From IMG/VR virus record IMGVR_UViG_3300045988_165575, positions 1-37,825 of that record: a stretch of DNA of 37,825 bases, one strand, 5' to 3'. The translations under genes and the position numbers were made by a program. Shown here one piece after another: positions 1 to 37,825 of this stretch. The stretch's first letter is position 1. Each line of letters begins with the position of its first letter. The notes under the pieces are model-generated. The model ran no database searches. It was not told the origin of the DNA and was given only the letters and a program-made list of their open reading frames with translations. Source of the stretch: a virus.

Positions 1-45
1 CTTTTAATCAAGGTGTCCGGAGTTCGAATCTCCGATGGATCACCA
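1..45 (+). tRNA. 3' part (positions 32-76) of a tRNA, anticodon loop consistent with Lys-UUU; 5' half lies upstream of the window
   Basis: The 45 nt parse exactly as: loop cuUUUaa, stem strand tcaag, variable loop gtgtc, T arm cggag/ttcgaat/ctccg, acceptor strand atggatc, discriminator a, CCA. Confidence 0.7.
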
Positions 46-52
46 AAGAGAA
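1..52. repeat. attL core (direct repeat copy 1)
   Basis: Identical to 37774-37825. The true repeat length may be larger because the window is cut at both ends. Confidence 0.85.
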
Positions 53-96
53 ATCCCGAAACCGTTGATATATAACAGTTTCGGGATTTTAATTTT
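51..96 (+). terminator. Rho-independent terminator downstream of the tRNA
   Basis: Stem aaatcccgaaac (51-62) pairs with gtttcgggattt (78-89) and is followed by taatttt. Confidence 0.7.
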
Positions 97-142
97 GTTC
101 ATGGCAGAGCCACGCATTTTTCTCATACGTCCTCAAAACAGC

Positions 143-177
143 TGATTTTTTAACGGTTGGGAACAAATTGTGAACAC
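143..177. repeat. 35-bp perfect direct repeat, left copy (candidate attP arm site)
   Basis: tgattttttaacggttgggaacaaattgtgaacac is identical to 37688-37722. Confidence 0.8.
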
Positions 178-184
178 TTTTCTA

Positions 185-212
185 TTGCAATTACAAAGAA
201 TTGTGCTATAAT
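185..212 (+). promoter_or_regulatory. Sigma-A-type promoter pointing inward from attL
   Basis: TTGCAA (185-190), a 16-nt spacer ending in TGc, and TATAAT (207-212). Confidence 0.45.
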
Positions 213-218
213 GCACTT

Positions 219-335
219 AAAGAGCCTCCGGCTCTATATCCTATTTCACGCGGCTCTCGGTCTGACCGAGGGCTGCGCACTTTATAAAGCAGAAAGCCGG
301 GCAGAGGAAAATCCCCTGCCCGGTTGTGTTTTAAA
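219..335 (+). ncRNA. Candidate small RNA (about 115 nt) between the promoter at 185-212 and the bidirectional hairpin at 297-323
   Basis: Three hairpins are visible: agagcc/ggctct (231-246), ctcggt/accgag (about 255-270) and ccgggcag/ctgcccgg (297-323), followed by ttgtgtttta. No RBS-led ORF is present. Confidence 0.3.
291..323 (-). terminator. Terminator of the late/lysis operon
   Basis: On the minus strand, CCGGGCAGgggattttcctCTGCCCGG is followed by ctttctgcttt, directly after the 31-aa ORF. Confidence 0.65.
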
Positions 336-426
336 TCGCGCCGAAAATCTTGAGGATCTGCACGACCGCCCAAGCGCCGTAAAGCCCGAGCAAATTCAGC
401 AGATTATAGATGATTGCTGTTATCAT
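331..426 (-). CDS. 31-aa hydrophobic peptide (MITAIIYNLLNLLGLYGAWAVVQILKIFGAI)
   Basis: The ATG lies 7 nt after a GGAGGT that sits in the last codons of the endolysin gene. The ORF ends just before the operon terminator. It is below the ORF-track size cutoff. Confidence 0.4.
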   Translation of the reverse strand: MITAIIYNLLNLLGLYGAWAVVQILKIFGAI

Positions 427-429
427 ATA

Positions 430-1350
430 TTATACCTCCGTAAGGTTTGAAACCGCAACCCACGACGATATGTCGCTGAGCAGTGCTTCTTTTACGCCTT
501 TGTTTGTCTGTATCTTTGATACCTTGTGTTTTGTCGGTGCAAGCTGAGCAGCGGGAACAAGCTTTCCTCTTGTGCCGCTCAAGCCCCCGTAAACTGCGCC
601 CTTTTTGATAGTAACTGTGCTGCCGACGGCGATTCCTTTTTTAGAAGCCGATACAACGGTTATATCCTTGAGATATACCCAGCTGCTGATTTCTCTCAGC
701 AGTGCCTTATTGTCCTGTATCTTGCTCACGGTATGTCTGCGCAGCTTTACCCAAGCAGGAATACGCTGCCCGGTTGCATAGATACTTCCGGTTATTTTCA
801 CTTTATCACCGACAGCAATTTTCGATGTTGCCGTCGGTTTCTTCTGCGGAGCACTCGCACTCGCGTAGGTTATCCACGGGCACTTTCCCCAATGCACCCA
901 CGGTCGACTGTGCAGAGCCGTTCTCACAACGCCTCCGCCGCAGCTCACGGTGCATTCTATTACATATCCGTTGCCTTCATAGATCCCGACATGGCCGTCC
1001 ATGAACACGAGAATACCGGGTATTTCGGGGAGTTTGCCTATGTTTCCGTGCTCAACGCACCTTGAAAGCATACCGTTAGCCGACACATCCTGCGCGGCAT
1101 TATATTTAGGCGCCGCCGTGCTGCCGTCGCTCCACAGATAGCCTTTAACGAGTCCGACACAGTCATGCACCCTTTTGCCGACATCTTTCTTACACTCGGC
1201 ATATCTGGCGTTGGTGTAAAAGGATGGGTACTGATGGCGCTTTGAATCGAGCAACGCCTGCGTTCCGGTCTGCCCGAAGGTGCCGTACCAGTACGGATTC
1301 CCGAGATTTGCTCTCGCATACGACACAAGCCCGGTATTAGTCTTTGTCAT
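430..1350 (-). CDS. Endolysin: NlpC/P60 peptidase domain plus two C-terminal SH3b-like repeats
   Basis: DCVGLV (catalytic Cys) and GHVGIY (His) motifs are present. Two C-terminal repeats have the form GDKV/GSTV...VSKIQ...ISSWV. The start was moved to ATG 1350, which has an AAAGGAGAG RBS. Confidence 0.85.
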   Translation of the reverse strand: MTKTNTGLVSYARANLGNPYWYGTFGQTGTQALLDSKRHQYPSFYTNARYAECKKDVGKRVHDCVGLVKGYLWSDGSTAAPKYNAAQDVSANGMLSRCVEHGNIGKLPEIPGILVFMDGHVGIYEGNGYVIECTVSCGGGVVRTALHSRPWVHWGKCPWITYASASAPQKKPTATSKIAVGDKVKITGSIYATGQRIPAWVKLRRHTVSKIQDNKALLREISSWVYLKDITVVSASKKGIAVGSTVTIKKGAVYGGLSGTRGKLVPAAQLAPTKHKVSKIQTNKGVKEALLSDISSWVAVSNLTEV

Positions 1351-1681
1351 TTTTACCGCTCTCCTTTTTAAGCTGCTTGTTGATCTCCGCAACCGCCGCT
1401 TCGATGAGCATGTCCATTTCGATTTCGGAAATCGTTATGCCCTTTTCATTGAGCATTTCAATAATGTTTTCCTTAACTTTTGCAAGCTTTTCAGCCCCGT
1501 GTAAATCTTTATACAGCTGTTCTGCGGCGTTTACACAGGTTCTTACCACCGCTTCTTTGGTTTTGTCCGTGGTAAATTTGGCGATGATTTTCTTCACCGC
1601 TATACCGACAAAACCGAGGATGGCTGTCAAAACCGTGTAAATCAGTGTCATACCGTACTCCGACCAAAATTCTGCAAACAT
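1337..1681 (-). CDS. Holin (LL-H-like: one N-terminal TM helix, charged C-terminus)
   Basis: The N-terminal TM is LIYTVLTAILGFVGIAV, followed by a helical charged tail. The gene overlaps the endolysin start by 14 nt. Confidence 0.6.
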   Translation of the reverse strand: MFAEFWSEYGMTLIYTVLTAILGFVGIAVKKIIAKFTTDKTKEAVVRTCVNAAEQLYKDLHGAEKLAKVKENIIEMLNEKGITISEIEMDMLIEAAVAEINKQLKKESGKNDKD

Positions 1682-1693
1682 GAAATAACCTCC

Positions 1694-1999
1694 TTATTTT
1701 TTATAAAGCTGCTGTTCGATCGTATCGATCCTGTGATGCGCCTGTTTGGCGGACGACTCGACATAGGATAGACGCTCAAGAACCTTGCTGATTTGATCGT
1801 CCTGCTTTTCCTGCTTATGCTTGATATCGTCGACGCCGCTTTTTATGTAACCGAGCTCGGTCAATATAGTGCCGTCCTTCTCGCCCTCGCCTTTGATATC
1901 ATGCTTTTCACTACGCTTGTGGGCTAAATATCCGAAGATGATCGCACACACGGTACTGACGACGCTCAATACCGTTAAGAAGATGTTCACACCACCCAT
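1694..1999 (-). CDS. Membrane-anchored coiled-coil protein of the lysis cassette
   Basis: The N-terminal TM is IFLTVLSVVSTVCAIIFGYL, followed by a charged coiled-coil region. A GGAGGTGG RBS precedes the start. Confidence 0.5.
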   Translation of the reverse strand: MGGVNIFLTVLSVVSTVCAIIFGYLAHKRSEKHDIKGEGEKDGTILTELGYIKSGVDDIKHKQEKQDDQISKVLERLSYVESSAKQAHHRIDTIEQQLYKK

Positions 2000-2054
2000 T
2001 TAACCACCTCCCCGTGCCCTATCGAAATACAGATTTTCACATTATACCTCCCCG

Positions 2055-2222
2055 TCAACCGTCATATTTTGCCAATATGCGCTCAAGCTCGGCGCCGTAT
2101 TTTTTGCGCTGTCCCTTTGGGATGTGCGCAGCTACCGCGAGCAAGTCCGCCCTGACCTCGGCCGCTTCTATTATCTTGGCCGTTGACTTCTCGACGATGT
2201 TATTAACTTCACTGATTTTCAT
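2055..2222 (-). CDS. 55-aa hypothetical protein (MKISEVNNIVEK...ILAKYDG)
   Basis: The ATG has GGAGG 8 nt upstream. The ORF fills the gap between flanking genes and is below the ORF-track cutoff. Confidence 0.5.
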   Translation of the reverse strand: MKISEVNNIVEKSTAKIIEAAEVRADLLAVAAHIPKGQRKKYGAELERILAKYDG

Positions 2223-2502
2223 CGACCGCGCCTCCTATCTGATGTAGTGCCGTCTCCATCTGCTCGGGGGTCGCTTCGCCCGTCTGCGGCTGCTCCGTCC
2301 ACACCTGCGTTATTTCTGTTTCCGTCTCCGTCCATGAGCCAACATAGCTCTTCCCGTCGGACGGACTGTCCGTTAAAATTATCGGCTTATAGCCGTACTG
2401 CAAAAGCAAATCCGGGTCGTTTGTAAACACGTCGCCGTCCGCCGTTTTTATCGGTCGCGGCGCTCCTCTGAGCTCGCCGTCCACAAGTTTTCCGTATATC
2501 AT
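2209..2502 (-). CDS. Hypothetical protein downstream of the tail fibre genes
   Basis: 97-aa ORF in the operon frame, tightly packed with its neighbours. Confidence 0.5.
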   Translation of the reverse strand: MIYGKLVDGELRGAPRPIKTADGDVFTNDPDLLLQYGYKPIILTDSPSDGKSYVGSWTETETEITQVWTEQPQTGEATPEQMETALHQIGGAVDENQ

Positions 2503-2506
2503 TTAA

Positions 2507-3130
2507 TCACCCCCATGTGAAAGAGTCTGTGCCTACATTATAGAAAGATTTTCGAGAAACCAAATCAAACATACAAGGCACGCCCTCTGTATCAAGGCAA
2601 GGCTGAAAGTCTCTTACAAGGTTATCTTGATGATAAATTTTACAAGAATAAACTTTTCCATATAAACCCGTACCGCCAACATTTTGCGCTTTAAACAAAA
2701 GCATAGGTACAGTGGAAGAAAAGTCAGATATTGTAACTCCACTGGTAAAAGAAATCGTACCATCTTCGAGCATAAATTCCATTTTTGTGCCCGAAAGCTC
2801 GGCGATATAAATAGTCTTTAATTTAAAGCCTATATAAGTTACGGCTGATGACATTCCATCCATCCGAAATAAGAACCTACCATTTGAAGCGGCATCAAAA
2901 TAAGTAGTAAATTGGTCATTTGAGTCTGAGGTAGCTCGTCCGCCTATTAAGCTCTCATACCCCCATTCATTAGCCATAAATTTTATAATTACTTTTGTAT
3001 CCTGAGAAGGTGTTATTTCGGTGTTTATCCACTGCGTGCCCGAGGACTGCAAATAATCGACTGCGGTATAGCCCACCGGCAGTCCGCTCTGCGTCTCCGC
3101 CTCTTGCCATATAAATCTGCGCCTGTTCAT
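2507..3130 (-). CDS. Putative distal tail fibre / receptor-binding protein
   Basis: 207 aa with the N-terminal motif LPVGYTAVDYLQSSGTQWINT, which I recall from prophage fibre-associated proteins. The start overlaps the upstream fibre gene stop. The region looks AT-rich by eye. Confidence 0.45.
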   Translation of the reverse strand: MNRRRFIWQEAETQSGLPVGYTAVDYLQSSGTQWINTEITPSQDTKVIIKFMANEWGYESLIGGRATSDSNDQFTTYFDAASNGRFLFRMDGMSSAVTYIGFKLKTIYIAELSGTKMEFMLEDGTISFTSGVTISDFSSTVPMLLFKAQNVGGTGLYGKVYSCKIYHQDNLVRDFQPCLDTEGVPCMFDLVSRKSFYNVGTDSFTWG

Positions 3131-4341
3131 GTGCCCTCACCGACCTTCTGAGCCGCCAGAACCTTGTCCTTGAAGCTGAGCTCCCACGTCTCGCCGTTTT
3201 TGAAATCGGGAACTGTGCCGATATATTTGGTGTCGGCGGGCAGAGTGACGGTGATATTGCCGCTCTCGGCAAAGGTCAGGCGCATCCAGCACTCGAAGGC
3301 ACCTTCCGGATAGCTTAGATTCAAGGTCGTGACATCGGTGAGGCGGTACTCGGTGTTGTCGGTGAGGGTTATGTTTGAGCCTTCAGAGATCTTTTGAGGG
3401 GTTATAAGGTTGCCATTATACGTAAGAACCCCATTAGAATCAGAAAGACCATCAAGTACAGACTTATTACTATGCTCGTGGGCTTTTTGTATAAGCCAAT
3501 CTAAAGCGCTGGATACTTTATTAATATTAGACGGGAAAGTTTCAAGAGTTGATGAAAAACCTACAACAGAAGCATCCATGTTTATAAAATTAACTGTCCA
3601 ACTATCTTGCTTATCGGCATCTATAATAAATCCCGTATTGCCGTCAAACAATATAAACTCATAACTATCTTCAAACCGTATAGTTAATGGAAGCAAATAT
3701 TGATCAGTTCCGTCTGTCGAAACTACCAAAACTTGCTTGCCCGCTTTGTAAGCCTCATCTATTTGCGCGTAGGTCTTGTCATGGGAAGTAATCGTATATG
3801 CATCTGCCCCGCTTTGCGCCTGCACATTAACAATAAAAAGTTCTGACCCTGTTGAACCTCCGCCACCTATAACCTTGCCATCGTATAGCAGCGTGCCAGT
3901 GTCATCGGCGGTCAACAGGTCAATGACCGACTTGTTATCATGGCTGTGCCGTGCGGCAGTGTTAAGAGCTATCTCGGCGGCAAGGCTGTGACTCAACCGC
4001 TCTGTACCGTCGGGGATTGACACTTTGGCCGTGCCCGTTATCATCGGCGCATAGCCGACTATCTCACCCGCTCTGAATGCGACAAGCTGCGCCGCCATAT
4101 TCCCGGGCTCGGGCACGATATCGCTCGTTATTTTGACCGTCACATAGCCGTCCGTAGGAGTCAACAGCTCAGTTTGCAAATACTCGCCAACTGTTGATTC
4201 AAAATAGACTCTGTAGCTGTCCGCGCCCTCAAGCTCTGCCGGGATAGGCAGAGCAAGCAAGGTAAAGTTATTTTCGGCTCGATATCCAACGTCATACCCG
4301 CGCGGGCGGGCATAATCAACCGTTATCGTTCTCGTTTGCAT
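3127..4341 (-). CDS. Tail fibre protein with duplicated HxHxNKSV(I/L)D motif
   Basis: The start was moved to ATG 4341 (GGAGG 9 nt upstream). HSHDNKSVIDLL and HEHSNKSVLDGL motifs are each followed by G.L.Y.G..I. Confidence 0.6.
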   Translation of the reverse strand: MQTRTITVDYARPRGYDVGYRAENNFTLLALPIPAELEGADSYRVYFESTVGEYLQTELLTPTDGYVTVKITSDIVPEPGNMAAQLVAFRAGEIVGYAPMITGTAKVSIPDGTERLSHSLAAEIALNTAARHSHDNKSVIDLLTADDTGTLLYDGKVIGGGGSTGSELFIVNVQAQSGADAYTITSHDKTYAQIDEAYKAGKQVLVVSTDGTDQYLLPLTIRFEDSYEFILFDGNTGFIIDADKQDSWTVNFINMDASVVGFSSTLETFPSNINKVSSALDWLIQKAHEHSNKSVLDGLSDSNGVLTYNGNLITPQKISEGSNITLTDNTEYRLTDVTTLNLSYPEGAFECWMRLTFAESGNITVTLPADTKYIGTVPDFKNGETWELSFKDKVLAAQKVGEGT

Positions 4342-4549
4342 TCTTTTCCGCCTCCTCGTTCTCGCCCTCCACGGGCGTTTTTTCGAGCTCTGAGAGCATA
4401 TCGGACAACAGTTCGATTTTGCCGCAGATTTTCGCAAGCTCGACCTTGTTGACTTCGAGCTGCTGCATTATTTGAGAGTTGTTCTGCTGTAGAGCTTCGC
4501 CCTGCGCTCTAAGCTCCGCGAGCTTTTGATTGATTTTTAATTTTGTCAT
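4316..4549 (-). CDS. Small coiled-coil tail-module protein
   Basis: 77 aa of heptad-like, Q/E/L-rich sequence with an acidic tail. A GGTGG RBS precedes the start. Confidence 0.5.
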   Translation of the reverse strand: MTKLKINQKLAELRAQGEALQQNNSQIMQQLEVNKVELAKICGKIELLSDMLSELEKTPVEGENEEAEKNANENDNG

Positions 4550-4577
4550 GTTGTCGCCACCTATTAATCAAGTGTTT

Positions 4578-6743
4578 TTACGTGAGCAGTTTCGCTGGGT
4601 TGCTACCAAACTGCGCATAAAGACCGTTATTGTTCACGAACAAGAGCGCGGTCTTGTTATCGCTGGTTGTTAATTTCAACGTAACTTCACCCGCTCTCGG
4701 CTGATAAAGGTCAAGTCTTGCTGTTACTTCGCTGTCTTTATTTCGTACCTCTATCGCTCCCGATGGAGTGTTAGTTTTGGGAATGCCCAACCCGAAGTCC
4801 ACCCGGCACACATTAAAAGCATCCTCGTCCGATAACCTACGATAGTGTTGCAATCCTGCGAACGTGTTGGTTTCAAAACTATTTGACACAAGCGTTCCAC
4901 TTGCCGCCGTTTTGCCCTTCGTTACAACAAAATACTCGCTCGACGAGCCGAATTTGTTTTCCGCACTACGAACGCGAAAGCCCTTATCCTCTTTGCACAC
5001 AACGTCCGTGTAAGCATCACCGCTGTCAATACGCACGCCTTTTGTGCTGTCAATGCAAATGTCATACGTCAAATTCGAAAAGGGGAAAGTCTGGCTGTCA
5101 ACAAATCCGATAAAACCCGATTTTGTTTCGCCAAGTTCTCTTTCTAATCCGAGTACAGGTAGAGGGCTTATTCCTAACGATACGTACCTGCTTGTATTGA
5201 TTATTTTAAGGTTGTATTTTGAGCCTTTAACACAAAAGACACCTGTAAGGTCTGCGTCGGACGCAATAATCTTTCCCGTGTCCAAGTTAAAGGAAAACTT
5301 CCCGGTCGGCGACGAGAGGATATCCGTAGTGATATAACTCGCGGATATTTTGTTCGCGGCAATGCTTCGGATAACCGCGTCACCGTCTTTTGATACACCG
5401 TACTCCCAGTTCGGGGATCCGTTGTTCCAACCGTTATTAGTCCAGGCATAACCGCCGGCGTTGCGGCAGTAGATAGTGTTGCTCCCCTCGAGCGTAGGCT
5501 TGTCATGGTAATAGGTTATAACCGCGCCGTTGCTGTCCGCTTTACGCGTGACATATAAGCCCATGCTGTTTGCGATGGTCTCGTTCAGCGCGAGGGTCGC
5601 CTGTTCGTAGTCGTTGATTTGCGCTACCTGTTGGGCGCGGGTCTGCTCGAGTACCGCCTGCTGCTTCGGTGTAAACGCGCCCATTGTGGCATATCCCGAC
5701 TGCGTTGCCGTTTCGCCCTTGCCCTCAAGCTTCGTGCAGCGGTTCTGTGACTGCCACTTGACATTTGTCAACACGACTTTCTTCGTCCCCTGAGCCGTCT
5801 CAAAGTTCATCACATCGAGCGGTCTGAGGTGCGGGAAAGAGTGTGTAGTGCAGGACATAGGCGTGTATGTAAGACTGCATCGCGCGGTTTTGAGTTCCGT
5901 CGCCAGTGTGCTGAGATTCATATCACTCTGCGCAAGGAGATTGCCCTCAATGTTAAAGGCATAGTCCTTTGTGCCCGCGAGGTATTCGGTCTTGTTCTCG
6001 TCGTTTCCGACGATGCGCACGCCGGAAAACACGATGTTATTTTCGGCAAAGTCTGTATTGCCGGAAGTAAAGCGATCTGAAGCTTTTATAACCGTGTGCT
6101 TGGCATTTGTCGCATACCACCCGCCTGTCAGCTTGCCATCATAGTCGATATACAGGCTCACGCCCATAAGCTCCGCAGCCCAGACAAGCACCTGACGATA
6201 GGTCAGATTGTCCGCCTCCGGGCGTTTTGGTATCGACACACCCCGATGCAAAGTGTTCGTCGGGAGTTTCTGCGACACCCCGCATTTTGTACAGGCATCG
6301 GCGATTATCTGATACAGTGTTGCAGGATAGGCAAGCTCAGTATCATAGGCTCGGTTGAACTTCGCCATGCGGTCATAAGCCGTTATTTTGATGCTTCTGA
6401 GCTTGCGCGGAGGGCTGTCCACCGTGTAATAGCCGATAGGCACTGTCTCCGTTGTCGAGCCCGTTGAAAAGCTTGTAGTGACATACAGCTGTGCGCCCTC
6501 GAACACCTTGTCGTCAAACGCGCCGTCGGTATTCTCAAGAGTAAAACTCATCTCTGACATACACGCCGAGCCCAAATCAAGCTTGCTGCCCGTGACACTC
6601 GACCAGTCCACCGTTACCGCGCCGATAATGTCTTTGTCGGTGATATTAAATGCCATGCCTTTGGTAGGCGTACAGAGAATATTGACTGACTGCACCACAT
6701 CCTCTCGCAGAGCCGCAAGCCCGGCAGAAGTTATTGGATACAT
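4578..6743 (-). CDS. Tail tip protein (Tal-like / prophage tail protein)
   Basis: 721 aa, positioned after the Dit-like gene and before the fibres. Confidence 0.55.
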   Translation of the reverse strand: MYPITSAGLAALREDVVQSVNILCTPTKGMAFNITDKDIIGAVTVDWSSVTGSKLDLGSACMSEMSFTLENTDGAFDDKVFEGAQLYVTTSFSTGSTTETVPIGYYTVDSPPRKLRSIKITAYDRMAKFNRAYDTELAYPATLYQIIADACTKCGVSQKLPTNTLHRGVSIPKRPEADNLTYRQVLVWAAELMGVSLYIDYDGKLTGGWYATNAKHTVIKASDRFTSGNTDFAENNIVFSGVRIVGNDENKTEYLAGTKDYAFNIEGNLLAQSDMNLSTLATELKTARCSLTYTPMSCTTHSFPHLRPLDVMNFETAQGTKKVVLTNVKWQSQNRCTKLEGKGETATQSGYATMGAFTPKQQAVLEQTRAQQVAQINDYEQATLALNETIANSMGLYVTRKADSNGAVITYYHDKPTLEGSNTIYCRNAGGYAWTNNGWNNGSPNWEYGVSKDGDAVIRSIAANKISASYITTDILSSPTGKFSFNLDTGKIIASDADLTGVFCVKGSKYNLKIINTSRYVSLGISPLPVLGLERELGETKSGFIGFVDSQTFPFSNLTYDICIDSTKGVRIDSGDAYTDVVCKEDKGFRVRSAENKFGSSSEYFVVTKGKTAASGTLVSNSFETNTFAGLQHYRRLSDEDAFNVCRVDFGLGIPKTNTPSGAIEVRNKDSEVTARLDLYQPRAGEVTLKLTTSDNKTALLFVNNNGLYAQFGSNPAKLLT

Positions 6744-6747
6744 AACA

Positions 6748-7143
6748 TCACCCCTTTCGCGCCACGATTTTAAAGGTCACATTGTCAACAACATTCAGAC
6801 TGCTGTTGTACAGCGGCGCACTTCTGTTGCCGACATAAAACTCTTTTGTTACATATCCGCCCTCGAGCATATTTAAGTACTTGACCGTTATATACTCCGG
6901 ATTGAACATTTTCAGAATCTTGCTCGCGTTCGCTATGGACAACCCGGAAAATTTAAGCGTTACCGCGTCGGTCTGTCCTATGCGTTTTTTGTGCATAACG
7001 ACATCTTCGGTACGCCCTGCGTCGCTGGCCGAAGCGTCCTCAAGCTCCCATTTATATCCGTCCTCTGTGTCAGGATATACCGGCATAGTTACGCCGTCCA
7101 CGGTAGCTATCGGATTGTCGCCGGGATTAAAAGCGGTTGCCAC
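6748..7143 (-). CDS. Putative distal tail protein (Dit-like, short)
   Basis: 131 aa with a GTG start and a GGTGG RBS. Assigned by position as the first tail gene after the tape measure. Sequence assignment is weak. Confidence 0.35.
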   Translation of the reverse strand: MATAFNPGDNPIATVDGVTMPVYPDTEDGYKWELEDASASDAGRTEDVVMHKKRIGQTDAVTLKFSGLSIANASKILKMFNPEYITVKYLNMLEGGYVTKEFYVGNRSAPLYNSSLNVVDNVTFKIVARKG

Positions 7144-7162
7144 TGCTGTTCCACCTTCTTTC

Positions 7163-7191
7163 TTGACATAAAAAATAAAACATGATAAATT
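7163..7191 (+). promoter_or_regulatory. Sigma-A-type promoter of the lipoprotein moron
   Basis: TTGACA (7163-7168), a 17-nt spacer ending in TGa, and TAAATT (7186-7191). An AAGGAG RBS lies at 7201-7206. Confidence 0.6.
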
Positions 7192-7214
7192 AAAAAGAAA
7201 AAGGAGAAATTCTG

Positions 7215-7823
7215 ATGAAAAAATTCATTGCTTTACTTATCGCAGGTGTTTTGCTGATTGGGCTTTGCTGATGCGGCAATTCGGCAAACACCGATTCACT
7301 GTCCACCACTTCGAACGATATCAGCAAAGTCGATTTGCCGAATGACCATTACGGCGAGGGAATGTACAAGGTCGGAAAAGATATTCCTGCCGGAGAATAC
7401 TGGATAATCGCAACAGAAAAAGACTACTCGGGATATTTTTGCGTGTCGTCCGACAGTTCCGGAGATTCGATTATCTTTAATGAAAACTTTGACACTTGGG
7501 TTTATGTCACCGTCAAAAACGGCGAGTATATAGAGATTACGCGAGCGGAAATGTGTCCGTCGGAAAAAGCTCCAGATATGCATTTCAACAGTTCCGCCGT
7601 GCTCGAAGGGATTTACAAGATTGGAAAGGATCTTCCTGCCGGAGAGTACAAGCTCGTTGCCGCTGAGGTGGGAAACGACGGTTATTACGCCGTGCTGTCT
7701 AGTTCGTACAATTACAGCGACAACATCGTTGCCAACGATAACTTCAGCAACAATGCATATATCACTGTCCAAGATGGACAATATTTGCAGATTTCCAGAG
7801 CACTTGGCGAAAAAGTAGACTGA
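7215..7823 (+). pseudogene. Lipoprotein moron with an in-frame TGA (7269-7271) between signal peptide and mature domain
   Basis: The reading frame gives MKKFIALLIAGVLLIGLC-stop-CGNSANT..., in frame with the 162-aa ORF at 7335-7823. The mature part is a tandem duplication of a G.YK.GKD.PAGEY module. Confidence 0.65.
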
Positions 7824-7843
7824 CGCAATGTTACAACAAAGGA

Positions 7844-7870
7844 AAAGCCCTCTCAATCAAGAGGGCTTTT
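7844..7870. terminator. Bidirectional hairpin terminator between the moron and the tape measure gene
   Basis: aaaagccctc (7844-7853) pairs with gagggctttt (7861-7870), and both flanks are T-rich. It overlaps the tape measure stop codon. Confidence 0.65.
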
Positions 7871-10637
7871 ATTCGTTTATCGGAACGATTACTTTACCGG
7901 CGCGCATATTGACATTTCTAAGCTCGTTTACAATATCGCCGCGCTCGTTCATGACGACAATCGTTACGGTTCCGCCATTGCTTCTCTCCATAGCCCTTTC
8001 GACACCGCGCTCAACACCCAACGAAACGCCGTCCACAATTTGGCTGTTGTTGGCAACTGCTGTCCTGCCTCCGATTTGTCCAACCATCTCGGGTCCGCTC
8101 TCACGGGCAATAAAGAGTTGTCCGGTATCAGGATATCCGCCGGATGCATACTGCTGTGCCCCGGTAGATCGGGTTTTTACTGTCACATCGCAGCTTACAC
8201 CGTTTATATTGTTGATGTTATTTTTAAGCTTGACGAGCTGATCCGAATAATACTTAGTCTTTTTGCTTGCGTCGTCCATTGCAGCCGATGTGTTCTTAAT
8301 AGCTTTGCGCGACTGCTCTAAAGCGTCTTCGGCATGTTCGACTTCTTTTTTAAGCGCTCGATATTCCGGACTAAGCTTTTGCGATATCCAGTTCGCGACA
8401 TCACGAAGGCCATCTGATACGCCCTGATTTTTCTTGTCAAGTTCTGCCGCCTTTTCGTTCAGCTTATTTTGTGCCTCGGCAAGCCTATCTGACGCAACCT
8501 TGTAATTGTCAGTCGCCGTCTTGTTGTCAATTGTTGCTTGATAAAAGGCTTTGTATGATTCAGTAAGAATGTCTTGCATTGCAGCCATTTCAGCCTGTTT
8601 CTTCAAAGCCTCTATGACTCCGTAAATTGAGTCCTTAGTCTCCACAACCACGCCTTTGGTCTCGTCGATACTCAAATGCAATCCGTCGATATTCATGGCA
8701 TTCAGGGTGTCAACCTTGACGCGCATCAAGTCCATTTCATAGGCGGACTTATTTGACTTTTCGCTCAACTGATATATCTCGTCGGTGAGCATTTTAACTG
8801 CGCCGTACTCCGCGCTGACAGTGTTCAGCCCCTCTATCTTCTGATTAAGACCGTCCATATTTTCTTTTGTTCTTTGGATAATCGCCTCAGAGGCCGCAAT
8901 GTTTTCTGATAACACCTTATAGGCATCGGAGGATTGGTAGGTCTTTTCTGCAAGTTCATCTGCACCCTGTTCAAAACCTATGATAGCTCCCGTGATTGCA
9001 CCAATTGCCGCGACGACCAGTCCGGCCGGACCCAACGCCGCATACATAGCCACTGCAACGGCAGTAAGTCCTACTGCCATAACCGCCAGTTTGGCTTTGG
9101 CGTCTTCTGCGCCCGCGCCGAGTGCCTTAAAAGCGGACTTTGCCATCACCAGCGATGCTGCGAATCCTGCCGCGCCTATCATGGCTTTTTGAGTTGCCGA
9201 CAAACCCGCTCGGAACTGCTCCAAGCTGTCTTTGGCGGCACCCGCGGCTTTCTTCCATCCATAGCCTAACGCCTGCGCTGTGCTTCCTCCGGTCTCCTTT
9301 ATCCAAGAAAAACTCTCGGTAAAAGTAGAGACAACTCTCAGCCCCTTAAAGCTATTCCACACACCTTTTGCGCCGGAGTACCATTTGCGCAGCACCTTTA
9401 CGCCGAAAGCGGCGGCCGCGCCGGCTGCAACTCCCTTTATCACCGGCTCAAGCGCCGAGACTGTGGATTTCACCTTTTTAAGCTTCTGCTTCAGCTCCTC
9501 TGCGCGCTCTGCAAGCTTCGGGTCAATAACGCTGTCAGCGTTGGAAAATGGGCTCTTAAAATTGTTTCCTCCGCTCGATACCGTTGTGCTGCTTCCGCCG
9601 CCGTTGCCGCTATCAGATCCGGTGTCCGGCGTTCCGAGACGATTGATTTCATCGATGCCGAGCAAAGCGTTTTTATAATCCTTCGCCCTTTTCGCCGCAC
9701 TGCCGAGTTTTGTGGACACTTGCTGTGTACTGTTGGCGAGCTTGGAGGTATTTGACGATGTCCGGCTTGTTGCACTTGACGTACCAAACAATATAGCCAT
9801 GACTTGCCCGGCTTTTTCGGCGAGCGCGGTCAATCTTTCAAGCAACGCCGTAACATGCGGGATACACTGCTGCAAAGCCGGCGCAAACATTGACCCGAGC
9901 GCACTTGACAACATTTTTGTCTGAGCTTTCAAAGCAGCCTGCGCTCCTGCGAGGGTGTTCGCATATTTCGCGGCATCCCCGGTCTGGAATGCCGTCTCCC
10001 GCATGATGCCTTGTGTCGTGGCTATGCGCTTTTCTGCGTCGGTCAGCGTTGCTGCAGTCTTGCCTATCGATGCCGCGTATTCGTCCCATATAACGGACAG
10101 GTTTTTTGTAACGCCGGCGTTGTCGACAAGAATGCTGTTTTCGTTTTTGATACCTTCGGCTGCACTCTTTATAGCTTCGCCCATCGTCATACTGCCCTGA
10201 CGGTTAAACGCCGCCGAATCTTTAAGGTTAGTCAGTATGGACTGTGTCTGCTCGTCGGAATACCCTGTCGCCGCGAGGCTCTTATACGCGGTGTAGGCGT
10301 CCATCATCGGGATAAGACCGTCTTTGGTATACGATTTAAGCCACGCTTTCGCGGCGTTCAGGTCTTTTCCCTGCGCGGTCAATATGCTCGACAAGCCCAT
10401 CTGCGCGGCTTCGTTTTCCGCATATGCGTCCGTCAACTTCTTGACCTCGCTTACTACTTTCTGTATGGCCGCAACGGCAGCGGTAGTTTTTATGCCTGTA
10501 AAAAGCTTTCCGACACCCGCTCCCGTGCGCGTTGCCTGCTGTTCAAGCGACCCCAGTCTCTTGTTCGCCTTATCGATCTTGGCGTTAAAGTCCTTGGTGT
10601 TTGCTGTAATCAGCACTTGCAGTTCTTCAATCGTCAT
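7869..10637 (-). CDS. Tail tape measure protein
   Basis: About 920 aa of Ala/Gly-rich helical sequence with a central hydrophobic segment, located after the G/G-T genes. ATG 10637 (AGGTGAG RBS) is preferred over the track start at 10682, which has no RBS. Confidence 0.85.
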   Translation of the reverse strand: MTIEELQVLITANTKDFNAKIDKANKRLGSLEQQATRTGAGVGKLFTGIKTTAAVAAIQKVVSEVKKLTDAYAENEAAQMGLSSILTAQGKDLNAAKAWLKSYTKDGLIPMMDAYTAYKSLAATGYSDEQTQSILTNLKDSAAFNRQGSMTMGEAIKSAAEGIKNENSILVDNAGVTKNLSVIWDEYAASIGKTAATLTDAEKRIATTQGIMRETAFQTGDAAKYANTLAGAQAALKAQTKMLSSALGSMFAPALQQCIPHVTALLERLTALAEKAGQVMAILFGTSSATSRTSSNTSKLANSTQQVSTKLGSAAKRAKDYKNALLGIDEINRLGTPDTGSDSGNGGGSSTTVSSGGNNFKSPFSNADSVIDPKLAERAEELKQKLKKVKSTVSALEPVIKGVAAGAAAAFGVKVLRKWYSGAKGVWNSFKGLRVVSTFTESFSWIKETGGSTAQALGYGWKKAAGAAKDSLEQFRAGLSATQKAMIGAAGFAASLVMAKSAFKALGAGAEDAKAKLAVMAVGLTAVAVAMYAALGPAGLVVAAIGAITGAIIGFEQGADELAEKTYQSSDAYKVLSENIAASEAIIQRTKENMDGLNQKIEGLNTVSAEYGAVKMLTDEIYQLSEKSNKSAYEMDLMRVKVDTLNAMNIDGLHLSIDETKGVVVETKDSIYGVIEALKKQAEMAAMQDILTESYKAFYQATIDNKTATDNYKVASDRLAEAQNKLNEKAAELDKKNQGVSDGLRDVANWISQKLSPEYRALKKEVEHAEDALEQSRKAIKNTSAAMDDASKKTKYYSDQLVKLKNNINNINGVSCDVTVKTRSTGAQQYASGGYPDTGQLFIARESGPEMVGQIGGRTAVANNSQIVDGVSLGVERGVERAMERSNGGTVTIVVMNERGDIVNELRNVNMRAGKVIVPINE

Positions 10638-11348
10638 TTTTCTCACCTGCCCTGTGCCTTGCGGCGTTTTTTGATTTGGCATAAGCGGACATCCGAGCTT
10701 TGATTACCATCCACCCGGTTTGCTGCATGCCGAAAGCTGACGGGAACGCCTTTTCAAGCGCAGGATATTTTTTCGGGTCGTTAAACGCGAAAGAATCAAG
10801 CTGCCCGAGATTCCATATCAGCTGTAACTGCCATTTACGCCGCTCGTTTTCTGCCTTTTGCCTTGCGGATATAAGGTCCTCAACCTCTCCGGCCGACATG
10901 CTCCAGAATTCGTCCGGGGTTATCCCGACCGCAAAAGCGCGAGGTTTGAGATCCGCAACCCACTCGGTCGCCGAGGAGAAGATTACTCTATCTCCTGCTC
11001 CTCGTCCTCCCGCTCCATGTCCGCTATCTGTTCCGGTGTAAAAAAACCGGACACCTTCATAATGCCGAGGAATGTGTCCGCTCTGTCCTCGAGGGTAAAG
11101 CCCTCGGCTTCAAGCGCATCGATGAGCTCATATGTCTTGGGGAGCGTCATATTTGCCTGGTATTTCTGCAGCGCGCCCCAGAGGGTCACTGCAAAGACCT
11201 TTGTGTATGCCAGCTTGTCAAGAGCTTCAAGCAGGCTGCAGCCTATACGGTCTTCCACTTCGATTTTCGTTGCCGTCGTGAGCTTGAGCTTGTACTCCTT
11301 CTCGCCGGCGGTCAATCTATAAAAAGGTGCATTACACGCAGTAAGCAT
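10627..11348 (-). CDS. Tail assembly chaperone G-T fusion made by a programmed -1 frameshift
   Basis: I translated the -1 frame from the slippery site at 11040-11046. It stays open and runs into the 90-aa ORF at 10627-10899. Confidence 0.65.
10983..11348 (-). CDS. Tail assembly chaperone (G-like)
   Basis: 121 aa with an acidic C-terminus, located between the major tail and tape measure genes. Confidence 0.7.
   Translation of the reverse strand: MLTACNAPFYRLTAGEKEYKLKLTTATKIEVEDRIGCSLLEALDKLAYTKVFAVTLWGALQKYQANMTLPKTYELIDALEAEGFTLEDRADTFLGIMKVSGFFTPEQIADMEREDEEQEIE
11040..11046 (-). promoter_or_regulatory. Slippery heptamer T TTT TTT for the -1 frameshift
   Basis: The zero frame reads GGT TTT TTT ACA (11048-11037). 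The frame arithmetic (11348-10899 = 449, mod 3 = 2) matches a -1 shift. Confidence 0.6.
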
Positions 11349-11404
11349 AGTTGTTGTCTCCTTATTTTAAATTTTCGGCGGAGTTACCCCCGCCGATGTG
11401 TTCT

Positions 11405-11824
11405 TTAGCCGCCGGACGAGGTATATTCCTCTATATCCGACGATGGAGTGATTTTTGCAGTAAAGGTCAGCGCCTCTGCGACGCCCTTTCCGGGCATCGA
11501 AAGTGACACTCTGCCTGTCCATGTGAAACCGGAACCGTCCGGGAACAGCAGAATAAAGGTCTTGTCTGCATCCTTAGCTCCCTTGAGGGTCGCCCAGTTC
11601 GTGCCGGTCTTCATACCCTCATAGCCGAAAGTAAACGCCATATCCCCGGGGTCGGAAAGCCCGGGCTTATACTTTCTCTGCGTGTCCTTCATCGTGGTCA
11701 CGTCGATTTTGTCCGATTCGCCGAGCATATCGGGAAAATCAAGCAGACCGGGAACTTCAGCTGCCGCTTCTGCGCTCGCGCCCATTTTCAGAATCACGCC
11801 TATAGAAGTCTGATAATCTTCCAT
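11405..11824 (-). CDS. Major tail protein
   Basis: 139 aa, located immediately upstream of the chaperone genes. The composition looks like phi13/TP901-type major tail proteins. Confidence 0.7.
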   Translation of the reverse strand: MEDYQTSIGVILKMGASAEAAAEVPGLLDFPDMLGESDKIDVTTMKDTQRKYKPGLSDPGDMAFTFGYEGMKTGTNWATLKGAKDADKTFILLFPDGSGFTWTGRVSLSMPGKGVAEALTFTAKITPSSDIEEYTSSGG

Positions 11825-11841
11825 TTGTACTTACCTCCTTA

Positions 11842-12219
11842 TTAACTGCGGTAAAACCGCTTCGTGTTGTTGTCGTAGACTCCGTTATAAAGCAGGACGG
11901 TGCGGTATAACACCGTACCGTCCTGCTGTTCGTCCTCAAGGTGGTTAGGACTGCCGCGAAGCAGACCGAGGCGGAGCATTGCATCGTCAACTTGTCTCTC
12001 GACCTCGTTTCTGCCCTCCGGCGTCGCCATCCACACCTGGATCTGCACGGCGATCCGGGAAAAATGATCCGGACGCGAAGAGGATGGCATTTTAACGGAG
12101 TTATCCATCTGCTTTATCAAACCGTGCCGTTCAAAACTCTGCGGATATTCCGCAGACCATTTCACACCCGGTACGGCGAGTGAAAGCACATCATAAGTCA
12201 CCTGTTCGATATCAACCAT
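11842..12219 (-). CDS. Tail completion / tail terminator protein
   Basis: 125 aa. Assigned from its position between the gp10-like and major tail genes. Confidence 0.5.
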   Translation of the reverse strand: MVDIEQVTYDVLSLAVPGVKWSAEYPQSFERHGLIKQMDNSVKMPSSSRPDHFSRIAVQIQVWMATPEGRNEVERQVDDAMLRLGLLRGSPNHLEDEQQDGTVLYRTVLLYNGVYDNNTKRFYRS

Positions 12220-12694
12220 TTTTCTGACCGCCTTTACGATTTATTTCCTGTTGTATCGCGCGCTTATAGCACTCGAGTATTACCTCGCGATTGTTTATAA
12301 GCGCAGGATAAAGATACGGCTGCGCCTTTTGTCCGCTTATCATTCGCCAGCCGACACCAGGGATTTTGCCGCGCCACTTGTCCGCCTTGTAATGGATCCC
12401 GCCCGGGAGCTCATAAGTATATGTGCCGTTACCTTTAGGACCCGTACCGAATTCCACATAGGCGGCGTATTCAACATTGGTCAATACGCTGCCGATATGC
12501 TTGCTACCCTCGCGCTTGTAGTCGGTATGCAGCGACGCGCGCAAATTGCCGTTATCTACTGGACACAACTCTTTTGCGCTGTTGTTGACTATTCGCGCCG
12601 CCTCGCGCGTGCCGTTTGAAATAGCGGTATCAGTGCCGCCGAGCTTTGCGAGCTTTTTAGCCAGCTCGCCGAGACCCTTAATTTCAATACTCAT
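12212..12694 (-). CDS. HK97 gp10-like head-tail joining protein
   Basis: Starts MSIEIKGLGELAKKL... and contains NVEYAAYVEFGTG, which resemble the HK97 gp10 family. Confidence 0.6.
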   Translation of the reverse strand: MSIEIKGLGELAKKLAKLGGTDTAISNGTREAARIVNNSAKELCPVDNGNLRASLHTDYKREGSKHIGSVLTNVEYAAYVEFGTGPKGNGTYTYELPGGIHYKADKWRGKIPGVGWRMISGQKAQPYLYPALINNREVILECYKRAIQQEINRKGGQKNG

Positions 12695-13055
12695 GGCTCA
12701 CCGCCTTGCAAAGATACAGCGTGTGGCTGTCGTGCGGCTGGATCTCGGTGATTCGGTAATAAGCGCCACCGTATTTCACATAGTCGCCCTTCTCGACAGC
12801 GAGCGTATCGGATGTTGAAAAGGTGGCGCCTTTGTTGCACTGCAGCCCCCATTCCTGCGCCTGCATAGCGTCGGTAACGAGTCGGAAGTTGACAGTAAAA
12901 GAGCCCGCAGGTGTTTCTGCGGGCTTCACTGTTTCGCTGCCGAGCGTTCCCGTCTGTTTGACGGCTTTATAGTGCTCGACTGCTTTGTCTTGAAATACGG
13001 CGCGCTGTGCGCGTCTGAAGGCGTCAGGGATCTTCACAAGAAAAGCCTCCTCCAC
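12684..13055 (-). CDS. Head closure / head-tail adaptor protein
   Basis: 123 aa, assigned by position. The C-terminal ...YRITEIQP... resembles SPP1 gp16-type adaptors. Confidence 0.5.
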   Translation of the reverse strand: MEEAFLVKIPDAFRRAQRAVFQDKAVEHYKAVKQTGTLGSETVKPAETPAGSFTVNFRLVTDAMQAQEWGLQCNKGATFSTSDTLAVEKGDYVKYGGAYYRITEIQPHDSHTLYLCKAVSHEY

Positions 13056-13387
13056 TCGTTGAGCATCACCTTTTCGCTGTCGCTTAGTTCCGCCGTTGTG
13101 GCGAGGTCTGAGTCGCTGTGCTTAAAGCTCACGCTCTGGTCGCCGTCCGTTATGCTTGCAACGGTCTGCGCCGCATCGGTAGAGCCCGGCTGCTGCGTGC
13201 GGTAACGCTGCGCGGCTATCTCTGCCACAAGCAGATCAAGACCGGGGACAAGCTCACGCCGCTTGGTATATCGCAACACCTTTGACTCGACACTGTCCAG
13301 CAGATACCGGGCAGCCGGCAGCGACATTTCCTTACCCAACATCACGCGCATCCGGGCTATGAGGTCGGCCTTGTTCTGCTCTGTCAT
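13034..13387 (-). CDS. Head-tail connector (gp6-like)
   Basis: 117 aa, located directly after the capsid gene. It shows a helical N-terminal pattern. Confidence 0.5.
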   Translation of the reverse strand: MTEQNKADLIARMRVMLGKEMSLPAARYLLDSVESKVLRYTKRRELVPGLDLLVAEIAAQRYRTQQPGSTDAAQTVASITDGDQSVSFKHSDSDLATTAELSDSEKVMLNEWRRLFL

Positions 13388-13388
13388 A

Positions 13389-14501
13389 TCAGCCCACCAG
13401 CCTTGCGGTCATGTCGCTGTCAAGGGTCTTGACGCCGTACAGGATATCAAAGCTGACGCGGTCGGTCTTGTGCTTGATGTCGTAGTCATATACAACCCTG
13501 ATAGCAAGACCGTTCCTGCTCGACGCAATAGCCGCATTATTCGCGCCCATAGGCAGCTCAAGCTGACGGGTAACGAGTGCAAGGCCGTTGCGGTGGAATG
13601 CGAGGGAATGGGTCGTTTTGACGAGATATACCTTAATCGCCGCATCCGAAGCAATGGTGCGATGGATAGGCTGGTCTATCGCGACCTCAGCGACCGCGCC
13701 GCTTGCGGCAGTTGCATCGGCGGCAAATCTGTAAAGATAGCCGTCGAGGATAAAGCCGTCGCCCTTTTTAAAGGTGCCGGTCGCCGCAGTGACATCCGAG
13801 AGTGCGACCTTGGTCTCGCCGGCGGTGCAGGAGACTTTTGCAGCGGTCGCAGTGCCCGCAGTTGCCGCGAGGGTATCGGGGGCATTCTGCGACATATAGG
13901 TGTCAAGACCATAGATAGAGCCGAGCTCTGCTGAGCGCAGGGCGTCGGAATTGCCTGCATATGCGACCTTTGAGAGGTTTTCCGTGGTCAGATAGCGATA
14001 CTTGTGCGTCGGATTGACGAGAAGTCTGCGCTGCTGTATCGGTACGCCCTTGAGGTCAAATGCCTTGGCAATGTTGGCAATGTCCTTGAGGTCGGCCGCG
14101 TTCGCGGTGCCGCTCACGGTGTTGCCGGCGTTTGCGATGCCTTCGGCGATAATATCGCTGTCGATGGCCTGGGATATGGCCTGCACCGCAGGAGATATGA
14201 TCTGCTCAGAAAATGACTTGATGTCGAGGGTCATTTCCTTGGAAGTGACCGGAACGGTGACATCGCGGAAATGGTCAAGGGTCACCTTGACGCTGCCCTC
14301 GTTCACATTCTGGTCTACGGTCTCGCCGACGAAGTTCTTCGCGGAAAACTTCGCGGGCTTGCGGATGGTGATAGTATCACCGACGTGTGCGAACTCCTTG
14401 GAATAGTCCTTGTGGACAAGGTCGGCAGCAACGAGATTGTTCTCGAGCACCATAAGAGCCTCGTTCGCGACTATCTGAGGAGTCAGGAATTTGTTTGACA
14501 T
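13389..14501 (-). CDS. Major capsid protein (P22 coat-like family)
   Basis: The N-terminus TPQIVANEALMVLENNLVAADLVHKDYSKEF...GDTITIRKP is typical of this family. 370 aa. Confidence 0.8.
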   Translation of the reverse strand: MSNKFLTPQIVANEALMVLENNLVAADLVHKDYSKEFAHVGDTITIRKPAKFSAKNFVGETVDQNVNEGSVKVTLDHFRDVTVPVTSKEMTLDIKSFSEQIISPAVQAISQAIDSDIIAEGIANAGNTVSGTANAADLKDIANIAKAFDLKGVPIQQRRLLVNPTHKYRYLTTENLSKVAYAGNSDALRSAELGSIYGLDTYMSQNAPDTLAATAGTATAAKVSCTAGETKVALSDVTAATGTFKKGDGFILDGYLYRFAADATAASGAVAEVAIDQPIHRTIASDAAIKVYLVKTTHSLAFHRNGLALVTRQLELPMGANNAAIASSRNGLAIRVVYDYDIKHKTDRVSFDILYGVKTLDSDMTARLVG

Positions 14502-14519
14502 TTGTTAAATCCTCCGTTT

Positions 14520-15077
14520 TTACTGATTTTTGCGCCAATTCACATAATCGGCATAGTTCTCGGGGGCTTCGCCCGGTTCGGGGTCTCCGCCGCCGTGGTC
14601 GGGGTCTCCGCCCCTCTGTCTGGTTTCGACTTTGTCAAAGAGATAGGCGTCGCTTTCTCTGATTGCCTTGAGCTGATCGTCAAAGCCCTCGAGCTTGCCG
14701 TCTTTGTCGAGTTTCACACTGCCGGGTGTTATCAAGGCTTTTATAGCTCTTGCGTTCTTGCCTTTGGCGGCTGTAATAGCGGCATCGATAGCGGAGTCAA
14801 GTTTCATGGCAGCGATATCGCTGTCATACTTAGCCTTAGCCTGCTTGTTCTCGTTCTGCAGCTGTGTAATTGTAGCCTGCAGTCCGGCGGTATCAACCTT
14901 TTTGAGCTCTTCAAGCTGACTGTCCCGCTCTGCTATCTGGCCCTCAAGGTTCTTGACCTTATCGGACTCGGCGCGAAAATCTGCTTTTGAAACAAAGTTC
15001 TTGCCGATATAGCTCGCTATCTTCTTGTCGATGTCCTCGGTGTGTGCGTCGCCTAAAATGTCTTTAAGCCAGTCCAT
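14520..15077 (-). CDS. Scaffolding protein (GP20-like)
   Basis: The start was moved to ATG 15077 (AAGGA RBS). It begins MDWLKDILGD, followed by coiled-coil sequence, and lies upstream of the capsid gene. Confidence 0.7.
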   Translation of the reverse strand: MDWLKDILGDAHTEDIDKKIASYIGKNFVSKADFRAESDKVKNLEGQIAERDSQLEELKKVDTAGLQATITQLQNENKQAKAKYDSDIAAMKLDSAIDAAITAAKGKNARAIKALITPGSVKLDKDGKLEGFDDQLKAIRESDAYLFDKVETRQRGGDPDHGGGDPEPGEAPENYADYVNWRKNQ

Positions 15078-15164
15078 GTCTGTCCTTTCCCGCGCTCCCT
15101 TTTTACTTGGCCAGTCCCAATATTGCGCGACACCATTTTGCTCCGGGTGGCGGATAAATTTGGA

Positions 15165-15203
15165 TATAAAAACAGCGCTTTGCATTTGACTGCAAAACGC
15201 TGT
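15165..15203 (-). terminator. Internal terminator after the toxin-immunity pair
   Basis: On the minus strand, ACAGCGTTTTGCA pairs with TGCAAAGCGCTGT (13-bp stem, one mismatch) with loop gtcaaa, followed by TTTTAT. Confidence 0.55.
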
Positions 15204-15262
15204 AATTATTATGTTGTAATATGACAAAACCGCTTCGCTTTCGCTTGGCGGCTTGTTATTTA

Positions 15263-15622
15263 TTATTGATCCTCTTCATCAAGAGTATCTTTTCCGAAAG
15301 CCTTTATATAGCTCTCGGTAAGGTCTTTCATGATTATGGGGGCTTCCTCTTCGTCCAGTATTCCGTCAAGGCGACCTTTGAGCAAATCCTCATAGTAGAG
15401 ATAGAGCTCGTCGCTCATGGCTTCGCTGAGATCGTTGTTGTCCACTTCCCACTTTATCAGCGGAAGTACCGCGTTAAGACGTTCGGCTTCTTCAAGGATA
15501 TCCTGATCGAATTCTGTGAGATATGAGTTTTCGAGCAAATCTCCCGTTTTCGGCTGTATACCCGTGCTTAAACGGTCTTCGAGAATTTCTGTTGCTCCCT
15601 GATAATCAAGCTCGTACTTCAT
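15263..15622 (-). CDS. Putative immunity protein for the MuF-fused toxin (very acidic)
   Basis: ATG 15622 overlaps the toxin TGA as ATGA. The protein is 119 aa, with 33 D/E versus 10 K/R by my count. An alternative TTG start lies at 15646. Confidence 0.55.
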   Translation of the reverse strand: MKYELDYQGATEILEDRLSTGIQPKTGDLLENSYLTEFDQDILEEAERLNAVLPLIKWEVDNNDLSEAMSDELYLYYEDLLKGRLDGILDEEEAPIIMKDLTESYIKAFGKDTLDEEDQ

Positions 15623-17358
15623 CTTTTTCTCATCCTTTCCTTCCAAACATTGCCTTCGACCCTTTTGTTTGAGATAACATTCACTTCAACATCCGGGTAT
15701 AGTTCTTTAAATTGCTGCATTACCCCTTTGCAACTATCGCACATTCCACGTTCGGAAAGCATACATATCTTTTTAAAAGGGTTTGTTTCATACAAATCGG
15801 CAAAGAACTCGAAGAGCTTCGCCTCAGTGTCATTGTAGGTTTCTTTCCTCATCGTTCCATCCGTTTTGGGAACATCAATGTATTTAAAACGTCGAGCCTC
15901 TTTAAGTAAAACTAATTTTCCAGTTCCTTTGTACCCACCGATACTTGCTTTTCCGGATATGGCACTGTGTGCATAGTACATATTGTCAAAATCATCATCG
16001 ATATATGCACCGGCAACGTTTCCGCTTCTTTTGTATTTGTTCGTGAACTGGAGTCTTTTTTCATAAATAACCTTTTTATCAAACCGTAAGATTTCATCAG
16101 TAGATAAATTGCCTGAATCTATCTTGTATTGATTCACCAAGCGGTATTGCCTCTTGAGCGTCTTCCACTTCTCAGGATCATTATACTTTATTTTTAAGAA
16201 TTCATCAAGAGAATCCGGCACATTTTCTTTTAAGACTGCCGAATACCGTTCGAACTGATCTCTATTGTAGGAGGACACTTGTGTCAAAGTCTTGGGCGGA
16301 TAATATTTAAGCTTCCCGGTAAGAGGATTTATATTATCCGCAAGCCACTCTTCATATGTCGTTTCTGCCGGAATAAGCACCGTTTTCCCGGTCTCGGGAT
16401 CCAATGCCCTGCGTTTGAGTTCGGCTCGGTTTTGTCCCTCTATGACTGCCGTTGTAGTGCAGCGGTCGTTCGGATGGAGCGGCGGATAGTTTATGCCCTC
16501 CTTCGCTTCGGAGACCGGAAAAGTCTTGCCGTCCAACGCGCCGCAGACATCACAGGTGCGCCCGTCAAGGGTGGCGAGAAATCTGTATTCCGTTATGCCT
16601 TCCTCTTCGTATGCCACCTTTTCGGCGGCGTTATGCACACGGTTTGTCTCGGTGCGTATCAGCCGCATCGAGCTGTACATTCCGGACTGCATCGCGTCGG
16701 CGAGCTGGCGCGCCATTACCTGCGGACCCGCTCCCGTCATAATCCCACGCGCCACAATACCGTATGCGCTGTTGGCAAGCGCGGATGTGTTCTGCCAGAT
16801 ACGGTCGGAAAAATTCGCGCCTTTCCATCGGTCATTTACTATGGTGTTTACGGCACCTTTCGGCAGGGCTGAGAATTCAAAGCCTAATCCCGTGCCGATC
16901 TGCGTGGCATATATGCTGCGATAGTATGTATCCCCGCTCACGTCTTCAAGCAGCCGCTTGAGTTCCCGCTTCTCCCGGTCGGCAAGCAATGCAGTTTCCG
17001 TCTCGATATTGGCTTTCAAAGCCTCAAGGCGATTTATTCTCGCGGCGTATGCCGGCGCATTGAGACGTGCAAGCGCTTTTCTCTTTATGACCGGGTCTTT
17101 TATATTATTGATTTCTTTGCGCAGTGCCTCCAATTCCGCTTCCGCTTCTATGGTGTTCAACATCCGACGAGCTTCTTCCGGCGTCAATTCGCCGTTTGCC
17201 GCATAACGCGAAAATATCCGATTTATGCGGGCGTCGAGGTCCTTCTGCGCCTTGGCGTATAACTTGACCGTTTTTGTCTTTATAGCCCGCGTCGAGGCAC
17301 GTCGGGCGTATTCCTCGCGCTGCAGTGCCCGCTCCTCCCAATAGAGATCAGAGCGCAT
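15619..17358 (-). CDS. MuF/SPP1 gp7-like minor head protein fused to a C-terminal toxin-like domain (deaminase-like signature)
   Basis: The MuF region runs to TCDVCGALDG...HPNDRCT (about residue 300). The C-terminal 135 aa carry D510-T-E512 and C540-D-S-C543, 28 residues apart. Confidence 0.8.
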   Translation of the reverse strand: MRSDLYWEERALQREEYARRASTRAIKTKTVKLYAKAQKDLDARINRIFSRYAANGELTPEEARRMLNTIEAEAELEALRKEINNIKDPVIKRKALARLNAPAYAARINRLEALKANIETETALLADREKRELKRLLEDVSGDTYYRSIYATQIGTGLGFEFSALPKGAVNTIVNDRWKGANFSDRIWQNTSALANSAYGIVARGIMTGAGPQVMARQLADAMQSGMYSSMRLIRTETNRVHNAAEKVAYEEEGITEYRFLATLDGRTCDVCGALDGKTFPVSEAKEGINYPPLHPNDRCTTTAVIEGQNRAELKRRALDPETGKTVLIPAETTYEEWLADNINPLTGKLKYYPPKTLTQVSSYNRDQFERYSAVLKENVPDSLDEFLKIKYNDPEKWKTLKRQYRLVNQYKIDSGNLSTDEILRFDKKVIYEKRLQFTNKYKRSGNVAGAYIDDDFDNMYYAHSAISGKASIGGYKGTGKLVLLKEARRFKYIDVPKTDGTMRKETYNDTEAKLFEFFADLYETNPFKKICMLSERGMCDSCKGVMQQFKELYPDVEVNVISNKRVEGNVWKERMRKR

Positions 17359-18893
17359 TATTCATCATCCTTTTCGGAATCGTCCTTGTCGTCATCGTCG
17401 CCGATAAACATCTTTGCGTTTTCCTCGCGCTGCTTCTGCAGCTCTTCATACGCCTGCGCGACATCATCAACAAACGGGTGCTTTGCTAAAAGCATCTTAT
17501 CAGGCACAAGCCCTTGCGACTTCTGGATTATGTCCACCGTCTCCGCATCATTGACTATCATCGACTTGTGGACATCGTATTTTATAAGCGTATAGTCATA
17601 GTCGGTACCGTTCTTCAGGTTGATATCCTGCGTAATAAACCATGACAGCTCTTTCAGCATGACCTTTAACTTTGAGACAAGCGGGTCAGCCTTAAGGTCA
17701 AGCAGAGTGTAGCGAAATTTCAGACTGACGCCTGACGGCGCACTGCCGAGCTTTTCATCGTTCATATCAATGCCGCGTCCGATATGATATATGTCCCGGC
17801 GCAGCATATCGAGCCAGGCGAGGCGCTCGGTGACATTAAGTGTGACCTGCTCCGCGCTTATCTTGCCGGACGGATCGCTTATTGACACCGCCTTGTTTAT
17901 CTGCAGCTTCTGCTGTATCGCTTTTGCGGTCTCGCCGCCGTATCCCTGTATCATCCAGTAAAGCTCGACGAGATCTATCTGATTGTTCGTCGACGCGGAA
18001 GATATCAGGTTGTATGCGTCAAGCAGACCTTTGATCCGCGAAAGATCGGTCTGATGTGCAGAGTTGTTATAAAGCGGAACAAACGGAATTCTTCCCCAAG
18101 ACCGCGCTTCAACCGAAACGCGCTCGTCGTTGATTATCTGCTCGTTATACCAGTGCGGGCTGTTGCTTTCGAGCACAAACTCTCCGGCATCGTTTTCGAC
18201 ATAGCGTTTTACCCCTGTCGCAGTCCACCACTCTACCCGCTCCCGCTCCGTCTCTGTGCCGTTTTGCACGACGGTTATTTTATAATGGCGGAAAAAGTCG
18301 GTAATCACCTGCTGATAGCTCATATCGCGGCAGGCAATACATTCCGTCGTCGGGATAACAACAAAACAAAGCCTGCCGGCTGCCGAGTAATAGACATGCA
18401 GCCATCCGACGATACAATTCGACGCATTTGTTGCGAGGTCGGGGAGCATGTCCACAAAAGCCTCGTCTGAGGTCACTGCGGTGACGGCGTCCTCAAAAGC
18501 TTTCAGACTTTCATCTGCACCGCCCGCTCCGTCATTTACGCCCTCAACAGAGACGGAAAGTGGCTTGCCGAGGATGTACGCGACCTTCTGGTCGACCATC
18601 AGCGCATGGAAATTATGCACATTGTGGTGATTCGAATTGTTTTCGTTGATTATCTTAACACCGCCGCGCTTTATGCCCGCCGGGCTGTTTTCGTCTTCTT
18701 CGTAGACGACCGTCTCGCGAAAATCTTTCTGCAGAATGTCCTGCATACCGCGATAATATCGGAGTCCCTCGCATGCCGCCAGATAATCCGGGTCTTCCCG
18801 CGCATTTTTAAGCACGGTTTTGATAATCTCATCGTCCGTAGCCGTATGGTGATACGCGAGCTTTTCTCTTATCAAGTCCATATTGTTAATCAT
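17358..18893 (-). CDS. Portal protein (SPP1 gp6-like)
   Basis: 511 aa with an acidic C-terminus, located between TerL and MuF. It overlaps each neighbour by 1 nt. Confidence 0.85.
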   Translation of the reverse strand: MINNMDLIREKLAYHHTATDDEIIKTVLKNAREDPDYLAACEGLRYYRGMQDILQKDFRETVVYEEDENSPAGIKRGGVKIINENNSNHHNVHNFHALMVDQKVAYILGKPLSVSVEGVNDGAGGADESLKAFEDAVTAVTSDEAFVDMLPDLATNASNCIVGWLHVYYSAAGRLCFVVIPTTECIACRDMSYQQVITDFFRHYKITVVQNGTETERERVEWWTATGVKRYVENDAGEFVLESNSPHWYNEQIINDERVSVEARSWGRIPFVPLYNNSAHQTDLSRIKGLLDAYNLISSASTNNQIDLVELYWMIQGYGGETAKAIQQKLQINKAVSISDPSGKISAEQVTLNVTERLAWLDMLRRDIYHIGRGIDMNDEKLGSAPSGVSLKFRYTLLDLKADPLVSKLKVMLKELSWFITQDINLKNGTDYDYTLIKYDVHKSMIVNDAETVDIIQKSQGLVPDKMLLAKHPFVDDVAQAYEELQKQREENAKMFIGDDDDKDDSEKDDE

Positions 18894-20125
18894 TAAGTTA
18901 CCCTCACATTCTGCTGGTCGTTCTCTGTGGCGTAGCGCGTGGCGTCAATCGTGTGGTTGTCTCTATCGGGATAGTTCGCCTTATAATTGCCGTCCTTATC
19001 CCGTTCGAGCTCATACGATGAAAATTCCCGCGCCGCATTTGGACAGCGGGCGGAATCTATTATTATTTCGTCGAGGTCGCGCAGCCATTCTATGCCGTGC
19101 TTCACGCTGTCCGGACCCTTGCGTGCGCCTCTGACTCTCAGGCCGTATTCATACATATCCGCTATAGACTTCGGTTCGGCGGAGTCTGCGATAATTTCGC
19201 CGGCAACTCCACGAGATTTTATACGGTCGGCGGCAAGTCTGTTGCTCATGCCCGCCGCGTATATCTCATCGTATATGTACAGCCGCCTGCGCGGCTTGTC
19301 ATAGTTGCACGATATAAAAACAAACGGGTCAACCGCATAGCCCCAGTCTATGCCGCGCCTGATACGGTCAAACCGCGCAATCTCTTCATTGCTGATGGGT
19401 CGGATACTGATGTTCCGGAATACCTCGCCGCCCGTGCCGGTGACTTCCCCGAGGAACTCGTGCCTATATCGTTCCGGAGAGTGCTGTTTCAGGTGCTCCG
19501 CCTCCAACAGCAGCGGCGCGCCTATCCAGTCCTGCGGCACAGTCAAATATGTGCTGTGATGTACCAGGCGGTCGGCGCGCTCTACGCGCACCTCATCATT
19601 CACCCATGCCCTCAGCGACTCGGGGGGATTGTACGAATAAAAAACATCGAATTTACTGCCGCCGCGCATGACCGACTGCAGCACATTATCGGTTTCCCGT
19701 ATCCCGGAAAACTGATTCCATTCCTCGAACCAGATATAACGAAAATAGCCGAACGGGATTTTTATGGACTTGACTTTCATCGGATCGTCAAGACCTCGAA
19801 ACATAATCGTTTGCCCGCTCGGCAGATATGTGATTTTCATCGGACTGACCGTCGCTTTAAAATACTGCGACACGCCCAGTTTATCAATAGCCCACAGCAT
19901 TTGTGCAAAAACGCTGTCCCGCAGCGTGTCTGCAATTTTGCGGAACACGATCGCGTGCGCGTCAGGGTTTTTAATGATGCCGCAGACAATTTCAAGCGAT
20001 ATATAGCTGCTCTTCGTGCTTCCGCGCCCGCCTTTAAGCACATAGTGCGTATGCTGCCCAGCACACACATCGCGATGCACCTCATAAAACGACGGCGCGA
20101 TTATGTCAGTAAGCCTGACGGCCAT
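18893..20125 (-). CDS. terL: Terminase large subunit (PBSX/Terminase_3-like)
   Basis: A Walker A-like motif, LKGGRGSTKS, lies near the N-terminus. 410 aa. Confidence 0.85.
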   Translation of the reverse strand: MAVRLTDIIAPSFYEVHRDVCAGQHTHYVLKGGRGSTKSSYISLEIVCGIIKNPDAHAIVFRKIADTLRDSVFAQMLWAIDKLGVSQYFKATVSPMKITYLPSGQTIMFRGLDDPMKVKSIKIPFGYFRYIWFEEWNQFSGIRETDNVLQSVMRGGSKFDVFYSYNPPESLRAWVNDEVRVERADRLVHHSTYLTVPQDWIGAPLLLEAEHLKQHSPERYRHEFLGEVTGTGGEVFRNISIRPISNEEIARFDRIRRGIDWGYAVDPFVFISCNYDKPRRRLYIYDEIYAAGMSNRLAADRIKSRGVAGEIIADSAEPKSIADMYEYGLRVRGARKGPDSVKHGIEWLRDLDEIIIDSARCPNAAREFSSYELERDKDGNYKANYPDRDNHTIDATRYATENDQQNVRVT

Positions 20126-20126
20126 A

Positions 20127-20513
20127 TTAGCCGCCTCCTATATCGTCGATAATCTGCGGCGCGTTGACGGAGACTTCTTTTTTTTCAACCGCTGTAAAAC
20201 CCGCTCGGTCAAGAATATCTTTTGCGGCCGCGATGATATCACGGTCATCGGCATACTTTTTCTTCAAAATTCCTGCCATTGCTTCCTGGGCATCGGCGGC
20301 GTCATATAAAAAGCGACGCCGGATACTCTCCGCGATTTCTTCCTCTCGCCGCGCCATATATTCCTGCGCATCTTGGCGTTTTAAAATATATGTCGCCATC
20401 GTCGCCGCCGACCTTTCGGAATAACCGGCAGCAATAGCCGACTCGCGTGCTGCCCCGTATGCCCTTTTTCTTTTAACAAATTCATCACAAAAAGTAATCA
20501 TCCGCTCTGTCAT
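20127..20513 (-). CDS. terS: Terminase small subunit (Terminase_2-like)
   Basis: ITFCDEFV...AAGYSERSA is typical of this family. The start was set to ATG 20513, downstream of GGAGGTGG. Confidence 0.75.
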   Translation of the reverse strand: MTERMITFCDEFVKRKRAYGAARESAIAAGYSERSAATMATYILKRQDAQEYMARREEEIAESIRRRFLYDAADAQEAMAGILKKKYADDRDIIAAAKDILDRAGFTAVEKKEVSVNAPQIIDDIGGG

Positions 20514-20593
20514 TCGACTCTGCCACCTCCTCTGTTTTATAAAAGTCACAAAGGCTTTTAATTTGTCGCGCGCGTGAGAGTTTTATAATGCTA

Positions 20594-21166
20594 TTATAAA
20601 TTAAATATTTTTTTGTATTCATCCCTTATTTCTCGAAAAAACGAGCTGTAAAAGTCAAACAGTTCCGCTGATTTCTCCAAGCGGAACTGCTCAACTTTTG
20701 GATTTTCGTTAAGGTTTGAGGACGATTCGATAACAAACTTTCCGGCATCGGTATCGAAAAGCATCACCTTAGAATGGTTGTTGTACATATTCACGGTCCA
20801 ACCGTTTGTTTTGAATATGTCGGTTATCTGTTCGAGATATCCATACCCGCGATTATGCTCGCAATTGTCTTTCATCGCACCGCCGACGAGCAAATCAACC
20901 TTGTCCAATCTACCATCATTGTGCAGACCGTCAAGCATCTGCGCCTGCCGAACACCGGCGCGCAGCGTTGACGCAAACAGACTCTTTATGCGCGTCTGAC
21001 CGGCAATTTAAACGATAAAGGCAATCGAGCTGAACCCGCCGGATGTAATATACACAAAGCTTTCGTCTTCCGGAAACTTTGGAGTCAGGTCTTCTATTAT
21101 CGCGTTTTCGCGCATAATGTTAAAACTCTGTCGCTTCTTCGGCTGAGTAAATACTTTGTTCTCCAT
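20594..21166 (-). pseudogene. HKD (PLD-superfamily) nuclease-like gene interrupted by an in-frame TAA at 21008-21010
   Basis: ATG 21166 opens a 52-codon ORF that ends at the TAA. The same frame continues into the 114-aa ORF, which contains HSKVMLFD...SSSN (an HxK(x)4D motif). Confidence 0.55.
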
Positions 21167-21177
21167 TTTTTACCATG

Positions 21178-21200
21178 AAAAAAGCAGCCTTTTAGGCTGC
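21178..21200 (-). terminator. Rho-independent terminator after the 177-aa gene
   Basis: On the minus strand, GCAGCC-taaaa-GGCTGC is followed by TTTTTT. Confidence 0.65.
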
Positions 21201-21205
21201 GCATG

Positions 21206-21739
21206 TTATTTTTTTCTGTCGCCGAACTCATATCCTACTCTGCTCTTGGCAACAAGCAGCCACGTCGGATATGCGGCTTGAATCTCGCGCACATGCATGC
21301 GGTATGTCGGCGCGAAAAGAACATCGGCCATGTCTTTTGACGCTTCCGTTCTAAACGCTTCTGAAAATTTCGTGCTGAGACCTACCGTTCGAATCTTTTT
21401 GATAACCGAAGTATCCCGATCAATAAGCATGATCGTAAGGTTATAGCCCTCGCCTTCTTCCGGCTTTGGAAGATTGGTCAGTTTGCTAAGTTGAATAGCA
21501 TACGGCATTTCAGCCCAAGCAAGCGTTCCGAGCTTGCAGAACAGGAAAAGTATATCGTCTATTCTTGCCAAGCGAATCTCACCGGGAACACTGGGCTCGA
21601 AAGCCTGCATTTCTTCTTCGGTCGGCGAGCTGTAGTAATAAAAAATATTAAGTCCCGCTTCATCGACCTCAAATACGGTGCAATCTTCGTTGTATCCGTC
21701 GAGGATGTGTGTTTCCTCTCCGACCTTAAAAACATTCAT
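21206..21739 (-). CDS. Hypothetical 177-aa protein in a self-contained cassette
   Basis: It has a GAGGGAGA RBS, its own promoter and its own terminator. I recognise no motif and no TM segment. Confidence 0.7.
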   Translation of the reverse strand: MNVFKVGEETHILDGYNEDCTVFEVDEAGLNIFYYYSSPTEEEMQAFEPSVPGEIRLARIDDILFLFCKLGTLAWAEMPYAIQLSKLTNLPKPEEGEGYNLTIMLIDRDTSVIKKIRTVGLSTKFSEAFRTEASKDMADVLFAPTYRMHVREIQAAYPTWLLVAKSRVGYEFGDRKK

Positions 21740-21767
21740 TTCGTGATTCTCCCTCGTCTTTTTTTCG

Positions 21768-21796
21768 AGTATATCACAAAATCAAAGTTCTTTCAA
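21768..21796 (-). promoter_or_regulatory. Sigma-A-type promoter of the 177-aa gene
   Basis: On the minus strand: TTGAAA, a 17-nt spacer ending in TGa, and TATACT. Confidence 0.6.
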
Positions 21797-21823
21797 GTTT
21801 TCACTGTCCAACAAAACGGACTG

Positions 21824-21856
21824 TAAAAGCGCACCTCCCGGCTCACAGAGAGGTGC
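21824..21856 (-). terminator. Hairpin terminator closing the methyltransferase transcription unit
   Basis: On the minus strand, GCACCTC-tctgtgagccgg-GAGGTGC is followed by gctttta. The T-run is weak. Confidence 0.45.
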
Positions 21857-22215
21857 GTCAAATGAAGGTGTTGGCGGCGCGCGGAGTCAAACCGCGCCTT
21901 CGGTGTCATTAGCCCCGGAGATAACCGTATGCCGCCATATGTGCCGCCCGAGCTGCGTCTTTTCATCAGTCATCGTTTTACCGTCCGCAAACTTGTGCGC
22001 CCAATTTGTACAGGGTGCCCGATACTTAACTTCTCGCGCTTCCTCGCCCTCTTGGCGGCAGAAATTAAATGCATGAGAGTTTTGAACCTATGATGCTTTG
22101 AGTCGAACAAAACACCTTGAGGAATCGGACCTCGCCTACTCTCTGGACAGCCGCTGCCCATGTGCTTTTGTATAAAAGCCCTGCTATTAAAACCCGCCGC
22201 AGGGCGAGGCGGTGA
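21857..22215 (-). ncRNA. Candidate structured non-coding RNA region (unclassified)
   Basis: This GC-rich gap has no RBS-led ORF. Nested complementarities are visible: cctcgccct/agggcgagg, ggcgg/ccgcc, gctttt/aaaagc, gagagt/actctc and gagg/cctc. Confidence 0.3.
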
Positions 22216-22230
22216 AAGGAGAAAAGAATT

Positions 22231-22992
22231 TTATGTAGAACTCTGTTTCAGCCGTTCGGCGATCCGGTTTTGAGCAACGCGATAATATCGCTCGTCTTTT
22301 TCAAACCCGGTGTAGTGCCGTCCGGTGTTGATGCAGGCGATAGCGGTCGTCCCGCTCCCCATGCAATTATCAAGCACTGTATCGCCCACATTGGTGTATG
22401 TGCGGATGAGGTATTCAAACAGCGCGACCGGCTTTTGCGTCGGGTGCAAGCCCCGCTCGCAGTTGATCTGTAGCAGATTCCGAGGATATCCGGTCACATA
22501 TCGCAGCGAATCTTTGCCGAGGGTGCTGTCTTTGTAAATGCCATCCGTTTCGCGCTTGCCTTTTACGGCTATAGGCCTCTCAAGGTGCTTGATGCCTTGC
22601 GGGTTGTATGTCGGCGCTTTTTTGTAAAAAACACAAACATCCTCGATGCAGCGCATCGGCTGATATTTTGCAAAGGTAAATCCGGTCGGCATATTTTTCT
22701 GCCAATACCAGCAGTAGCGGAAAAATCGGCGGCAGCTGTTAATGACGTCGGTCGTAAACGGCTGTGCGGCCGTAAGCACCACAGCGCCGTTGCCTTTCAG
22801 AATCCGCCAATACTGCGACCACAAAAGGCCAAAGTCCAGCGCGTTATCCCACGCGCAGTCCGTCATGCCGTATGGCAGATCGCAAAGAATCATGTCAATG
22901 CTGTTGTCAGGATAGATTTTCATCCCGGCGATTCCGTCGCCGAGAAATATCTTGTCCAAGTACTCCAAGTTACACTTCCTCCAGTGATTCAA
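22231..22992 (-). CDS. Orphan DNA methyltransferase (N6/N4 type, beta class)
   Basis: It has the catalytic DLPYG motif, HPTQKP, and the AdoMet-binding motif DNCMGSGTT. The real start may be TTG 22968, which has GGAGG 9 nt upstream. Confidence 0.85.
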   Translation of the reverse strand: MNHWRKCNLEYLDKIFLGDGIAGMKIYPDNSIDMILCDLPYGMTDCAWDNALDFGLLWSQYWRILKGNGAVVLTAAQPFTTDVINSCRRFFRYCWYWQKNMPTGFTFAKYQPMRCIEDVCVFYKKAPTYNPQGIKHLERPIAVKGKRETDGIYKDSTLGKDSLRYVTGYPRNLLQINCERGLHPTQKPVALFEYLIRTYTNVGDTVLDNCMGSGTTAIACINTGRHYTGFEKDERYYRVAQNRIAERLKQSST

Positions 22993-23078
22993 AAAATCCG
23001 GAATTCCGCGCTTTTCGCTTATCAGAGTACTCTACACTACCCATTATAGGCTCAAGTTGGTCCCCTTTGTGCACTCTT

Positions 23079-23477
23079 TTATTTTTGCTCGCGGTCGAGG
23101 ATGCAAAAGAATTTGTGGCGGAGATTATAAAACTGCCTGCGCCCGCTCGGCACCGGCATATATTCATACGGCGTCCCCTGCGTGACGTTCTTGAGCAACG
23201 GTGTTATCAGTCCGACATCAGAGCCGCAGGCAAGCTTCACGCACCGCTCAATTAGTGCGACATCTTTCTTTTCCCGCTCCCGGCTTTCTGCCCTTTTTGC
23301 CGTCGGATCAGAGCAGCCCGAAGCGGACGGCATCCCGGATGGCGCCGCCGCCGATAAAGCATATGTATCTTTTGCCCGCTCCTTTTTTCGTGGATACTGT
23401 AGGCAAAAGTATTTCAGCTCCCGATAGCGTTCGCGGGGTATGTCATATTTTTTTGGCAGATCCTTATCTCTCGGCAT
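23079..23477 (-). CDS. Putative late-gene transcriptional activator (RinA/ArpU-like by position)
   Basis: 132 aa, basic, upstream of the packaging region. The C-terminal helix pattern ...IERCVKLA...LLKNVTQG... is present. Sequence assignment is weak. Confidence 0.4.
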   Translation of the reverse strand: MPRDKDLPKKYDIPRERYRELKYFCLQYPRKKERAKDTYALSAAAPSGMPSASGCSDPTAKRAESREREKKDVALIERCVKLACGSDVGLITPLLKNVTQGTPYEYMPVPSGRRQFYNLRHKFFCILDREQK

Positions 23478-23868
23478 TGTCGTTTCCCCTTAACAGCTCT
23501 GGGTTATCGTGTATATTCCCGACAACCTCAAATTCGGCCGAATCATAGTCAAATGTTGTAAATTTCATGCCCGCTCGCCCGATAAAACTTGCGAGACCGT
23601 TGTCATAGTCAATTTGATAAATGCACATTTTGCCAAACCAAAATCTCTTCACTATATCGCCCTCAAAAATCTTTGTGCCGTTTTTATCCTTTAATCCTGC
23701 GTATTGCCCCACAGTTTCAGGATTAACAAAAATTCGACATTTGTTTCCAAACCTATCGGGATATATAATTATTGCTCTGTCGTCCTCAGTTGTGTCCAAA
23801 CTGCCAAAGCACCAACTATGATTTATGACTCCGGAAAAATCTTTACCTCTAAACAGTATTTCTCTCAT
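23464..23868 (-). CDS. YopX family protein
   Basis: MREILFRGK...GQYAGLKDKNGTKIFEGDIV...VVGNIHDNPELL is characteristic of YopX. Confidence 0.8.
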   Translation of the reverse strand: MREILFRGKDFSGVINHSWCFGSLDTTEDDRAIIIYPDRFGNKCRIFVNPETVGQYAGLKDKNGTKIFEGDIVKRFWFGKMCIYQIDYDNGLASFIGRAGMKFTTFDYDSAEFEVVGNIHDNPELLRGNDNAER

Positions 23869-24146
23869 TGTCTACCTTCGCCTCTTTTCGCTTTTATTTC
23901 TATCCGGCTGCAATAGTCGTTCTCTTTCACAAGTCCGCCATATTCTTCACAATAGCAATAAGTTTCGCAATTGACAAAGTTTTTACAGTCTTTGCAATGC
24001 AAAATTTTTTCGGCAGCAATGTGCTCTTTCAACGCTTCAATCGCGCACTCCATCGCGTTGCATTGCGGACACTCGTCAAAGCACTTCCCTTGGCTCATCT
24101 CTGCCTCAAAAAATTCAAGTGCTTTTTCTGCTCTCGTTTGGTTCAT
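23865..24146 (-). CDS. Cys-rich hypothetical protein
   Basis: 93 aa with several CxxC pairs and a GGAGG RBS. Confidence 0.55.
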   Translation of the reverse strand: MNQTRAEKALEFFEAEMSQGKCFDECPQCNAMECAIEALKEHIAAEKILHCKDCKNFVNCETYCYCEEYGGLVKENDYCSRIEIKAKRGEGRQ

Positions 24147-24194
24147 TTTGTTTTCCTCCTCTTCGTCGTGAAACTTGACACATTTACAAGGCTT

Positions 24195-24216
24195 TAAAAA
24201 GCTGACATCCGTCAGC
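24195..24216 (-). terminator. Terminator overlapping the Rep stop codon
   Basis: On the minus strand, GCTGAC-ggat-GTCAGC is followed by TTTTT. Confidence 0.55.
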
Positions 24217-24967
24217 AGTTTTTCCTTTTTCTCGGTCGATTCGGCGGCTCGTCTTCGGGCTCCTTTATGTATTTAAAACACATATATCCGAATCTGTTTT
24301 GAATGCACTCGACAAGGCGATAGCCTTTCGGGGCGATCGGCGGGTTGTCCGGGCTGTAGCTCCGGAGCGCGACCTTTGCGTCCTCGCTGTCAGGCTGCCG
24401 CATGTTGCGGGTTGATAAATATCTATGTTTAGTGCCCTGCTCGGGCGCCCAATGGTCGAATAAGTAATTGGCAAGACCTGTGTAATCGCAACCGTGGTCT
24501 ATACCGTTATAATAGTTGTGTCGGCGCAGGTGCTCGATCTGCACGATATCGCCATAGATCCACTGCGCTTTAATGATCTCTTCCGGCACGCCGTCTGAGA
24601 CCATGTGAAAATGTATTCTTTTTGTGTTTCTGCCGCGTCCCATATAAAGGTTGATTTTCGCTTCCGGGCACGCGTATTGTAGTCTGCGTTTATATAATGT
24701 ACGCAACCGGCGCGCCTCGCCCCAGTCGTGTATTTCGTGGCCATTGTCAAAGGTAAGAGTGGAATAAAGGGAAGTCGGCGAGAAATTCTCGTTGAAAACT
24801 CGCGCGTGCTTCCGCCTTGCTATCATCAGATTGTGGCGCTCGCGCTCCTCGTCCGTGCGGAGCACCGGCTTGTACTGCGCTTTTGCGACATTGGCGGTGC
24901 GGTCAGAAACCGTGTAGACTTCCTGCTCGCAAACCGCGCCGGAAAATATTCGTTTCTTGACTCGCAC
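24212..24967 (-). CDS. HUH-type rolling-circle replication initiator-like protein
   Basis: Motif I is YSTLTFD, motif II is RIHFHMV (HUH), and the candidate Tyr motif is DYTGLANYL. Confidence 0.55.
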   Translation of the reverse strand: MRVKKRIFSGAVCEQEVYTVSDRTANVAKAQYKPVLRTDEERERHNLMIARRKHARVFNENFSPTSLYSTLTFDNGHEIHDWGEARRLRTLYKRRLQYACPEAKINLYMGRGRNTKRIHFHMVSDGVPEEIIKAQWIYGDIVQIEHLRRHNYYNGIDHGCDYTGLANYLFDHWAPEQGTKHRYLSTRNMRQPDSEDAKVALRSYSPDNPPIAPKGYRLVECIQNRFGYMCFKYIKEPEDEPPNRPRKRKNC

Positions 24968-24981
24968 CGCTTTTCACTTCC

Positions 24982-25527
24982 TCATTTCAAATTTTCGTAT
25001 TTTATCGAACTCATCGACGAAAGCTCGTCGAGATATCCGACGGTATTTTCAGTCAGCACCCGCGTTGTGCTGATTGGGATAATCGCCATCACAAAGAATC
25101 CGGCTTTTGCCGCGAAGAACGCGCCGGACCCCGTCTGACGGTAATACAATTCAAATTCGTCCACATCAAGCGGCTCAAGATATTTCGATTCGACAAACTC
25201 TATCCCGGCCGAAGTTTTATATGGTATATAGTCGTAAGAGCCTATCCGCAGAGATATCGGCAGAGGATCGCAGCGCTCTTCTCCGTCAAATTCGTCTTTG
25301 ACCATCTTCAAAAACGCTTCCGGCGGCTCGGCGGTGTACCGCTGCACGATTTTGTCCGCCTGTGTCGGTGTGATATCGAAAGATGTCATAAGCGAATCGA
25401 TTGAAAACACCGGGCAGTCGTTAAGGTAATAGGCGGCGAGACCGTCGCCGAGCATCTGCGTTGTCATATCGTACAGCGAGATGTGCTTATTCGCCTTACA
25501 CAGGCTTATGATTTTTTTGATTTTCAT
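24982..25527 (-). CDS. Hypothetical protein
   Basis: The start was moved to ATG 25527, which overlaps the upstream stop as ATGA. 181 aa. Confidence 0.55.
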   Translation of the reverse strand: MKIKKIISLCKANKHISLYDMTTQMLGDGLAAYYLNDCPVFSIDSLMTSFDITPTQADKIVQRYTAEPPEAFLKMVKDEFDGEERCDPLPISLRIGSYDYIPYKTSAGIEFVESKYLEPLDVDEFELYYRQTGSGAFFAAKAGFFVMAIIPISTTRVLTENTVGYLDELSSMSSIKYENLK

Positions 25528-25877
25528 AAAAGGTTCCTTTCCGCTTTGCAAAACTTGTTCCAAGCTTCGATTTCTTGTTCTTTGGTTGAGTGCATTTCGG
25601 CGAAAGAACTGCACACGCAAGCTCCCACTGCTCTTGATATTGATAAAATAAAATATTCGCCGCAAGCATATCCGATTTCGGGCACTTCGCCGCATTGTGG
25701 ACAAGGTTTTAAATCAAGCATCGCAACCTCCTTTGCCAGTCCGCATTTCAGCGGGCTGTTGTAACAAGGGTTCTTACAAGTGCCAATTTTCTGACACTGG
25801 AAACAGCAGTAATTCCCGCGACGGTGATCGCAGTTAAAATGTGTGCACATCAGGATTCCGGCTTTCTTTTTATTCAT
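25524..25877 (-). CDS. Cys-rich protein with a Lar-like (restriction alleviation) C-terminal half
   Basis: The LKPCPQCGEVPEIGY zinc-ribbon start is typical of the Lar family. The start is ATG 25877, overlapping the upstream stop. Confidence 0.45.
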   Translation of the reverse strand: MNKKKAGILMCTHFNCDHRRGNYCCFQCQKIGTCKNPCYNSPLKCGLAKEVAMLDLKPCPQCGEVPEIGYACGEYFILSISRAVGACVCSSFAEMHSTKEQEIEAWNKFCKAERNLL

Positions 25878-26469
25878 CGTCCGCTGCCTCCATTTCTTCA
25901 TTCCAGCAAGCTTTACACGGTGCCGGACCCGCTCCGGAAACGACGGAGTACTGGCAGCTCCCACCGTAGCAGTTGGCACGGCATATCCACGGCACACCTT
26001 CTTTATCCGGCTTTGCTTTCGGGAACTTCTCGAAAAAGTCCCACGCATAGGTTTTTCGCGGGTGGCAGTTTGTCCATTCGAAAACAGATTCAATATATTC
26101 GTTTATATCATCATCCGAAAGATAATTAGTTATATAACAGGTATCGTTTGATCTGTTTTTGCAAAAGTCGCAATCATCTACACATCTGCACATCCTTTGT
26201 GCATCCTTTAAAAATTTCATTATGCACTTAACCGCCTCAGTCTGCGCGCCGGGGTAATCGTAGCCAAAAATAAAATCGGTCGATACATTAAAAAACCTTG
26301 CAATTGTCGTTATCTGCGCTAAATTCGGGGCCCTCTTTCCAGCCACAATATACGAAATCGTATTATCCGTTACGCCGAGTTCTTTCGCGAGATCTTTCTG
26401 TTTCTTGTTTTGCTCTGCCAACAATGTGCCTATAGTCTGGCCTATTCTCTCTTTTATTTTTATATCCAT
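25870..26469 (-). CDS. XRE-family HTH regulator with a Cys-rich C-terminal domain
   Basis: The HTH region is QKDLAKELGVTDNTISYIVAGKR. The start is ATG 26469, with GGAGG 7 nt upstream. Confidence 0.7.
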   Translation of the reverse strand: MDIKIKERIGQTIGTLLAEQNKKQKDLAKELGVTDNTISYIVAGKRAPNLAQITTIARFFNVSTDFIFGYDYPGAQTEAVKCIMKFLKDAQRMCRCVDDCDFCKNRSNDTCYITNYLSDDDINEYIESVFEWTNCHPRKTYAWDFFEKFPKAKPDKEGVPWICRANCYGGSCQYSVVSGAGPAPCKACWNEEMEAADDE

Positions 26470-26471
26470 AC

Positions 26472-27464
26472 TCAACCCTCCTGCAGCAGCGCTCCGAGCT
26501 TCTGCATCGCTGCGCGAAGCTTGGCGGCGGTGGTCTCGTCGTCCATCGACGTGATAATGTCGCGCATGACATTGATATATTTCTGTATGCTGTCAAAATA
26601 GACGCTGAATTTTGCGACCTCCGGCGAGGCGGTGAGCTTCGCGTCCTTTTCAACCTTTTCCAGCCGTCCGGTCAGCTCGCTCTTTTCTTTTTCGGCGGCG
26701 TCGAGCACCGCCTTGTATTTCTTCTCAAGCTCCTCGGTCTTCCTGCCGAGCTCGTCGGCGGCAGATTTCTCGGCAGCATCGCGCACCCGCTTCTCGGCTT
26801 CGGCTATGGCTTTTTCTCTGTCCTTTTTTGCCTTTGCACGCTCTTTTTCAATCGCGTCGACGGTGTACTGCTTTATCTCTTCGGCGGTCGGCTCGCGCAT
26901 GACTGTCGCGGCAGGCTTTTCGGACGCCGCTTTCAGCTCCTCGCGCAGGCGGCGGACGGTGTCGGAAAGGTCTTCGTGCTCCTGACTGCTTTTCACGAGC
27001 TCGTCGCGCTCGGCGGTGATAAGCGTCAACTGCTCCTGCGCCTCGTGCAGCTTGCTGATAGTCTCTTTCAGTTCGCGGGTGGACATCTCCGCGACGTCGT
27101 TATTCTCCTCGACTTCCTTGCGTTCGTACCACGGCAGGGCGGCAAGCATTCCGAGCTTCGAGATTCCGAGACTTGCATTCGACTGCAAATATTTCTCGCC
27201 GAGCGACTCGAGTGCCTGTATATATGTATAGGCTTGCCGCTGCTTGATCCCGACATCCTGCTCGACATATTCTTCAAACGTCTCGTGCCCGAGTAAAAGA
27301 TATTTGCGCTCGTCGCGCATTCTTTTAAGATTCTGACAAAAGTCCACCATAGCGGACGCGGCAAGGTTGCCTTTTGCGATTATCTCATAGTGAAGATTTA
27401 ACGCCTCGTTCTGTTCCTCGCTCAGGTTCCCGCTGAGTTCCATGCTCCTGATTACTTCGTTCAT
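26472..27464 (-). CDS. DUF3102-like DNA-binding / coiled-coil protein
   Basis: The N-terminus ...MRDERKYLLLGHETFEEYVEQDVGIKQRQAY... is followed by a long coiled coil. The start is ATG 27464, with an AGGAG RBS. Confidence 0.45.
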   Translation of the reverse strand: MNEVIRSMELSGNLSEEQNEALNLHYEIIAKGNLAASAMVDFCQNLKRMRDERKYLLLGHETFEEYVEQDVGIKQRQAYTYIQALESLGEKYLQSNASLGISKLGMLAALPWYERKEVEENNDVAEMSTRELKETISKLHEAQEQLTLITAERDELVKSSQEHEDLSDTVRRLREELKAASEKPAATVMREPTAEEIKQYTVDAIEKERAKAKKDREKAIAEAEKRVRDAAEKSAADELGRKTEELEKKYKAVLDAAEKEKSELTGRLEKVEKDAKLTASPEVAKFSVYFDSIQKYINVMRDIITSMDDETTAAKLRAAMQKLGALLQEG

Positions 27465-27478
27465 ATGTTTCTCCTCTC

Positions 27479-29062
27479 TCACGCTGCCGCGTGACTCTTC
27501 TTCTTTTTATTTCTGATGTACCCGCTCCATGCCTCGACAAAAGCCTCGACCTCCGGGGTCTTGCCGCAATTATTCAAACCTCGACACTGGATGATGCTCT
27601 CGGTTTTCGGGTTATATTCCAGAGTGTAAAAAGGCTTGTCCGGTTTGCTTTTCTTTCTGATAAAAAAGATAACCGTCTGCCCGCTCAGGTGTTTTTTGGC
27701 ATACGTCGCGACGCAGTGGTGCAGAGCGCTTCCCTCGTCGATAAGCTCGGCGTGACTTCGCGCCGGGCGAATCAACATGCCGCCGCTTTCAAAGGCAAAA
27801 TCCCGCTCAAGCTTTTTGAGATGTTTCTCAAATTTTTTCTGCGCTTCGCGCGTCTCTTCGAGCTCCTTTTGACGTCTTGCTTCCGCAAGGGCTTCGTTTG
27901 TGCGCTGGTGCGCCTGCGCGAGATTCGGTGGCAGGAGGATATCCTCGCGCTTGAGGTCAAGCTTGAGCTTTTCGCAATCTCGCCAGTAATCACAAAGCGT
28001 GTATATCGTTTCCTCCTGCTTGTCGAGATATTTAACCGCTTTTTTAAAAGGCAGACGCTTTTCAATCTGCGAGACGCAATAATCGTCAGAGGCGCTGTAC
28101 GCTATCGCCTGATCTGTTGTGATGCCGTACTTTTTGGCAAGCTGCGCATAAAGCACGGCATCGCGCGTTTTTTCGGGTAGTTCTCGCAACTCCTTTTTCG
28201 TCAGCCCGAGAGCCGCCGAAACGGTCTTCGCGCGGCGGTTGACAACTCCATTCGTCCACGAGTTATTGACCGCAAGCCTGATAAAGCCTTCCTTCACCAG
28301 TTTTTCCGTCAGTACCGGATATTTGACATATGTATCAAGCCAGCCGCAAGGATTTCCGCCGAAGTTTTCCATATATGCCGACATCTGCGCGTACTGCAAA
28401 TTGGTGTTTTTAAAAGTCTCGTCATTAAAGCCATAATAATGGTTTTCGGCATAATTTTTTTCGTCCGTATACCACGGCTGTCTTGAGCTTGGCTCCGGTA
28501 TGGTCGCCATGCGCTCCCAGTCCAGCTCCCAGCCGTGAAACCCATACGACCACCTTTTCGCCCACACAGCGTCAACGCCGGTGTTGTAATAGACCCGATA
28601 TTCCTCAAAAAAATTGGTCTTGACTGTTGTATAGTCCAGGCGGTAATCGCGCTCCACGAATCCCGCCCGGACGAGGATTCCGCCGTCCCGCAGCTTCGTG
28701 GCAAAAAGGATATATTTTTGGTCACACATATATTTTCTGCCTCTGCCGCTGTCGCGGAACTCGACCGTGCTTTTGCACGCCGGGCAAAAGCCTATTTCCT
28801 TGTGTTTGCAGTTGACATTTTGCACATCGGCGGCGCTGTATGTTCTGCCGAGCTCAAGCATCACATCTTTGTGGCAGTGCGTACAGTGTCCGTATCTGAC
28901 GCCGTTTTCGCGGTGCGTGAAGAGATAGCGGCTCCCCAGCAGGACGCTGTCGTCAACCCACTGCGCGACCTTTTTCGGCAGACCGTCGATCGACTTGGCA
29001 AAAGCCATTTTTTGGGCGTGCCGATACTGTTCTTCGGTGATTTTCTTCGCTTTTTGTCCCAT
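27479..29062 (-). CDS. PcfJ-like protein
   Basis: The C-terminus ELIDEGSALHHCVATYAKKHLSGQTVIFFIRK...IIQCRGLNN matches my recollection of the PcfJ-like domain. An N-terminal Cys/His cluster is also present. Confidence 0.6.
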   Translation of the reverse strand: MGQKAKKITEEQYRHAQKMAFAKSIDGLPKKVAQWVDDSVLLGSRYLFTHRENGVRYGHCTHCHKDVMLELGRTYSAADVQNVNCKHKEIGFCPACKSTVEFRDSGRGRKYMCDQKYILFATKLRDGGILVRAGFVERDYRLDYTTVKTNFFEEYRVYYNTGVDAVWAKRWSYGFHGWELDWERMATIPEPSSRQPWYTDEKNYAENHYYGFNDETFKNTNLQYAQMSAYMENFGGNPCGWLDTYVKYPVLTEKLVKEGFIRLAVNNSWTNGVVNRRAKTVSAALGLTKKELRELPEKTRDAVLYAQLAKKYGITTDQAIAYSASDDYCVSQIEKRLPFKKAVKYLDKQEETIYTLCDYWRDCEKLKLDLKREDILLPPNLAQAHQRTNEALAEARRQKELEETREAQKKFEKHLKKLERDFAFESGGMLIRPARSHAELIDEGSALHHCVATYAKKHLSGQTVIFFIRKKSKPDKPFYTLEYNPKTESIIQCRGLNNCGKTPEVEAFVEAWSGYIRNKKKKSHAAA

Positions 29063-29071
29063 GTCGCCACC

Positions 29072-29392
29072 TCAGAGCAGATCCGCAAGGTCAAGGCTGA
29101 TAATGTTGTCGGTCTTCGGCTCTTCGGCGATTCCGTAATATTCGCGGATCCAAGAGTAGACCGTTTCATCTTCGACCATCGCGCAGCCGTTCTCGGCATG
29201 CTTTCTTGCTTTTCCCGTCACGGCTTTCACACAGTCCGCAAGGCTCTTTTTTTTGTCCGTGACCTTGCCCGCACTGATATCGTCGGTTATAAGCGCATCG
29301 ATGATATACTGCGCTATGCGCTTCTGATTCGTGCCACCCTTTTCGCCCTCGGCGTCGATTTTGGCTATTGCTTTTTTCATCAGTTCTGTCAT
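29072..29392 (-). CDS. PcfK-like protein
   Basis: 106 aa, located directly upstream of the PcfJ-like gene, with ...CAMVEDETVYSWIREYY... Confidence 0.4.
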   Translation of the reverse strand: MTELMKKAIAKIDAEGEKGGTNQKRIAQYIIDALITDDISAGKVTDKKKSLADCVKAVTGKARKHAENGCAMVEDETVYSWIREYYGIAEEPKTDNIISLDLADLL

Positions 29393-29448
29393 TTTTCTGT
29401 TTCTCCTTTAAATCGTGTTGATGTCGAGTTAGCTCGCCAAAAATTGCA

Positions 29449-29970
29449 TCATAATTTCAAATATTCCGATATTTCTTCCTTTGCCCGCTCCCACCCGGAG
29501 CACCACACGGCGCGGAAACCCTGTCGCTCAAGCGCTTCAAGCCACCACTGCTGGTCAACCGTCGGCTTGTTTCGGCCGGCTTTCATTTCGATGTACAAGC
29601 CGTGGTATTTCCCCCGGGCGACAGGCAGGCAGAGGTCGGGCACGCCCTTTTTCATCCCCTGCCGCCGGAGAGCTGCACCGTATGAGACACTACGCTTGCC
29701 TTCGTTCGGAACGTGATATAAAAGCCGCAGCTCCGGCTGTGCGGCGGATTGGTACTCCGCCCACACAAAAAGCGCTTCCTGCTCCTCGGCCTCGCGGTTT
29801 TCGCGCTTGGTCTCGGCGGTTTGGTCGCTGGCCGTGCTGCCGTCATCCGTCGAGTAGACAGTCAGGCTGTCGAGCTCACAGCCGCAGGCGCGGCAGAGCT
29901 TCAACCCGCTCGCGTTCGCATAATTATATTCTCGCCCGCACTGCGGGCACTTGTAGGATTTTATCTTCAT
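29449..29970 (-). CDS. VRR-NUC domain nuclease with an N-terminal zinc ribbon
   Basis: A CPQCG...CRACGC zinc ribbon is followed by LLYHVPNEGKR...GVPDLCLP...LYIEMK...QQWWLEAL. Confidence 0.7.
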   Translation of the reverse strand: MKIKSYKCPQCGREYNYANASGLKLCRACGCELDSLTVYSTDDGSTASDQTAETKRENREAEEQEALFVWAEYQSAAQPELRLLYHVPNEGKRSVSYGAALRRQGMKKGVPDLCLPVARGKYHGLYIEMKAGRNKPTVDQQWWLEALERQGFRAVWCSGWERAKEEISEYLKL

Positions 29971-30293
29971 TTTGTGCCTCCGTTGACATTTTTCGGCGGC
30001 AATGTTATAATATTGACGGTGTCTGATGTTGCCTCGGCAACATCCCCGGGGCGTCCTGTCGCATCAGGGCGTCCTTTTTCATATTTATCGAGCCTCGGCC
30101 ACAAAGCCCGCTCAATTCGCTCGAGGTATTTATTCAGTGCCTCGCGACCGTCGCGGAAGCTCCACTCGGTCTCTTTTCCGCCGTCGGTGTATTTCACGGC
30201 ATATTCGCCTTCTGCGCGGTTTGGCCGAAACAGCAGCGTCACAGGCTTCGCTCCGCTGATTTCCGCGCGTGTCACTATTTTGCCGTCAGTCAT
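29967..30293 (-). CDS. Hypothetical protein
   Basis: The start was moved to ATG 30293, which has an AAGGAGGG RBS. 108 aa. Confidence 0.5.
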   Translation of the reverse strand: MTDGKIVTRAEISGAKPVTLLFRPNRAEGEYAVKYTDGGKETEWSFRDGREALNKYLERIERALWPRLDKYEKGRPDATGRPGDVAEATSDTVNIITLPPKNVNGGTK

Positions 30294-30513
30294 ATCTTTG
30301 GACCCTCCTTTTTTTGTAGTACGCGCAAAAATCGTTAGTCGCGGGAATTTCGCGAAACCGCTCAGTTTCATAGGTGAAGACGCAGCACTTCCCGTCCCAG
30401 CCTTGACTTGCGCTGTCGATTTTGCGCAGCCAGTAACAAGTCTTGCAAATCTTCTTTCTGCGCCACTTCTGCCCGCTCCCTGGCATATCAGCTGTTTTTT
30501 CTGTCGAGCTCAT
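30286..30513 (-). CDS. Small Cys-rich hypothetical protein
   Basis: The start is ATG 30513, with a GGAG RBS. 75 aa with CKTC and CC motifs. Confidence 0.45.
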   Translation of the reverse strand: MSSTEKTADMPGSGQKWRRKKICKTCYWLRKIDSASQGWDGKCCVFTYETERFREIPATNDFCAYYKKRRVQRYD

Positions 30514-30655
30514 CGCGGCCGCTCCTCTTGCTCTTGATGCTTGATTTAACCTTGTCCTCAAATGCTATAAGCTTGTCCTCGCGGATGAACCCATAGATGA
30601 TAAGTACGGCGACGGCGATCTCAAACACCGTCTGGATTGCAAATTTCAGCGCCAT
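30488..30655 (-). CDS. Small membrane protein (55 aa)
   Basis: ATG 30655 has an AAGGAGG RBS. The TM segment is VFEIAVAVLIIYGFI. Confidence 0.5.
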   Translation of the reverse strand: MALKFAIQTVFEIAVAVLIIYGFIREDKLIAFEDKVKSSIKSKRSGRDELDRKNS

Positions 30656-30872
30656 TTTCTTTATCCTCCTTAAATCGCAGGCGGTCAATTCGGACCGTGG
30701 CCGTTGACCTGCCTTCCCTGCCCTCAAGCTCGGCGGTGACTGCGAGCTCTCCGTTGATTATGCGATATATGACCGCAGACACTCTGTCATATCTGACATC
30801 GCCGACGAGCGGCACGAAGTATATGACCGGTTTGCCGGTGACAAGCGCCTGCTTGACTTCTTCGTTAGTCAT
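30621..30872 (-). CDS. Hypothetical protein
   Basis: 83-aa ORF packed within the operon. Confidence 0.5.
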   Translation of the reverse strand: MTNEEVKQALVTGKPVIYFVPLVGDVRYDRVSAVIYRIINGELAVTAELEGREGRSTATVRIDRLRFKEDKENGAEICNPDGV

Positions 30873-31263
30873 GGCAATCTTCCGGTCGTTCGGGCAACGG
30901 CATCCAGTAGGTCACCTGTGGATCTTCCCACTCTGGATAGGCATCAAAATACCAGCCGTCTTCGTAGTAATATTCTGCAATTTCACATGCATCAACATAT
31001 TGTACATTCTTCTTTGGCCTGCCACTAACAATCACAAGGACTTTATCACCGTTATCAACACGCACATCATCCTTTGGCAGCCAGTCATTGACGCTTATCC
31101 ACGGCGATGCAGTCAGCTTTTCGAGCTGTTCCCTCGCGGCGCGGATAAGCGCGCAGCCGTGGATGTCGCAATTGTGTTCATATCCGCAGCCAAAGCAGGC
31201 GAGAGATCCGGTCTGCACTGACAACCTGCGGAGTGCATTAGTAAGGTTTTTATTATTAATCAT
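30865..31263 (-). CDS. DUF551-like protein
   Basis: WISVNDWLP...VLVIV...VTYWMPLPERP is present. The start is ATG 31263, with a GAGAGGAG RBS. Confidence 0.6.
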   Translation of the reverse strand: MINNKNLTNALRRLSVQTGSLACFGCGYEHNCDIHGCALIRAAREQLEKLTASPWISVNDWLPKDDVRVDNGDKVLVIVSGRPKKNVQYVDACEIAEYYYEDGWYFDAYPEWEDPQVTYWMPLPERPEDCHD

Positions 31264-31277
31264 TTTTGATTCTCCTC

Positions 31278-31436
31278 TCAAAATATGTCACGAATATAAA
31301 TGCATACCCACAGCGCAACATTAAGCCAGCCCAAAAAAGCGTGCACTTTTTTGTATCTTTCATCGCCCGGGCACAGACTCGTTACGCTACAAAATATCGA
31401 CATCACCAGCACGGCGATGCAGGTGTTTTTGCTCAC
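31278..31436 (-). CDS. 52-aa small membrane protein with two hydrophobic segments
   Basis: The GTG start overlaps the upstream TGA as GTGA, with GGAGG 7 nt upstream. It is below the ORF-track cutoff. Confidence 0.4.
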   Translation of the reverse strand: MSKNTCIAVLVMSIFCSVTSLCPGDERYKKVHAFLGWLNVALWVCIYIRDIF

Positions 31437-31972
31437 TTCGCCGCCTCCTCAAAAAATCGGTGTCCGCCGATTGTGCAGACATAGATCTGCGATTCGTGCC
31501 ATAAACTCTGGCAGAGCGCCGGAGCATAAAAATAAAGTATTTCGCGATCTGTCGCAGTCTCACCGTCGTCAAAAACCTTGGCGACGGCTTTTTTGACCTC
31601 GTCGCTCGGCTCGGGTCGGGCGGCGGTGTAGCCAAAGCTGCGGACGATTTCGAGCGGCCGCTTGTCCTCCTGCTCGCAGGCGTTAAGTATGCATTGGGCG
31701 ACCGCCATCTGACCTATATACGGCTCGGCTCCCGCCTCAGCCATGACTACCCGCTCGATTTCGTCGCGCTCGGCGGCGGTCAGGGCGTATCTAATGTTTG
31801 CAGTTGACTGCAAAACCGTTTCCGGCTCTGCTTCTGTCGCTGTTTCCGACTCGGTCGGCTCGACATAGTAAACATCCGGCATCGCGCTCGTTATCTCCGG
31901 CAGAGCCGCAAGAAGCATAATCGCCACCAGCGCGACGACCGCGCCGATGATAAGCAAGTCTTTAGTCATCAT
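31433..31972 (-). CDS. SleB-like cell wall hydrolase with an N-terminal signal anchor
   Basis: The TM segment is LLIIGAVVALVAIMLLAAL, followed by ERVVMAEAGAEPYIGQMAVAQCILNA. The start is ATG 31972, with an AAGGGGG RBS. Confidence 0.6.
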   Translation of the reverse strand: MMTKDLLIIGAVVALVAIMLLAALPEITSAMPDVYYVEPTESETATEAEPETVLQSTANIRYALTAAERDEIERVVMAEAGAEPYIGQMAVAQCILNACEQEDKRPLEIVRSFGYTAARPEPSDEVKKAVAKVFDDGETATDREILYFYAPALCQSLWHESQIYVCTIGGHRFFEEAAK

Positions 31973-32297
31973 TGCCAGCCCCCTTGTGCATCGGATTAAC
32001 AATAGTCAGCCTTGTGGTGTGCCGGTTTGCTAAAGTAACAAGGTTGTCCGCTGCGCCAAGCACGTCTTTAACGGTAAGCCCAGCTTTATCGGCGGAATCC
32101 TCAACAGCTGATATTGCCAGTTTGCAGGCTGCTACAATTACACACATGTCCGATGTTCCGATTCCGCCGAAAGCATTTAAAATCTCTTGCGCGAGCATTA
32201 CGCTAAGCAATTCGGACATCGTTGCCGCTTTGTCGATATCGCCACTTTTTAAATAGTGGACTTTGGCATCGTGAGCTTCTTTTAAGCTTTTAATCAT
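31962..32297 (-). CDS. Hypothetical protein
   Basis: The start was moved to ATG 32297, with an AAAGGAAG RBS. 111 aa. Confidence 0.5.
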   Translation of the reverse strand: MIKSLKEAHDAKVHYLKSGDIDKAATMSELLSVMLAQEILNAFGGIGTSDMCVIVAACKLAISAVEDSADKAGLTVKDVLGAADNLVTLANRHTTRLTIVNPMHKGAGNDD

Positions 32298-32320
32298 TTT
32301 CTTTTCTTCCTTTCTTTTCT

Positions 32321-32476
32321 TTATGCCGTCTTTCTTTTTTTGAGCCACAGCTCGTATTCTTCTCTGACGCCCGGAATTTCAAAATACCGTTCTACCGCGC
32401 GAAGCGTTGACCGGGCTAAATGCGTCATCTCGCTGTCAGGCACCGCCGACAGGTCGAGTTCTGCCGTTTGGGACAT
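32321..32476 (-). CDS. 51-aa hypothetical protein (MSQTAELDLS...WLKKRKTA)
   Basis: ATG 32476 has GGAG 8 nt upstream. It is below the ORF-track cutoff. Confidence 0.45.
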   Translation of the reverse strand: MSQTAELDLSAVPDSEMTHLARSTLRAVERYFEIPGVREEYELWLKKRKTA

Positions 32477-32494
32477 CGCAGGAACTCCTTTCTC

Positions 32495-32524
32495 GTTGTT
32501 TTATTTCTTTTTGTGTGATATACT
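32495..32524 (+). promoter_or_regulatory. Promoter-like repeat copy A (TTGTTT-N17-TATACT with TGa)
   Basis: 28 of 30 positions match 32935-32964. It lies upstream of the small plus-strand TM ORF. Confidence 0.5.
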
Positions 32525-32548
32525 TTCTCTTGAAAGGGGGTGATTGAC

Positions 32549-32728
32549 TTGTCATATAAGCGGTATTATCTTCCCGGTGTCGATGAGATTCATCAGCTGG
32601 TCGAGACACCTGCCTCAAAAGAGAAAACAGATCGGATTCGCTTCGTCGTTACTGTAGTCGTTTCCGTTGTAGCAACAATAGCCTCTATTGTTGCTGCTGT
32701 TTTCGGGGCTCTTGCTTACTTTGGTTAA
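32549..32728 (+). CDS. 59-aa tail-anchored membrane protein
   Basis: The TTG start lies 8 nt after AAAGGGGG. The C-terminal TM is FVVTVVVSVVATIASIVAAVFGALAYF. Confidence 0.4.
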   Translation: MSYKRYYLPGVDEIHQLVETPASKEKTDRIRFVVTVVVSVVATIASIVAAVFGALAYFG

Positions 32729-32934
32729 GACAGTTACAATGCCACAACCCACGCCGGTCTCTGCCGCAGTTGCTATTTCCGCGGCAGTACGCCGGCTGTG
32801 TAAGCGTAACGGTTTCGATTCGATGAGTTTTTGCGTATATGATTGCCGTCATATGCGCAAAAGCTTTTTTTACTCGTTTATCAAACTTTGTCATAGTCCC
32901 ACCTCTCTTTCATTTACAAAGCTCCTTTCATGCG

Positions 32935-32964
32935 GTTGTTTTATTTCTTTTTATGTGTTATACT
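32935..32964 (+). promoter_or_regulatory. Promoter-like repeat copy B, upstream of the Abi-alpha-like gene
   Basis: TTGTTT, a 17-nt spacer ending in TGt, and TATACT. It is a near-copy of 32495-32524. Confidence 0.5.
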
Positions 32965-33026
32965 TAATTTGTATATTCGCTTATTGAAACAGTTTTCAAT
33001 TGGCAAAAGAAAGGAATATGATATAA

Positions 33027-33797
33027 ATGGATACAAACATTGGATTAGGCGGCACAATTGAAAAAGCTTACGATGATCTTGTTCATCCGTCGGCGAAAAG
33101 AATCGGAGAGATTGTCAGTTTATTACCTCGTGCCATAGGCGTTGCTTTGACACCTCTTGAAAAATATGTGCTGAACGGAGAGTACTCATTAAAGGCAACA
33201 AAAAAGCTATTGGAAGAGAAACTTAAAGATGTTGACCCCGAACAAATAAAGACTCCTGAAGCCTATGTTGCAGTGCCTGCATTACAAGCAATCGCCTATA
33301 CTACCGACAATGAGACATTACGAGACTTATTCGCCAATCTGTTGGCGAAAGCAATGCAAGAAGATACTGCTGATACGGTTCATCCCGCATTTGTCGAGAT
33401 AATAAAGCAACTATCCCCTGACGATGCCTACACTTTGAAATGTTTTAAGAACTCACATAATCTCCCAATCGTCAATATCTGCGGAAATCCGCCTATCGCA
33501 ACGGAAAAGATTTCTGGTTTTTCAAATGTACACATCGTTCTTCATCAAAATGTATTCATTGCAAATTCGGAAATTGGCGATATAGGCAGACAAAGTACAT
33601 CAATTACATCACTTGATCGCCTTGGACTTGTTGACATAAGCTTTGATGGTTCAAGTCTCACAACGAGCTATGATGAATTTGAAAAATTGGCAATTTTCAA
33701 AAACAGCTTTAGCAATGTAATGCGAAAAGTTTATATTGAAAAAGGTCGAGCCTGCTTGAATCCATTCGGAGAGGCATTCATTAATGTCTGTCTTTAA
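33027..33797 (+). CDS. Abi-alpha (DUF4393)-like abortive infection candidate
   Basis: The N-terminus IEKAYDDLVHPSAKRIGEIV..., followed by LFANLLAKAM and HPAFVEIIKQLSPDDA, matches my recollection of the family. The gene looks AT-rich by eye. Confidence 0.55.
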   Translation: MDTNIGLGGTIEKAYDDLVHPSAKRIGEIVSLLPRAIGVALTPLEKYVLNGEYSLKATKKLLEEKLKDVDPEQIKTPEAYVAVPALQAIAYTTDNETLRDLFANLLAKAMQEDTADTVHPAFVEIIKQLSPDDAYTLKCFKNSHNLPIVNICGNPPIATEKISGFSNVHIVLHQNVFIANSEIGDIGRQSTSITSLDRLGLVDISFDGSSLTTSYDEFEKLAIFKNSFSNVMRKVYIEKGRACLNPFGEAFINVCL

Positions 33798-33954
33798 TGA
33801 CTTTCTCGATATACCTTTCAACAAATTCGGTGAGCATACGAGTCAACTCTTCGTTTTGCTTACCGATTTTTTTTTGCGCAGCAGACCAAAACCACTTCAA
33901 CCACAATATTGTCACTGCGCTTGATGTTATAACGGCTATTAGCATGTTGAGCAT
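33781..33954 (-). CDS. 57-aa small membrane protein
   Basis: ATG 33954 has AGGAG 8 nt upstream. The N-terminal TM is MLIAVITSSAVTILWLKWFW. It is convergent with the Abi gene and overlaps it by 17 nt. Confidence 0.45.
   Translation of the reverse strand: MLNMLIAVITSSAVTILWLKWFWSAAQKKIGKQNEELTRMLTEFVERYIEKVIKDRH
33827..33875 (+). terminator. Terminator of the Abi-alpha-like cassette
   Basis: tcggtgagca (33827-33836) pairs with tgcttaccga (33857-33866) at 9 of 10 positions and is followed by nine T residues. Confidence 0.6.
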
Positions 33955-34048
33955 AGTTTCATCTCCTTTCTTATTGCATTAATTTCATTTTCTTGCCATT
34001 CGCCTTTTGTGGCAGAGAGGGGTTAATTACACTGACCAAATATTTTAT

Positions 34049-34357
34049 TCAGTCCTCTGCAAACATCGCCATTTCAACGGCGTTGGCTATCATCGCGCGC
34101 ACGAAGTGTTCAAACTCCTTGTGCTGCATTACTCCGCCATGCTCGTTGTATTCAACCAGCGCCTGCGGTCGTATGTCGTAGCACCATTCTTTCTCGCGGA
34201 TATACGCGGTTCCGATCGGCAGCGCCTGCTTCTGCAGTCCGTTATAGATAAAGTCTTTCGGTCGTCCGAGATACCTCGCGGCCATCTCAACCGGCACGCT
34301 GCCGTCAATCGCGAGGATTTCTTCTTTTGTAGGCTTCGGTTTCAAAACTCGCGGCAT
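34049..34357 (-). CDS. Excisionase-like HTH DNA-binding protein
   Basis: VEMAARYLGRPKDFIYNGLQKQALPIGTAY resembles the HTH_17/excisionase-type small phage proteins. A GGAGG RBS precedes the start. Confidence 0.45.
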   Translation of the reverse strand: MPRVLKPKPTKEEILAIDGSVPVEMAARYLGRPKDFIYNGLQKQALPIGTAYIREKEWCYDIRPQALVEYNEHGGVMQHKEFEHFVRAMIANAVEMAMFAED

Positions 34358-34444
34358 TTTATGTACCTCCTTTTAAGTGATTGTAGTATGAAAATTTTTG
34401 TTTTTCTCCCCACCTCGTTTTCTTTTTTCAGCTTCTTTCTTCGG

Positions 34445-34678
34445 TTAACTGTAACTTGCGTTTTCACAAGTCGATGAGTAAAAAAAATAAAAGGAGACTC
34501 TTTCGACCGGCTCGCCTATAATCTCAAGTATTTTGAACATTTCGCTTTGCGTGAACTCCCTTGCACCGCAGAGCTTGCGGTTAATCGTCGCTTCGCTTTT
34601 TCCGACGCTTTTTGCAAGGCTTTTCTGGGTTATACCTCTTTGCCTCATTGCGCCGAGCAAATTTGAGTAATCATACAT
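34445..34678 (-). CDS. cro: Cro-like XRE-family repressor
   Basis: The HTH region is ITQKSLAKSVGKSEATINRKL. It is divergent from cI. The start is ATG 34678, with a GGAGGTGA RBS. Confidence 0.75.
   Translation of the reverse strand: MYDYSNLLGAMRQRGITQKSLAKSVGKSEATINRKLCGAREFTQSEMFKILEIIGEPVERVSFYFFYSSTCENASYS
34454..34471. promoter_or_regulatory. Operator copy ACTTGcgttttcaCAAGT inside the cro 3' end
   Basis: It is an exact copy of 34713-34730, with 5-bp inverted arms. Confidence 0.6.
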
Positions 34679-34704
34679 TATCGCTTTCACCTCCTTTTGG
34701 TTCG

Positions 34705-34733
34705 ATTATATCACTTGCGTTTTCACAAGTCAA
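34705..34733 (-). promoter_or_regulatory. Early lytic (cro) promoter
   Basis: On the minus strand: TTGACT, a 17-nt spacer ending in TGa, and TATAAT. Confidence 0.7.
34713..34730. promoter_or_regulatory. Operator ACTTG-N8-CAAGT in the cI/cro intergenic region
   Basis: It occupies the spacer and the -35 edge of the cro promoter. Half-site copies lie at 34738-34748 and 34773-34784. Confidence 0.65.
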
Positions 34734-34774
34734 TACTTTTTCACAAGTTTTTCAAAAGTTTTTTTCGTTTTTAC

Positions 34775-34803
34775 TTGCGTTTTCGTTGGCTTTGTGATAT
34801 TGT
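34775..34803 (+). promoter_or_regulatory. Repressor (cI) promoter
   Basis: TTGCGT, a 17-nt spacer ending in TGa, and TATTGT. It overlaps an operator half-site. Confidence 0.5.
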
Positions 34804-34821
34804 ATAGGCGAGGTGATCAAT

Positions 34822-35478
34822 ATGCCAAGCTTTGCAGAAAGATTAAATGAAGCCTTAGAACGCAGAAATATGACCGCAGCGGAACTTGCGAGAGCGTTGA
34901 ATGTCGCTGACGCTACAATAAGCAATTATAAAAAAGGAATCTACGCACCAAAACAAAGAAGAACTGAAGAAATATCAAAAATTTTAAATGTATCTATTCC
35001 GTGGTTAATGGGTGCAGATGTTCCCATGAAGCCGCTAAACCTCGTTTCTCCGAATGTGACCGAAGATGTTGTTACGTTCCCGGTAATAGGCAATATTGCT
35101 GCCGGATATGAAGAAATTGCAGTCGAGGATTGGAGCGGCGAAACCATAGATGTCCCACGCTCTTTTCTCAAGGGACGAAGCAAATCCGACTTTTTTGTTC
35201 TAAAGGTACACGGTGATTCAATGTACCCGACATACCACACTGACGATAAAGTCCTCATTCTTCGGCAAACCTTTATTGAGCGCAGCGGAGATGTTGGTGC
35301 CGTTATTTACGACAGCGAATGTGCGACACTCAAGCGTATCGATATCTTTGATGGCATGGTTAGGCTCAGCCCCCTCAATCCGTCATATCCGCCCAAAGAG
35401 TTAACCGGCACGGATCTCGAGCACTATCGCATCCTGGGCATACCGTATCTTCTTGTAAGGGAGATAATTAAAAACTAA
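34822..35478 (+). CDS. cI: cI/LexA-like repressor (HTH plus S24 peptidase domain)
   Basis: The HTH region is TAAELARALNVADATISNYKKG. The S24 motifs are HGDSMYPT and a downstream Lys. The start is ATG 34822, with a GAGGTGA RBS. Confidence 0.85.
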   Translation: MPSFAERLNEALERRNMTAAELARALNVADATISNYKKGIYAPKQRRTEEISKILNVSIPWLMGADVPMKPLNLVSPNVTEDVVTFPVIGNIAAGYEEIAVEDWSGETIDVPRSFLKGRSKSDFFVLKVHGDSMYPTYHTDDKVLILRQTFIERSGDVGAVIYDSECATLKRIDIFDGMVRLSPLNPSYPPKELTGTDLEHYRILGIPYLLVREIIKN

Positions 35479-35640
35479 TAGTAAAAGGTGGTTTAAAGTT
35501 TGAAAGAGAAGAATTTACAGATAGGTTTAAACCCGCTATTCTTGTTGATGGCGGATTTTACAGAAAATGCGCCAGAAGGCTATGGGGCAAAAAGAGCGCG
35601 AATCACAAATATATAAATTGAACGAGGGGGCTTCAAAACC

Positions 35641-36492
35641 ATGACTTCTGAAATAACCACATATAATGAGCAAATTTTTGAGGACATAAAACATATTAAC
35701 GACGACGGGCAGGAATATTGGCTTGCAAGAGAGCTTCAGACCGTTTTGGATTACACACAGTGGCGCCGTTTTTCAGATACGATTGAACGAGCAAAACTCG
35801 CCTGCAAGAACAGCGGATTTGCAATTGATGACCATTTTGCCGACGTTGGCAAAATGGTTGACATCGGCTCTGGCGCGGAGCGCGAGGTGGATGATGTTAT
35901 GCTTTCCAGGTATGCATGTTATCTGATTGTCATGAACGGGGATCCTCGCAAAGAAGTAATAGCTCTCGGGCAATCATACTTTGCCGTAAAAACGCGCCAG
36001 CAAGAGCTCATTGACAATTACGAAGAGCTGACCGAAGATCAGAAGAGGCTTGCCATTCGAAACGAGATGAAGCGCCACAATACAGCTCTTGCAAACGCCG
36101 CGCACGATGCCGGAATCATTGACCCCAAAGACTATGCAATCTTTCAGAATAAAGGATATCAAGGTCTCTACGGCGGTCTCGGTGCTAAAGATATTCACCG
36201 TCGAAAGGGATTAAAAAAGAGTCAAAATATTCTCGACCACATGGGCAGCACAGAACTCGCCGCCAATCTCTTTCGTGCAACTCAAACGGAAGAAAAGCTT
36301 CGCAGAGAAAATGTTCGCGGCAAAGAAAAGGCAAATCAAACGCACTATGATGTTGGAAGAAAAGTGAGAAAGACCATAGAAGAACTCGGCGGAGTCATGC
36401 CCGAGAATTTGCCGACACCCGAAAAGAGTATAGAGCAAATCAAAAGAGCAGAGGAGAAAAAACGCATTTCAGAAAAGACAAAAGATAAATAA
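35641..36492 (+). CDS. dinD: DNA damage-inducible protein D (DinD)-like protein
   Basis: WLARELQTVLDY..W..F...IERAK..C...G, LSRYACYLIVMNGDPRKE and QSYFAVKTR resemble DinD. Confidence 0.65.
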   Translation: MTSEITTYNEQIFEDIKHINDDGQEYWLARELQTVLDYTQWRRFSDTIERAKLACKNSGFAIDDHFADVGKMVDIGSGAEREVDDVMLSRYACYLIVMNGDPRKEVIALGQSYFAVKTRQQELIDNYEELTEDQKRLAIRNEMKRHNTALANAAHDAGIIDPKDYAIFQNKGYQGLYGGLGAKDIHRRKGLKKSQNILDHMGSTELAANLFRATQTEEKLRRENVRGKEKANQTHYDVGRKVRKTIEELGGVMPENLPTPEKSIEQIKRAEEKKRISEKTKDK

Positions 36493-36617
36493 AAGAACCC
36501 CCGGTGCTGGAACACCGAGGGCTCAAGAAAATCAACACACACCTACGACAGAGTGGATTGATATATTTATTATATCACCCGCTCTGAGGAAACACAAGTA
36601 AAGGAGCGGTGTTTTTT

Positions 36618-37676
36618 ATGAAAAATCCAAACGGATATGGAACGATCCGCAAACTCAGCGGAAACCGGCGCAAACCCTGGGCTGTTCTTGCTCCGCAGAG
36701 CAGCTCCGAATATTCCCTCGAAAAGCAACGCAAGCTGATAGGCTGCTACGCCACGAGGGCAGAGGCAATGACAGCTCTCGGCGCATGGCATAAGACTCCG
36801 CATCTTGATGTTCCGGCTTCTGCCGAAAACATCACACTCGCACAGCTGTGCGCCGAATATAAAAAATTACAGAAATTCAAGAATCTCGCGAAACAGACAC
36901 AGGATAATTATAATGCCGCATGGAACAAGCTTTCTGTACTCGGTTCATATAAAGTAAAAGATTTGCGAGCCGCCCATTTCCAGACAGTCGTTGACACGGC
37001 ACATCAGAACGGACTCTCCGCCTCTTCTCTGCAAAAAATAAAACTCTTCGCTTCCCTGCTTTGTGATTACGCCGTGCAAAATGACATTGTTGTCAAAAAT
37101 TATGCAAGCTTCGTCACCCTCCCAAAAGCAGAAACGAAAGAAAAGGTACCGTTCAGCGATCTCGATTTGCAAAAACTCGAGTCCGCCGCAAAGGCAGGCT
37201 TTATGTACGCAGACCTAATTCTGATTATGTGCTACACGGGTTGGAGAATCAATGAATTTTTGGCACTTACGCCGTTCAGCTGGGATGCCGCAAATCATAC
37301 TCTTCGCGGCGGCGAAAAGACCGAAGCCGGAAAGAATAGAGTTGTCCCGGTCTCCGATAAAGTAATGCCGTATCTGCAAAAGTGGCTCGATAAAGGTGGA
37401 CCGACAATAGTTTGCCATGAGCACAACGGCAAACTCGTCCCGGTAACAGCGCGCTACTTTCGCGCAAAATGGTACTACCCTACACTTGAGGCGCTCGACT
37501 TGCCTCGCCTGACGCCACACGCGACCAGGCACACATTTGCTTCTATGTTGCACCGCAACGGCGCCGATAAATGGGATATTCAGCGACTCATGGGACATTC
37601 TTCGGAAGTCGTTACCAATAAAGTCTACACCCATGTTGACATCGATCAGCTTCAAAAAGCGGTCAATTTGTTATAA
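36618..37676 (+). CDS. int: Tyrosine integrase
   Basis: The C-terminal catalytic region is HATRHTFASMLHRNGADKWDIQRLMGHSS...VYTHV. The gene is adjacent to attR. ATG 36618 is preferred over GTG 36609. Confidence 0.9.
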   Translation: MKNPNGYGTIRKLSGNRRKPWAVLAPQSSSEYSLEKQRKLIGCYATRAEAMTALGAWHKTPHLDVPASAENITLAQLCAEYKKLQKFKNLAKQTQDNYNAAWNKLSVLGSYKVKDLRAAHFQTVVDTAHQNGLSASSLQKIKLFASLLCDYAVQNDIVVKNYASFVTLPKAETKEKVPFSDLDLQKLESAAKAGFMYADLILIMCYTGWRINEFLALTPFSWDAANHTLRGGEKTEAGKNRVVPVSDKVMPYLQKWLDKGGPTIVCHEHNGKLVPVTARYFRAKWYYPTLEALDLPRLTPHATRHTFASMLHRNGADKWDIQRLMGHSSEVVTNKVYTHVDIDQLQKAVNLL

Positions 37677-37687
37677 TTAAGCACATG

Positions 37688-37722
37688 TGATTTTTTAACG
37701 GTTGGGAACAAATTGTGAACAC
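37688..37722. repeat. 35-bp perfect direct repeat, right copy (candidate attP arm site)
   Basis: Identical to 143-177. It starts 11 nt after the integrase stop codon. Confidence 0.8.
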
Positions 37723-37773
37723 ACATTCGCGTTTACCTATATATATCAACGTTTTTCGCGCAATCAACTATCC

Positions 37774-37825
37774 CTTTTAATCAAGGTGTCCGGAGTTCGA
37801 ATCTCCGATGGATCACCAAAGAGAA
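37774..37825. repeat. attR core (direct repeat copy 2); displaced tRNA 3' fragment
   Basis: Identical to 1-52. It is preceded by tatcc, which cannot pair with the anticodon-stem strand tcaag, so this copy is not a full tRNA. Confidence 0.85.

What the first reader, a model, noticed from the sequence alone, without database searches (positions are those of the whole stretch)
7144..7875. Opposite-strand lipoprotein moron inside the tail operon, with an in-frame TGA at the lipobox
A complete cassette on the opposite strand sits between the tape measure and the Dit-like gene. It consists of a promoter (TTGACA-N17-TAAATT with TGa), an AAGGAG RBS, a CDS and a bidirectional terminator. The reading frame gives the signal peptide MKKFIALLIAGVLLIGLC, then TGA (7269-7271), then CGNSANT..., and continues in frame into a tandem duplicated G.YK.GKD.PAGEY domain. 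The gene is therefore either a freshly inactivated lipoprotein gene, a readthrough or sequencing-error case, or a cytoplasmic product re-initiated at TTG 7335. Phage lipoproteins encoded next to tail or receptor-binding genes are known superinfection-exclusion factors (for example T5 Llp). Late transcripts must also cross this cassette and its terminator to reach the tail tip genes.
Basis: partly seen in the sequence, partly recalled or inferred. Interest (0 to 1): 0.6.

Follow-up and report, generated by a model that had tools for sequence, protein, structure and literature searches.

The report
Prophage lipoprotein moron, freshly knocked out
A gut-bacterial prophage carries a small cell-surface lipoprotein gene backwards inside its tail operon, and in this strain one genuine G-to-T change, probably a hairpin-templated copying error, has switched it off; the gene is intact in nearly all relatives and its likely job of keeping other phages out is untested.

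Summary
A promoter-like site, an RBS, a 202-codon ORF and a bidirectional terminator lie on the + strand between the tape measure gene and a DUF6711 (Dit-like) gene. An in-frame TGA (7269-7271) replaces the -1 residue of the lipobox.

In 47 related contigs the gene is intact and this codon is GGA (Gly), giving the lipobox L-C-G-C. The gene is under purifying selection (pN/pS 0.10).

The TGA is not an assembly error. Fourteen checked contigs from several ENA/SRA series carry T and match the window 100%. The nearest intact allele differs from the cassette at this base only.

Recoding is excluded: TGA ends 21 of 46 window genes, including this one, and there is no tRNA gene or SECIS match.

The G>T completes a perfect 10-bp inverted repeat. 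A second, independent GGA>TGA in a relative completes a 9-bp one. Each ranks first among about 90 possible nonsense substitutions, which points to quasipalindrome template switching.

The protein has two Rv1352-type (PF27111) all-beta domains on a lipid anchor. Its function is unknown; superinfection exclusion is inferred by analogy only. The slot is polymorphic, with three alternative envelope-protein cargoes. Overall an ordinary, well-explained pseudogenised moron.

The parts
7163..7191 (+). Sigma-70-type promoter-like site TTGACA-17-TAAATT with TG extension, driving the moron
   Evidence: 10 of 12 matches. The -35 hexamer is invariant in 48 related loci. The platform is shared by the alternative cargo types B and C.
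7201..7206 (+). AAGGAG ribosome-binding site, 8 nt upstream of the ATG
   Evidence: Sequence. Conserved in all relatives.
7215..7823 (+). Lipoprotein moron CDS (202 codons plus stop), interrupted at codon 19
   Evidence: Hits: NCBIfam NF053833 (Rv1352/Rv1906c domain), E 5.5e-16; phrog_23726, E 8e-40. pN/pS 0.10 across 20 haplotypes.
7215..7268 (+). Remaining signal-peptide codons 1-18 (MKKFIALLIAGVLLIGLC)
   Evidence: With Gly restored at codon 19 the lipobox rule is met, with Cys20 as the lipidated residue.
7269..7271 (+). In-frame TGA. GGA (Gly, lipobox position -1) in all 47 intact related contigs; the change is G>T at 7269
7263..7272 (.). Left arm CTTTGCTGAT of a 10-bp inverted repeat that is perfect only with T at 7269
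7320..7329 (.). Right arm ATCAGCAAAG of the inverted repeat (47-nt spacer), the presumed template for the G>T change
   Evidence: This arm is present in the relatives, 57 nt downstream of the left arm.
7275..7346 (+). Ser/Thr/Asn-rich linker (residues 21-44), low pLDDT. Most amino-acid variation among alleles lies here
7347..7562 (+). Rv1352-type all-beta domain 1 (residues about 45-116)
7596..7817 (+). Rv1352-type all-beta domain 2 (residues about 128-201)
7843..7870 (.). Bidirectional intrinsic-terminator hairpin. It ends the moron on + and sits immediately after the tape measure stop on -
   Evidence: The stem is conserved in 46 loci and variation is confined to the loop.
7869..10682 (-). 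Tape measure protein gene (937 aa), upstream neighbour in the late operon
6748..7143 (-). DUF6711 / phrog_1194 131-aa protein in the Dit position, downstream neighbour in the late operon

Best explanation
The cassette is a moron, that is, an independently transcribed accessory gene. It was inserted in reverse orientation between the tape measure and Dit-like genes of a temperate siphovirus. The phage is integrated at a tRNA gene in a gut bacterium of the Acutalibacteraceae/Oscillospiraceae (Clostridia).

Intact protein (inferred from sequence rules). The gene makes a 202-aa prolipoprotein. It is exported by Sec, lipidated on Cys20 and cleaved after Gly19. It is then tethered to the outer face of the cytoplasmic membrane by a flexible linker of about 24 residues that carries two Rv1352-type beta domains.

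This window (shown). A single G>T at 7269 turns Gly19 (GGA) into TGA, so translation stops inside the signal peptide. The allele is real, clonal and very recent, and the rest of the gene is untouched.

Origin of the mutation (inferred, about 0.65). It arose by quasipalindrome template switching. During replication the nascent strand copied the partner arm ATCAGCAAAG (7320-7329). That converted the imperfect repeat CTTTGCgGAT into the perfect CTTTGCTGAT.

Function of the intact protein (inferred by analogy, about 0.4-0.5). It is expressed in the lysogen and blocks adsorption or tape-measure-mediated DNA entry by related phages. On that reading the window strain is a natural knockout.
For: - Gly codon and intact lipobox in relatives: 26 IMG/VR contigs, 19 of 20 metagenome contigs (the twentieth, L080, also has G but is frameshifted), L001 and L086. 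The intact orthologue P0255 is recorded on at least 1000 contigs, named hypothetical protein [Acutalibacteraceae bacterium]; a second intact orthologue, P0256 (187 contigs), is named 'lipoprotein [Caudoviricetes sp.]'.
- Purifying selection: pooled pN/pS 0.10.
- Real allele: the 153-aa truncated call is on 11 contigs. All 14 checked loci (L085, L087-L099, some of which are repeat fetches of the same contigs) have T and are 100% identical to the window over 1-10.8 kb, apart from one mismatch at 9169 and a short gap in L097. One lies in a 100.8-kb host contig.
- Very recent: L086 has an identical tape measure protein and an identical cassette except for G at 7269.
- No sign of sequencing damage: only 14 private SNPs in 12.5 kb, mostly transitions.
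- No recoding: stop usage TAA 25, TGA 21, TAG 0. The gene's own stop is TGA. No tRNA genes and no Rfam hit.
- Moron status: own promoter, RBS and terminator; lower G+C; no cassette in 13 distant relatives.
- Quasipalindrome: T at 7269 gives a 10-bp perfect inverted repeat, against 5 bp with G. Only 0.32% of all substitutions in 5275-17800 do as well. It ranks 1st of 91 possible nonsense substitutions. The independent TGA at codon 143 in L002 completes a 9-bp repeat and ranks 1st of 87. The other 13 private SNPs give repeats of 3-8 bp. The mechanism is described in PMC7202029.
- Extracytoplasmic family: about 40% of the 118 members listed match a lipobox pattern, and most others start with a transmembrane or signal segment.
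- Recurrent prophage cargo: between sheath and tube genes of a myovirus (L040-L042), and next to an HTH repressor (L039).
Against: - Function is not shown. There is no similarity to any characterised exclusion protein and no solved structural relative.
- Many family members are chromosomal rather than phage-borne.
- Independence of the samples carrying TGA is not established. Several accessions are consecutive and may come from one cohort or one person.
- The quasipalindrome idea was noticed after seeing a fold, so the first test is post hoc. The spacers (47 and 24 nt) are, from my own knowledge, longer than in the classic reporter hotspots.
- The L002 allele rests on one contig of about 4x coverage. 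It could be a fold-back library artefact.
- Low-level UGA readthrough cannot be excluded from sequence.
Confidence: 0.78

Rival explanations
1. The TGA is a sequencing or assembly error, and the gene is intact in the real phage.
For: It is a single-base difference from all 47 intact related contigs. Some of the contigs carrying it have low coverage, 1.7-2.7x by their names.
Against: The identical T is present in 14 checked contigs from several accession series: ERZ19694384, ERZ27333804, ERZ1754994 and ERZ17553xx-5xx, and the ERZ914xxx/ERR12935xx runs of PRJEB12449. All are otherwise 100% identical to the window (one has a single mismatch). One has k-mer multiplicity of about 8. Other haplotypes with the same repeat arms show G, so there is no systematic artefact.
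Confidence: 0.02
2. The TGA is decoded (as Gly in code 25, as Trp or Cys by near-cognate readthrough, or as selenocysteine), so a functional lipoprotein is still made.
For: Both nonsense alleles in this gene replace GGA (Gly) codons. From general knowledge, UGA is the leakiest stop codon in many bacteria.
Against: TGA terminates 21 of 46 window genes, including this gene. This is the only in-frame TGA in the 46 genes examined. No tRNA genes and no SECIS or other Rfam match. The two TGAs lie at different positions. Trp, Cys, Arg or Leu at position -1 fail the lipobox rule. GGA>TGA is fully explained by the inverted repeats.
Confidence: 0.03
3. Translation restarts downstream (TTG 7335 or ATG 7362) and a signal-less 153-162 aa protein has a cytoplasmic function.
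For: The ORF downstream of the stop is intact, and gene callers call a 153-aa product.
Against: TTG 7335 has no Shine-Dalgarno sequence, and GAGGGA lies only about 2 nt from ATG 7362. Nearly all full-length family members listed are exported or membrane-anchored. The intactness of the downstream part is expected for a mutation this recent.
Confidence: 0.05
4. The intact lipoprotein is not an exclusion factor. It is another kind of lysogenic-conversion protein, such as a binder of cell wall, glycan or host surface that changes the fitness of the bacterium in the gut.
For: The Rv1352-type tandem module occurs in about 2000 cluster representatives, mostly at the C-terminus of larger envelope proteins and often outside prophages. 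There is a weak resemblance to carbohydrate-binding X25 and collagen-binding modules. There are no PADLOC hits.
Against: The gene sits beside the tape measure and tail-tip genes. In one variant the cargo is exchanged together with the tape measure C-terminal half. The family recurs in three unrelated prophage types, including next to a repressor, where Ltp-type genes lie (PMC3952083).
Confidence: 0.4
5. The G>T is an ordinary random substitution, and its fit to an inverted repeat is a coincidence.
For: The repeat was noticed post hoc. The spacers are long. The RNA-fold z-score of the segment is only -2.2.
Against: In two independent alleles the observed change ranks first of 91 and first of 87 possible nonsense changes. 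The joint chance is about 1e-4. Each occurred in the haplotype background where its quasipalindrome is best. G>T is a rare class among the private SNPs.
Confidence: 0.3

Closest known systems
Ltp of Streptococcus thermophilus phage TP-J34 (superinfection-exclusion lipoprotein)
   Same: A prophage-expressed lipoprotein of a monoderm host. It is built from a lipid anchor, a Ser-rich spacer and a repeat domain, is tethered outside the cytoplasmic membrane, and blocks DNA injection (PMC3952083). The architecture here is the same: lipobox, Ser/Thr/Asn linker, two repeats.
   Different: No sequence relationship was detected. The domains here are all-beta Rv1352-type. The gene lies in the tail operon, not the lysogeny module, although a family member (P0073) does sit next to a repressor. 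Function is untested.
HK97 gp15, the founding moron
   Same: An independently expressed gene inserted in the tail operon next to the tape measure gene. It is expressed from the prophage and blocks genome entry in a manner that depends on the incoming tail (PMC3594210).
   Different: gp15 is a small inner-membrane protein of a diderm host, not a lipoprotein, and is unrelated in sequence. The cassette here is antisense to the operon and ends in a bidirectional terminator.
T5 Llp and the Cor lipoproteins
   Same: Phage lipoproteins encoded beside the receptor-binding or tail genes that prevent superinfection (PMC9586334).
   Different: Those are proteins of about 60 aa that are periplasmic in diderms and jam the FhuA transporter. 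Here the host is a monoderm, the protein has 202 aa and two beta domains, and the only PHROG link to Cor is a signal-peptide match with E 0.22.
Rv1352/Rv1906c domain family (NCBIfam NF053833, Pfam PF27111), phrog_23726
   Same: True sequence membership: 58.6 bits against a cut-off of 25, two copies. PF27111 is precomputed on nearly all homologues. Single-domain structural matches to actinophage 'lipoproteins'.
   Different: The family has no established function. The papers found mention Rv1352 or Rv1906c in proteomic, antigen and vaccine contexts, going by their titles and abstracts; they were not read.
Quasipalindrome-associated template-switch mutations
   Same: An imperfect inverted repeat becomes perfect through a base change that is templated by the other arm (PMC7202029). 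Both nonsense alleles fit this.
   Different: The spacers of 47 and 24 nt are longer than in the usual reporters (my own knowledge). The cases here are natural alleles in metagenomes, so the mechanism is inferred, not observed.

Membership tests
Bacterial lipoprotein (lipobox, PROSITE PS51257-type rule as I recall it) | K/R in the first 7 residues, an uncharged h-region, [LIVMFWSTAG]2-[LIVMFYSTAGCQ]-[AGS]-C, with Cys at positions 15-35 | tested here: not met
   The window allele stops at position -1. With Gly (as in all orthologues) or Ser the rule is met, with Cys20 as the lipidated residue. With Trp, Cys, Arg or Leu it is not. So the ancestral gene is a member and the window allele is a broken one.
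Moron | Own promoter and terminator flanking a gene that interrupts an operon | tested here: met
   Promoter-like site and bidirectional hairpin, both conserved in 46-48 loci. Activity was not measured.
Moron | Extra DNA relative to related phages | tested here: met
   In 13 relatives whose Dit is 56-58% identical, the tape measure gene abuts or overlaps Dit (gap about 29 nt or an overlap) with no cassette.
Moron | Base composition different from its neighbours | tested here: met
   Cassette 43% G+C and CDS 45%, against 49-51% for the flanking tail genes.
Moron | Expression from the repressed prophage | not testable with these tools
   Needs RNA-seq or a reporter in the lysogen.
Rv1352/Rv1906c domain (NF053833 / PF27111) | Profile score above the curated cut-off | tested here: met
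   58.6 bits against 25, two stretches. PF27111 is listed on the homologues. The local Pfam copy lacks this model.
Ltp-type, Cor/Llp-type or other known superinfection-exclusion proteins | Sequence or profile similarity to a characterised member | tested here: not met
   No such family in the Pfam, PHROG, NCBIfam or PADLOC scans. The only link is a signal-peptide-only Cor match, E 0.22.
Ltp-type, Cor/Llp-type or other known superinfection-exclusion proteins | Blocks adsorption or DNA entry of a superinfecting phage | not testable with these tools
   Needs plating and adsorption assays.
Stop-codon recoding or selenocysteine | TGA not used as a stop elsewhere, or many in-frame TGAs, a suppressor tRNA, or a SECIS element | tested here: not met
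   TGA ends 21 of 46 genes and there is one in-frame TGA in all. No tRNA genes. No Rfam match.
Quasipalindrome-associated mutation | The ancestor has an imperfect inverted repeat; the derived base is the complement of the partner arm and lengthens the perfect repeat | tested here: met
   5 to 10 bp in the window, 6 to 9 bp in L002. Each ranks first among all possible nonsense changes.
Quasipalindrome-associated mutation | Raised mutation rate at the site that depends on the partner arm | not testable with these tools
   Needs a reversion or reporter assay.

The most novel reading that the evidence does not exclude
The tape measure/Dit slot of this very common gut prophage may be an exchange site. 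A fixed promoter, RBS and sometimes signal-peptide platform expresses interchangeable envelope proteins:
- the PF27111 lipoprotein;
- an unrelated 274-aa lipoprotein;
- a 301-aa membrane-anchored protein that is swapped together with an unrelated C-terminal half of the tape measure protein.

If these are exclusion factors matched to the tape measure or tail tip of their own phage type, they would define new families of injection blockers in gut Clostridia. The TGA strain and its one-base-different intact sibling (L086) would then be a ready-made isogenic pair for testing this.
Probability: 0.3. Interest if true: 0.55.

Novelty: new member of a known kind. Interest (0 to 1): 0.3.

Why it matters
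Taken alone this is an ordinary event: an accessory prophage gene lost to a point mutation. Three things give it modest value.

1. It is a clean natural knockout. An intact allele one base away exists in another sample, and the lipoprotein is found on at least 1000 public contigs from a common human-gut Clostridia lineage. Its function is therefore directly testable.
2. Two independent nonsense alleles both sit exactly where a quasipalindrome predicts. This is a tidy natural example of templated mutagenesis shaping gene loss in a phage.
3. The slot holds alternative envelope cargoes, one linked to a swap of the tape measure C-terminal half. That is the pattern expected for phage-versus-phage surface defence, a topic that is poorly charted in gut Firmicutes.

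Tried and rejected
- Local Pfam gave only sub-threshold hits, because PF27111 is newer than the local copy. PADLOC gave nothing.
- Fold search of the confident AlphaFold model found no PDB match with E below 1e-3; the best were SIDT1, XepA and ColG tandem beta domains, TM below 0.3. A profile search of PDB sequences found nothing. BFVD gave only single-domain matches to unannotated actinophage 'lipoproteins'.
- The genome-contig scan with the protein returned only signal-peptide matches. The GenBank phage collection held no close DNA relative. By protein it held only two weak Listeria phage hits.
- Exact look-up of the 162-aa TTG-start product found nothing. The 153-aa ATG-start product was the one on record.
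- Recoding and selenocysteine were considered and rejected.
- An oxidative-damage signature was considered and rejected: private SNPs are few and mostly transitions.
- The pattern scans of IMG/VR and the JGI metagenome set found only G alleles. The T allele surfaced only through the exact-protein index.
- The extra cargo genes in L004, L102 and L109 have no informative family hits.


Full report
**1. Observation**

Reading the window directly shows ATG at 7215, then MKKFIALLIAGVLLIGLC, then TGA at 7269-7271, then CGNSANT... The frame stays open to the natural stop, which is also TGA, at 7821-7823.

The consensus scan finds TTGACA-17-TAAATT with a TG extension at 7163-7191. It also finds a hairpin at 7843-7870 that scores as a terminator on both strands. 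Folded as RNA the hairpin gives -18.2 kcal/mol on + and -21 kcal/mol on -, with z-scores of -4.4 and -6.4. AAGGAG lies at 7201-7206.

The flanking - strand genes are a 937-aa tape measure protein (7869-10682, phrog_1535/1686), a 131-aa DUF6711/phrog_1194 protein in the Dit position (6748-7143) and a 721-aa tail protein (phrog_6616).

**2. What the gene is**

With the stop replaced, the protein hits the NCBIfam Rv1352/Rv1906c domain NF053833 (E 5.5e-16, 58.6 bits against a cut-off of 25, two stretches) and phrog_23726 (E 8e-40). Homologues carry the precomputed Pfam family PF27111.

An exhaustive search finds 2016 cluster representatives at E <= 1e-3 and 1220 at E <= 1e-10. The tandem module is usually at the C-terminus of envelope proteins of 200-900 aa.

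Of 118 aligned members, about 40% match a lipobox pattern. Most others begin with a signal peptide or a transmembrane helix, sometimes behind a zinc ribbon.

AlphaFold2 with this alignment gives a confident model (mean pLDDT 87, pTM 0.77). It shows a disordered N-terminal 44 residues followed by two all-beta domains. No solved structure matches with E below 1e-3. Predicted viral structures give single-domain matches to 'lipoproteins' of Gordonia and Mycobacterium phages. The papers found for Rv1352/Rv1906c concern proteomic, antigen and vaccine contexts, judging from titles and abstracts only.

**3. Orthologues and the codon in question**

The best hit, P0001, is 99% identical, 202 aa long, and reads LIGLCGCGN. 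In DNA alignments the codon is GGA.

- All 26 full-length copies in IMG/VR contigs are intact with Gly19.
- All 20 contigs from the JGI metagenome set have G at the first base. Nineteen are intact. The twentieth, L080, has frameshifts that look like homopolymer errors.
- The intact 201-aa orthologue P0255 is recorded on at least 1000 contigs, the longest 986 kb, named hypothetical protein [Acutalibacteraceae bacterium]. A second intact orthologue, P0256 (187 contigs), also carries the name 'lipoprotein [Caudoviricetes sp.]'.
- Across 20 DNA haplotypes the pooled pN/pS is 0.10. Amino-acid changes are concentrated in the linker.
- By a PROSITE-type lipobox rule (recalled from memory), the Gly or Ser versions pass with Cys20. 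The window allele, or a Trp, Cys, Arg or Leu insertion, fails.

**4. Is the TGA real?**

Position 7269 is one of only 14 alleles private to the window among 27 relatives over 12.5 kb. These are mostly transitions, so there is no damage signature.

Exact look-up of the window's tape measure protein returned six contigs. Five have the moron called as 153 aa and one (L086, SRR19065028) as 202 aa. The five carry T at 7269 and a cassette identical to the window. L086 is identical over 7144-7880 except for G at 7269.

Look-up of the 153-aa product found 11 contigs. All nine that were read have T. Every T-bearing locus is 100% identical to the window over 1-10.8 kb, apart from one mismatch at 9169 and a short gap in L097. 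They come from:
- ERZ19694384;
- ERZ27333804 (a 100.8-kb host contig);
- ERZ1754994, ERZ1755342, ERZ1755438 and ERZ1755592;
- three runs of PRJEB12449.

So the allele is real and belongs to one clone. Given the one-base distance from L086 across 3.5 kb of identical flank, it is very recent. Whether the samples come from independent hosts could not be checked.

**5. Recoding excluded**

Among 46 likely genes the stops are TAA 25, TGA 21 and TAG 0. The moron itself ends in TGA. This is the only in-frame TGA in those genes. There are no tRNA genes and no Rfam family at E <= 1 apart from one spurious sRNA match.

**6. How the mutation probably arose**

Folding 7260-7330 showed that the segment around the TGA pairs with a segment 47 nt downstream. 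With T at 7269 the arms CTTTGCTGAT (7263-7272) and ATCAGCAAAG (7320-7329) form a perfect 10-bp inverted repeat. With the ancestral G, the longest repeat through the site is 5 bp.

- Only 121 of 37,578 possible substitutions in 5275-17800 (0.32%) create a repeat of 10 bp or more through the mutated site.
- I then tested the second nonsense allele, found earlier in L002 (ERZ21883285; GGA>TGA at codon 143). It completes TTCCCGCCT/AGGCGGGAA, 9 bp with a 24-nt spacer, against 6 bp before.
- Ranking every possible nonsense substitution in the gene by the repeat it completes puts the observed change first of 91 in the window background and first of 87 in the L002 background.
- The window's other 13 private SNPs give repeats of 3-8 bp.
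- Each quasipalindrome is best in the haplotype clade where its mutation occurred.

This is the signature of quasipalindrome-associated template-switch mutation (PMC7202029). There are three caveats. The first test was post hoc. The spacers are long. The L002 allele rests on one low-coverage contig and could be a fold-back artefact.

**7. Genomic setting**

The window starts and ends with the same 52 nt, which read as the 3' end of a tRNA gene (GGAGTTCGAATCTCC...CACCA). An integrase lies at 36609-37676. In relatives the repeat is followed by a host D-lactate/2-hydroxyacid dehydrogenase gene whose closest named relatives are in the Acutalibacteraceae, Ruminococcaceae and Oscillospiraceae. The window is therefore a complete temperate siphovirus prophage of a monoderm gut Clostridia lineage, bounded by attL and attR.

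**8. Moron status and a polymorphic slot**

A scan with the Dit-like protein returned 68 IMG/VR loci. In 13 distant relatives (Dit 56-58% identical) the tape measure gene abuts or overlaps Dit, with no cassette.

Among 54 classifiable close relatives (Dit at least 97.7% identical; a 55th contig ends at Dit):

| Type | Loci | Cargo |
|---|---|---|
| A | 27 (26 full-length, 1 cut at a contig end) | the PF27111 lipoprotein |
| B | 25 | an unrelated 301-aa protein with an N-terminal membrane anchor |
| C | 2 | an unrelated 274-aa lipoprotein |

Homology to the window ends at 7209 for type B, after the promoter and RBS, and resumes at 9472. So the moron and the C-terminal 400-530 residues of the tape measure protein are exchanged as one block. 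The two tape measure C-terminal halves are unrelated (E 0.04). For type C, homology ends at 7243, inside the signal peptide, and resumes at the tape measure stop.

More distant relatives (L004, L005) carry a 57-aa and a 203-aa gene plus a 60%-identical PF27111 lipoprotein in the slot. The cassette has 43% G+C against 49-51% in its neighbours.

PF27111 lipoproteins also occur between the sheath and tube genes of a myovirus and next to an HTH repressor in another phage. One is in an apparently chromosomal setting.

**9. Mechanism and comparison**

Shown:
- the cassette and its conservation;
- the Gly codon in relatives, and purifying selection on the gene;
- the reality and recency of the TGA;
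- normal use of TGA as a stop;
- the fit to the inverted repeats.

Inferred from established lipoprotein biogenesis: Sec export, Lgt lipidation of Cys20 and Lsp cleavage after Gly19. The TGA therefore abolishes export and anchoring.

Inferred by analogy only: the intact protein protects the lysogen from superinfection. The closest functional analogues are these.
- Ltp of TP-J34: lipid anchor, Ser-rich spacer and repeat domain; it blocks injection (PMC3952083).
- HK97 gp15: a moron next to the tape measure gene whose exclusion depends on the incoming tail (PMC3594210).
- T5 Llp and the Cor proteins: lipoproteins encoded next to the receptor-binding protein (PMC9586334).

None is related in sequence, so this is 'may work like', not 'is a member of'. 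A rival reading, a glycan- or wall-binding conversion factor, is about as likely.

**10. Transcription**

The hairpin lies immediately after the tape measure stop and is conserved. Late transcripts must therefore read through it, or restart, and then run antisense to the moron for about 700 nt to reach Dit. A weak promoter-like site on the - strand overlaps the hairpin, but it is no better than chance. This question is unresolved.

**11. Verdict**

The sequencing-error and readthrough alternatives are rejected. The finding is ordinary in kind: a new member of a known kind. It has three modest extras: a natural knockout/wild-type pair, a templated-mutation signature, and a polymorphic cargo slot linked to the tape measure C-terminus. 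Interest 0.3.

Noticed in passing
window 7144-9471; L102:1760-3934; L109:3050-3900: The tape measure/Dit slot is polymorphic in near-identical phages: 27 loci have the PF27111 lipoprotein, 25 a 301-aa membrane-anchored protein, and 2 a 274-aa lipoprotein. All use the same promoter and RBS. In the 301-aa type the C-terminal half of the tape measure protein is swapped along with the cargo and is unrelated in sequence.
   Followed up: partly
L002:4369-4410 (gene 3951-4559): There is a second, independent GGA>TGA in the same gene (codon 143, in the PAGEY motif of repeat 2). It completes a 9-bp inverted repeat, and the downstream codons are still conserved. It rests on a single contig of about 4x coverage, so it is not confirmed in other assemblies.
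   Followed up: partly
P0006 (118 aa), P0261 (189 aa): These are length variants of the lipoprotein. P0006 looks like an in-frame deletion that fuses repeat 1 to repeat 2 at the shared GKDIPAGEY motif, giving a single-domain protein.
   Followed up: no
window 1-52 and 37774-37825: An identical 52-nt direct repeat at both ends of the window reads as the 3' end of a tRNA gene (T-arm and CCA-proximal acceptor). It is probably attL/attR, with the integrase at 36609-37676. In relatives a host D-lactate dehydrogenase-like gene lies just outside it.
   Followed up: partly
L004:9104-9888 (also L005:3225-4009): In more distant relatives the slot also holds a 57-aa and a 203-aa gene with overlapping stop and start codons, upstream of the lipoprotein. 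Neither has a Pfam or PADLOC hit. The layout is reminiscent of a two-gene toxin-antitoxin or defence pair.
   Followed up: partly
L040:5349-5960; L039:8001-8615: PF27111 two-domain lipoproteins are also cargo in unrelated prophages. One sits between the sheath and tube genes of a P2/Mu-like myovirus. Another sits next to an HTH_3 repressor in a lysogeny module.
   Followed up: partly
window 15619-17358 (- strand); L002:12348-14087: In a relative, the 579-aa Mu F-like head protein carries a precomputed Toxin-deaminase (PF14424) hit in addition to Phage_Mu_F. This suggests a MuF-toxin fusion packaged in the virion.
   Followed up: no
whole window: None of 46 likely genes ends in TAG (TAA 25, TGA 21), although the window is 49% G+C.
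   Followed up: no
L080 (VOFC01003711.1): This copy of the lipoprotein gene has a shifted start and a frameshift at A-runs. These are probably homopolymer errors of the assembly rather than a third null allele.
   Followed up: no
window 7828-7856 (- strand): A weak promoter-like site (TTGAGA-17-TAACAT, 9 of 12) overlaps the terminator hairpin and points toward Dit. It is no better than chance in shuffles, but it is relevant to how the late genes downstream of the terminator are transcribed.
   Followed up: no

What the first reader, a model, noticed from the sequence alone, without database searches (positions are those of the whole stretch)
15263..16400. MuF head protein fused to a deaminase-like toxin domain, with an ATGA-coupled acidic immunity candidate
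The 579-aa protein is a normal MuF/SPP1 gp7 morphogenesis protein up to about residue 300-330. It then continues for about 250 residues through a segment that looks distinctly AT-richer than the MuF part. The last 135 aa read NVAGAYIDDD..YYAHS..KLVLL..YNDTEAKLFEFFADLY..KKICMLSERGMCDSCKGVMQQF..VEVNVI. This gives a strand-helix-strand-helix-strand pattern, with D510-x-E512 and C540-x-x-C543 spaced 28 residues apart. That matches the [H/C/D]xE...CxxC zinc and catalytic signature of the cytidine-deaminase fold, and it parallels the layout of DddA-type toxins (HVE...TCGFC). The next gene starts in an ATGA overlap and encodes a 119-aa protein with 33 D/E versus 10 K/R, as expected for a cognate immunity or inhibitor protein. 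MuF-fused polymorphic toxins are a published class in temperate Firmicutes phages. The Asp-for-His variant and the exact substrate (DNA, RNA or nucleotide) would be new. A virion-packaged deaminase could be injected with the DNA.
Basis: partly seen in the sequence, partly recalled or inferred. Interest (0 to 1): 0.8.

Follow-up and report, generated by a model that had tools for sequence, protein, structure and literature searches.

The report
Phage head protein carrying deaminase toxin
A temperate gut-bacterial phage has a swappable DNA cassette at the end of its minor head-protein gene that encodes a known type of bacterial cytosine-deaminase toxin and a matching acidic antidote protein; this type of system has been described before, but no case with a nucleic-acid deaminase has been tested experimentally.

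Summary
A 579-aa ORF (15619-17358, minus strand) has a Phage_Mu_F/SPP1-gp7 domain and a C-terminal Pfam PF14424 'Toxin-deaminase' (BURPS668_1122 clade) domain (E = 6.6e-35). D510-x-E512-x-K514 and C540-x-x-C543 are invariant in 31 homologues. A 119-aa acidic ORF overlaps the stop codon (ATGA). G+C falls from 0.55 to about 0.38 at residue 330-340.

The core interpretation holds, but Asp-for-His is not new. DxE defines this clade (Iyer 2011), and that paper already noted a terminase-linked Clostridium example.

New here:
- Sibling phages are 96-98% identical on both sides, but window 15254-16339 (residues 341-579 plus the small ORF) is replaced by unrelated sequence with other small ORFs.
- An inner 807-bp piece is 93% identical to chromosomal, non-phage loci.
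- The small ORF follows the deaminase in 14 of 15 informative genome loci, and the pair diverge together.
- The small ORF belongs to a small uncatalogued five-helix family with no match in Pfam, PHROGs, NCBIfam, PADLOC or PDB.

Verdict: a new member of the known MuF polymorphic-toxin kind, with a previously uncatalogued immunity family. Catalysis, packaging and injection are inferred.

The parts
15619..17358 (-). 579-aa MuF-deaminase fusion gene (minor head protein with a C-terminal toxin)
   Evidence: ORF. Pfam PF04233 plus PF14424. PHROG 115 minor head protein. TIGR01641. The identical protein occurs on at least 9 human-gut metagenome contigs in the order terminase-portal-MuF-small ORF-scaffold-capsid.
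16339..17358 (-). Residues 1-340: MuF/SPP1-gp7 region, the presumed capsid/portal-targeting part. It ends at the conserved junction ...TYEEWLA (residue 340).
   Evidence: 97% identical to MuF proteins of sibling phages up to residue 340, unrelated after that. DNA is 96% identical to L039-L041 from window 21000 (20177 for L041) down to 16339/16340. GC of residues 1-310 is 0.55.
16063..16338 (-). Residues 341-432: pre-toxin linker that travels with the deaminase. No family match.
   Evidence: The last ~70 residues are retained upstream of the deaminase in loci without this MuF. Residues 421-443 are helical in the model, which starts at residue 421. No Pfam hit. GC of residues 361-432 is 0.36.
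15664..16062 (-). Residues 433-565: BURPS668_1122-type (PF14424) deaminase domain
   Evidence: E 6.6e-35, 120.8 bits, profile positions 3-146 of 146. AF2 pLDDT 89.5 with topology a1-b1-b2-insert-a2-b3-a3-b4. The best solved-structure matches other than two isocitrate-dehydrogenase chains are APOBEC3C/G/H and yeast CDD1, and all matches are weak.
15823..15831 (-). D510-T511-E512: predicted zinc ligand (Asp) and catalytic Glu at the N-cap of helix 2. K514 follows.
   Evidence: Invariant D-T-E-A-K-L in 31 homologues. Matches the clade signature DxExK (PMC3239186).
15730..15741 (-). C540-D-S-C543: predicted zinc-binding CxxC at the start of helix 3
   Evidence: SERGMCxSC is invariant in 31 homologues. 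Helix 121-133 of the model.
15622..15663 (-). Residues 566-579: basic C-terminal tail (VEGNVWKERMRKR), low-confidence in the model
   Evidence: pLDDT 52-67 in the last two blocks. W is invariant and G nearly so.
15619..15622 (-). ATGA overlap of the toxin stop codon and the immunity start codon (translational coupling)
   Evidence: Sequence read. The same 4-nt overlap occurs in chromosomal copies L007 and L012.
15263..15622 (-). 119-aa acidic five-helix protein, the predicted cognate immunity protein
   Evidence: 33 D/E against 10 K/R. AF2 pLDDT 89, five helices. Directly follows the deaminase in 14 of 15 informative genome loci. Absent from sibling phages that carry other C-termini. Toxin and immunity identities correlate (Mantel r 0.78, 0/5000). 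No hit in Pfam, PHROGs, NCBIfam or PADLOC, and no significant match in PDB.
15254..16339 (.). The exchangeable toxin-immunity cassette (1086 bp): the only segment that differs from sibling phages
   Evidence: blastn: window 21000->16340 and 15253->12000 are 96-98% identical to L039/L040/L041. The segment between is replaced by unrelated sequence of 913 or 747 bp. It coincides with the low-GC stretch.
15264..16070 (.). Inner cassette (residue 430 to the immunity stop codon) shared with chromosomal, non-phage loci
   Evidence: 807 nt, 92.6-92.9% identical to L007/L008/L017, where it sits on a 277-aa stand-alone protein plus a 125-aa ORF between housekeeping genes.
15163..15256 (-). Two hairpins after the immunity gene. 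The second (15203..15172, 13-bp stem plus T-run) looks like an intrinsic terminator at the 3' edge of the module.
   Evidence: Terminator scan. Fold -36.4 kcal/mol, z = -7.6. The core is invariant in L007, L012, L017, L009 and L019, although the L009 coding DNA is only 68% identical.
17358..18893 (-). SPP1-type portal protein gene, immediately upstream. The portal is the expected docking partner of MuF.
   Evidence: PF05133 on the identical gene in L001.
18893..20549 (-). Large (18893-20125) and small (20127-20549) terminase subunit genes
   Evidence: PF04466/PF03237/PF17288 and PF03592.
13389..15076 (-). Scaffold gene (14520-15076 from the ATG; Phage_scaffold) and 370-aa major capsid candidate (13389-14501)
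   Evidence: PF06810, E 2.4e-44, starting at residue 53 of the long ORF. Gene calls.
34813..37676 (+). Lysogeny genes: S24/HTH CI-like repressor (34813-35478), Bro-N protein (35641-36492) and tyrosine integrase (36609-37676). They show the phage is temperate.
   Evidence: Pfam hits.

Best explanation
This is a MuF-family polymorphic toxin of a temperate siphovirus-like phage of gut Clostridia (Oscillospiraceae-type hosts).

Residues 1-340 are the ordinary SPP1-gp7/MuF minor head protein. By analogy with gp7, this part docks on the portal and is built into the capsid in a few copies. This step is inferred.

After the conserved junction TYEEWLA, a horizontally exchanged cassette (window 15254-16339) supplies three things:
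- a linker (residues 341-432);
- a 135-residue zinc-dependent cytosine deaminase of the BURPS668_1122 clade. Predicted ligands are D510, C540 and C543, with catalytic E512. The core is truncated after strand 4 and ends in a basic tail;
- a translationally coupled 119-aa acidic five-helix immunity protein.

In the producing cell the immunity protein is made stoichiometrically with the toxin. It most likely blocks the toxin by direct binding, which protects the replicating phage and host DNA (inferred). The deaminase is then carried in the virion and enters the next cell with the DNA. In a cell that lacks the matching immunity protein it deaminates cytosines. The most likely substrate is single-stranded DNA, the activity reported for other PF14424 members. 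The result would be uracil lesions, mutation or growth arrest (inferred).

Shown here: domain identities, invariant catalytic residues, the cassette boundaries, the polymorphism of the C-terminus, and strict co-variation of toxin and small ORF.

Inferred: catalysis, substrate, inhibition by binding, packaging and injection.
For: **Domain identity**
- PF14424 E 6.6e-35 and PF04233 E 2e-17; TIGR01641.
- DTEAK and SERGMCxSC are invariant in 31 homologues.
- AF2 pLDDT 89.5 with a deaminase-like order of elements and the two motifs at helix N-termini.
- Most of the best solved-structure matches are APOBEC3 proteins and CDD1, though all are weak.

**Head-module position and temperate lifestyle**
-.

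**Polymorphism**
- MuF N-termini 97-98% identical to this one carry either PF14424 or unrelated C-termini.
- More distant MuFs carry PF15542, PF21814, PF03496 or PF18451, or no extension.

**Cassette boundaries**
- Flanks are 96-98% identical to sibling phages, with only 15254-16339 replaced. The replacement carries different small ORFs (75 aa, 48 aa) and no homologue of the 119-aa protein.
- An inner 807-bp piece is 93% identical to chromosomal loci.
- GC drops from 0.55 to 0.36-0.40.

**Immunity role of the small ORF**
- It follows the deaminase behind MuF1, MuF2, MuF remnants and a non-MuF 277-aa protein.
- Mantel r = 0.78, 0/5000. The immunity protein diverges faster than the toxin (mean 44% against 61% identity).

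**Literature**
- The clade is defined by DxE, with terminase-based delivery proposed (PMC3239186).
- PF14424 members gave ssDNA cytidine deamination in a base-editor reporter (bioRxiv 10.1101/2023.05.21.541555).
- The MuF toxins Apk2 and Bxa are toxic and are neutralised by adjacent immunity genes (PMC11699363).
Against: - No experiment on this protein or on any MuF-fused nucleic-acid deaminase was found.
- There is no solved structure of the family. Foldseek matches to deaminases are weak (E >= 0.04, TM about 0.4) and DddA/SsdA are not among the top hits.
- Two sub-features of the published clade signature are absent: T507 replaces Arg in RxxD, and G545 replaces Ser in CxxCxS.
- Aspartate as a zinc ligand has not been structurally verified for this clade.
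- Toxin-immunity binding could not be modelled because the structure jobs were exhausted.
- A strong terminator-like hairpin between the immunity and scaffold genes, inside a late operon, is unexplained.
- The biological purpose of MuF toxins is itself unresolved (PMC11699363).
Confidence: 0.78

Rival explanations
1. The molecular parts are the same, but the purpose differs. The virion-borne deaminase is an early-phase effector injected to help the phage itself, for example by damaging host or competing-phage DNA/RNA, disabling nucleic-acid-based defences or shutting down the host. It is not a weapon used by the lysogen against competitors. The small protein then only protects the phage's own replication late in infection.
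For: - Iyer et al. 2017 (PMC5512222) argue that MuF-fused enzymes are effectors delivered into the host with the DNA, like T4 Alt.
- The toxin sits in the late head operon and is made only in lytic growth.
- The purpose of MuF toxins is acknowledged as unknown (PMC11699363).
Against: - The same toxin-immunity pair also exists as stand-alone chromosomal loci with no phage around.
- Orphan or truncated immunity genes are widespread in chromosomes.
- Rapid swapping of toxin-immunity cassettes among near-identical phages is the hallmark of inter-strain conflict, where immunity matters in the recipient.
- Jamet 2017 found MuF toxins only in temperate phages.
Confidence: 0.17
2. The C-terminal domain is a catalytically dead or purely structural/nucleic-acid-binding extension of the head protein, and the small ORF is a head-assembly accessory rather than an immunity protein.
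For: - Iyer 2011 notes inactive members of this clade in Perkinsus, and that many members are C-terminally truncated.
- The domain here lacks helix 4 and strand 5.
- SPP1 gp7 is itself a DNA-binding protein (from my own knowledge).
Against: - All four catalytic and metal residues, and their surrounding motifs, are invariant across 31 homologues down to 39% identity.
- Sibling phages with 96-98% identical head genes lack both the domain and the small ORF, so neither is needed for head assembly.
- The pair also occurs outside phages.
Confidence: 0.03
3. The domain is a free-nucleotide (dCMP/dCTP/cytidine) deaminase used for phage nucleotide metabolism or nucleotide depletion, not a nucleic-acid deaminase.
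For: - The deaminase fold includes CDA/dCMP deaminases. Yeast CDD1 and M. smegmatis cytidine deaminase appear among the weak fold matches.
- Substrate cannot be read from sequence.
Against: - No match to the CMP/dCMP deaminase Pfam families was returned. The match is to the toxin clade PF14424, whose secondary weak hits in homologues are APOBEC/AID-like families.
- PF14424 members were reported active on ssDNA in a base-editor assay.
- Fusion to a capsid protein and a dedicated protein inhibitor are not features of metabolic deaminases.
Confidence: 0.02

Closest known systems
BURPS668_1122 clade of toxin deaminases (Pfam PF14424 'Toxin-deaminase'; Iyer, Zhang, Rogozin & Aravind 2011, PMC3239186)
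   Same: - Strong HMM match.
- DxExK at helix 2 and CxxC at helix 3.
[quoted passage not shown]
- Role as the C-terminal module of polymorphic toxins followed by a small immunity gene.
- 'Terminase based' delivery is already listed for this clade, with a Clostridium perfringens example.
   Different: - This gut-Clostridia subclade has Thr in place of the Arg of RxxD, and Gly in place of the Ser of CxxCxS.
- Its immunity partner is none of the listed families (Imm2, Imm3, SUKH).
- The prototype members are delivered by T5SS/T6SS/T7SS rather than by a phage head.
MuF polymorphic toxins of temperate phages (Zhang et al. 2012, PMC3482391; Jamet et al. 2017, PMC5576092). Characterised members are Apk2 ((p)ppApp synthetase) and Bxa (ADP-ribosyltransferase) (PMC11699363).
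   Same: - N-terminal MuF domain next to portal and terminase genes.
- Variable C-terminal toxin.
- Small ORF under 150 aa immediately downstream.
- Temperate phage.
- Alternative C-termini on near-identical N-termini.
   Different: - The toxin here is a nucleic-acid-type deaminase. The word 'deaminase' does not occur in Jamet 2017's main text or its held supplements.
- The deaminases mentioned for Bacteroides MuF proteins are glutamine deamidase-type.
- No enzymatic second immunity protein is present here.
DddA / SCP1.201-like deaminases (PF14428, BaDTF1) with DddI; also SsdA (DYW-like, BaDTF2)
   Same: [quoted passage not shown]
- [H/D]xE...CxxC spacing of about 28 residues.
- Neutralised by a small cognate immunity protein.
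- Iyer 2011 describes SCP1.201 as related to the BURPS668_1122 family.
   Different: - No PF14428 match at E<=1.
- Asp rather than His as the first ligand.
- Delivered by T6SS, not in a capsid.
- DddA and SsdA are not among the top fold matches.
- The immunity protein has no significant fold match in the PDB library searched (best E = 1.0).
Clostridium phage phiCT9441A gp40 and Terrisporobacter phage TVCOM_ph1 CDS0003 (GenBank 'minor head protein')
   Same: These are the only two distinct phages (three records) among 50,697 GenBank phage records with a homologue of this domain. The architecture is identical: terminase, portal, MuF(1 or 2)-PF14424, a small ORF of 100-110 aa, scaffold, capsid.
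   Different: - Only 39% identical in the deaminase domain.
- Their downstream small ORFs are unrelated to the family found here (hhalign probability below 1%).
- They are annotated without any mention of the deaminase.

Membership tests
BURPS668_1122 / PF14424 Toxin-deaminase clade | Match to the family HMM above the curated gathering score | tested here: met
   120.8 bits against a cut-off of 29.6, E 6.6e-35, profile positions 3-146 of 146.
BURPS668_1122 / PF14424 Toxin-deaminase clade | DxExK motif in helix 2 (Asp in place of the usual His/Cys) | tested here: met
   D510-T-E512-A-K514 is invariant in 31 homologues and sits at the N-terminus of model helix 91-105. Signature as published in PMC3239186.
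BURPS668_1122 / PF14424 Toxin-deaminase clade | Arg three residues before the Asp (RxxDxExK) | tested here: not met
   Position 507 is Thr, invariant in this subclade. This is a subclade deviation, not a loss of the catalytic centre.
BURPS668_1122 / PF14424 Toxin-deaminase clade | CxxC at helix 3 (published as CxxCxS) | tested here: met
   C540 and C543 are invariant within SERGMCxSC. The trailing Ser is Gly545 here (CDSCKG), so the extended form CxxCxS is not met.
BURPS668_1122 / PF14424 Toxin-deaminase clade | [quoted passage not shown] | tested here: met
   In the model, strand 41-44 is followed by about 45 residues before helix 91-105. The fold ends after strand 138-142, with no helix 4 or strand 5.
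BURPS668_1122 / PF14424 Toxin-deaminase clade | Zinc-dependent cytosine deamination of nucleic acid | not testable with these tools
   The only support is from the literature on other members (ssDNA activity in a base-editor reporter, bioRxiv 10.1101/2023.05.21.541555).
MuF polymorphic toxins | N-terminal MuF (PF04233/PF06152) domain encoded next to portal and terminase genes | tested here: met
   PF04233 and TIGR01641. Gene order TerS-TerL-portal-MuF.
MuF polymorphic toxins | C-terminal extension of at least 100 aa carrying a toxin domain | tested here: met
   239 residues follow residue 340, including PF14424.
MuF polymorphic toxins | Polymorphism: the same N-terminus with alternative C-termini | tested here: met
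   97-98% identical N-termini occur with PF14424 or with unrelated 564-, 547-, 536- and 483-aa forms. The cassette swap is seen at DNA level.
MuF polymorphic toxins | Small ORF (<150 aa) immediately downstream that co-varies with the toxin | tested here: met
   119-aa ORF with an ATGA overlap. Present in 14 of 15 informative loci. Replaced together with the toxin in sibling phages. Mantel r 0.78.
MuF polymorphic toxins | Carried by a temperate phage or prophage | tested here: met
   Tyrosine integrase, S24/HTH repressor and Bro-N in the window.
MuF polymorphic toxins | Incorporation in the virion, delivery to a target cell, toxicity relieved by the immunity protein | not testable with these tools
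   Needs virion proteomics and expression/competition experiments.
DddA / SCP1.201-like deaminases (PF14428) | Match to the family HMM; HxE first motif | tested here: not met
   No PF14428 hit at E<=1. The only other deaminase family listed is PF14427 at E 0.13. The first motif is DxE.
Known immunity families of this deaminase clade (Imm2, Imm3, SUKH) | Match to the Pfam models of these families | tested here: not met
   None of these families was matched by the window protein (E<=1), by 33 close members (E<=10) or by 41 distant members (E<=0.1). The all-alpha, acidic character resembles the published descriptions of Imm2/Imm3, but that is a resemblance only.

The most novel reading that the evidence does not exclude
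A phage particle carries a compact (about 135-residue) Asp-Cys-Cys-type DNA cytosine deaminase and injects it with its genome. Infection would then directly mutagenise or uracilate the recipient's DNA (or a resident rival's DNA) unless the cell holds the matching member of a new five-helix inhibitor family. That would make this a phage-delivered mutator or kin-discrimination device. It would also be a new small deaminase-inhibitor pair for base-editing tools.
Probability: 0.3. Interest if true: 0.7.

Novelty: new member of a known kind. Interest (0 to 1): 0.4.

Why it matters
MuF toxins are common in gut prophages, yet only two enzyme types (Apk2 and Bxa) have been studied, and what they are for is unknown. 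A capsid-borne nucleic-acid deaminase would be a different kind of payload, because it can leave heritable mutations in survivors, as shown for T6SS-delivered DddA.

This locus offers a clean natural experiment:
- near-identical phages that differ only in a 1.1-kb toxin-immunity cassette;
- the same cassette also sitting in chromosomes;
- orphan immunity genes that are frequent in gut bacteria.

The PF14424 clade has no solved structure, and Asp as a zinc ligand in it is unverified. The immunity protein is an uncatalogued family. Small deaminases with protein inhibitors are also of practical interest for base editing.

Tried and rejected
- **Sequence searches of PDB.** Searches with the domain, with its 31-sequence profile and with the immunity profile found nothing relevant.
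- **Foldseek, deaminase model.** Against PDB it gave only weak matches (best E 0.04, isocitrate dehydrogenase; APOBEC3C/G/H and CDD1 make up most of the top list). Against the viral BFVD library it gave nothing useful. I therefore use the fold search only as weak corroboration of the Pfam result.
- **Foldseek, immunity model.** No match (best E = 1.0).
- **Immunity protein as Imm2/Imm3/SUKH or another Pfam, PHROG, NCBIfam or PADLOC family.** Rejected. Single sub-threshold hits (RPM2, Imm-NTF2, PriA_3primeBD, ABC_tran) are noise.
- **Small ORFs of phages phiCT9441A and TVCOM_ph1.** Tested for relationship to the immunity family; they are unrelated.
- **megablast of the head module against GenBank phages.** No match, so this phage has no sequenced isolate relative.
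- **Toxin-immunity complex prediction.** Not possible with the tools and caps available.
- **DddA-family membership.** Considered and rejected.
- **Metabolic dCMP deaminase role, inactive domain, and head-assembly role for the small ORF.** Considered and rejected (see rival explanations).
- **'MuF-less' loci.** My first impression that many genome loci lacked MuF was wrong. Open-frame extension and Pfam showed that several are MuF2 (PF06152) fusions or MuF remnants.


Full report
**1. What is there**

It lies in a phage head module: small terminase (20127-20549), large terminase (18893-20125), SPP1-type portal (17358-18893), this gene, a 119-aa ORF, scaffold and a capsid candidate. The identical protein, in the same gene order, is found on at least nine human-gut metagenome contigs. 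The window also encodes a tyrosine integrase, an S24/HTH CI-like repressor and a Bro-N protein, so the phage is temperate.

**2.

- Pfam places Phage_Mu_F at residues 202-302 (E 2e-17) and PF14424 'Toxin-deaminase, the BURPS668_1122 family' at residues 433-565 (E 6.6e-35, 120.8 bits against a cut-off of 29.6, covering 3-146 of 146 profile positions).
- NCBIfam TIGR01641 (SPP1 gp7) and PHROG 115 (minor head protein) agree on the N-terminal part.
- In an alignment of 31 homologues (39-90% identical), T507, D510-T-E512-A-K514-L and S-E-R-G-M-C540-x-S-C543 are invariant.
- An AlphaFold2 model of residues 421-579 is confident (pLDDT 89.5). Its order is helix, strand, strand, an insert of about 45 residues, helix (DxE at its N-cap), strand, helix (CxxC at its start), strand, then a basic low-confidence tail.
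- The toxin stop codon and the start codon of the next ORF overlap as ATGA at 15622-15619. That ORF encodes 119 aa with 33 D/E and 10 K/R.
- G+C is 0.551 (GC3 0.63) for residues 1-310. It falls in the block 331-360 and is 0.36-0.40 (GC3 about 0.41) to the end of the gene. It is 0.45 in the small ORF and returns to 0.50-0.56 in the scaffold and capsid genes.

**3. It is a discrete, exchangeable cassette**

This is the most informative new result.

- A search with residues 1-330 found MuF proteins 97-98% identical to this one. Some end in PF14424 (576-578 aa). Others end in unrelated sequence (564, 547, 536 and 483 aa).
- Pairwise alignment places the break after residue 340, at ...TYEEWLA.
- At the DNA level, three sibling phages (L039, L040, L041) are 96-98% identical to the window from 21000 (20177 for L041) down to 16339/16340, and again from 15253/15254 down to 12000.
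- The 1,086 bp in between (15254-16339) is replaced by 913 or 747 bp of unrelated sequence. That replacement encodes a different C-terminus and a different small ORF (75 aa or 48 aa), and no homologue of the 119-aa protein.
- There is a nested inner unit. Window 16070-15264 (residue 430 to the immunity stop codon, 807 nt) is 93% identical to chromosomal loci (L007, L008, L017, an Oscillospiraceae MAG). There the deaminase ends a 277-aa protein with an unrelated N-terminus. It is followed, again with a 4-nt overlap, by a 125-aa homologue of the small ORF, between a GntR/ABC-transporter gene cluster and a dehydrogenase gene.

**4. The small ORF behaves as a cognate immunity gene, not as a head gene**

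A scan of one genome per species found 20 loci, all in Clostridia-type gut or rumen MAGs and isolates.

- Of the 15 loci that hold a complete deaminase and enough downstream DNA, 13 have a tblastn-detectable homologue of the 119-aa protein directly after it.
- One further locus (L027) has distant members detectable by profile comparison (hhalign probability 92-95%).
- Only the most divergent locus, L034, shows none.
- The pair occurs behind MuF1 (PF04233), behind MuF2 (PF06152; L024 has no downstream DNA, L029 has the pair), behind MuF remnants, and behind the non-MuF 277-aa protein.
- Across 18 toxin-immunity pairs, the pairwise identities of the two proteins correlate (Mantel r = 0.78, 0 of 5000 permutations). 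The small protein diverges faster (mean 44% against 61%).
- Linkage alone would give some correlation. Taken together with the clean co-replacement in sibling phages, the head-assembly alternative is untenable.
- Variability is concentrated in the deaminase insert (residues 451-510) and in residues 11-30 of the small protein. The catalytic helices and a DELYLYYED segment of the small protein are almost invariant. I read this as a specificity surface plus a pocket-blocking element. That reading is inference.

**5. The immunity family is uncatalogued**

- The 119-aa protein has no hit in Pfam, PHROGs, NCBIfam or PADLOC.
- Neither 33 close relatives nor 41 distant relatives hit Imm2, Imm3, SUKH or any other immunity family.
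- A profile search of 1.84 billion representative proteins finds only 65 relatives at E <= 0.001.
- Its AlphaFold2 model is a confident five-helix bundle (pLDDT 89).
- It has no meaningful match among solved structures, by fold (best E = 1.0) or by sequence profile.

**6. Comparison with what is known**

- Iyer et al. [quoted passage not shown] They listed 'terminase based' among its delivery routes.
- They also described a Clostridium perfringens deaminase toxin (AC5_0860) next to terminase and capsid genes, and proposed packaging into the capsid.
- Hence the Asp-for-His motif is the hallmark of the family, not a novelty, and the architecture itself is not new.
- This subclade deviates in two minor ways: Thr507 for the Arg, and Gly545 for the Ser.
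- It is not a DddA-type (SCP1.201, PF14428) domain. There is no such hit at E <= 1. Iyer et al. treat the two clades as relatives.
- MuF toxins as a class were described by Zhang et al. 2012 and Jamet et al. 2017. The word 'deaminase' does not occur in Jamet's main text or in the held supplements.
- A 2024 paper states that Apk2, and now Bxa, are the only characterised MuF toxins, and that their biological role is unknown (PMC11699363).
- I found no paper on a characterised MuF-fused nucleic-acid deaminase.
- A 2023 preprint reports that some PF14424 members deaminate ssDNA cytidines when fused to nCas9.
- Among 50,697 GenBank phage records, only Clostridium phage phiCT9441A (two records) and Terrisporobacter phage TVCOM_ph1 carry a homologue. 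It is annotated merely as 'minor head protein', in the same gene order, and is followed by unrelated small ORFs.
- No solved structure exists for the clade. Fold matches to APOBEC3 proteins and CDD1 are weak.

**7. Mechanism: shown versus inferred**

Shown:
- the domain identities and conserved catalytic motifs;
- the head-module position in a temperate phage;
- the polymorphic C-terminus and the cassette boundaries;
- the toxin-linked small ORF.

Inferred from established knowledge of SPP1 gp7/MuF (a portal-bound minor head protein) and of polymorphic toxins:
- residues 1-340 take the fusion into the capsid;
- the deaminase enters the next cell with the DNA and deaminates cytosines, most likely in ssDNA;
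- the acidic protein blocks it by binding in the producer, and in any recipient that carries the matching gene.

The main rival keeps the same parts but sees the enzyme as an early effector serving the phage (Iyer et al. 2017). The stand-alone chromosomal pairs, the orphan immunity genes and the cassette turnover argue for inter-strain conflict, but the two roles are not exclusive.

**8. Verdict**

It is a new member of a known kind (a MuF polymorphic toxin with a BURPS668_1122 deaminase). What is new is an uncatalogued immunity family and an unusually clean demonstration of cassette exchange between sibling phages and chromosomes. Interest is moderate. A specialist would not be surprised by its existence, but a virion-delivered DNA deaminase has never been tested, and this locus is a good system in which to test it.

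Noticed in passing
window 15163-15256 (minus strand); also L007 about 9400-9490, L017 about 7026-7118, L012, L009 8878-8913, L019: Two hairpins follow the immunity gene. The second (15203..15172, 13-bp stem, loop GTCAAA, then TTTTTATAT) is an intrinsic-terminator look-alike. Its core is invariant in loci whose coding DNA is only 68% identical. It lies between the immunity and scaffold genes, inside what should be a late operon. It also falls inside the longest possible scaffold ORF (14520-15227), so the scaffold gene probably starts at the ATG at 15076. It may mark the 3' edge of the module, or end an immunity transcript made in lysogens.
   Followed up: partly
L039/L040 6020-6932 and L041 6021-6767 (the position equivalent to window 15254-16339): Sibling phages carry alternative MuF C-termini (564-aa and 547-aa proteins) with small downstream ORFs of 75 and 48 aa. 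These C-termini have no precomputed Pfam domain and are presumably unknown toxin-immunity pairs.
   Followed up: partly
L013-L016, 8001-8453 (protein P0132): A 150-aa protein is listed in 841 blocks of the collection. It shares the first 85 residues of the immunity family at about 81% identity and then diverges. It sits in a chromosome with no deaminase homologue detected (tblastn), directly beside a variable type I restriction-modification island. It is either an orphan or truncated immunity gene, or a scar of island insertion.
   Followed up: partly
L027 1686-5946: One phage-like contig has two tandem copies of the MuF-deaminase gene (552 aa each, 92% identical), each followed by its own immunity-family ORF (122 and 121 aa). 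Most of the differences between the two copies cluster in the deaminase domain, chiefly its variable insert. This could be a real duplication with diversification or an assembly artefact.
   Followed up: partly
L031 5806-7800: Two consecutive deaminase-immunity pairs whose open frames begin with only the last residues of a MuF domain (PPFHPWCRTTT...). They look like decayed MuF toxin genes kept as stand-alone pairs.
   Followed up: no
L007 8001-9397 (and L012, L017): The chromosomal 277-aa version has an unrelated N-terminal 130 residues containing ...IDIQLFA... and ...LPKKEYAHVMSEIRT..., with no family match. An extra 61-aa ORF lies between the immunity gene and the conserved hairpin. How, or whether, this version is delivered is unknown.
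   Followed up: no
window 33027-33797 (+): A 256-aa Abi_alpha protein (Pfam E 3e-47) also matches the PADLOC candidate defence family PDC-S47 (E 2.5e-74). It lies in the lysogeny region next to the repressor and is a likely prophage-encoded defence gene.
   Followed up: partly
window 16180-16208 (minus strand): A promoter-like site (TTGATG, 17-nt spacer, TATAAT; 10 of 12 matches) lies inside the pre-toxin linker coding region. It could drive expression of the cassette or the immunity gene independently of late transcription, but such matches are common in AT-rich DNA.
   Followed up: no
window 22231-22968 (-), 27479-29062 (-), 31433-32002 (-): Other phage genes seen while surveying the window: an N6/N4 DNA methyltransferase (by identity with L001), a PcfJ-like protein and a cell-wall hydrolase.
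   Followed up: no

What the first reader, a model, noticed from the sequence alone, without database searches (positions are those of the whole stretch)
32935..33954. Abi-alpha-like defence cassette embedded antisense in the early lytic operon
The 256-aa plus-strand gene has its own promoter, a terminator (33827-33875) and visibly AT-rich sequence. Its sequence resembles the Abi-alpha/DUF4393 abortive-infection family. It lies between cro-proximal early genes and the replication genes, all of which are read from the opposite strand. Its 3' end and terminator overlap a convergent 57-aa membrane-protein ORF of the lytic transcript. Transcription from the cro promoter would therefore run head-on through the Abi gene. 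This offers a built-in way to silence the prophage's own abortive-infection gene once it commits to lysis, while the gene stays on in lysogens to abort infection by other phages.
Basis: partly seen in the sequence, partly recalled or inferred. Interest (0 to 1): 0.6.

Follow-up and report, generated by a model that had tools for sequence, protein, structure and literature searches.

The report
Prophage Abi-alpha gene nested antisense
A gut-bacterium prophage carries a real Abi-alpha anti-phage gene pointing backwards inside its own early lytic operon. This layout is already known from staphylococcal phage 80α, so the finding is sound but mostly ordinary.

Summary
ORF 33027-33797 (+) encodes a 256-aa protein that matches Pfam Abi_alpha end to end (E=3e-47, 161.6 bits, cutoff 29) and PADLOC PDC-S47 (E=2.5e-74). 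It has an extended -10 promoter and a strand-asymmetric intrinsic terminator. Its GC content is 39%, against 49% for the window. It lies antisense between minus-strand early genes read from a near-consensus cro promoter. Its 3' end and terminator overlap a real 57-aa membrane-protein gene (dN/dS about 0.2).

Close relatives lack exactly window 32828-33956, which holds the promoter, Abi, the terminator and the 57-aa gene. It is therefore a discrete 1.13-kb cassette.

The proposed regulation is a known concept, the "noncontiguous operon". Published RNA-seq shows that 80α orf19, its DUF4393 homologue, switches transcription on induction. A survey of 39 Abi_alpha clusters shows the antisense placement is typical of the family. 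Silencing in this prophage is inferred, not shown.

Two things are new. A portable 31-nt promoter heads at least seven different antisense cargo genes in related prophages. Small convergent ORFs also recur at Abi_alpha 3' ends. These could be Ith-like self-immunity factors, but the pairing is not obligate.

Verdict: new member of a known kind, with moderate interest.

The parts
32828..33956 (.). 1.13-kb indel cassette holding the Abi promoter, the abi gene, its terminator and the entire 57-aa gene.
   Evidence: Relatives L109, L110 and L114 share cI, cro and p102 at 99-100% identity. They have about 33 nt in place of this stretch, and the homology breakpoints fall at window 32827 and 33957. 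GC content is 38.0%.
32936..32964 (+). Abi promoter: -35 TTGTTT, 17-nt spacer, extended -10 TGTTATACT.
   Evidence: It is one copy of the 31-nt element at 32935-32965 and is 94% identical to 32495-32525, where no copy is expected by chance. Equivalent strong or extended -10 promoters precede Abi_alpha genes in L014, L015, L017, 80α and a Latilactobacillus phage.
33027..33797 (+). The abi gene, encoding a 256-aa Abi_alpha (DUF4393) protein.
   Evidence: Pfam PF14337 E=3e-47 and PADLOC PDC-S47 E=2.5e-74. The identical protein occurs on 79 contigs. dN/dS is 0.07 against L014. The AlphaFold2 model has pLDDT 81.7, and its only significant structural match is 3H35.
33827..33876 (+). Intrinsic terminator of abi (hairpin followed by U9), located inside the 57-aa ORF of the opposite strand.
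   Evidence: It folds at -19.8 kcal/mol with z = -5.5. It is conserved, with compensatory and G·U changes. On the lytic strand it is weaker (-13.9 kcal/mol) and has no U-run.
33781..33954 (-). 57-aa early lytic-strand gene ('tm57') with an N-terminal membrane helix and a charged C-terminal helix. It overlaps the abi 3' end by 17 nt.
   Evidence: The ORF and its RBS are visible. It is 56-61% identical in L014 and L015. dN/dS is about 0.2 and Kyte-Doolittle hydropathy is 1.95. It matches no known family.
32495..32525 (+). Second copy of the portable promoter, driving the neighbouring 59-aa antisense gene.
   Evidence: The same element precedes seven different cargo genes in relatives.
32549..32728 (+). 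Second antisense cassette gene, encoding a 59-aa C-terminally anchored membrane protein (TTG start).
   Evidence: It is called as a gene in all sibling contigs. The exact protein occurs on 633 contigs. Kyte-Doolittle hydropathy is 2.68. It is present or absent independently of Abi.
32825..32873 (+). Terminator of the 59-aa unit: a 19-bp hairpin followed by T7.
   Evidence: It folds at -25.8 kcal/mol with z = -5.8 on the + strand and at -15.0 kcal/mol on the - strand.
32685..32894 (-). 69-aa lytic-strand ORF with a strong RBS, overlapping the terminator of the 59-aa unit. Its coding status is uncertain.
   Evidence: The ORF and a GAGAGGTGG RBS are visible. Gene callers did not call it, and the exact sequence is not in the protein collection. 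A shortened version follows the shared RBS in L109.
34705..34733 (-). Early lytic (cro) promoter TTGACT-17-TATAAT with an upstream TG, overlapped by an operator.
   Evidence: It is the best promoter match in the region, at 11 of 12. The operator ACTTGCGTTTTCACAAGT lies at 34713-34730.
34445..34690 (-). cro-like gene (DUF739/HTH_3), the first gene of the lytic operon.
   Evidence: Pfam DUF739 E=6.9e-9.
34049..34357 (-). 102-aa early gene (phrog_6058) lying between cro and the 57-aa gene.
   Evidence: It is conserved in relatives with and without the cassette.
34813..35478 (+). CI-type repressor (HTH plus S24 peptidase), on the same strand as abi.
   Evidence: Pfam Peptidase_S24 E=6.9e-20 and HTH_3 E=1.2e-10.

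Best explanation
This is a moron-type defence cassette in a temperate phage of a human-gut member of the Oscillospirales (Acutalibacteraceae-like). It is arranged as a 'noncontiguous operon'.

**In the lysogen.** CI keeps the cro promoter off. The abi gene is transcribed from its own extended -10 promoter, which has no recognisable operator. Transcription stops at an intrinsic terminator just past the stop codon. The Abi-alpha protein then stands guard and aborts infection by other phages. In the only tested homologue this works by causing premature lysis, and the biochemistry is unknown.

**On induction.** Transcription from the cro promoter about 0.9 kb away runs through cro, the 102-aa gene and the 57-aa gene. 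It then continues head-on across abi and its promoter toward the downstream early genes. Because abi is antisense, this read-through makes no abi mRNA. Polymerase collisions or sense/antisense RNA pairing should also lower abi expression. The terminator hairpin is weaker on the lytic strand and lies inside the translated 57-aa ORF there, so it should not stop the lytic transcript.

**What is shown:** gene identity, promoter and terminator motifs, nesting, cassette boundaries and recurrence of the layout.

**What is inferred:** expression in lysogeny, silencing on induction and the defence phenotype.
For: - **Family identity:**
- **Promoter and terminator:**
- **Read-through:** no lytic-strand terminator is predicted between the cro promoter and the cassette, and no operator lies near the abi promoter.
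- **Discrete cassette:** it is absent from near-identical relatives and present in prophages with two different lysogeny modules. It is also found in otherwise unrelated backbones, always one or two genes after cro.
- **Layout recurs in annotated phages:** 80α gp19, phi4B1 XO26_0009 and a Latilactobacillus phage each carry a lone reverse-strand DUF4393 gene inside a lytic operon.
- **Layout recurs in a survey:** of 39 Abi_alpha clusters from 79 viral contigs, 26 have an opposite-strand upstream flank and 3 a same-strand one (p=1.5e-5). Both flanks are opposite in 13 clusters and both co-directional in 3 (p=0.02).
- **Literature on Abiα:** it is a single prophage gene with its own mapped transcription start, it is constitutively expressed, and it causes abortive infection with early lysis (PMC6356687).
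- **Literature on the architecture:** 80α orf19 switches transcription on induction within a noncontiguous operon (PMC11087260). The φNM1 homologue is the most abundant prophage protein in lysogens.
Against: - No expression data exist for this prophage. The promoter, the terminator and read-through are all predictions.
- Abi protein made before induction would persist, and in φNM1 its level did not change significantly during infection of the lysogen. Transcriptional silencing alone therefore cannot protect the phage. The orientation may matter mainly by preventing over-expression.
- A natural variant (L161) has lost 679 bp of abi while keeping everything else. Abi is therefore dispensable for the phage.
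- The downstream-flank bias in the survey is not significant (18 against 13).
- The survey used crude ORF calls rather than a gene finder.
- This protein is only about 25-40% identical to the homologues with experimental data, so the defence phenotype is extrapolated.
Confidence: 0.6

Rival explanations
1. The orientation provides insulation only. It keeps abi out of the lytic transcript and under its own constitutive promoter, and active silencing has no biological role. The phage is intrinsically blind to its own Abi because it lacks the trigger.
For: - The Abi protein pool is abundant and stable in the φNM1 lysogen.
- Abiα's only known target was an unrelated Picovirinae phage.
- Natural deletion of abi in L161 leaves the rest intact.
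- In Rostøl et al., antisense transcription made only a 'minor' contribution compared with the protein inhibitor.
Against: - The orientation bias is strong across the family.
- 80α orf19 does show a clear transcriptional switch.
- The two models are not exclusive, and the same sequence features fit both.
Confidence: 0.3
2. This is a two-gene defence and self-immunity module. The small convergent overlapping gene (tm57) is made only from the lytic transcript and neutralises Abi when the prophage induces. It would be analogous to Ith inhibiting Tha in 80α.
For: - tm57 is lost together with abi in the cassette indel.
- The pair is the only island of homology with L014 and L015.
- tm57 is under purifying selection.
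- tm57-like genes lie beside Abi_alpha genes that are only 37-54% identical (L017, L023, L074, L177-180).
- Two other small-ORF families occupy the same convergent position in other Abi_alpha clades, and partner type follows the Abi tree.
- 80α has an unannotated 38-aa ORF in the same position.
- There is a precedent for a small overlapping antisense inhibitor.
Against: - tm57-like genes occur without any Abi_alpha in L151-158 and L173-176, and beside a different 232-aa antisense gene in L170 and L172.
- About 24 of 39 Abi_alpha clusters show no such partner.
- Abiα alone gives the phenotype. That does not argue against an inhibitor, but it shows no partner is required.
- A recombination hotspot just after cro explains the co-occurrence equally well.
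Confidence: 0.2
3. The small lytic-strand ORFs matter mainly because they are translated. Ribosomes moving through the terminator hairpin would keep the lytic transcript from terminating there. One hairpin could then stop abi transcription on one strand without blocking the lytic operon on the other.
For: - Both + strand terminators in the window lie inside lytic-strand ORFs: 33827-33876 in tm57 and 32825-32873 in the 69-aa ORF.
- The hairpin still folds on the lytic strand at -13.9 to -20.3 kcal/mol.
- The same format recurs in L109.
Against: - tm57's amino-acid sequence is itself conserved (dN/dS about 0.2), which translation alone does not require.
- The lytic strand has no proper U-run after the hairpin, so termination there may be negligible anyway.
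Confidence: 0.15
4. The protein is not a defence factor in this phage. It would serve the phage's own biology instead, for example control of lysis timing or a DNA-binding role.
For: - The mechanism of Abi_alpha is unknown.
- The tested phenotype is altered lysis timing.
- The C-terminal half gives weak, non-significant winged-helix-like structural matches.
Against: - It has its own promoter on the lysogeny strand, a moron-like composition and patchy presence among near-identical phages.
- These features fit an accessory gene expressed in lysogeny, not a core lytic function.
- L161 shows it is dispensable.
Confidence: 0.07

Closest known systems
Abiα (EF2833) of Enterococcus faecalis V583 prophage 6, the founder of Pfam Abi_alpha/DUF4393 (Lossouarn et al. 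2019, PMC6356687)
   Same: Both belong to the same Pfam family, with a full-length match here. Both are single genes of about 260-270 aa carried on a prophage with their own promoter. The structural similarity to PDB 3H35 reported for EF2833 is reproduced here.
   Different: The host is different (gut Oscillospirales against Enterococcus), and the sequences are distant. No phenotype data exist for this gene. The orientation of EF2833 relative to its neighbours could not be checked with these tools.
Staphylococcus phage 80α gp19/orf19 and φNM1 A0EWI8, DUF4393 genes in a 'noncontiguous operon' (Rostøl et al. 2024, PMC11087260; bioRxiv 10.1101/2025.10.23.684294)
   Same: Same family (35% identity over 67% of the query). 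Same layout: a lone reverse-strand gene with an extended -10 promoter nested in the cro-driven early operon. These homologues are shown to be expressed in lysogeny and to switch on induction.
   Different: In 80α the gene lies further from cro, between DUF968 and the replication initiator. Its convergent neighbour is a 224-aa gene plus only an unannotated 38-aa ORF. The gene here is part of a cassette array with a shared promoter.
Tha/Ith of S. aureus prophages, a defence gene with a small overlapping antisense inhibitor (PMC11087260)
   Same: In both, a prophage defence gene is overlapped by a small gene on the opposite strand, and the two are expected to be expressed in opposite life-cycle states.
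   Different: Tha is a HEPN RNase within the cI operon, and Ith is the nested antisense gene. Here the defence gene is the nested one and the small gene belongs to the lytic operon. There is no sequence similarity. An inhibitor role for tm57 is untested, and its co-occurrence with Abi is not obligate.
Morons, the promoter-gene-terminator units of temperate phages (established concept; own knowledge: Juhala et al. 2000)
   Same: It has its own promoter and terminator, a lower GC content than its surroundings, and is precisely present or absent among close relatives.
   Different: Classical morons were described mostly in late regions and often co-directional with their neighbours. This one is antisense in the early operon, shares a portable promoter with sister cassettes and carries a lytic-strand gene within its boundaries.

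Membership tests
Abi_alpha (Pfam PF14337 / DUF4393) | Full-length profile match above the curated gathering score. | tested here: met
   161.6 bits against a cutoff of 29, E=3e-47, covering profile positions 3-196 of 196. 409 homologues were found, and all 120 listed carry PF14337.
Abi_alpha (Pfam PF14337 / DUF4393) | Single-gene system of about 250-290 aa, carried on a prophage. | tested here: met
   The protein is 256 aa. It sits in a prophage with integrase, CI, cro, TerL and related genes.
Abi_alpha (Pfam PF14337 / DUF4393) | Fold related to PDB 3H35 / DUF2806, as reported for EF2833. | tested here: met
   The AlphaFold2 model (pLDDT 81.7) matches 3H35 at E=4e-4. This was the only hit with E ≤ 0.001; two other 3H35 chains scored 1.2e-3 and 2.8e-3.
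Abi_alpha (Pfam PF14337 / DUF4393) | Own promoter and constitutive expression in the lysogen. | tested here: inconclusive
   An extended -10 promoter motif is present and is duplicated and conserved. Expression itself cannot be tested from sequence.
Abi_alpha (Pfam PF14337 / DUF4393) | Abortive-infection phenotype: normal adsorption, reduced centres of infection, death of the infected cell and premature lysis. | not testable with these tools
   Known only for EF2833.
PADLOC PDC-S47 (candidate defence system) | Match to the PDC-S47 profile HMM. | tested here: met
   PDLC05025 E=2.5e-74, residues 9-256 against profile positions 17-261 of 263.
Noncontiguous operon (antisense gene nested in an operon) | A gene in opposite orientation flanked on both sides by genes of one operon. 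| tested here: met
   Minus-strand genes lie on both sides, and the layout is conserved in siblings.
Noncontiguous operon (antisense gene nested in an operon) | The nested gene has its own promoter. | tested here: met
   The motif TTGTTT-17-TGTTATACT is present. This rests on the motif alone.
Noncontiguous operon (antisense gene nested in an operon) | The operon transcript overlaps the nested gene. | tested here: inconclusive
   No lytic-strand terminator is predicted between the cro promoter and 32000. The hairpin is weaker and lacks a U-run on that strand. No RNA data are available.
Noncontiguous operon (antisense gene nested in an operon) | Reciprocal expression of the operon and the nested gene. 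| not testable with these tools
   Shown only for the homologue 80α orf19.
Moron | A promoter-gene-terminator unit of atypical composition that is present or absent among close relatives. | tested here: met
Tha/Ith-type defence-inhibitor pair | A small gene overlapping the defence gene on the opposite strand. | tested here: met
   The overlap is 17 nt, and the small ORF is under purifying selection.
Tha/Ith-type defence-inhibitor pair | The small gene consistently accompanies the defence gene. | tested here: not met
   tm57-like genes occur without Abi (L151-158, L173-176) or beside a different antisense gene (L170, L172). Many Abi_alpha clusters lack a partner.
Tha/Ith-type defence-inhibitor pair | The small protein inhibits the defence protein. 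| not testable with these tools

The most novel reading that the evidence does not exclude
Abi-alpha genes may commonly travel as two-gene modules. The small lytic-strand gene that converges on and overlaps the abi 3' end would be the phage's own anti-Abi factor. In this window that gene is the 57-aa membrane protein, and two unrelated small-protein families fill the same position in other Abi_alpha clades. The factor would be made only once the cro promoter fires, like Ith for Tha. Copies found without Abi in related phages would then act as counter-defence against Abi-carrying lysogens. Separately, a portable 31-nt promoter may act as a shared head and recombination joint for interchangeable antisense cargo in the early operon of these gut prophages.
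Probability: 0.2. Interest if true: 0.7.

Novelty: new member of a known kind. Interest (0 to 1): 0.35.

Why it matters
The base finding adds one more well-documented example of a defence gene nested antisense in a lytic operon. This example comes from uncultured human-gut Clostridia rather than from Staphylococcus.

It also shows that this placement is the usual one for the whole Abi_alpha family. That supports the view that gene orientation itself ties prophage immunity to the life cycle.

The comparative data give two concrete, testable leads:
- Small convergent genes at Abi_alpha 3' ends may be candidate self-immunity or counter-defence factors. The mechanism and trigger of Abi_alpha are still unknown, and an inhibitor would be a useful handle on them.
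- A shared promoter marks a hotspot of swappable antisense cargo. Most of that cargo is small membrane proteins of unknown function, which makes the promoter a practical way to find new prophage-encoded exclusion or defence genes.

Tried and rejected
- **DNA search of the phage collection.** blastn with the 3.6-kb region against the annotated phage collection found nothing.
- **Host identification.** The scan of GTDB species-representative genomes found no close relative, only a 30% match. The host could be inferred only from names attached to neighbouring proteins, which point to Acutalibacteraceae/Oscillospiraceae MAGs.
- **Rfam.** No RNA family matched in 32000-35000.
- **Fold search.** It gave no mechanistic lead beyond the uncharacterised 3H35. 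The MarR, CodY and winged-helix hits were not significant.
- **Generic promoter and terminator scan.** It missed the real terminator because of its loop-length limit. It also proposed a promoter at 32993-33022 that ends 5 nt before the start codon, which I rejected in favour of the duplicated extended -10 element.
- **First orientation survey.** The version with 45-aa ORFs was too noisy and misclassified a locus identical to the window. I replaced it with ORFs of at least 80 aa, 3-kb flanks and clustering at 70% identity.
- **Other cargo genes.** Pfam and PADLOC scans of the other promoter-led cargo genes and of the small partner ORFs gave only DUF2513 for one cargo.
- **Obligate Abi partner.** I considered this for tm57 and downgraded it after finding tm57-like genes without Abi.
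- **Recombination between the two promoter copies.** I rejected this as the origin of the Abi indel. The breakpoints at 32827 and 33957 do not coincide with the repeats.
Full report
**1. What is there**

The window is a prophage. The lysogeny module lies on the + strand at the right end:
- tyrosine integrase at 36609-37676
- a Bro-N/DinD-like gene at 35641-36492
- an S24-type CI repressor at 34813-35478

Everything from cro (34690-34445) leftward is on the minus strand. This includes a replication initiator at 24967-24212, a DNA methyltransferase and the large terminase at 20125-18893.

Inside this minus-strand block, ORF 33027-33797 (+) encodes a 256-aa protein. It matches:
- Pfam Abi_alpha (PF14337, formerly DUF4393) over the whole profile at E=3e-47, 161.6 bits against a cutoff of 29
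- the PADLOC candidate system PDC-S47 at E=2.5e-74
- phrog_2232 at E=4.9e-51

A database search returned 409 homologues, and all 120 listed carry the same domain.

**2. Promoter, terminator and composition**

*Promoter.* About 70 nt upstream of the start codon lies TTGTTT, a 17-nt spacer, then TGTTATACT, an extended -10 promoter. It sits in a 31-nt element (32935-32965) that is repeated at 94% identity at 32495-32525, where no copy is expected by chance. The generic scan instead reported a weaker site that ends 5 nt before the ATG, which I reject.

*Terminator.* Just past the stop codon, the hairpin at 33827-33866 folds at -19.8 kcal/mol (z = -5.5) and is followed by U9.
- Across five lineages 98.7% of hairpin positions stay paired. 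Two pairs show compensatory changes.
- Ten of 75 cells are G·U pairs that would be mismatches on the other strand.
- In three lineages the hairpin is 5-7 kcal/mol stronger on the abi-sense strand, and only that strand has the U-run.

*Composition.* The ORF is 39.4% GC against 49.2% for the window, in the lowest 2% of same-sized windows.

**3. The convergent 57-aa gene**

ORF 33954-33781 (-) has a strong AAAGGAG ribosome-binding site and an N-terminal hydrophobic helix. It overlaps abi by 17 nt and contains the abi terminator within its coding sequence.

It is a real gene. Homologues in diverged cassettes are 56-61% identical. dN/dS is about 0.2 with synonymous sites saturated, against 0.4-1.2 in the other five frames. 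For abi the value is 0.07.

**4. Head-on transcription is the expected outcome**

The best promoter in the region is the cro promoter (34733-34705, TTGACT-17-TATAAT with TG, 11 of 12 matches). It is overlapped by an 18-nt palindromic operator that recurs just after cro.

No terminator is predicted on the lytic strand between this promoter and the genes beyond the cassette. No operator-like site lies near the abi promoter.

**5. It is a discrete cassette**

The identical Abi protein occurs on at least 79 human-gut metagenome contigs. These are prophages with two quite different lysogeny modules. One has a tyrosine integrase, S24 CI and Bro-N. The other has a serine recombinase, a 118-aa HTH protein and a 341-aa protein.

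Relatives that share cI, cro and the 102-aa gene at 99-100% identity lack exactly window 32828-33956. In its place they carry about 33 nt. The missing 1129 bp holds the promoter, abi, the terminator and the whole 57-aa ORF up to its start codon. The ribosome-binding site just outside is shared, and in those relatives it serves the next lytic gene.

Diverged versions (Abi 78-83% identical) sit in otherwise unrelated prophage backbones. Homology there is limited to abi plus the small ORF, and the pair always lies one or two genes after cro.

One natural variant (L161) has a 679-bp internal deletion of abi with everything else intact.

**6. The layout is typical of the family and already described**

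In three unrelated annotated phages the DUF4393 gene is a lone reverse-strand gene inside a lytic operon. These are Staphylococcus 80α (gp19), Bacillus phi4B1 and a Latilactobacillus phage. Each has a strong promoter directly upstream.

I surveyed 79 viral contigs, which collapse to 39 clusters at 70% identity:

| Flank measure | Opposite strand | Same strand | p |
|---|---|---|---|
| Upstream 3 kb | 26 clusters | 3 clusters | 1.5e-5 |
| Both flanks | 13 clusters | 3 clusters | 0.02 |

This survey rests on simple ORF calls and is approximate.

The literature supplies the experiments:
- Abiα (EF2833) of E. faecalis prophage 6 is a single gene with its own mapped transcription start. It is constitutively expressed in lysogeny and aborts a Picovirinae phage with lysis about 10 min early. 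The mechanism is unknown (PMC6356687).
- Rostøl et al. describe 'noncontiguous operons' in 80α. [quoted passage not shown]
- In φNM1 lysogens the DUF4393 protein is 42% of all prophage protein.

In this prophage it remains an inference.

**7. Caveat on the self-protection logic**

Turning off transcription does not remove protein already made. In φNM1 the protein level did not change significantly during infection of the lysogen.

The phage must therefore be insensitive to its own Abi, encode an inhibitor, or both. The safest statement is that the antisense orientation guarantees lytic read-through never produces abi mRNA, with active interference as a likely extra.

**8. What goes beyond the finding**

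*(a) A portable promoter heading different cargo genes.* The 31-nt promoter element, allowing a few mismatches, precedes at least seven different antisense cargo genes in related prophages:
- Abi_alpha
- a 59-aa tail-anchored membrane protein (in this window at 32549-32728, with its own terminator at 32825-32873)
- a 194-aa protein
- a 128-aa DUF2513 protein
- a 133-aa protein
- a 77-aa protein
- a 55-aa protein

Several of these are membrane proteins. The stretch just after cro is thus a hotspot of swappable antisense cassettes.

*(b) Small convergent ORFs at Abi_alpha 3' ends.* Small lytic-strand ORFs that overlap or abut the abi 3' end recur in about 15 of 39 Abi_alpha clusters. They fall into at least three families: tm57-like, a soluble coiled-coil type and a two-helix membrane type. 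Each family is found only at that position among the loci held, and partner type follows the Abi tree.

This recalls Tha/Ith, where a small overlapping antisense gene inhibits the defence protein.

I then searched from the tm57-like family outward as a fair test:
- an adjacent Abi_alpha in three lineages
- a different antisense gene in the slot in one lineage
- no antisense gene at all in two lineages

The link is strong but not obligate. A hotspot explanation is at least as good as an inhibitor role, to which I give about 0.2.

A further possibility is that translation of these small ORFs through the hairpin keeps the lytic transcript from terminating.

**9. Verdict**

The thing itself is a new member of a known kind.

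Interest is moderate (0.35). It rests mainly on the cassette-array and small-partner leads rather than on the Abi gene or its orientation.

Noticed in passing
window 35641-36492 (+): The Bro-N/DinD-like gene between cI and the integrase matches the PADLOC candidate defence system PDC-S13 at E=1e-124, and phrog_8036. It is probably a second gene of this prophage that is expressed in lysogeny and acts in defence.
   Followed up: no
window 34454-34471 and 34713-34730: Two exact copies of the palindromic sequence ACTTGCGTTTTCACAAGT lie 259 bp apart. One overlaps the -35 of the cro promoter and the other sits just after the cro stop codon. A half-site-like copy lies near 34773-34790. These are probably CI/Cro operators spaced for looping.
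   Followed up: partly
window 32495-32873 (+), with the 69-aa ORF at 32894-32685 (-): A second antisense cassette uses the same promoter. It consists of a 59-aa tail-anchored membrane gene and a very strong terminator (-25.8 kcal/mol). That terminator is again embedded in a lytic-strand ORF with a strong RBS whose coding status is unclear. The 59-aa protein occurs on more than 600 contigs.
   Followed up: partly
L109 2274-3660, L020 about 5220-5680, L125 and L132: In related prophages the same promoter element heads other antisense cargo. These are a DUF2513 protein and orphan proteins of 194, 133, 77 and 55 aa. Most have a membrane helix and none has a defence annotation.
   Followed up: partly
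L011 (80α) 7659-7775 (-), record about 8408-8524: An unannotated 38-aa ORF lies on the lytic strand of 80α. Its start overlaps the gp18 stop codon and its end overlaps the 3' end of gp19 (DUF4393) by 8 nt. Its N-terminus is hydrophobic. It resembles the 57-aa gene in position and shape but could be a chance ORF.
   Followed up: no
L161 3161-3240: This is a natural knockout. A 679-bp internal deletion of abi (window 33041-33719) leaves the promoter, the first 14 nt, the last 78 nt, the terminator and the 57-aa gene in place.
   Followed up: yes
L151-L158 4001-4192: A 63-aa variant of the 57-aa protein occurs in a different prophage integrated next to rpmB/groES, with no Abi gene. There the hairpin persists, but the A9 run (the U9 of the abi terminator) has decayed to A5.
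   Followed up: partly
window 31433-32002 (-) and 27479-29062 (-): The early operon carries a SleB-like cell-wall hydrolase (Hydrolase_2). It also carries PcfJ/PcfK-like and DUF3102 genes, which are better known from conjugative elements. This is unusual content for a phage early region.
   Followed up: no
L014 10713-11696: The relative that carries the 83%-identical Abi cassette also has an Abi_2 (PF07751) gene just outside its integrase.
   Followed up: no
L006 and L010 9031-11328: In prophages with the serine-recombinase module, the recombinase is called as a single 765-aa protein fused to a response-regulator domain. This suggests integration into, or read-through with, a host two-component regulator gene.
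   Followed up: no
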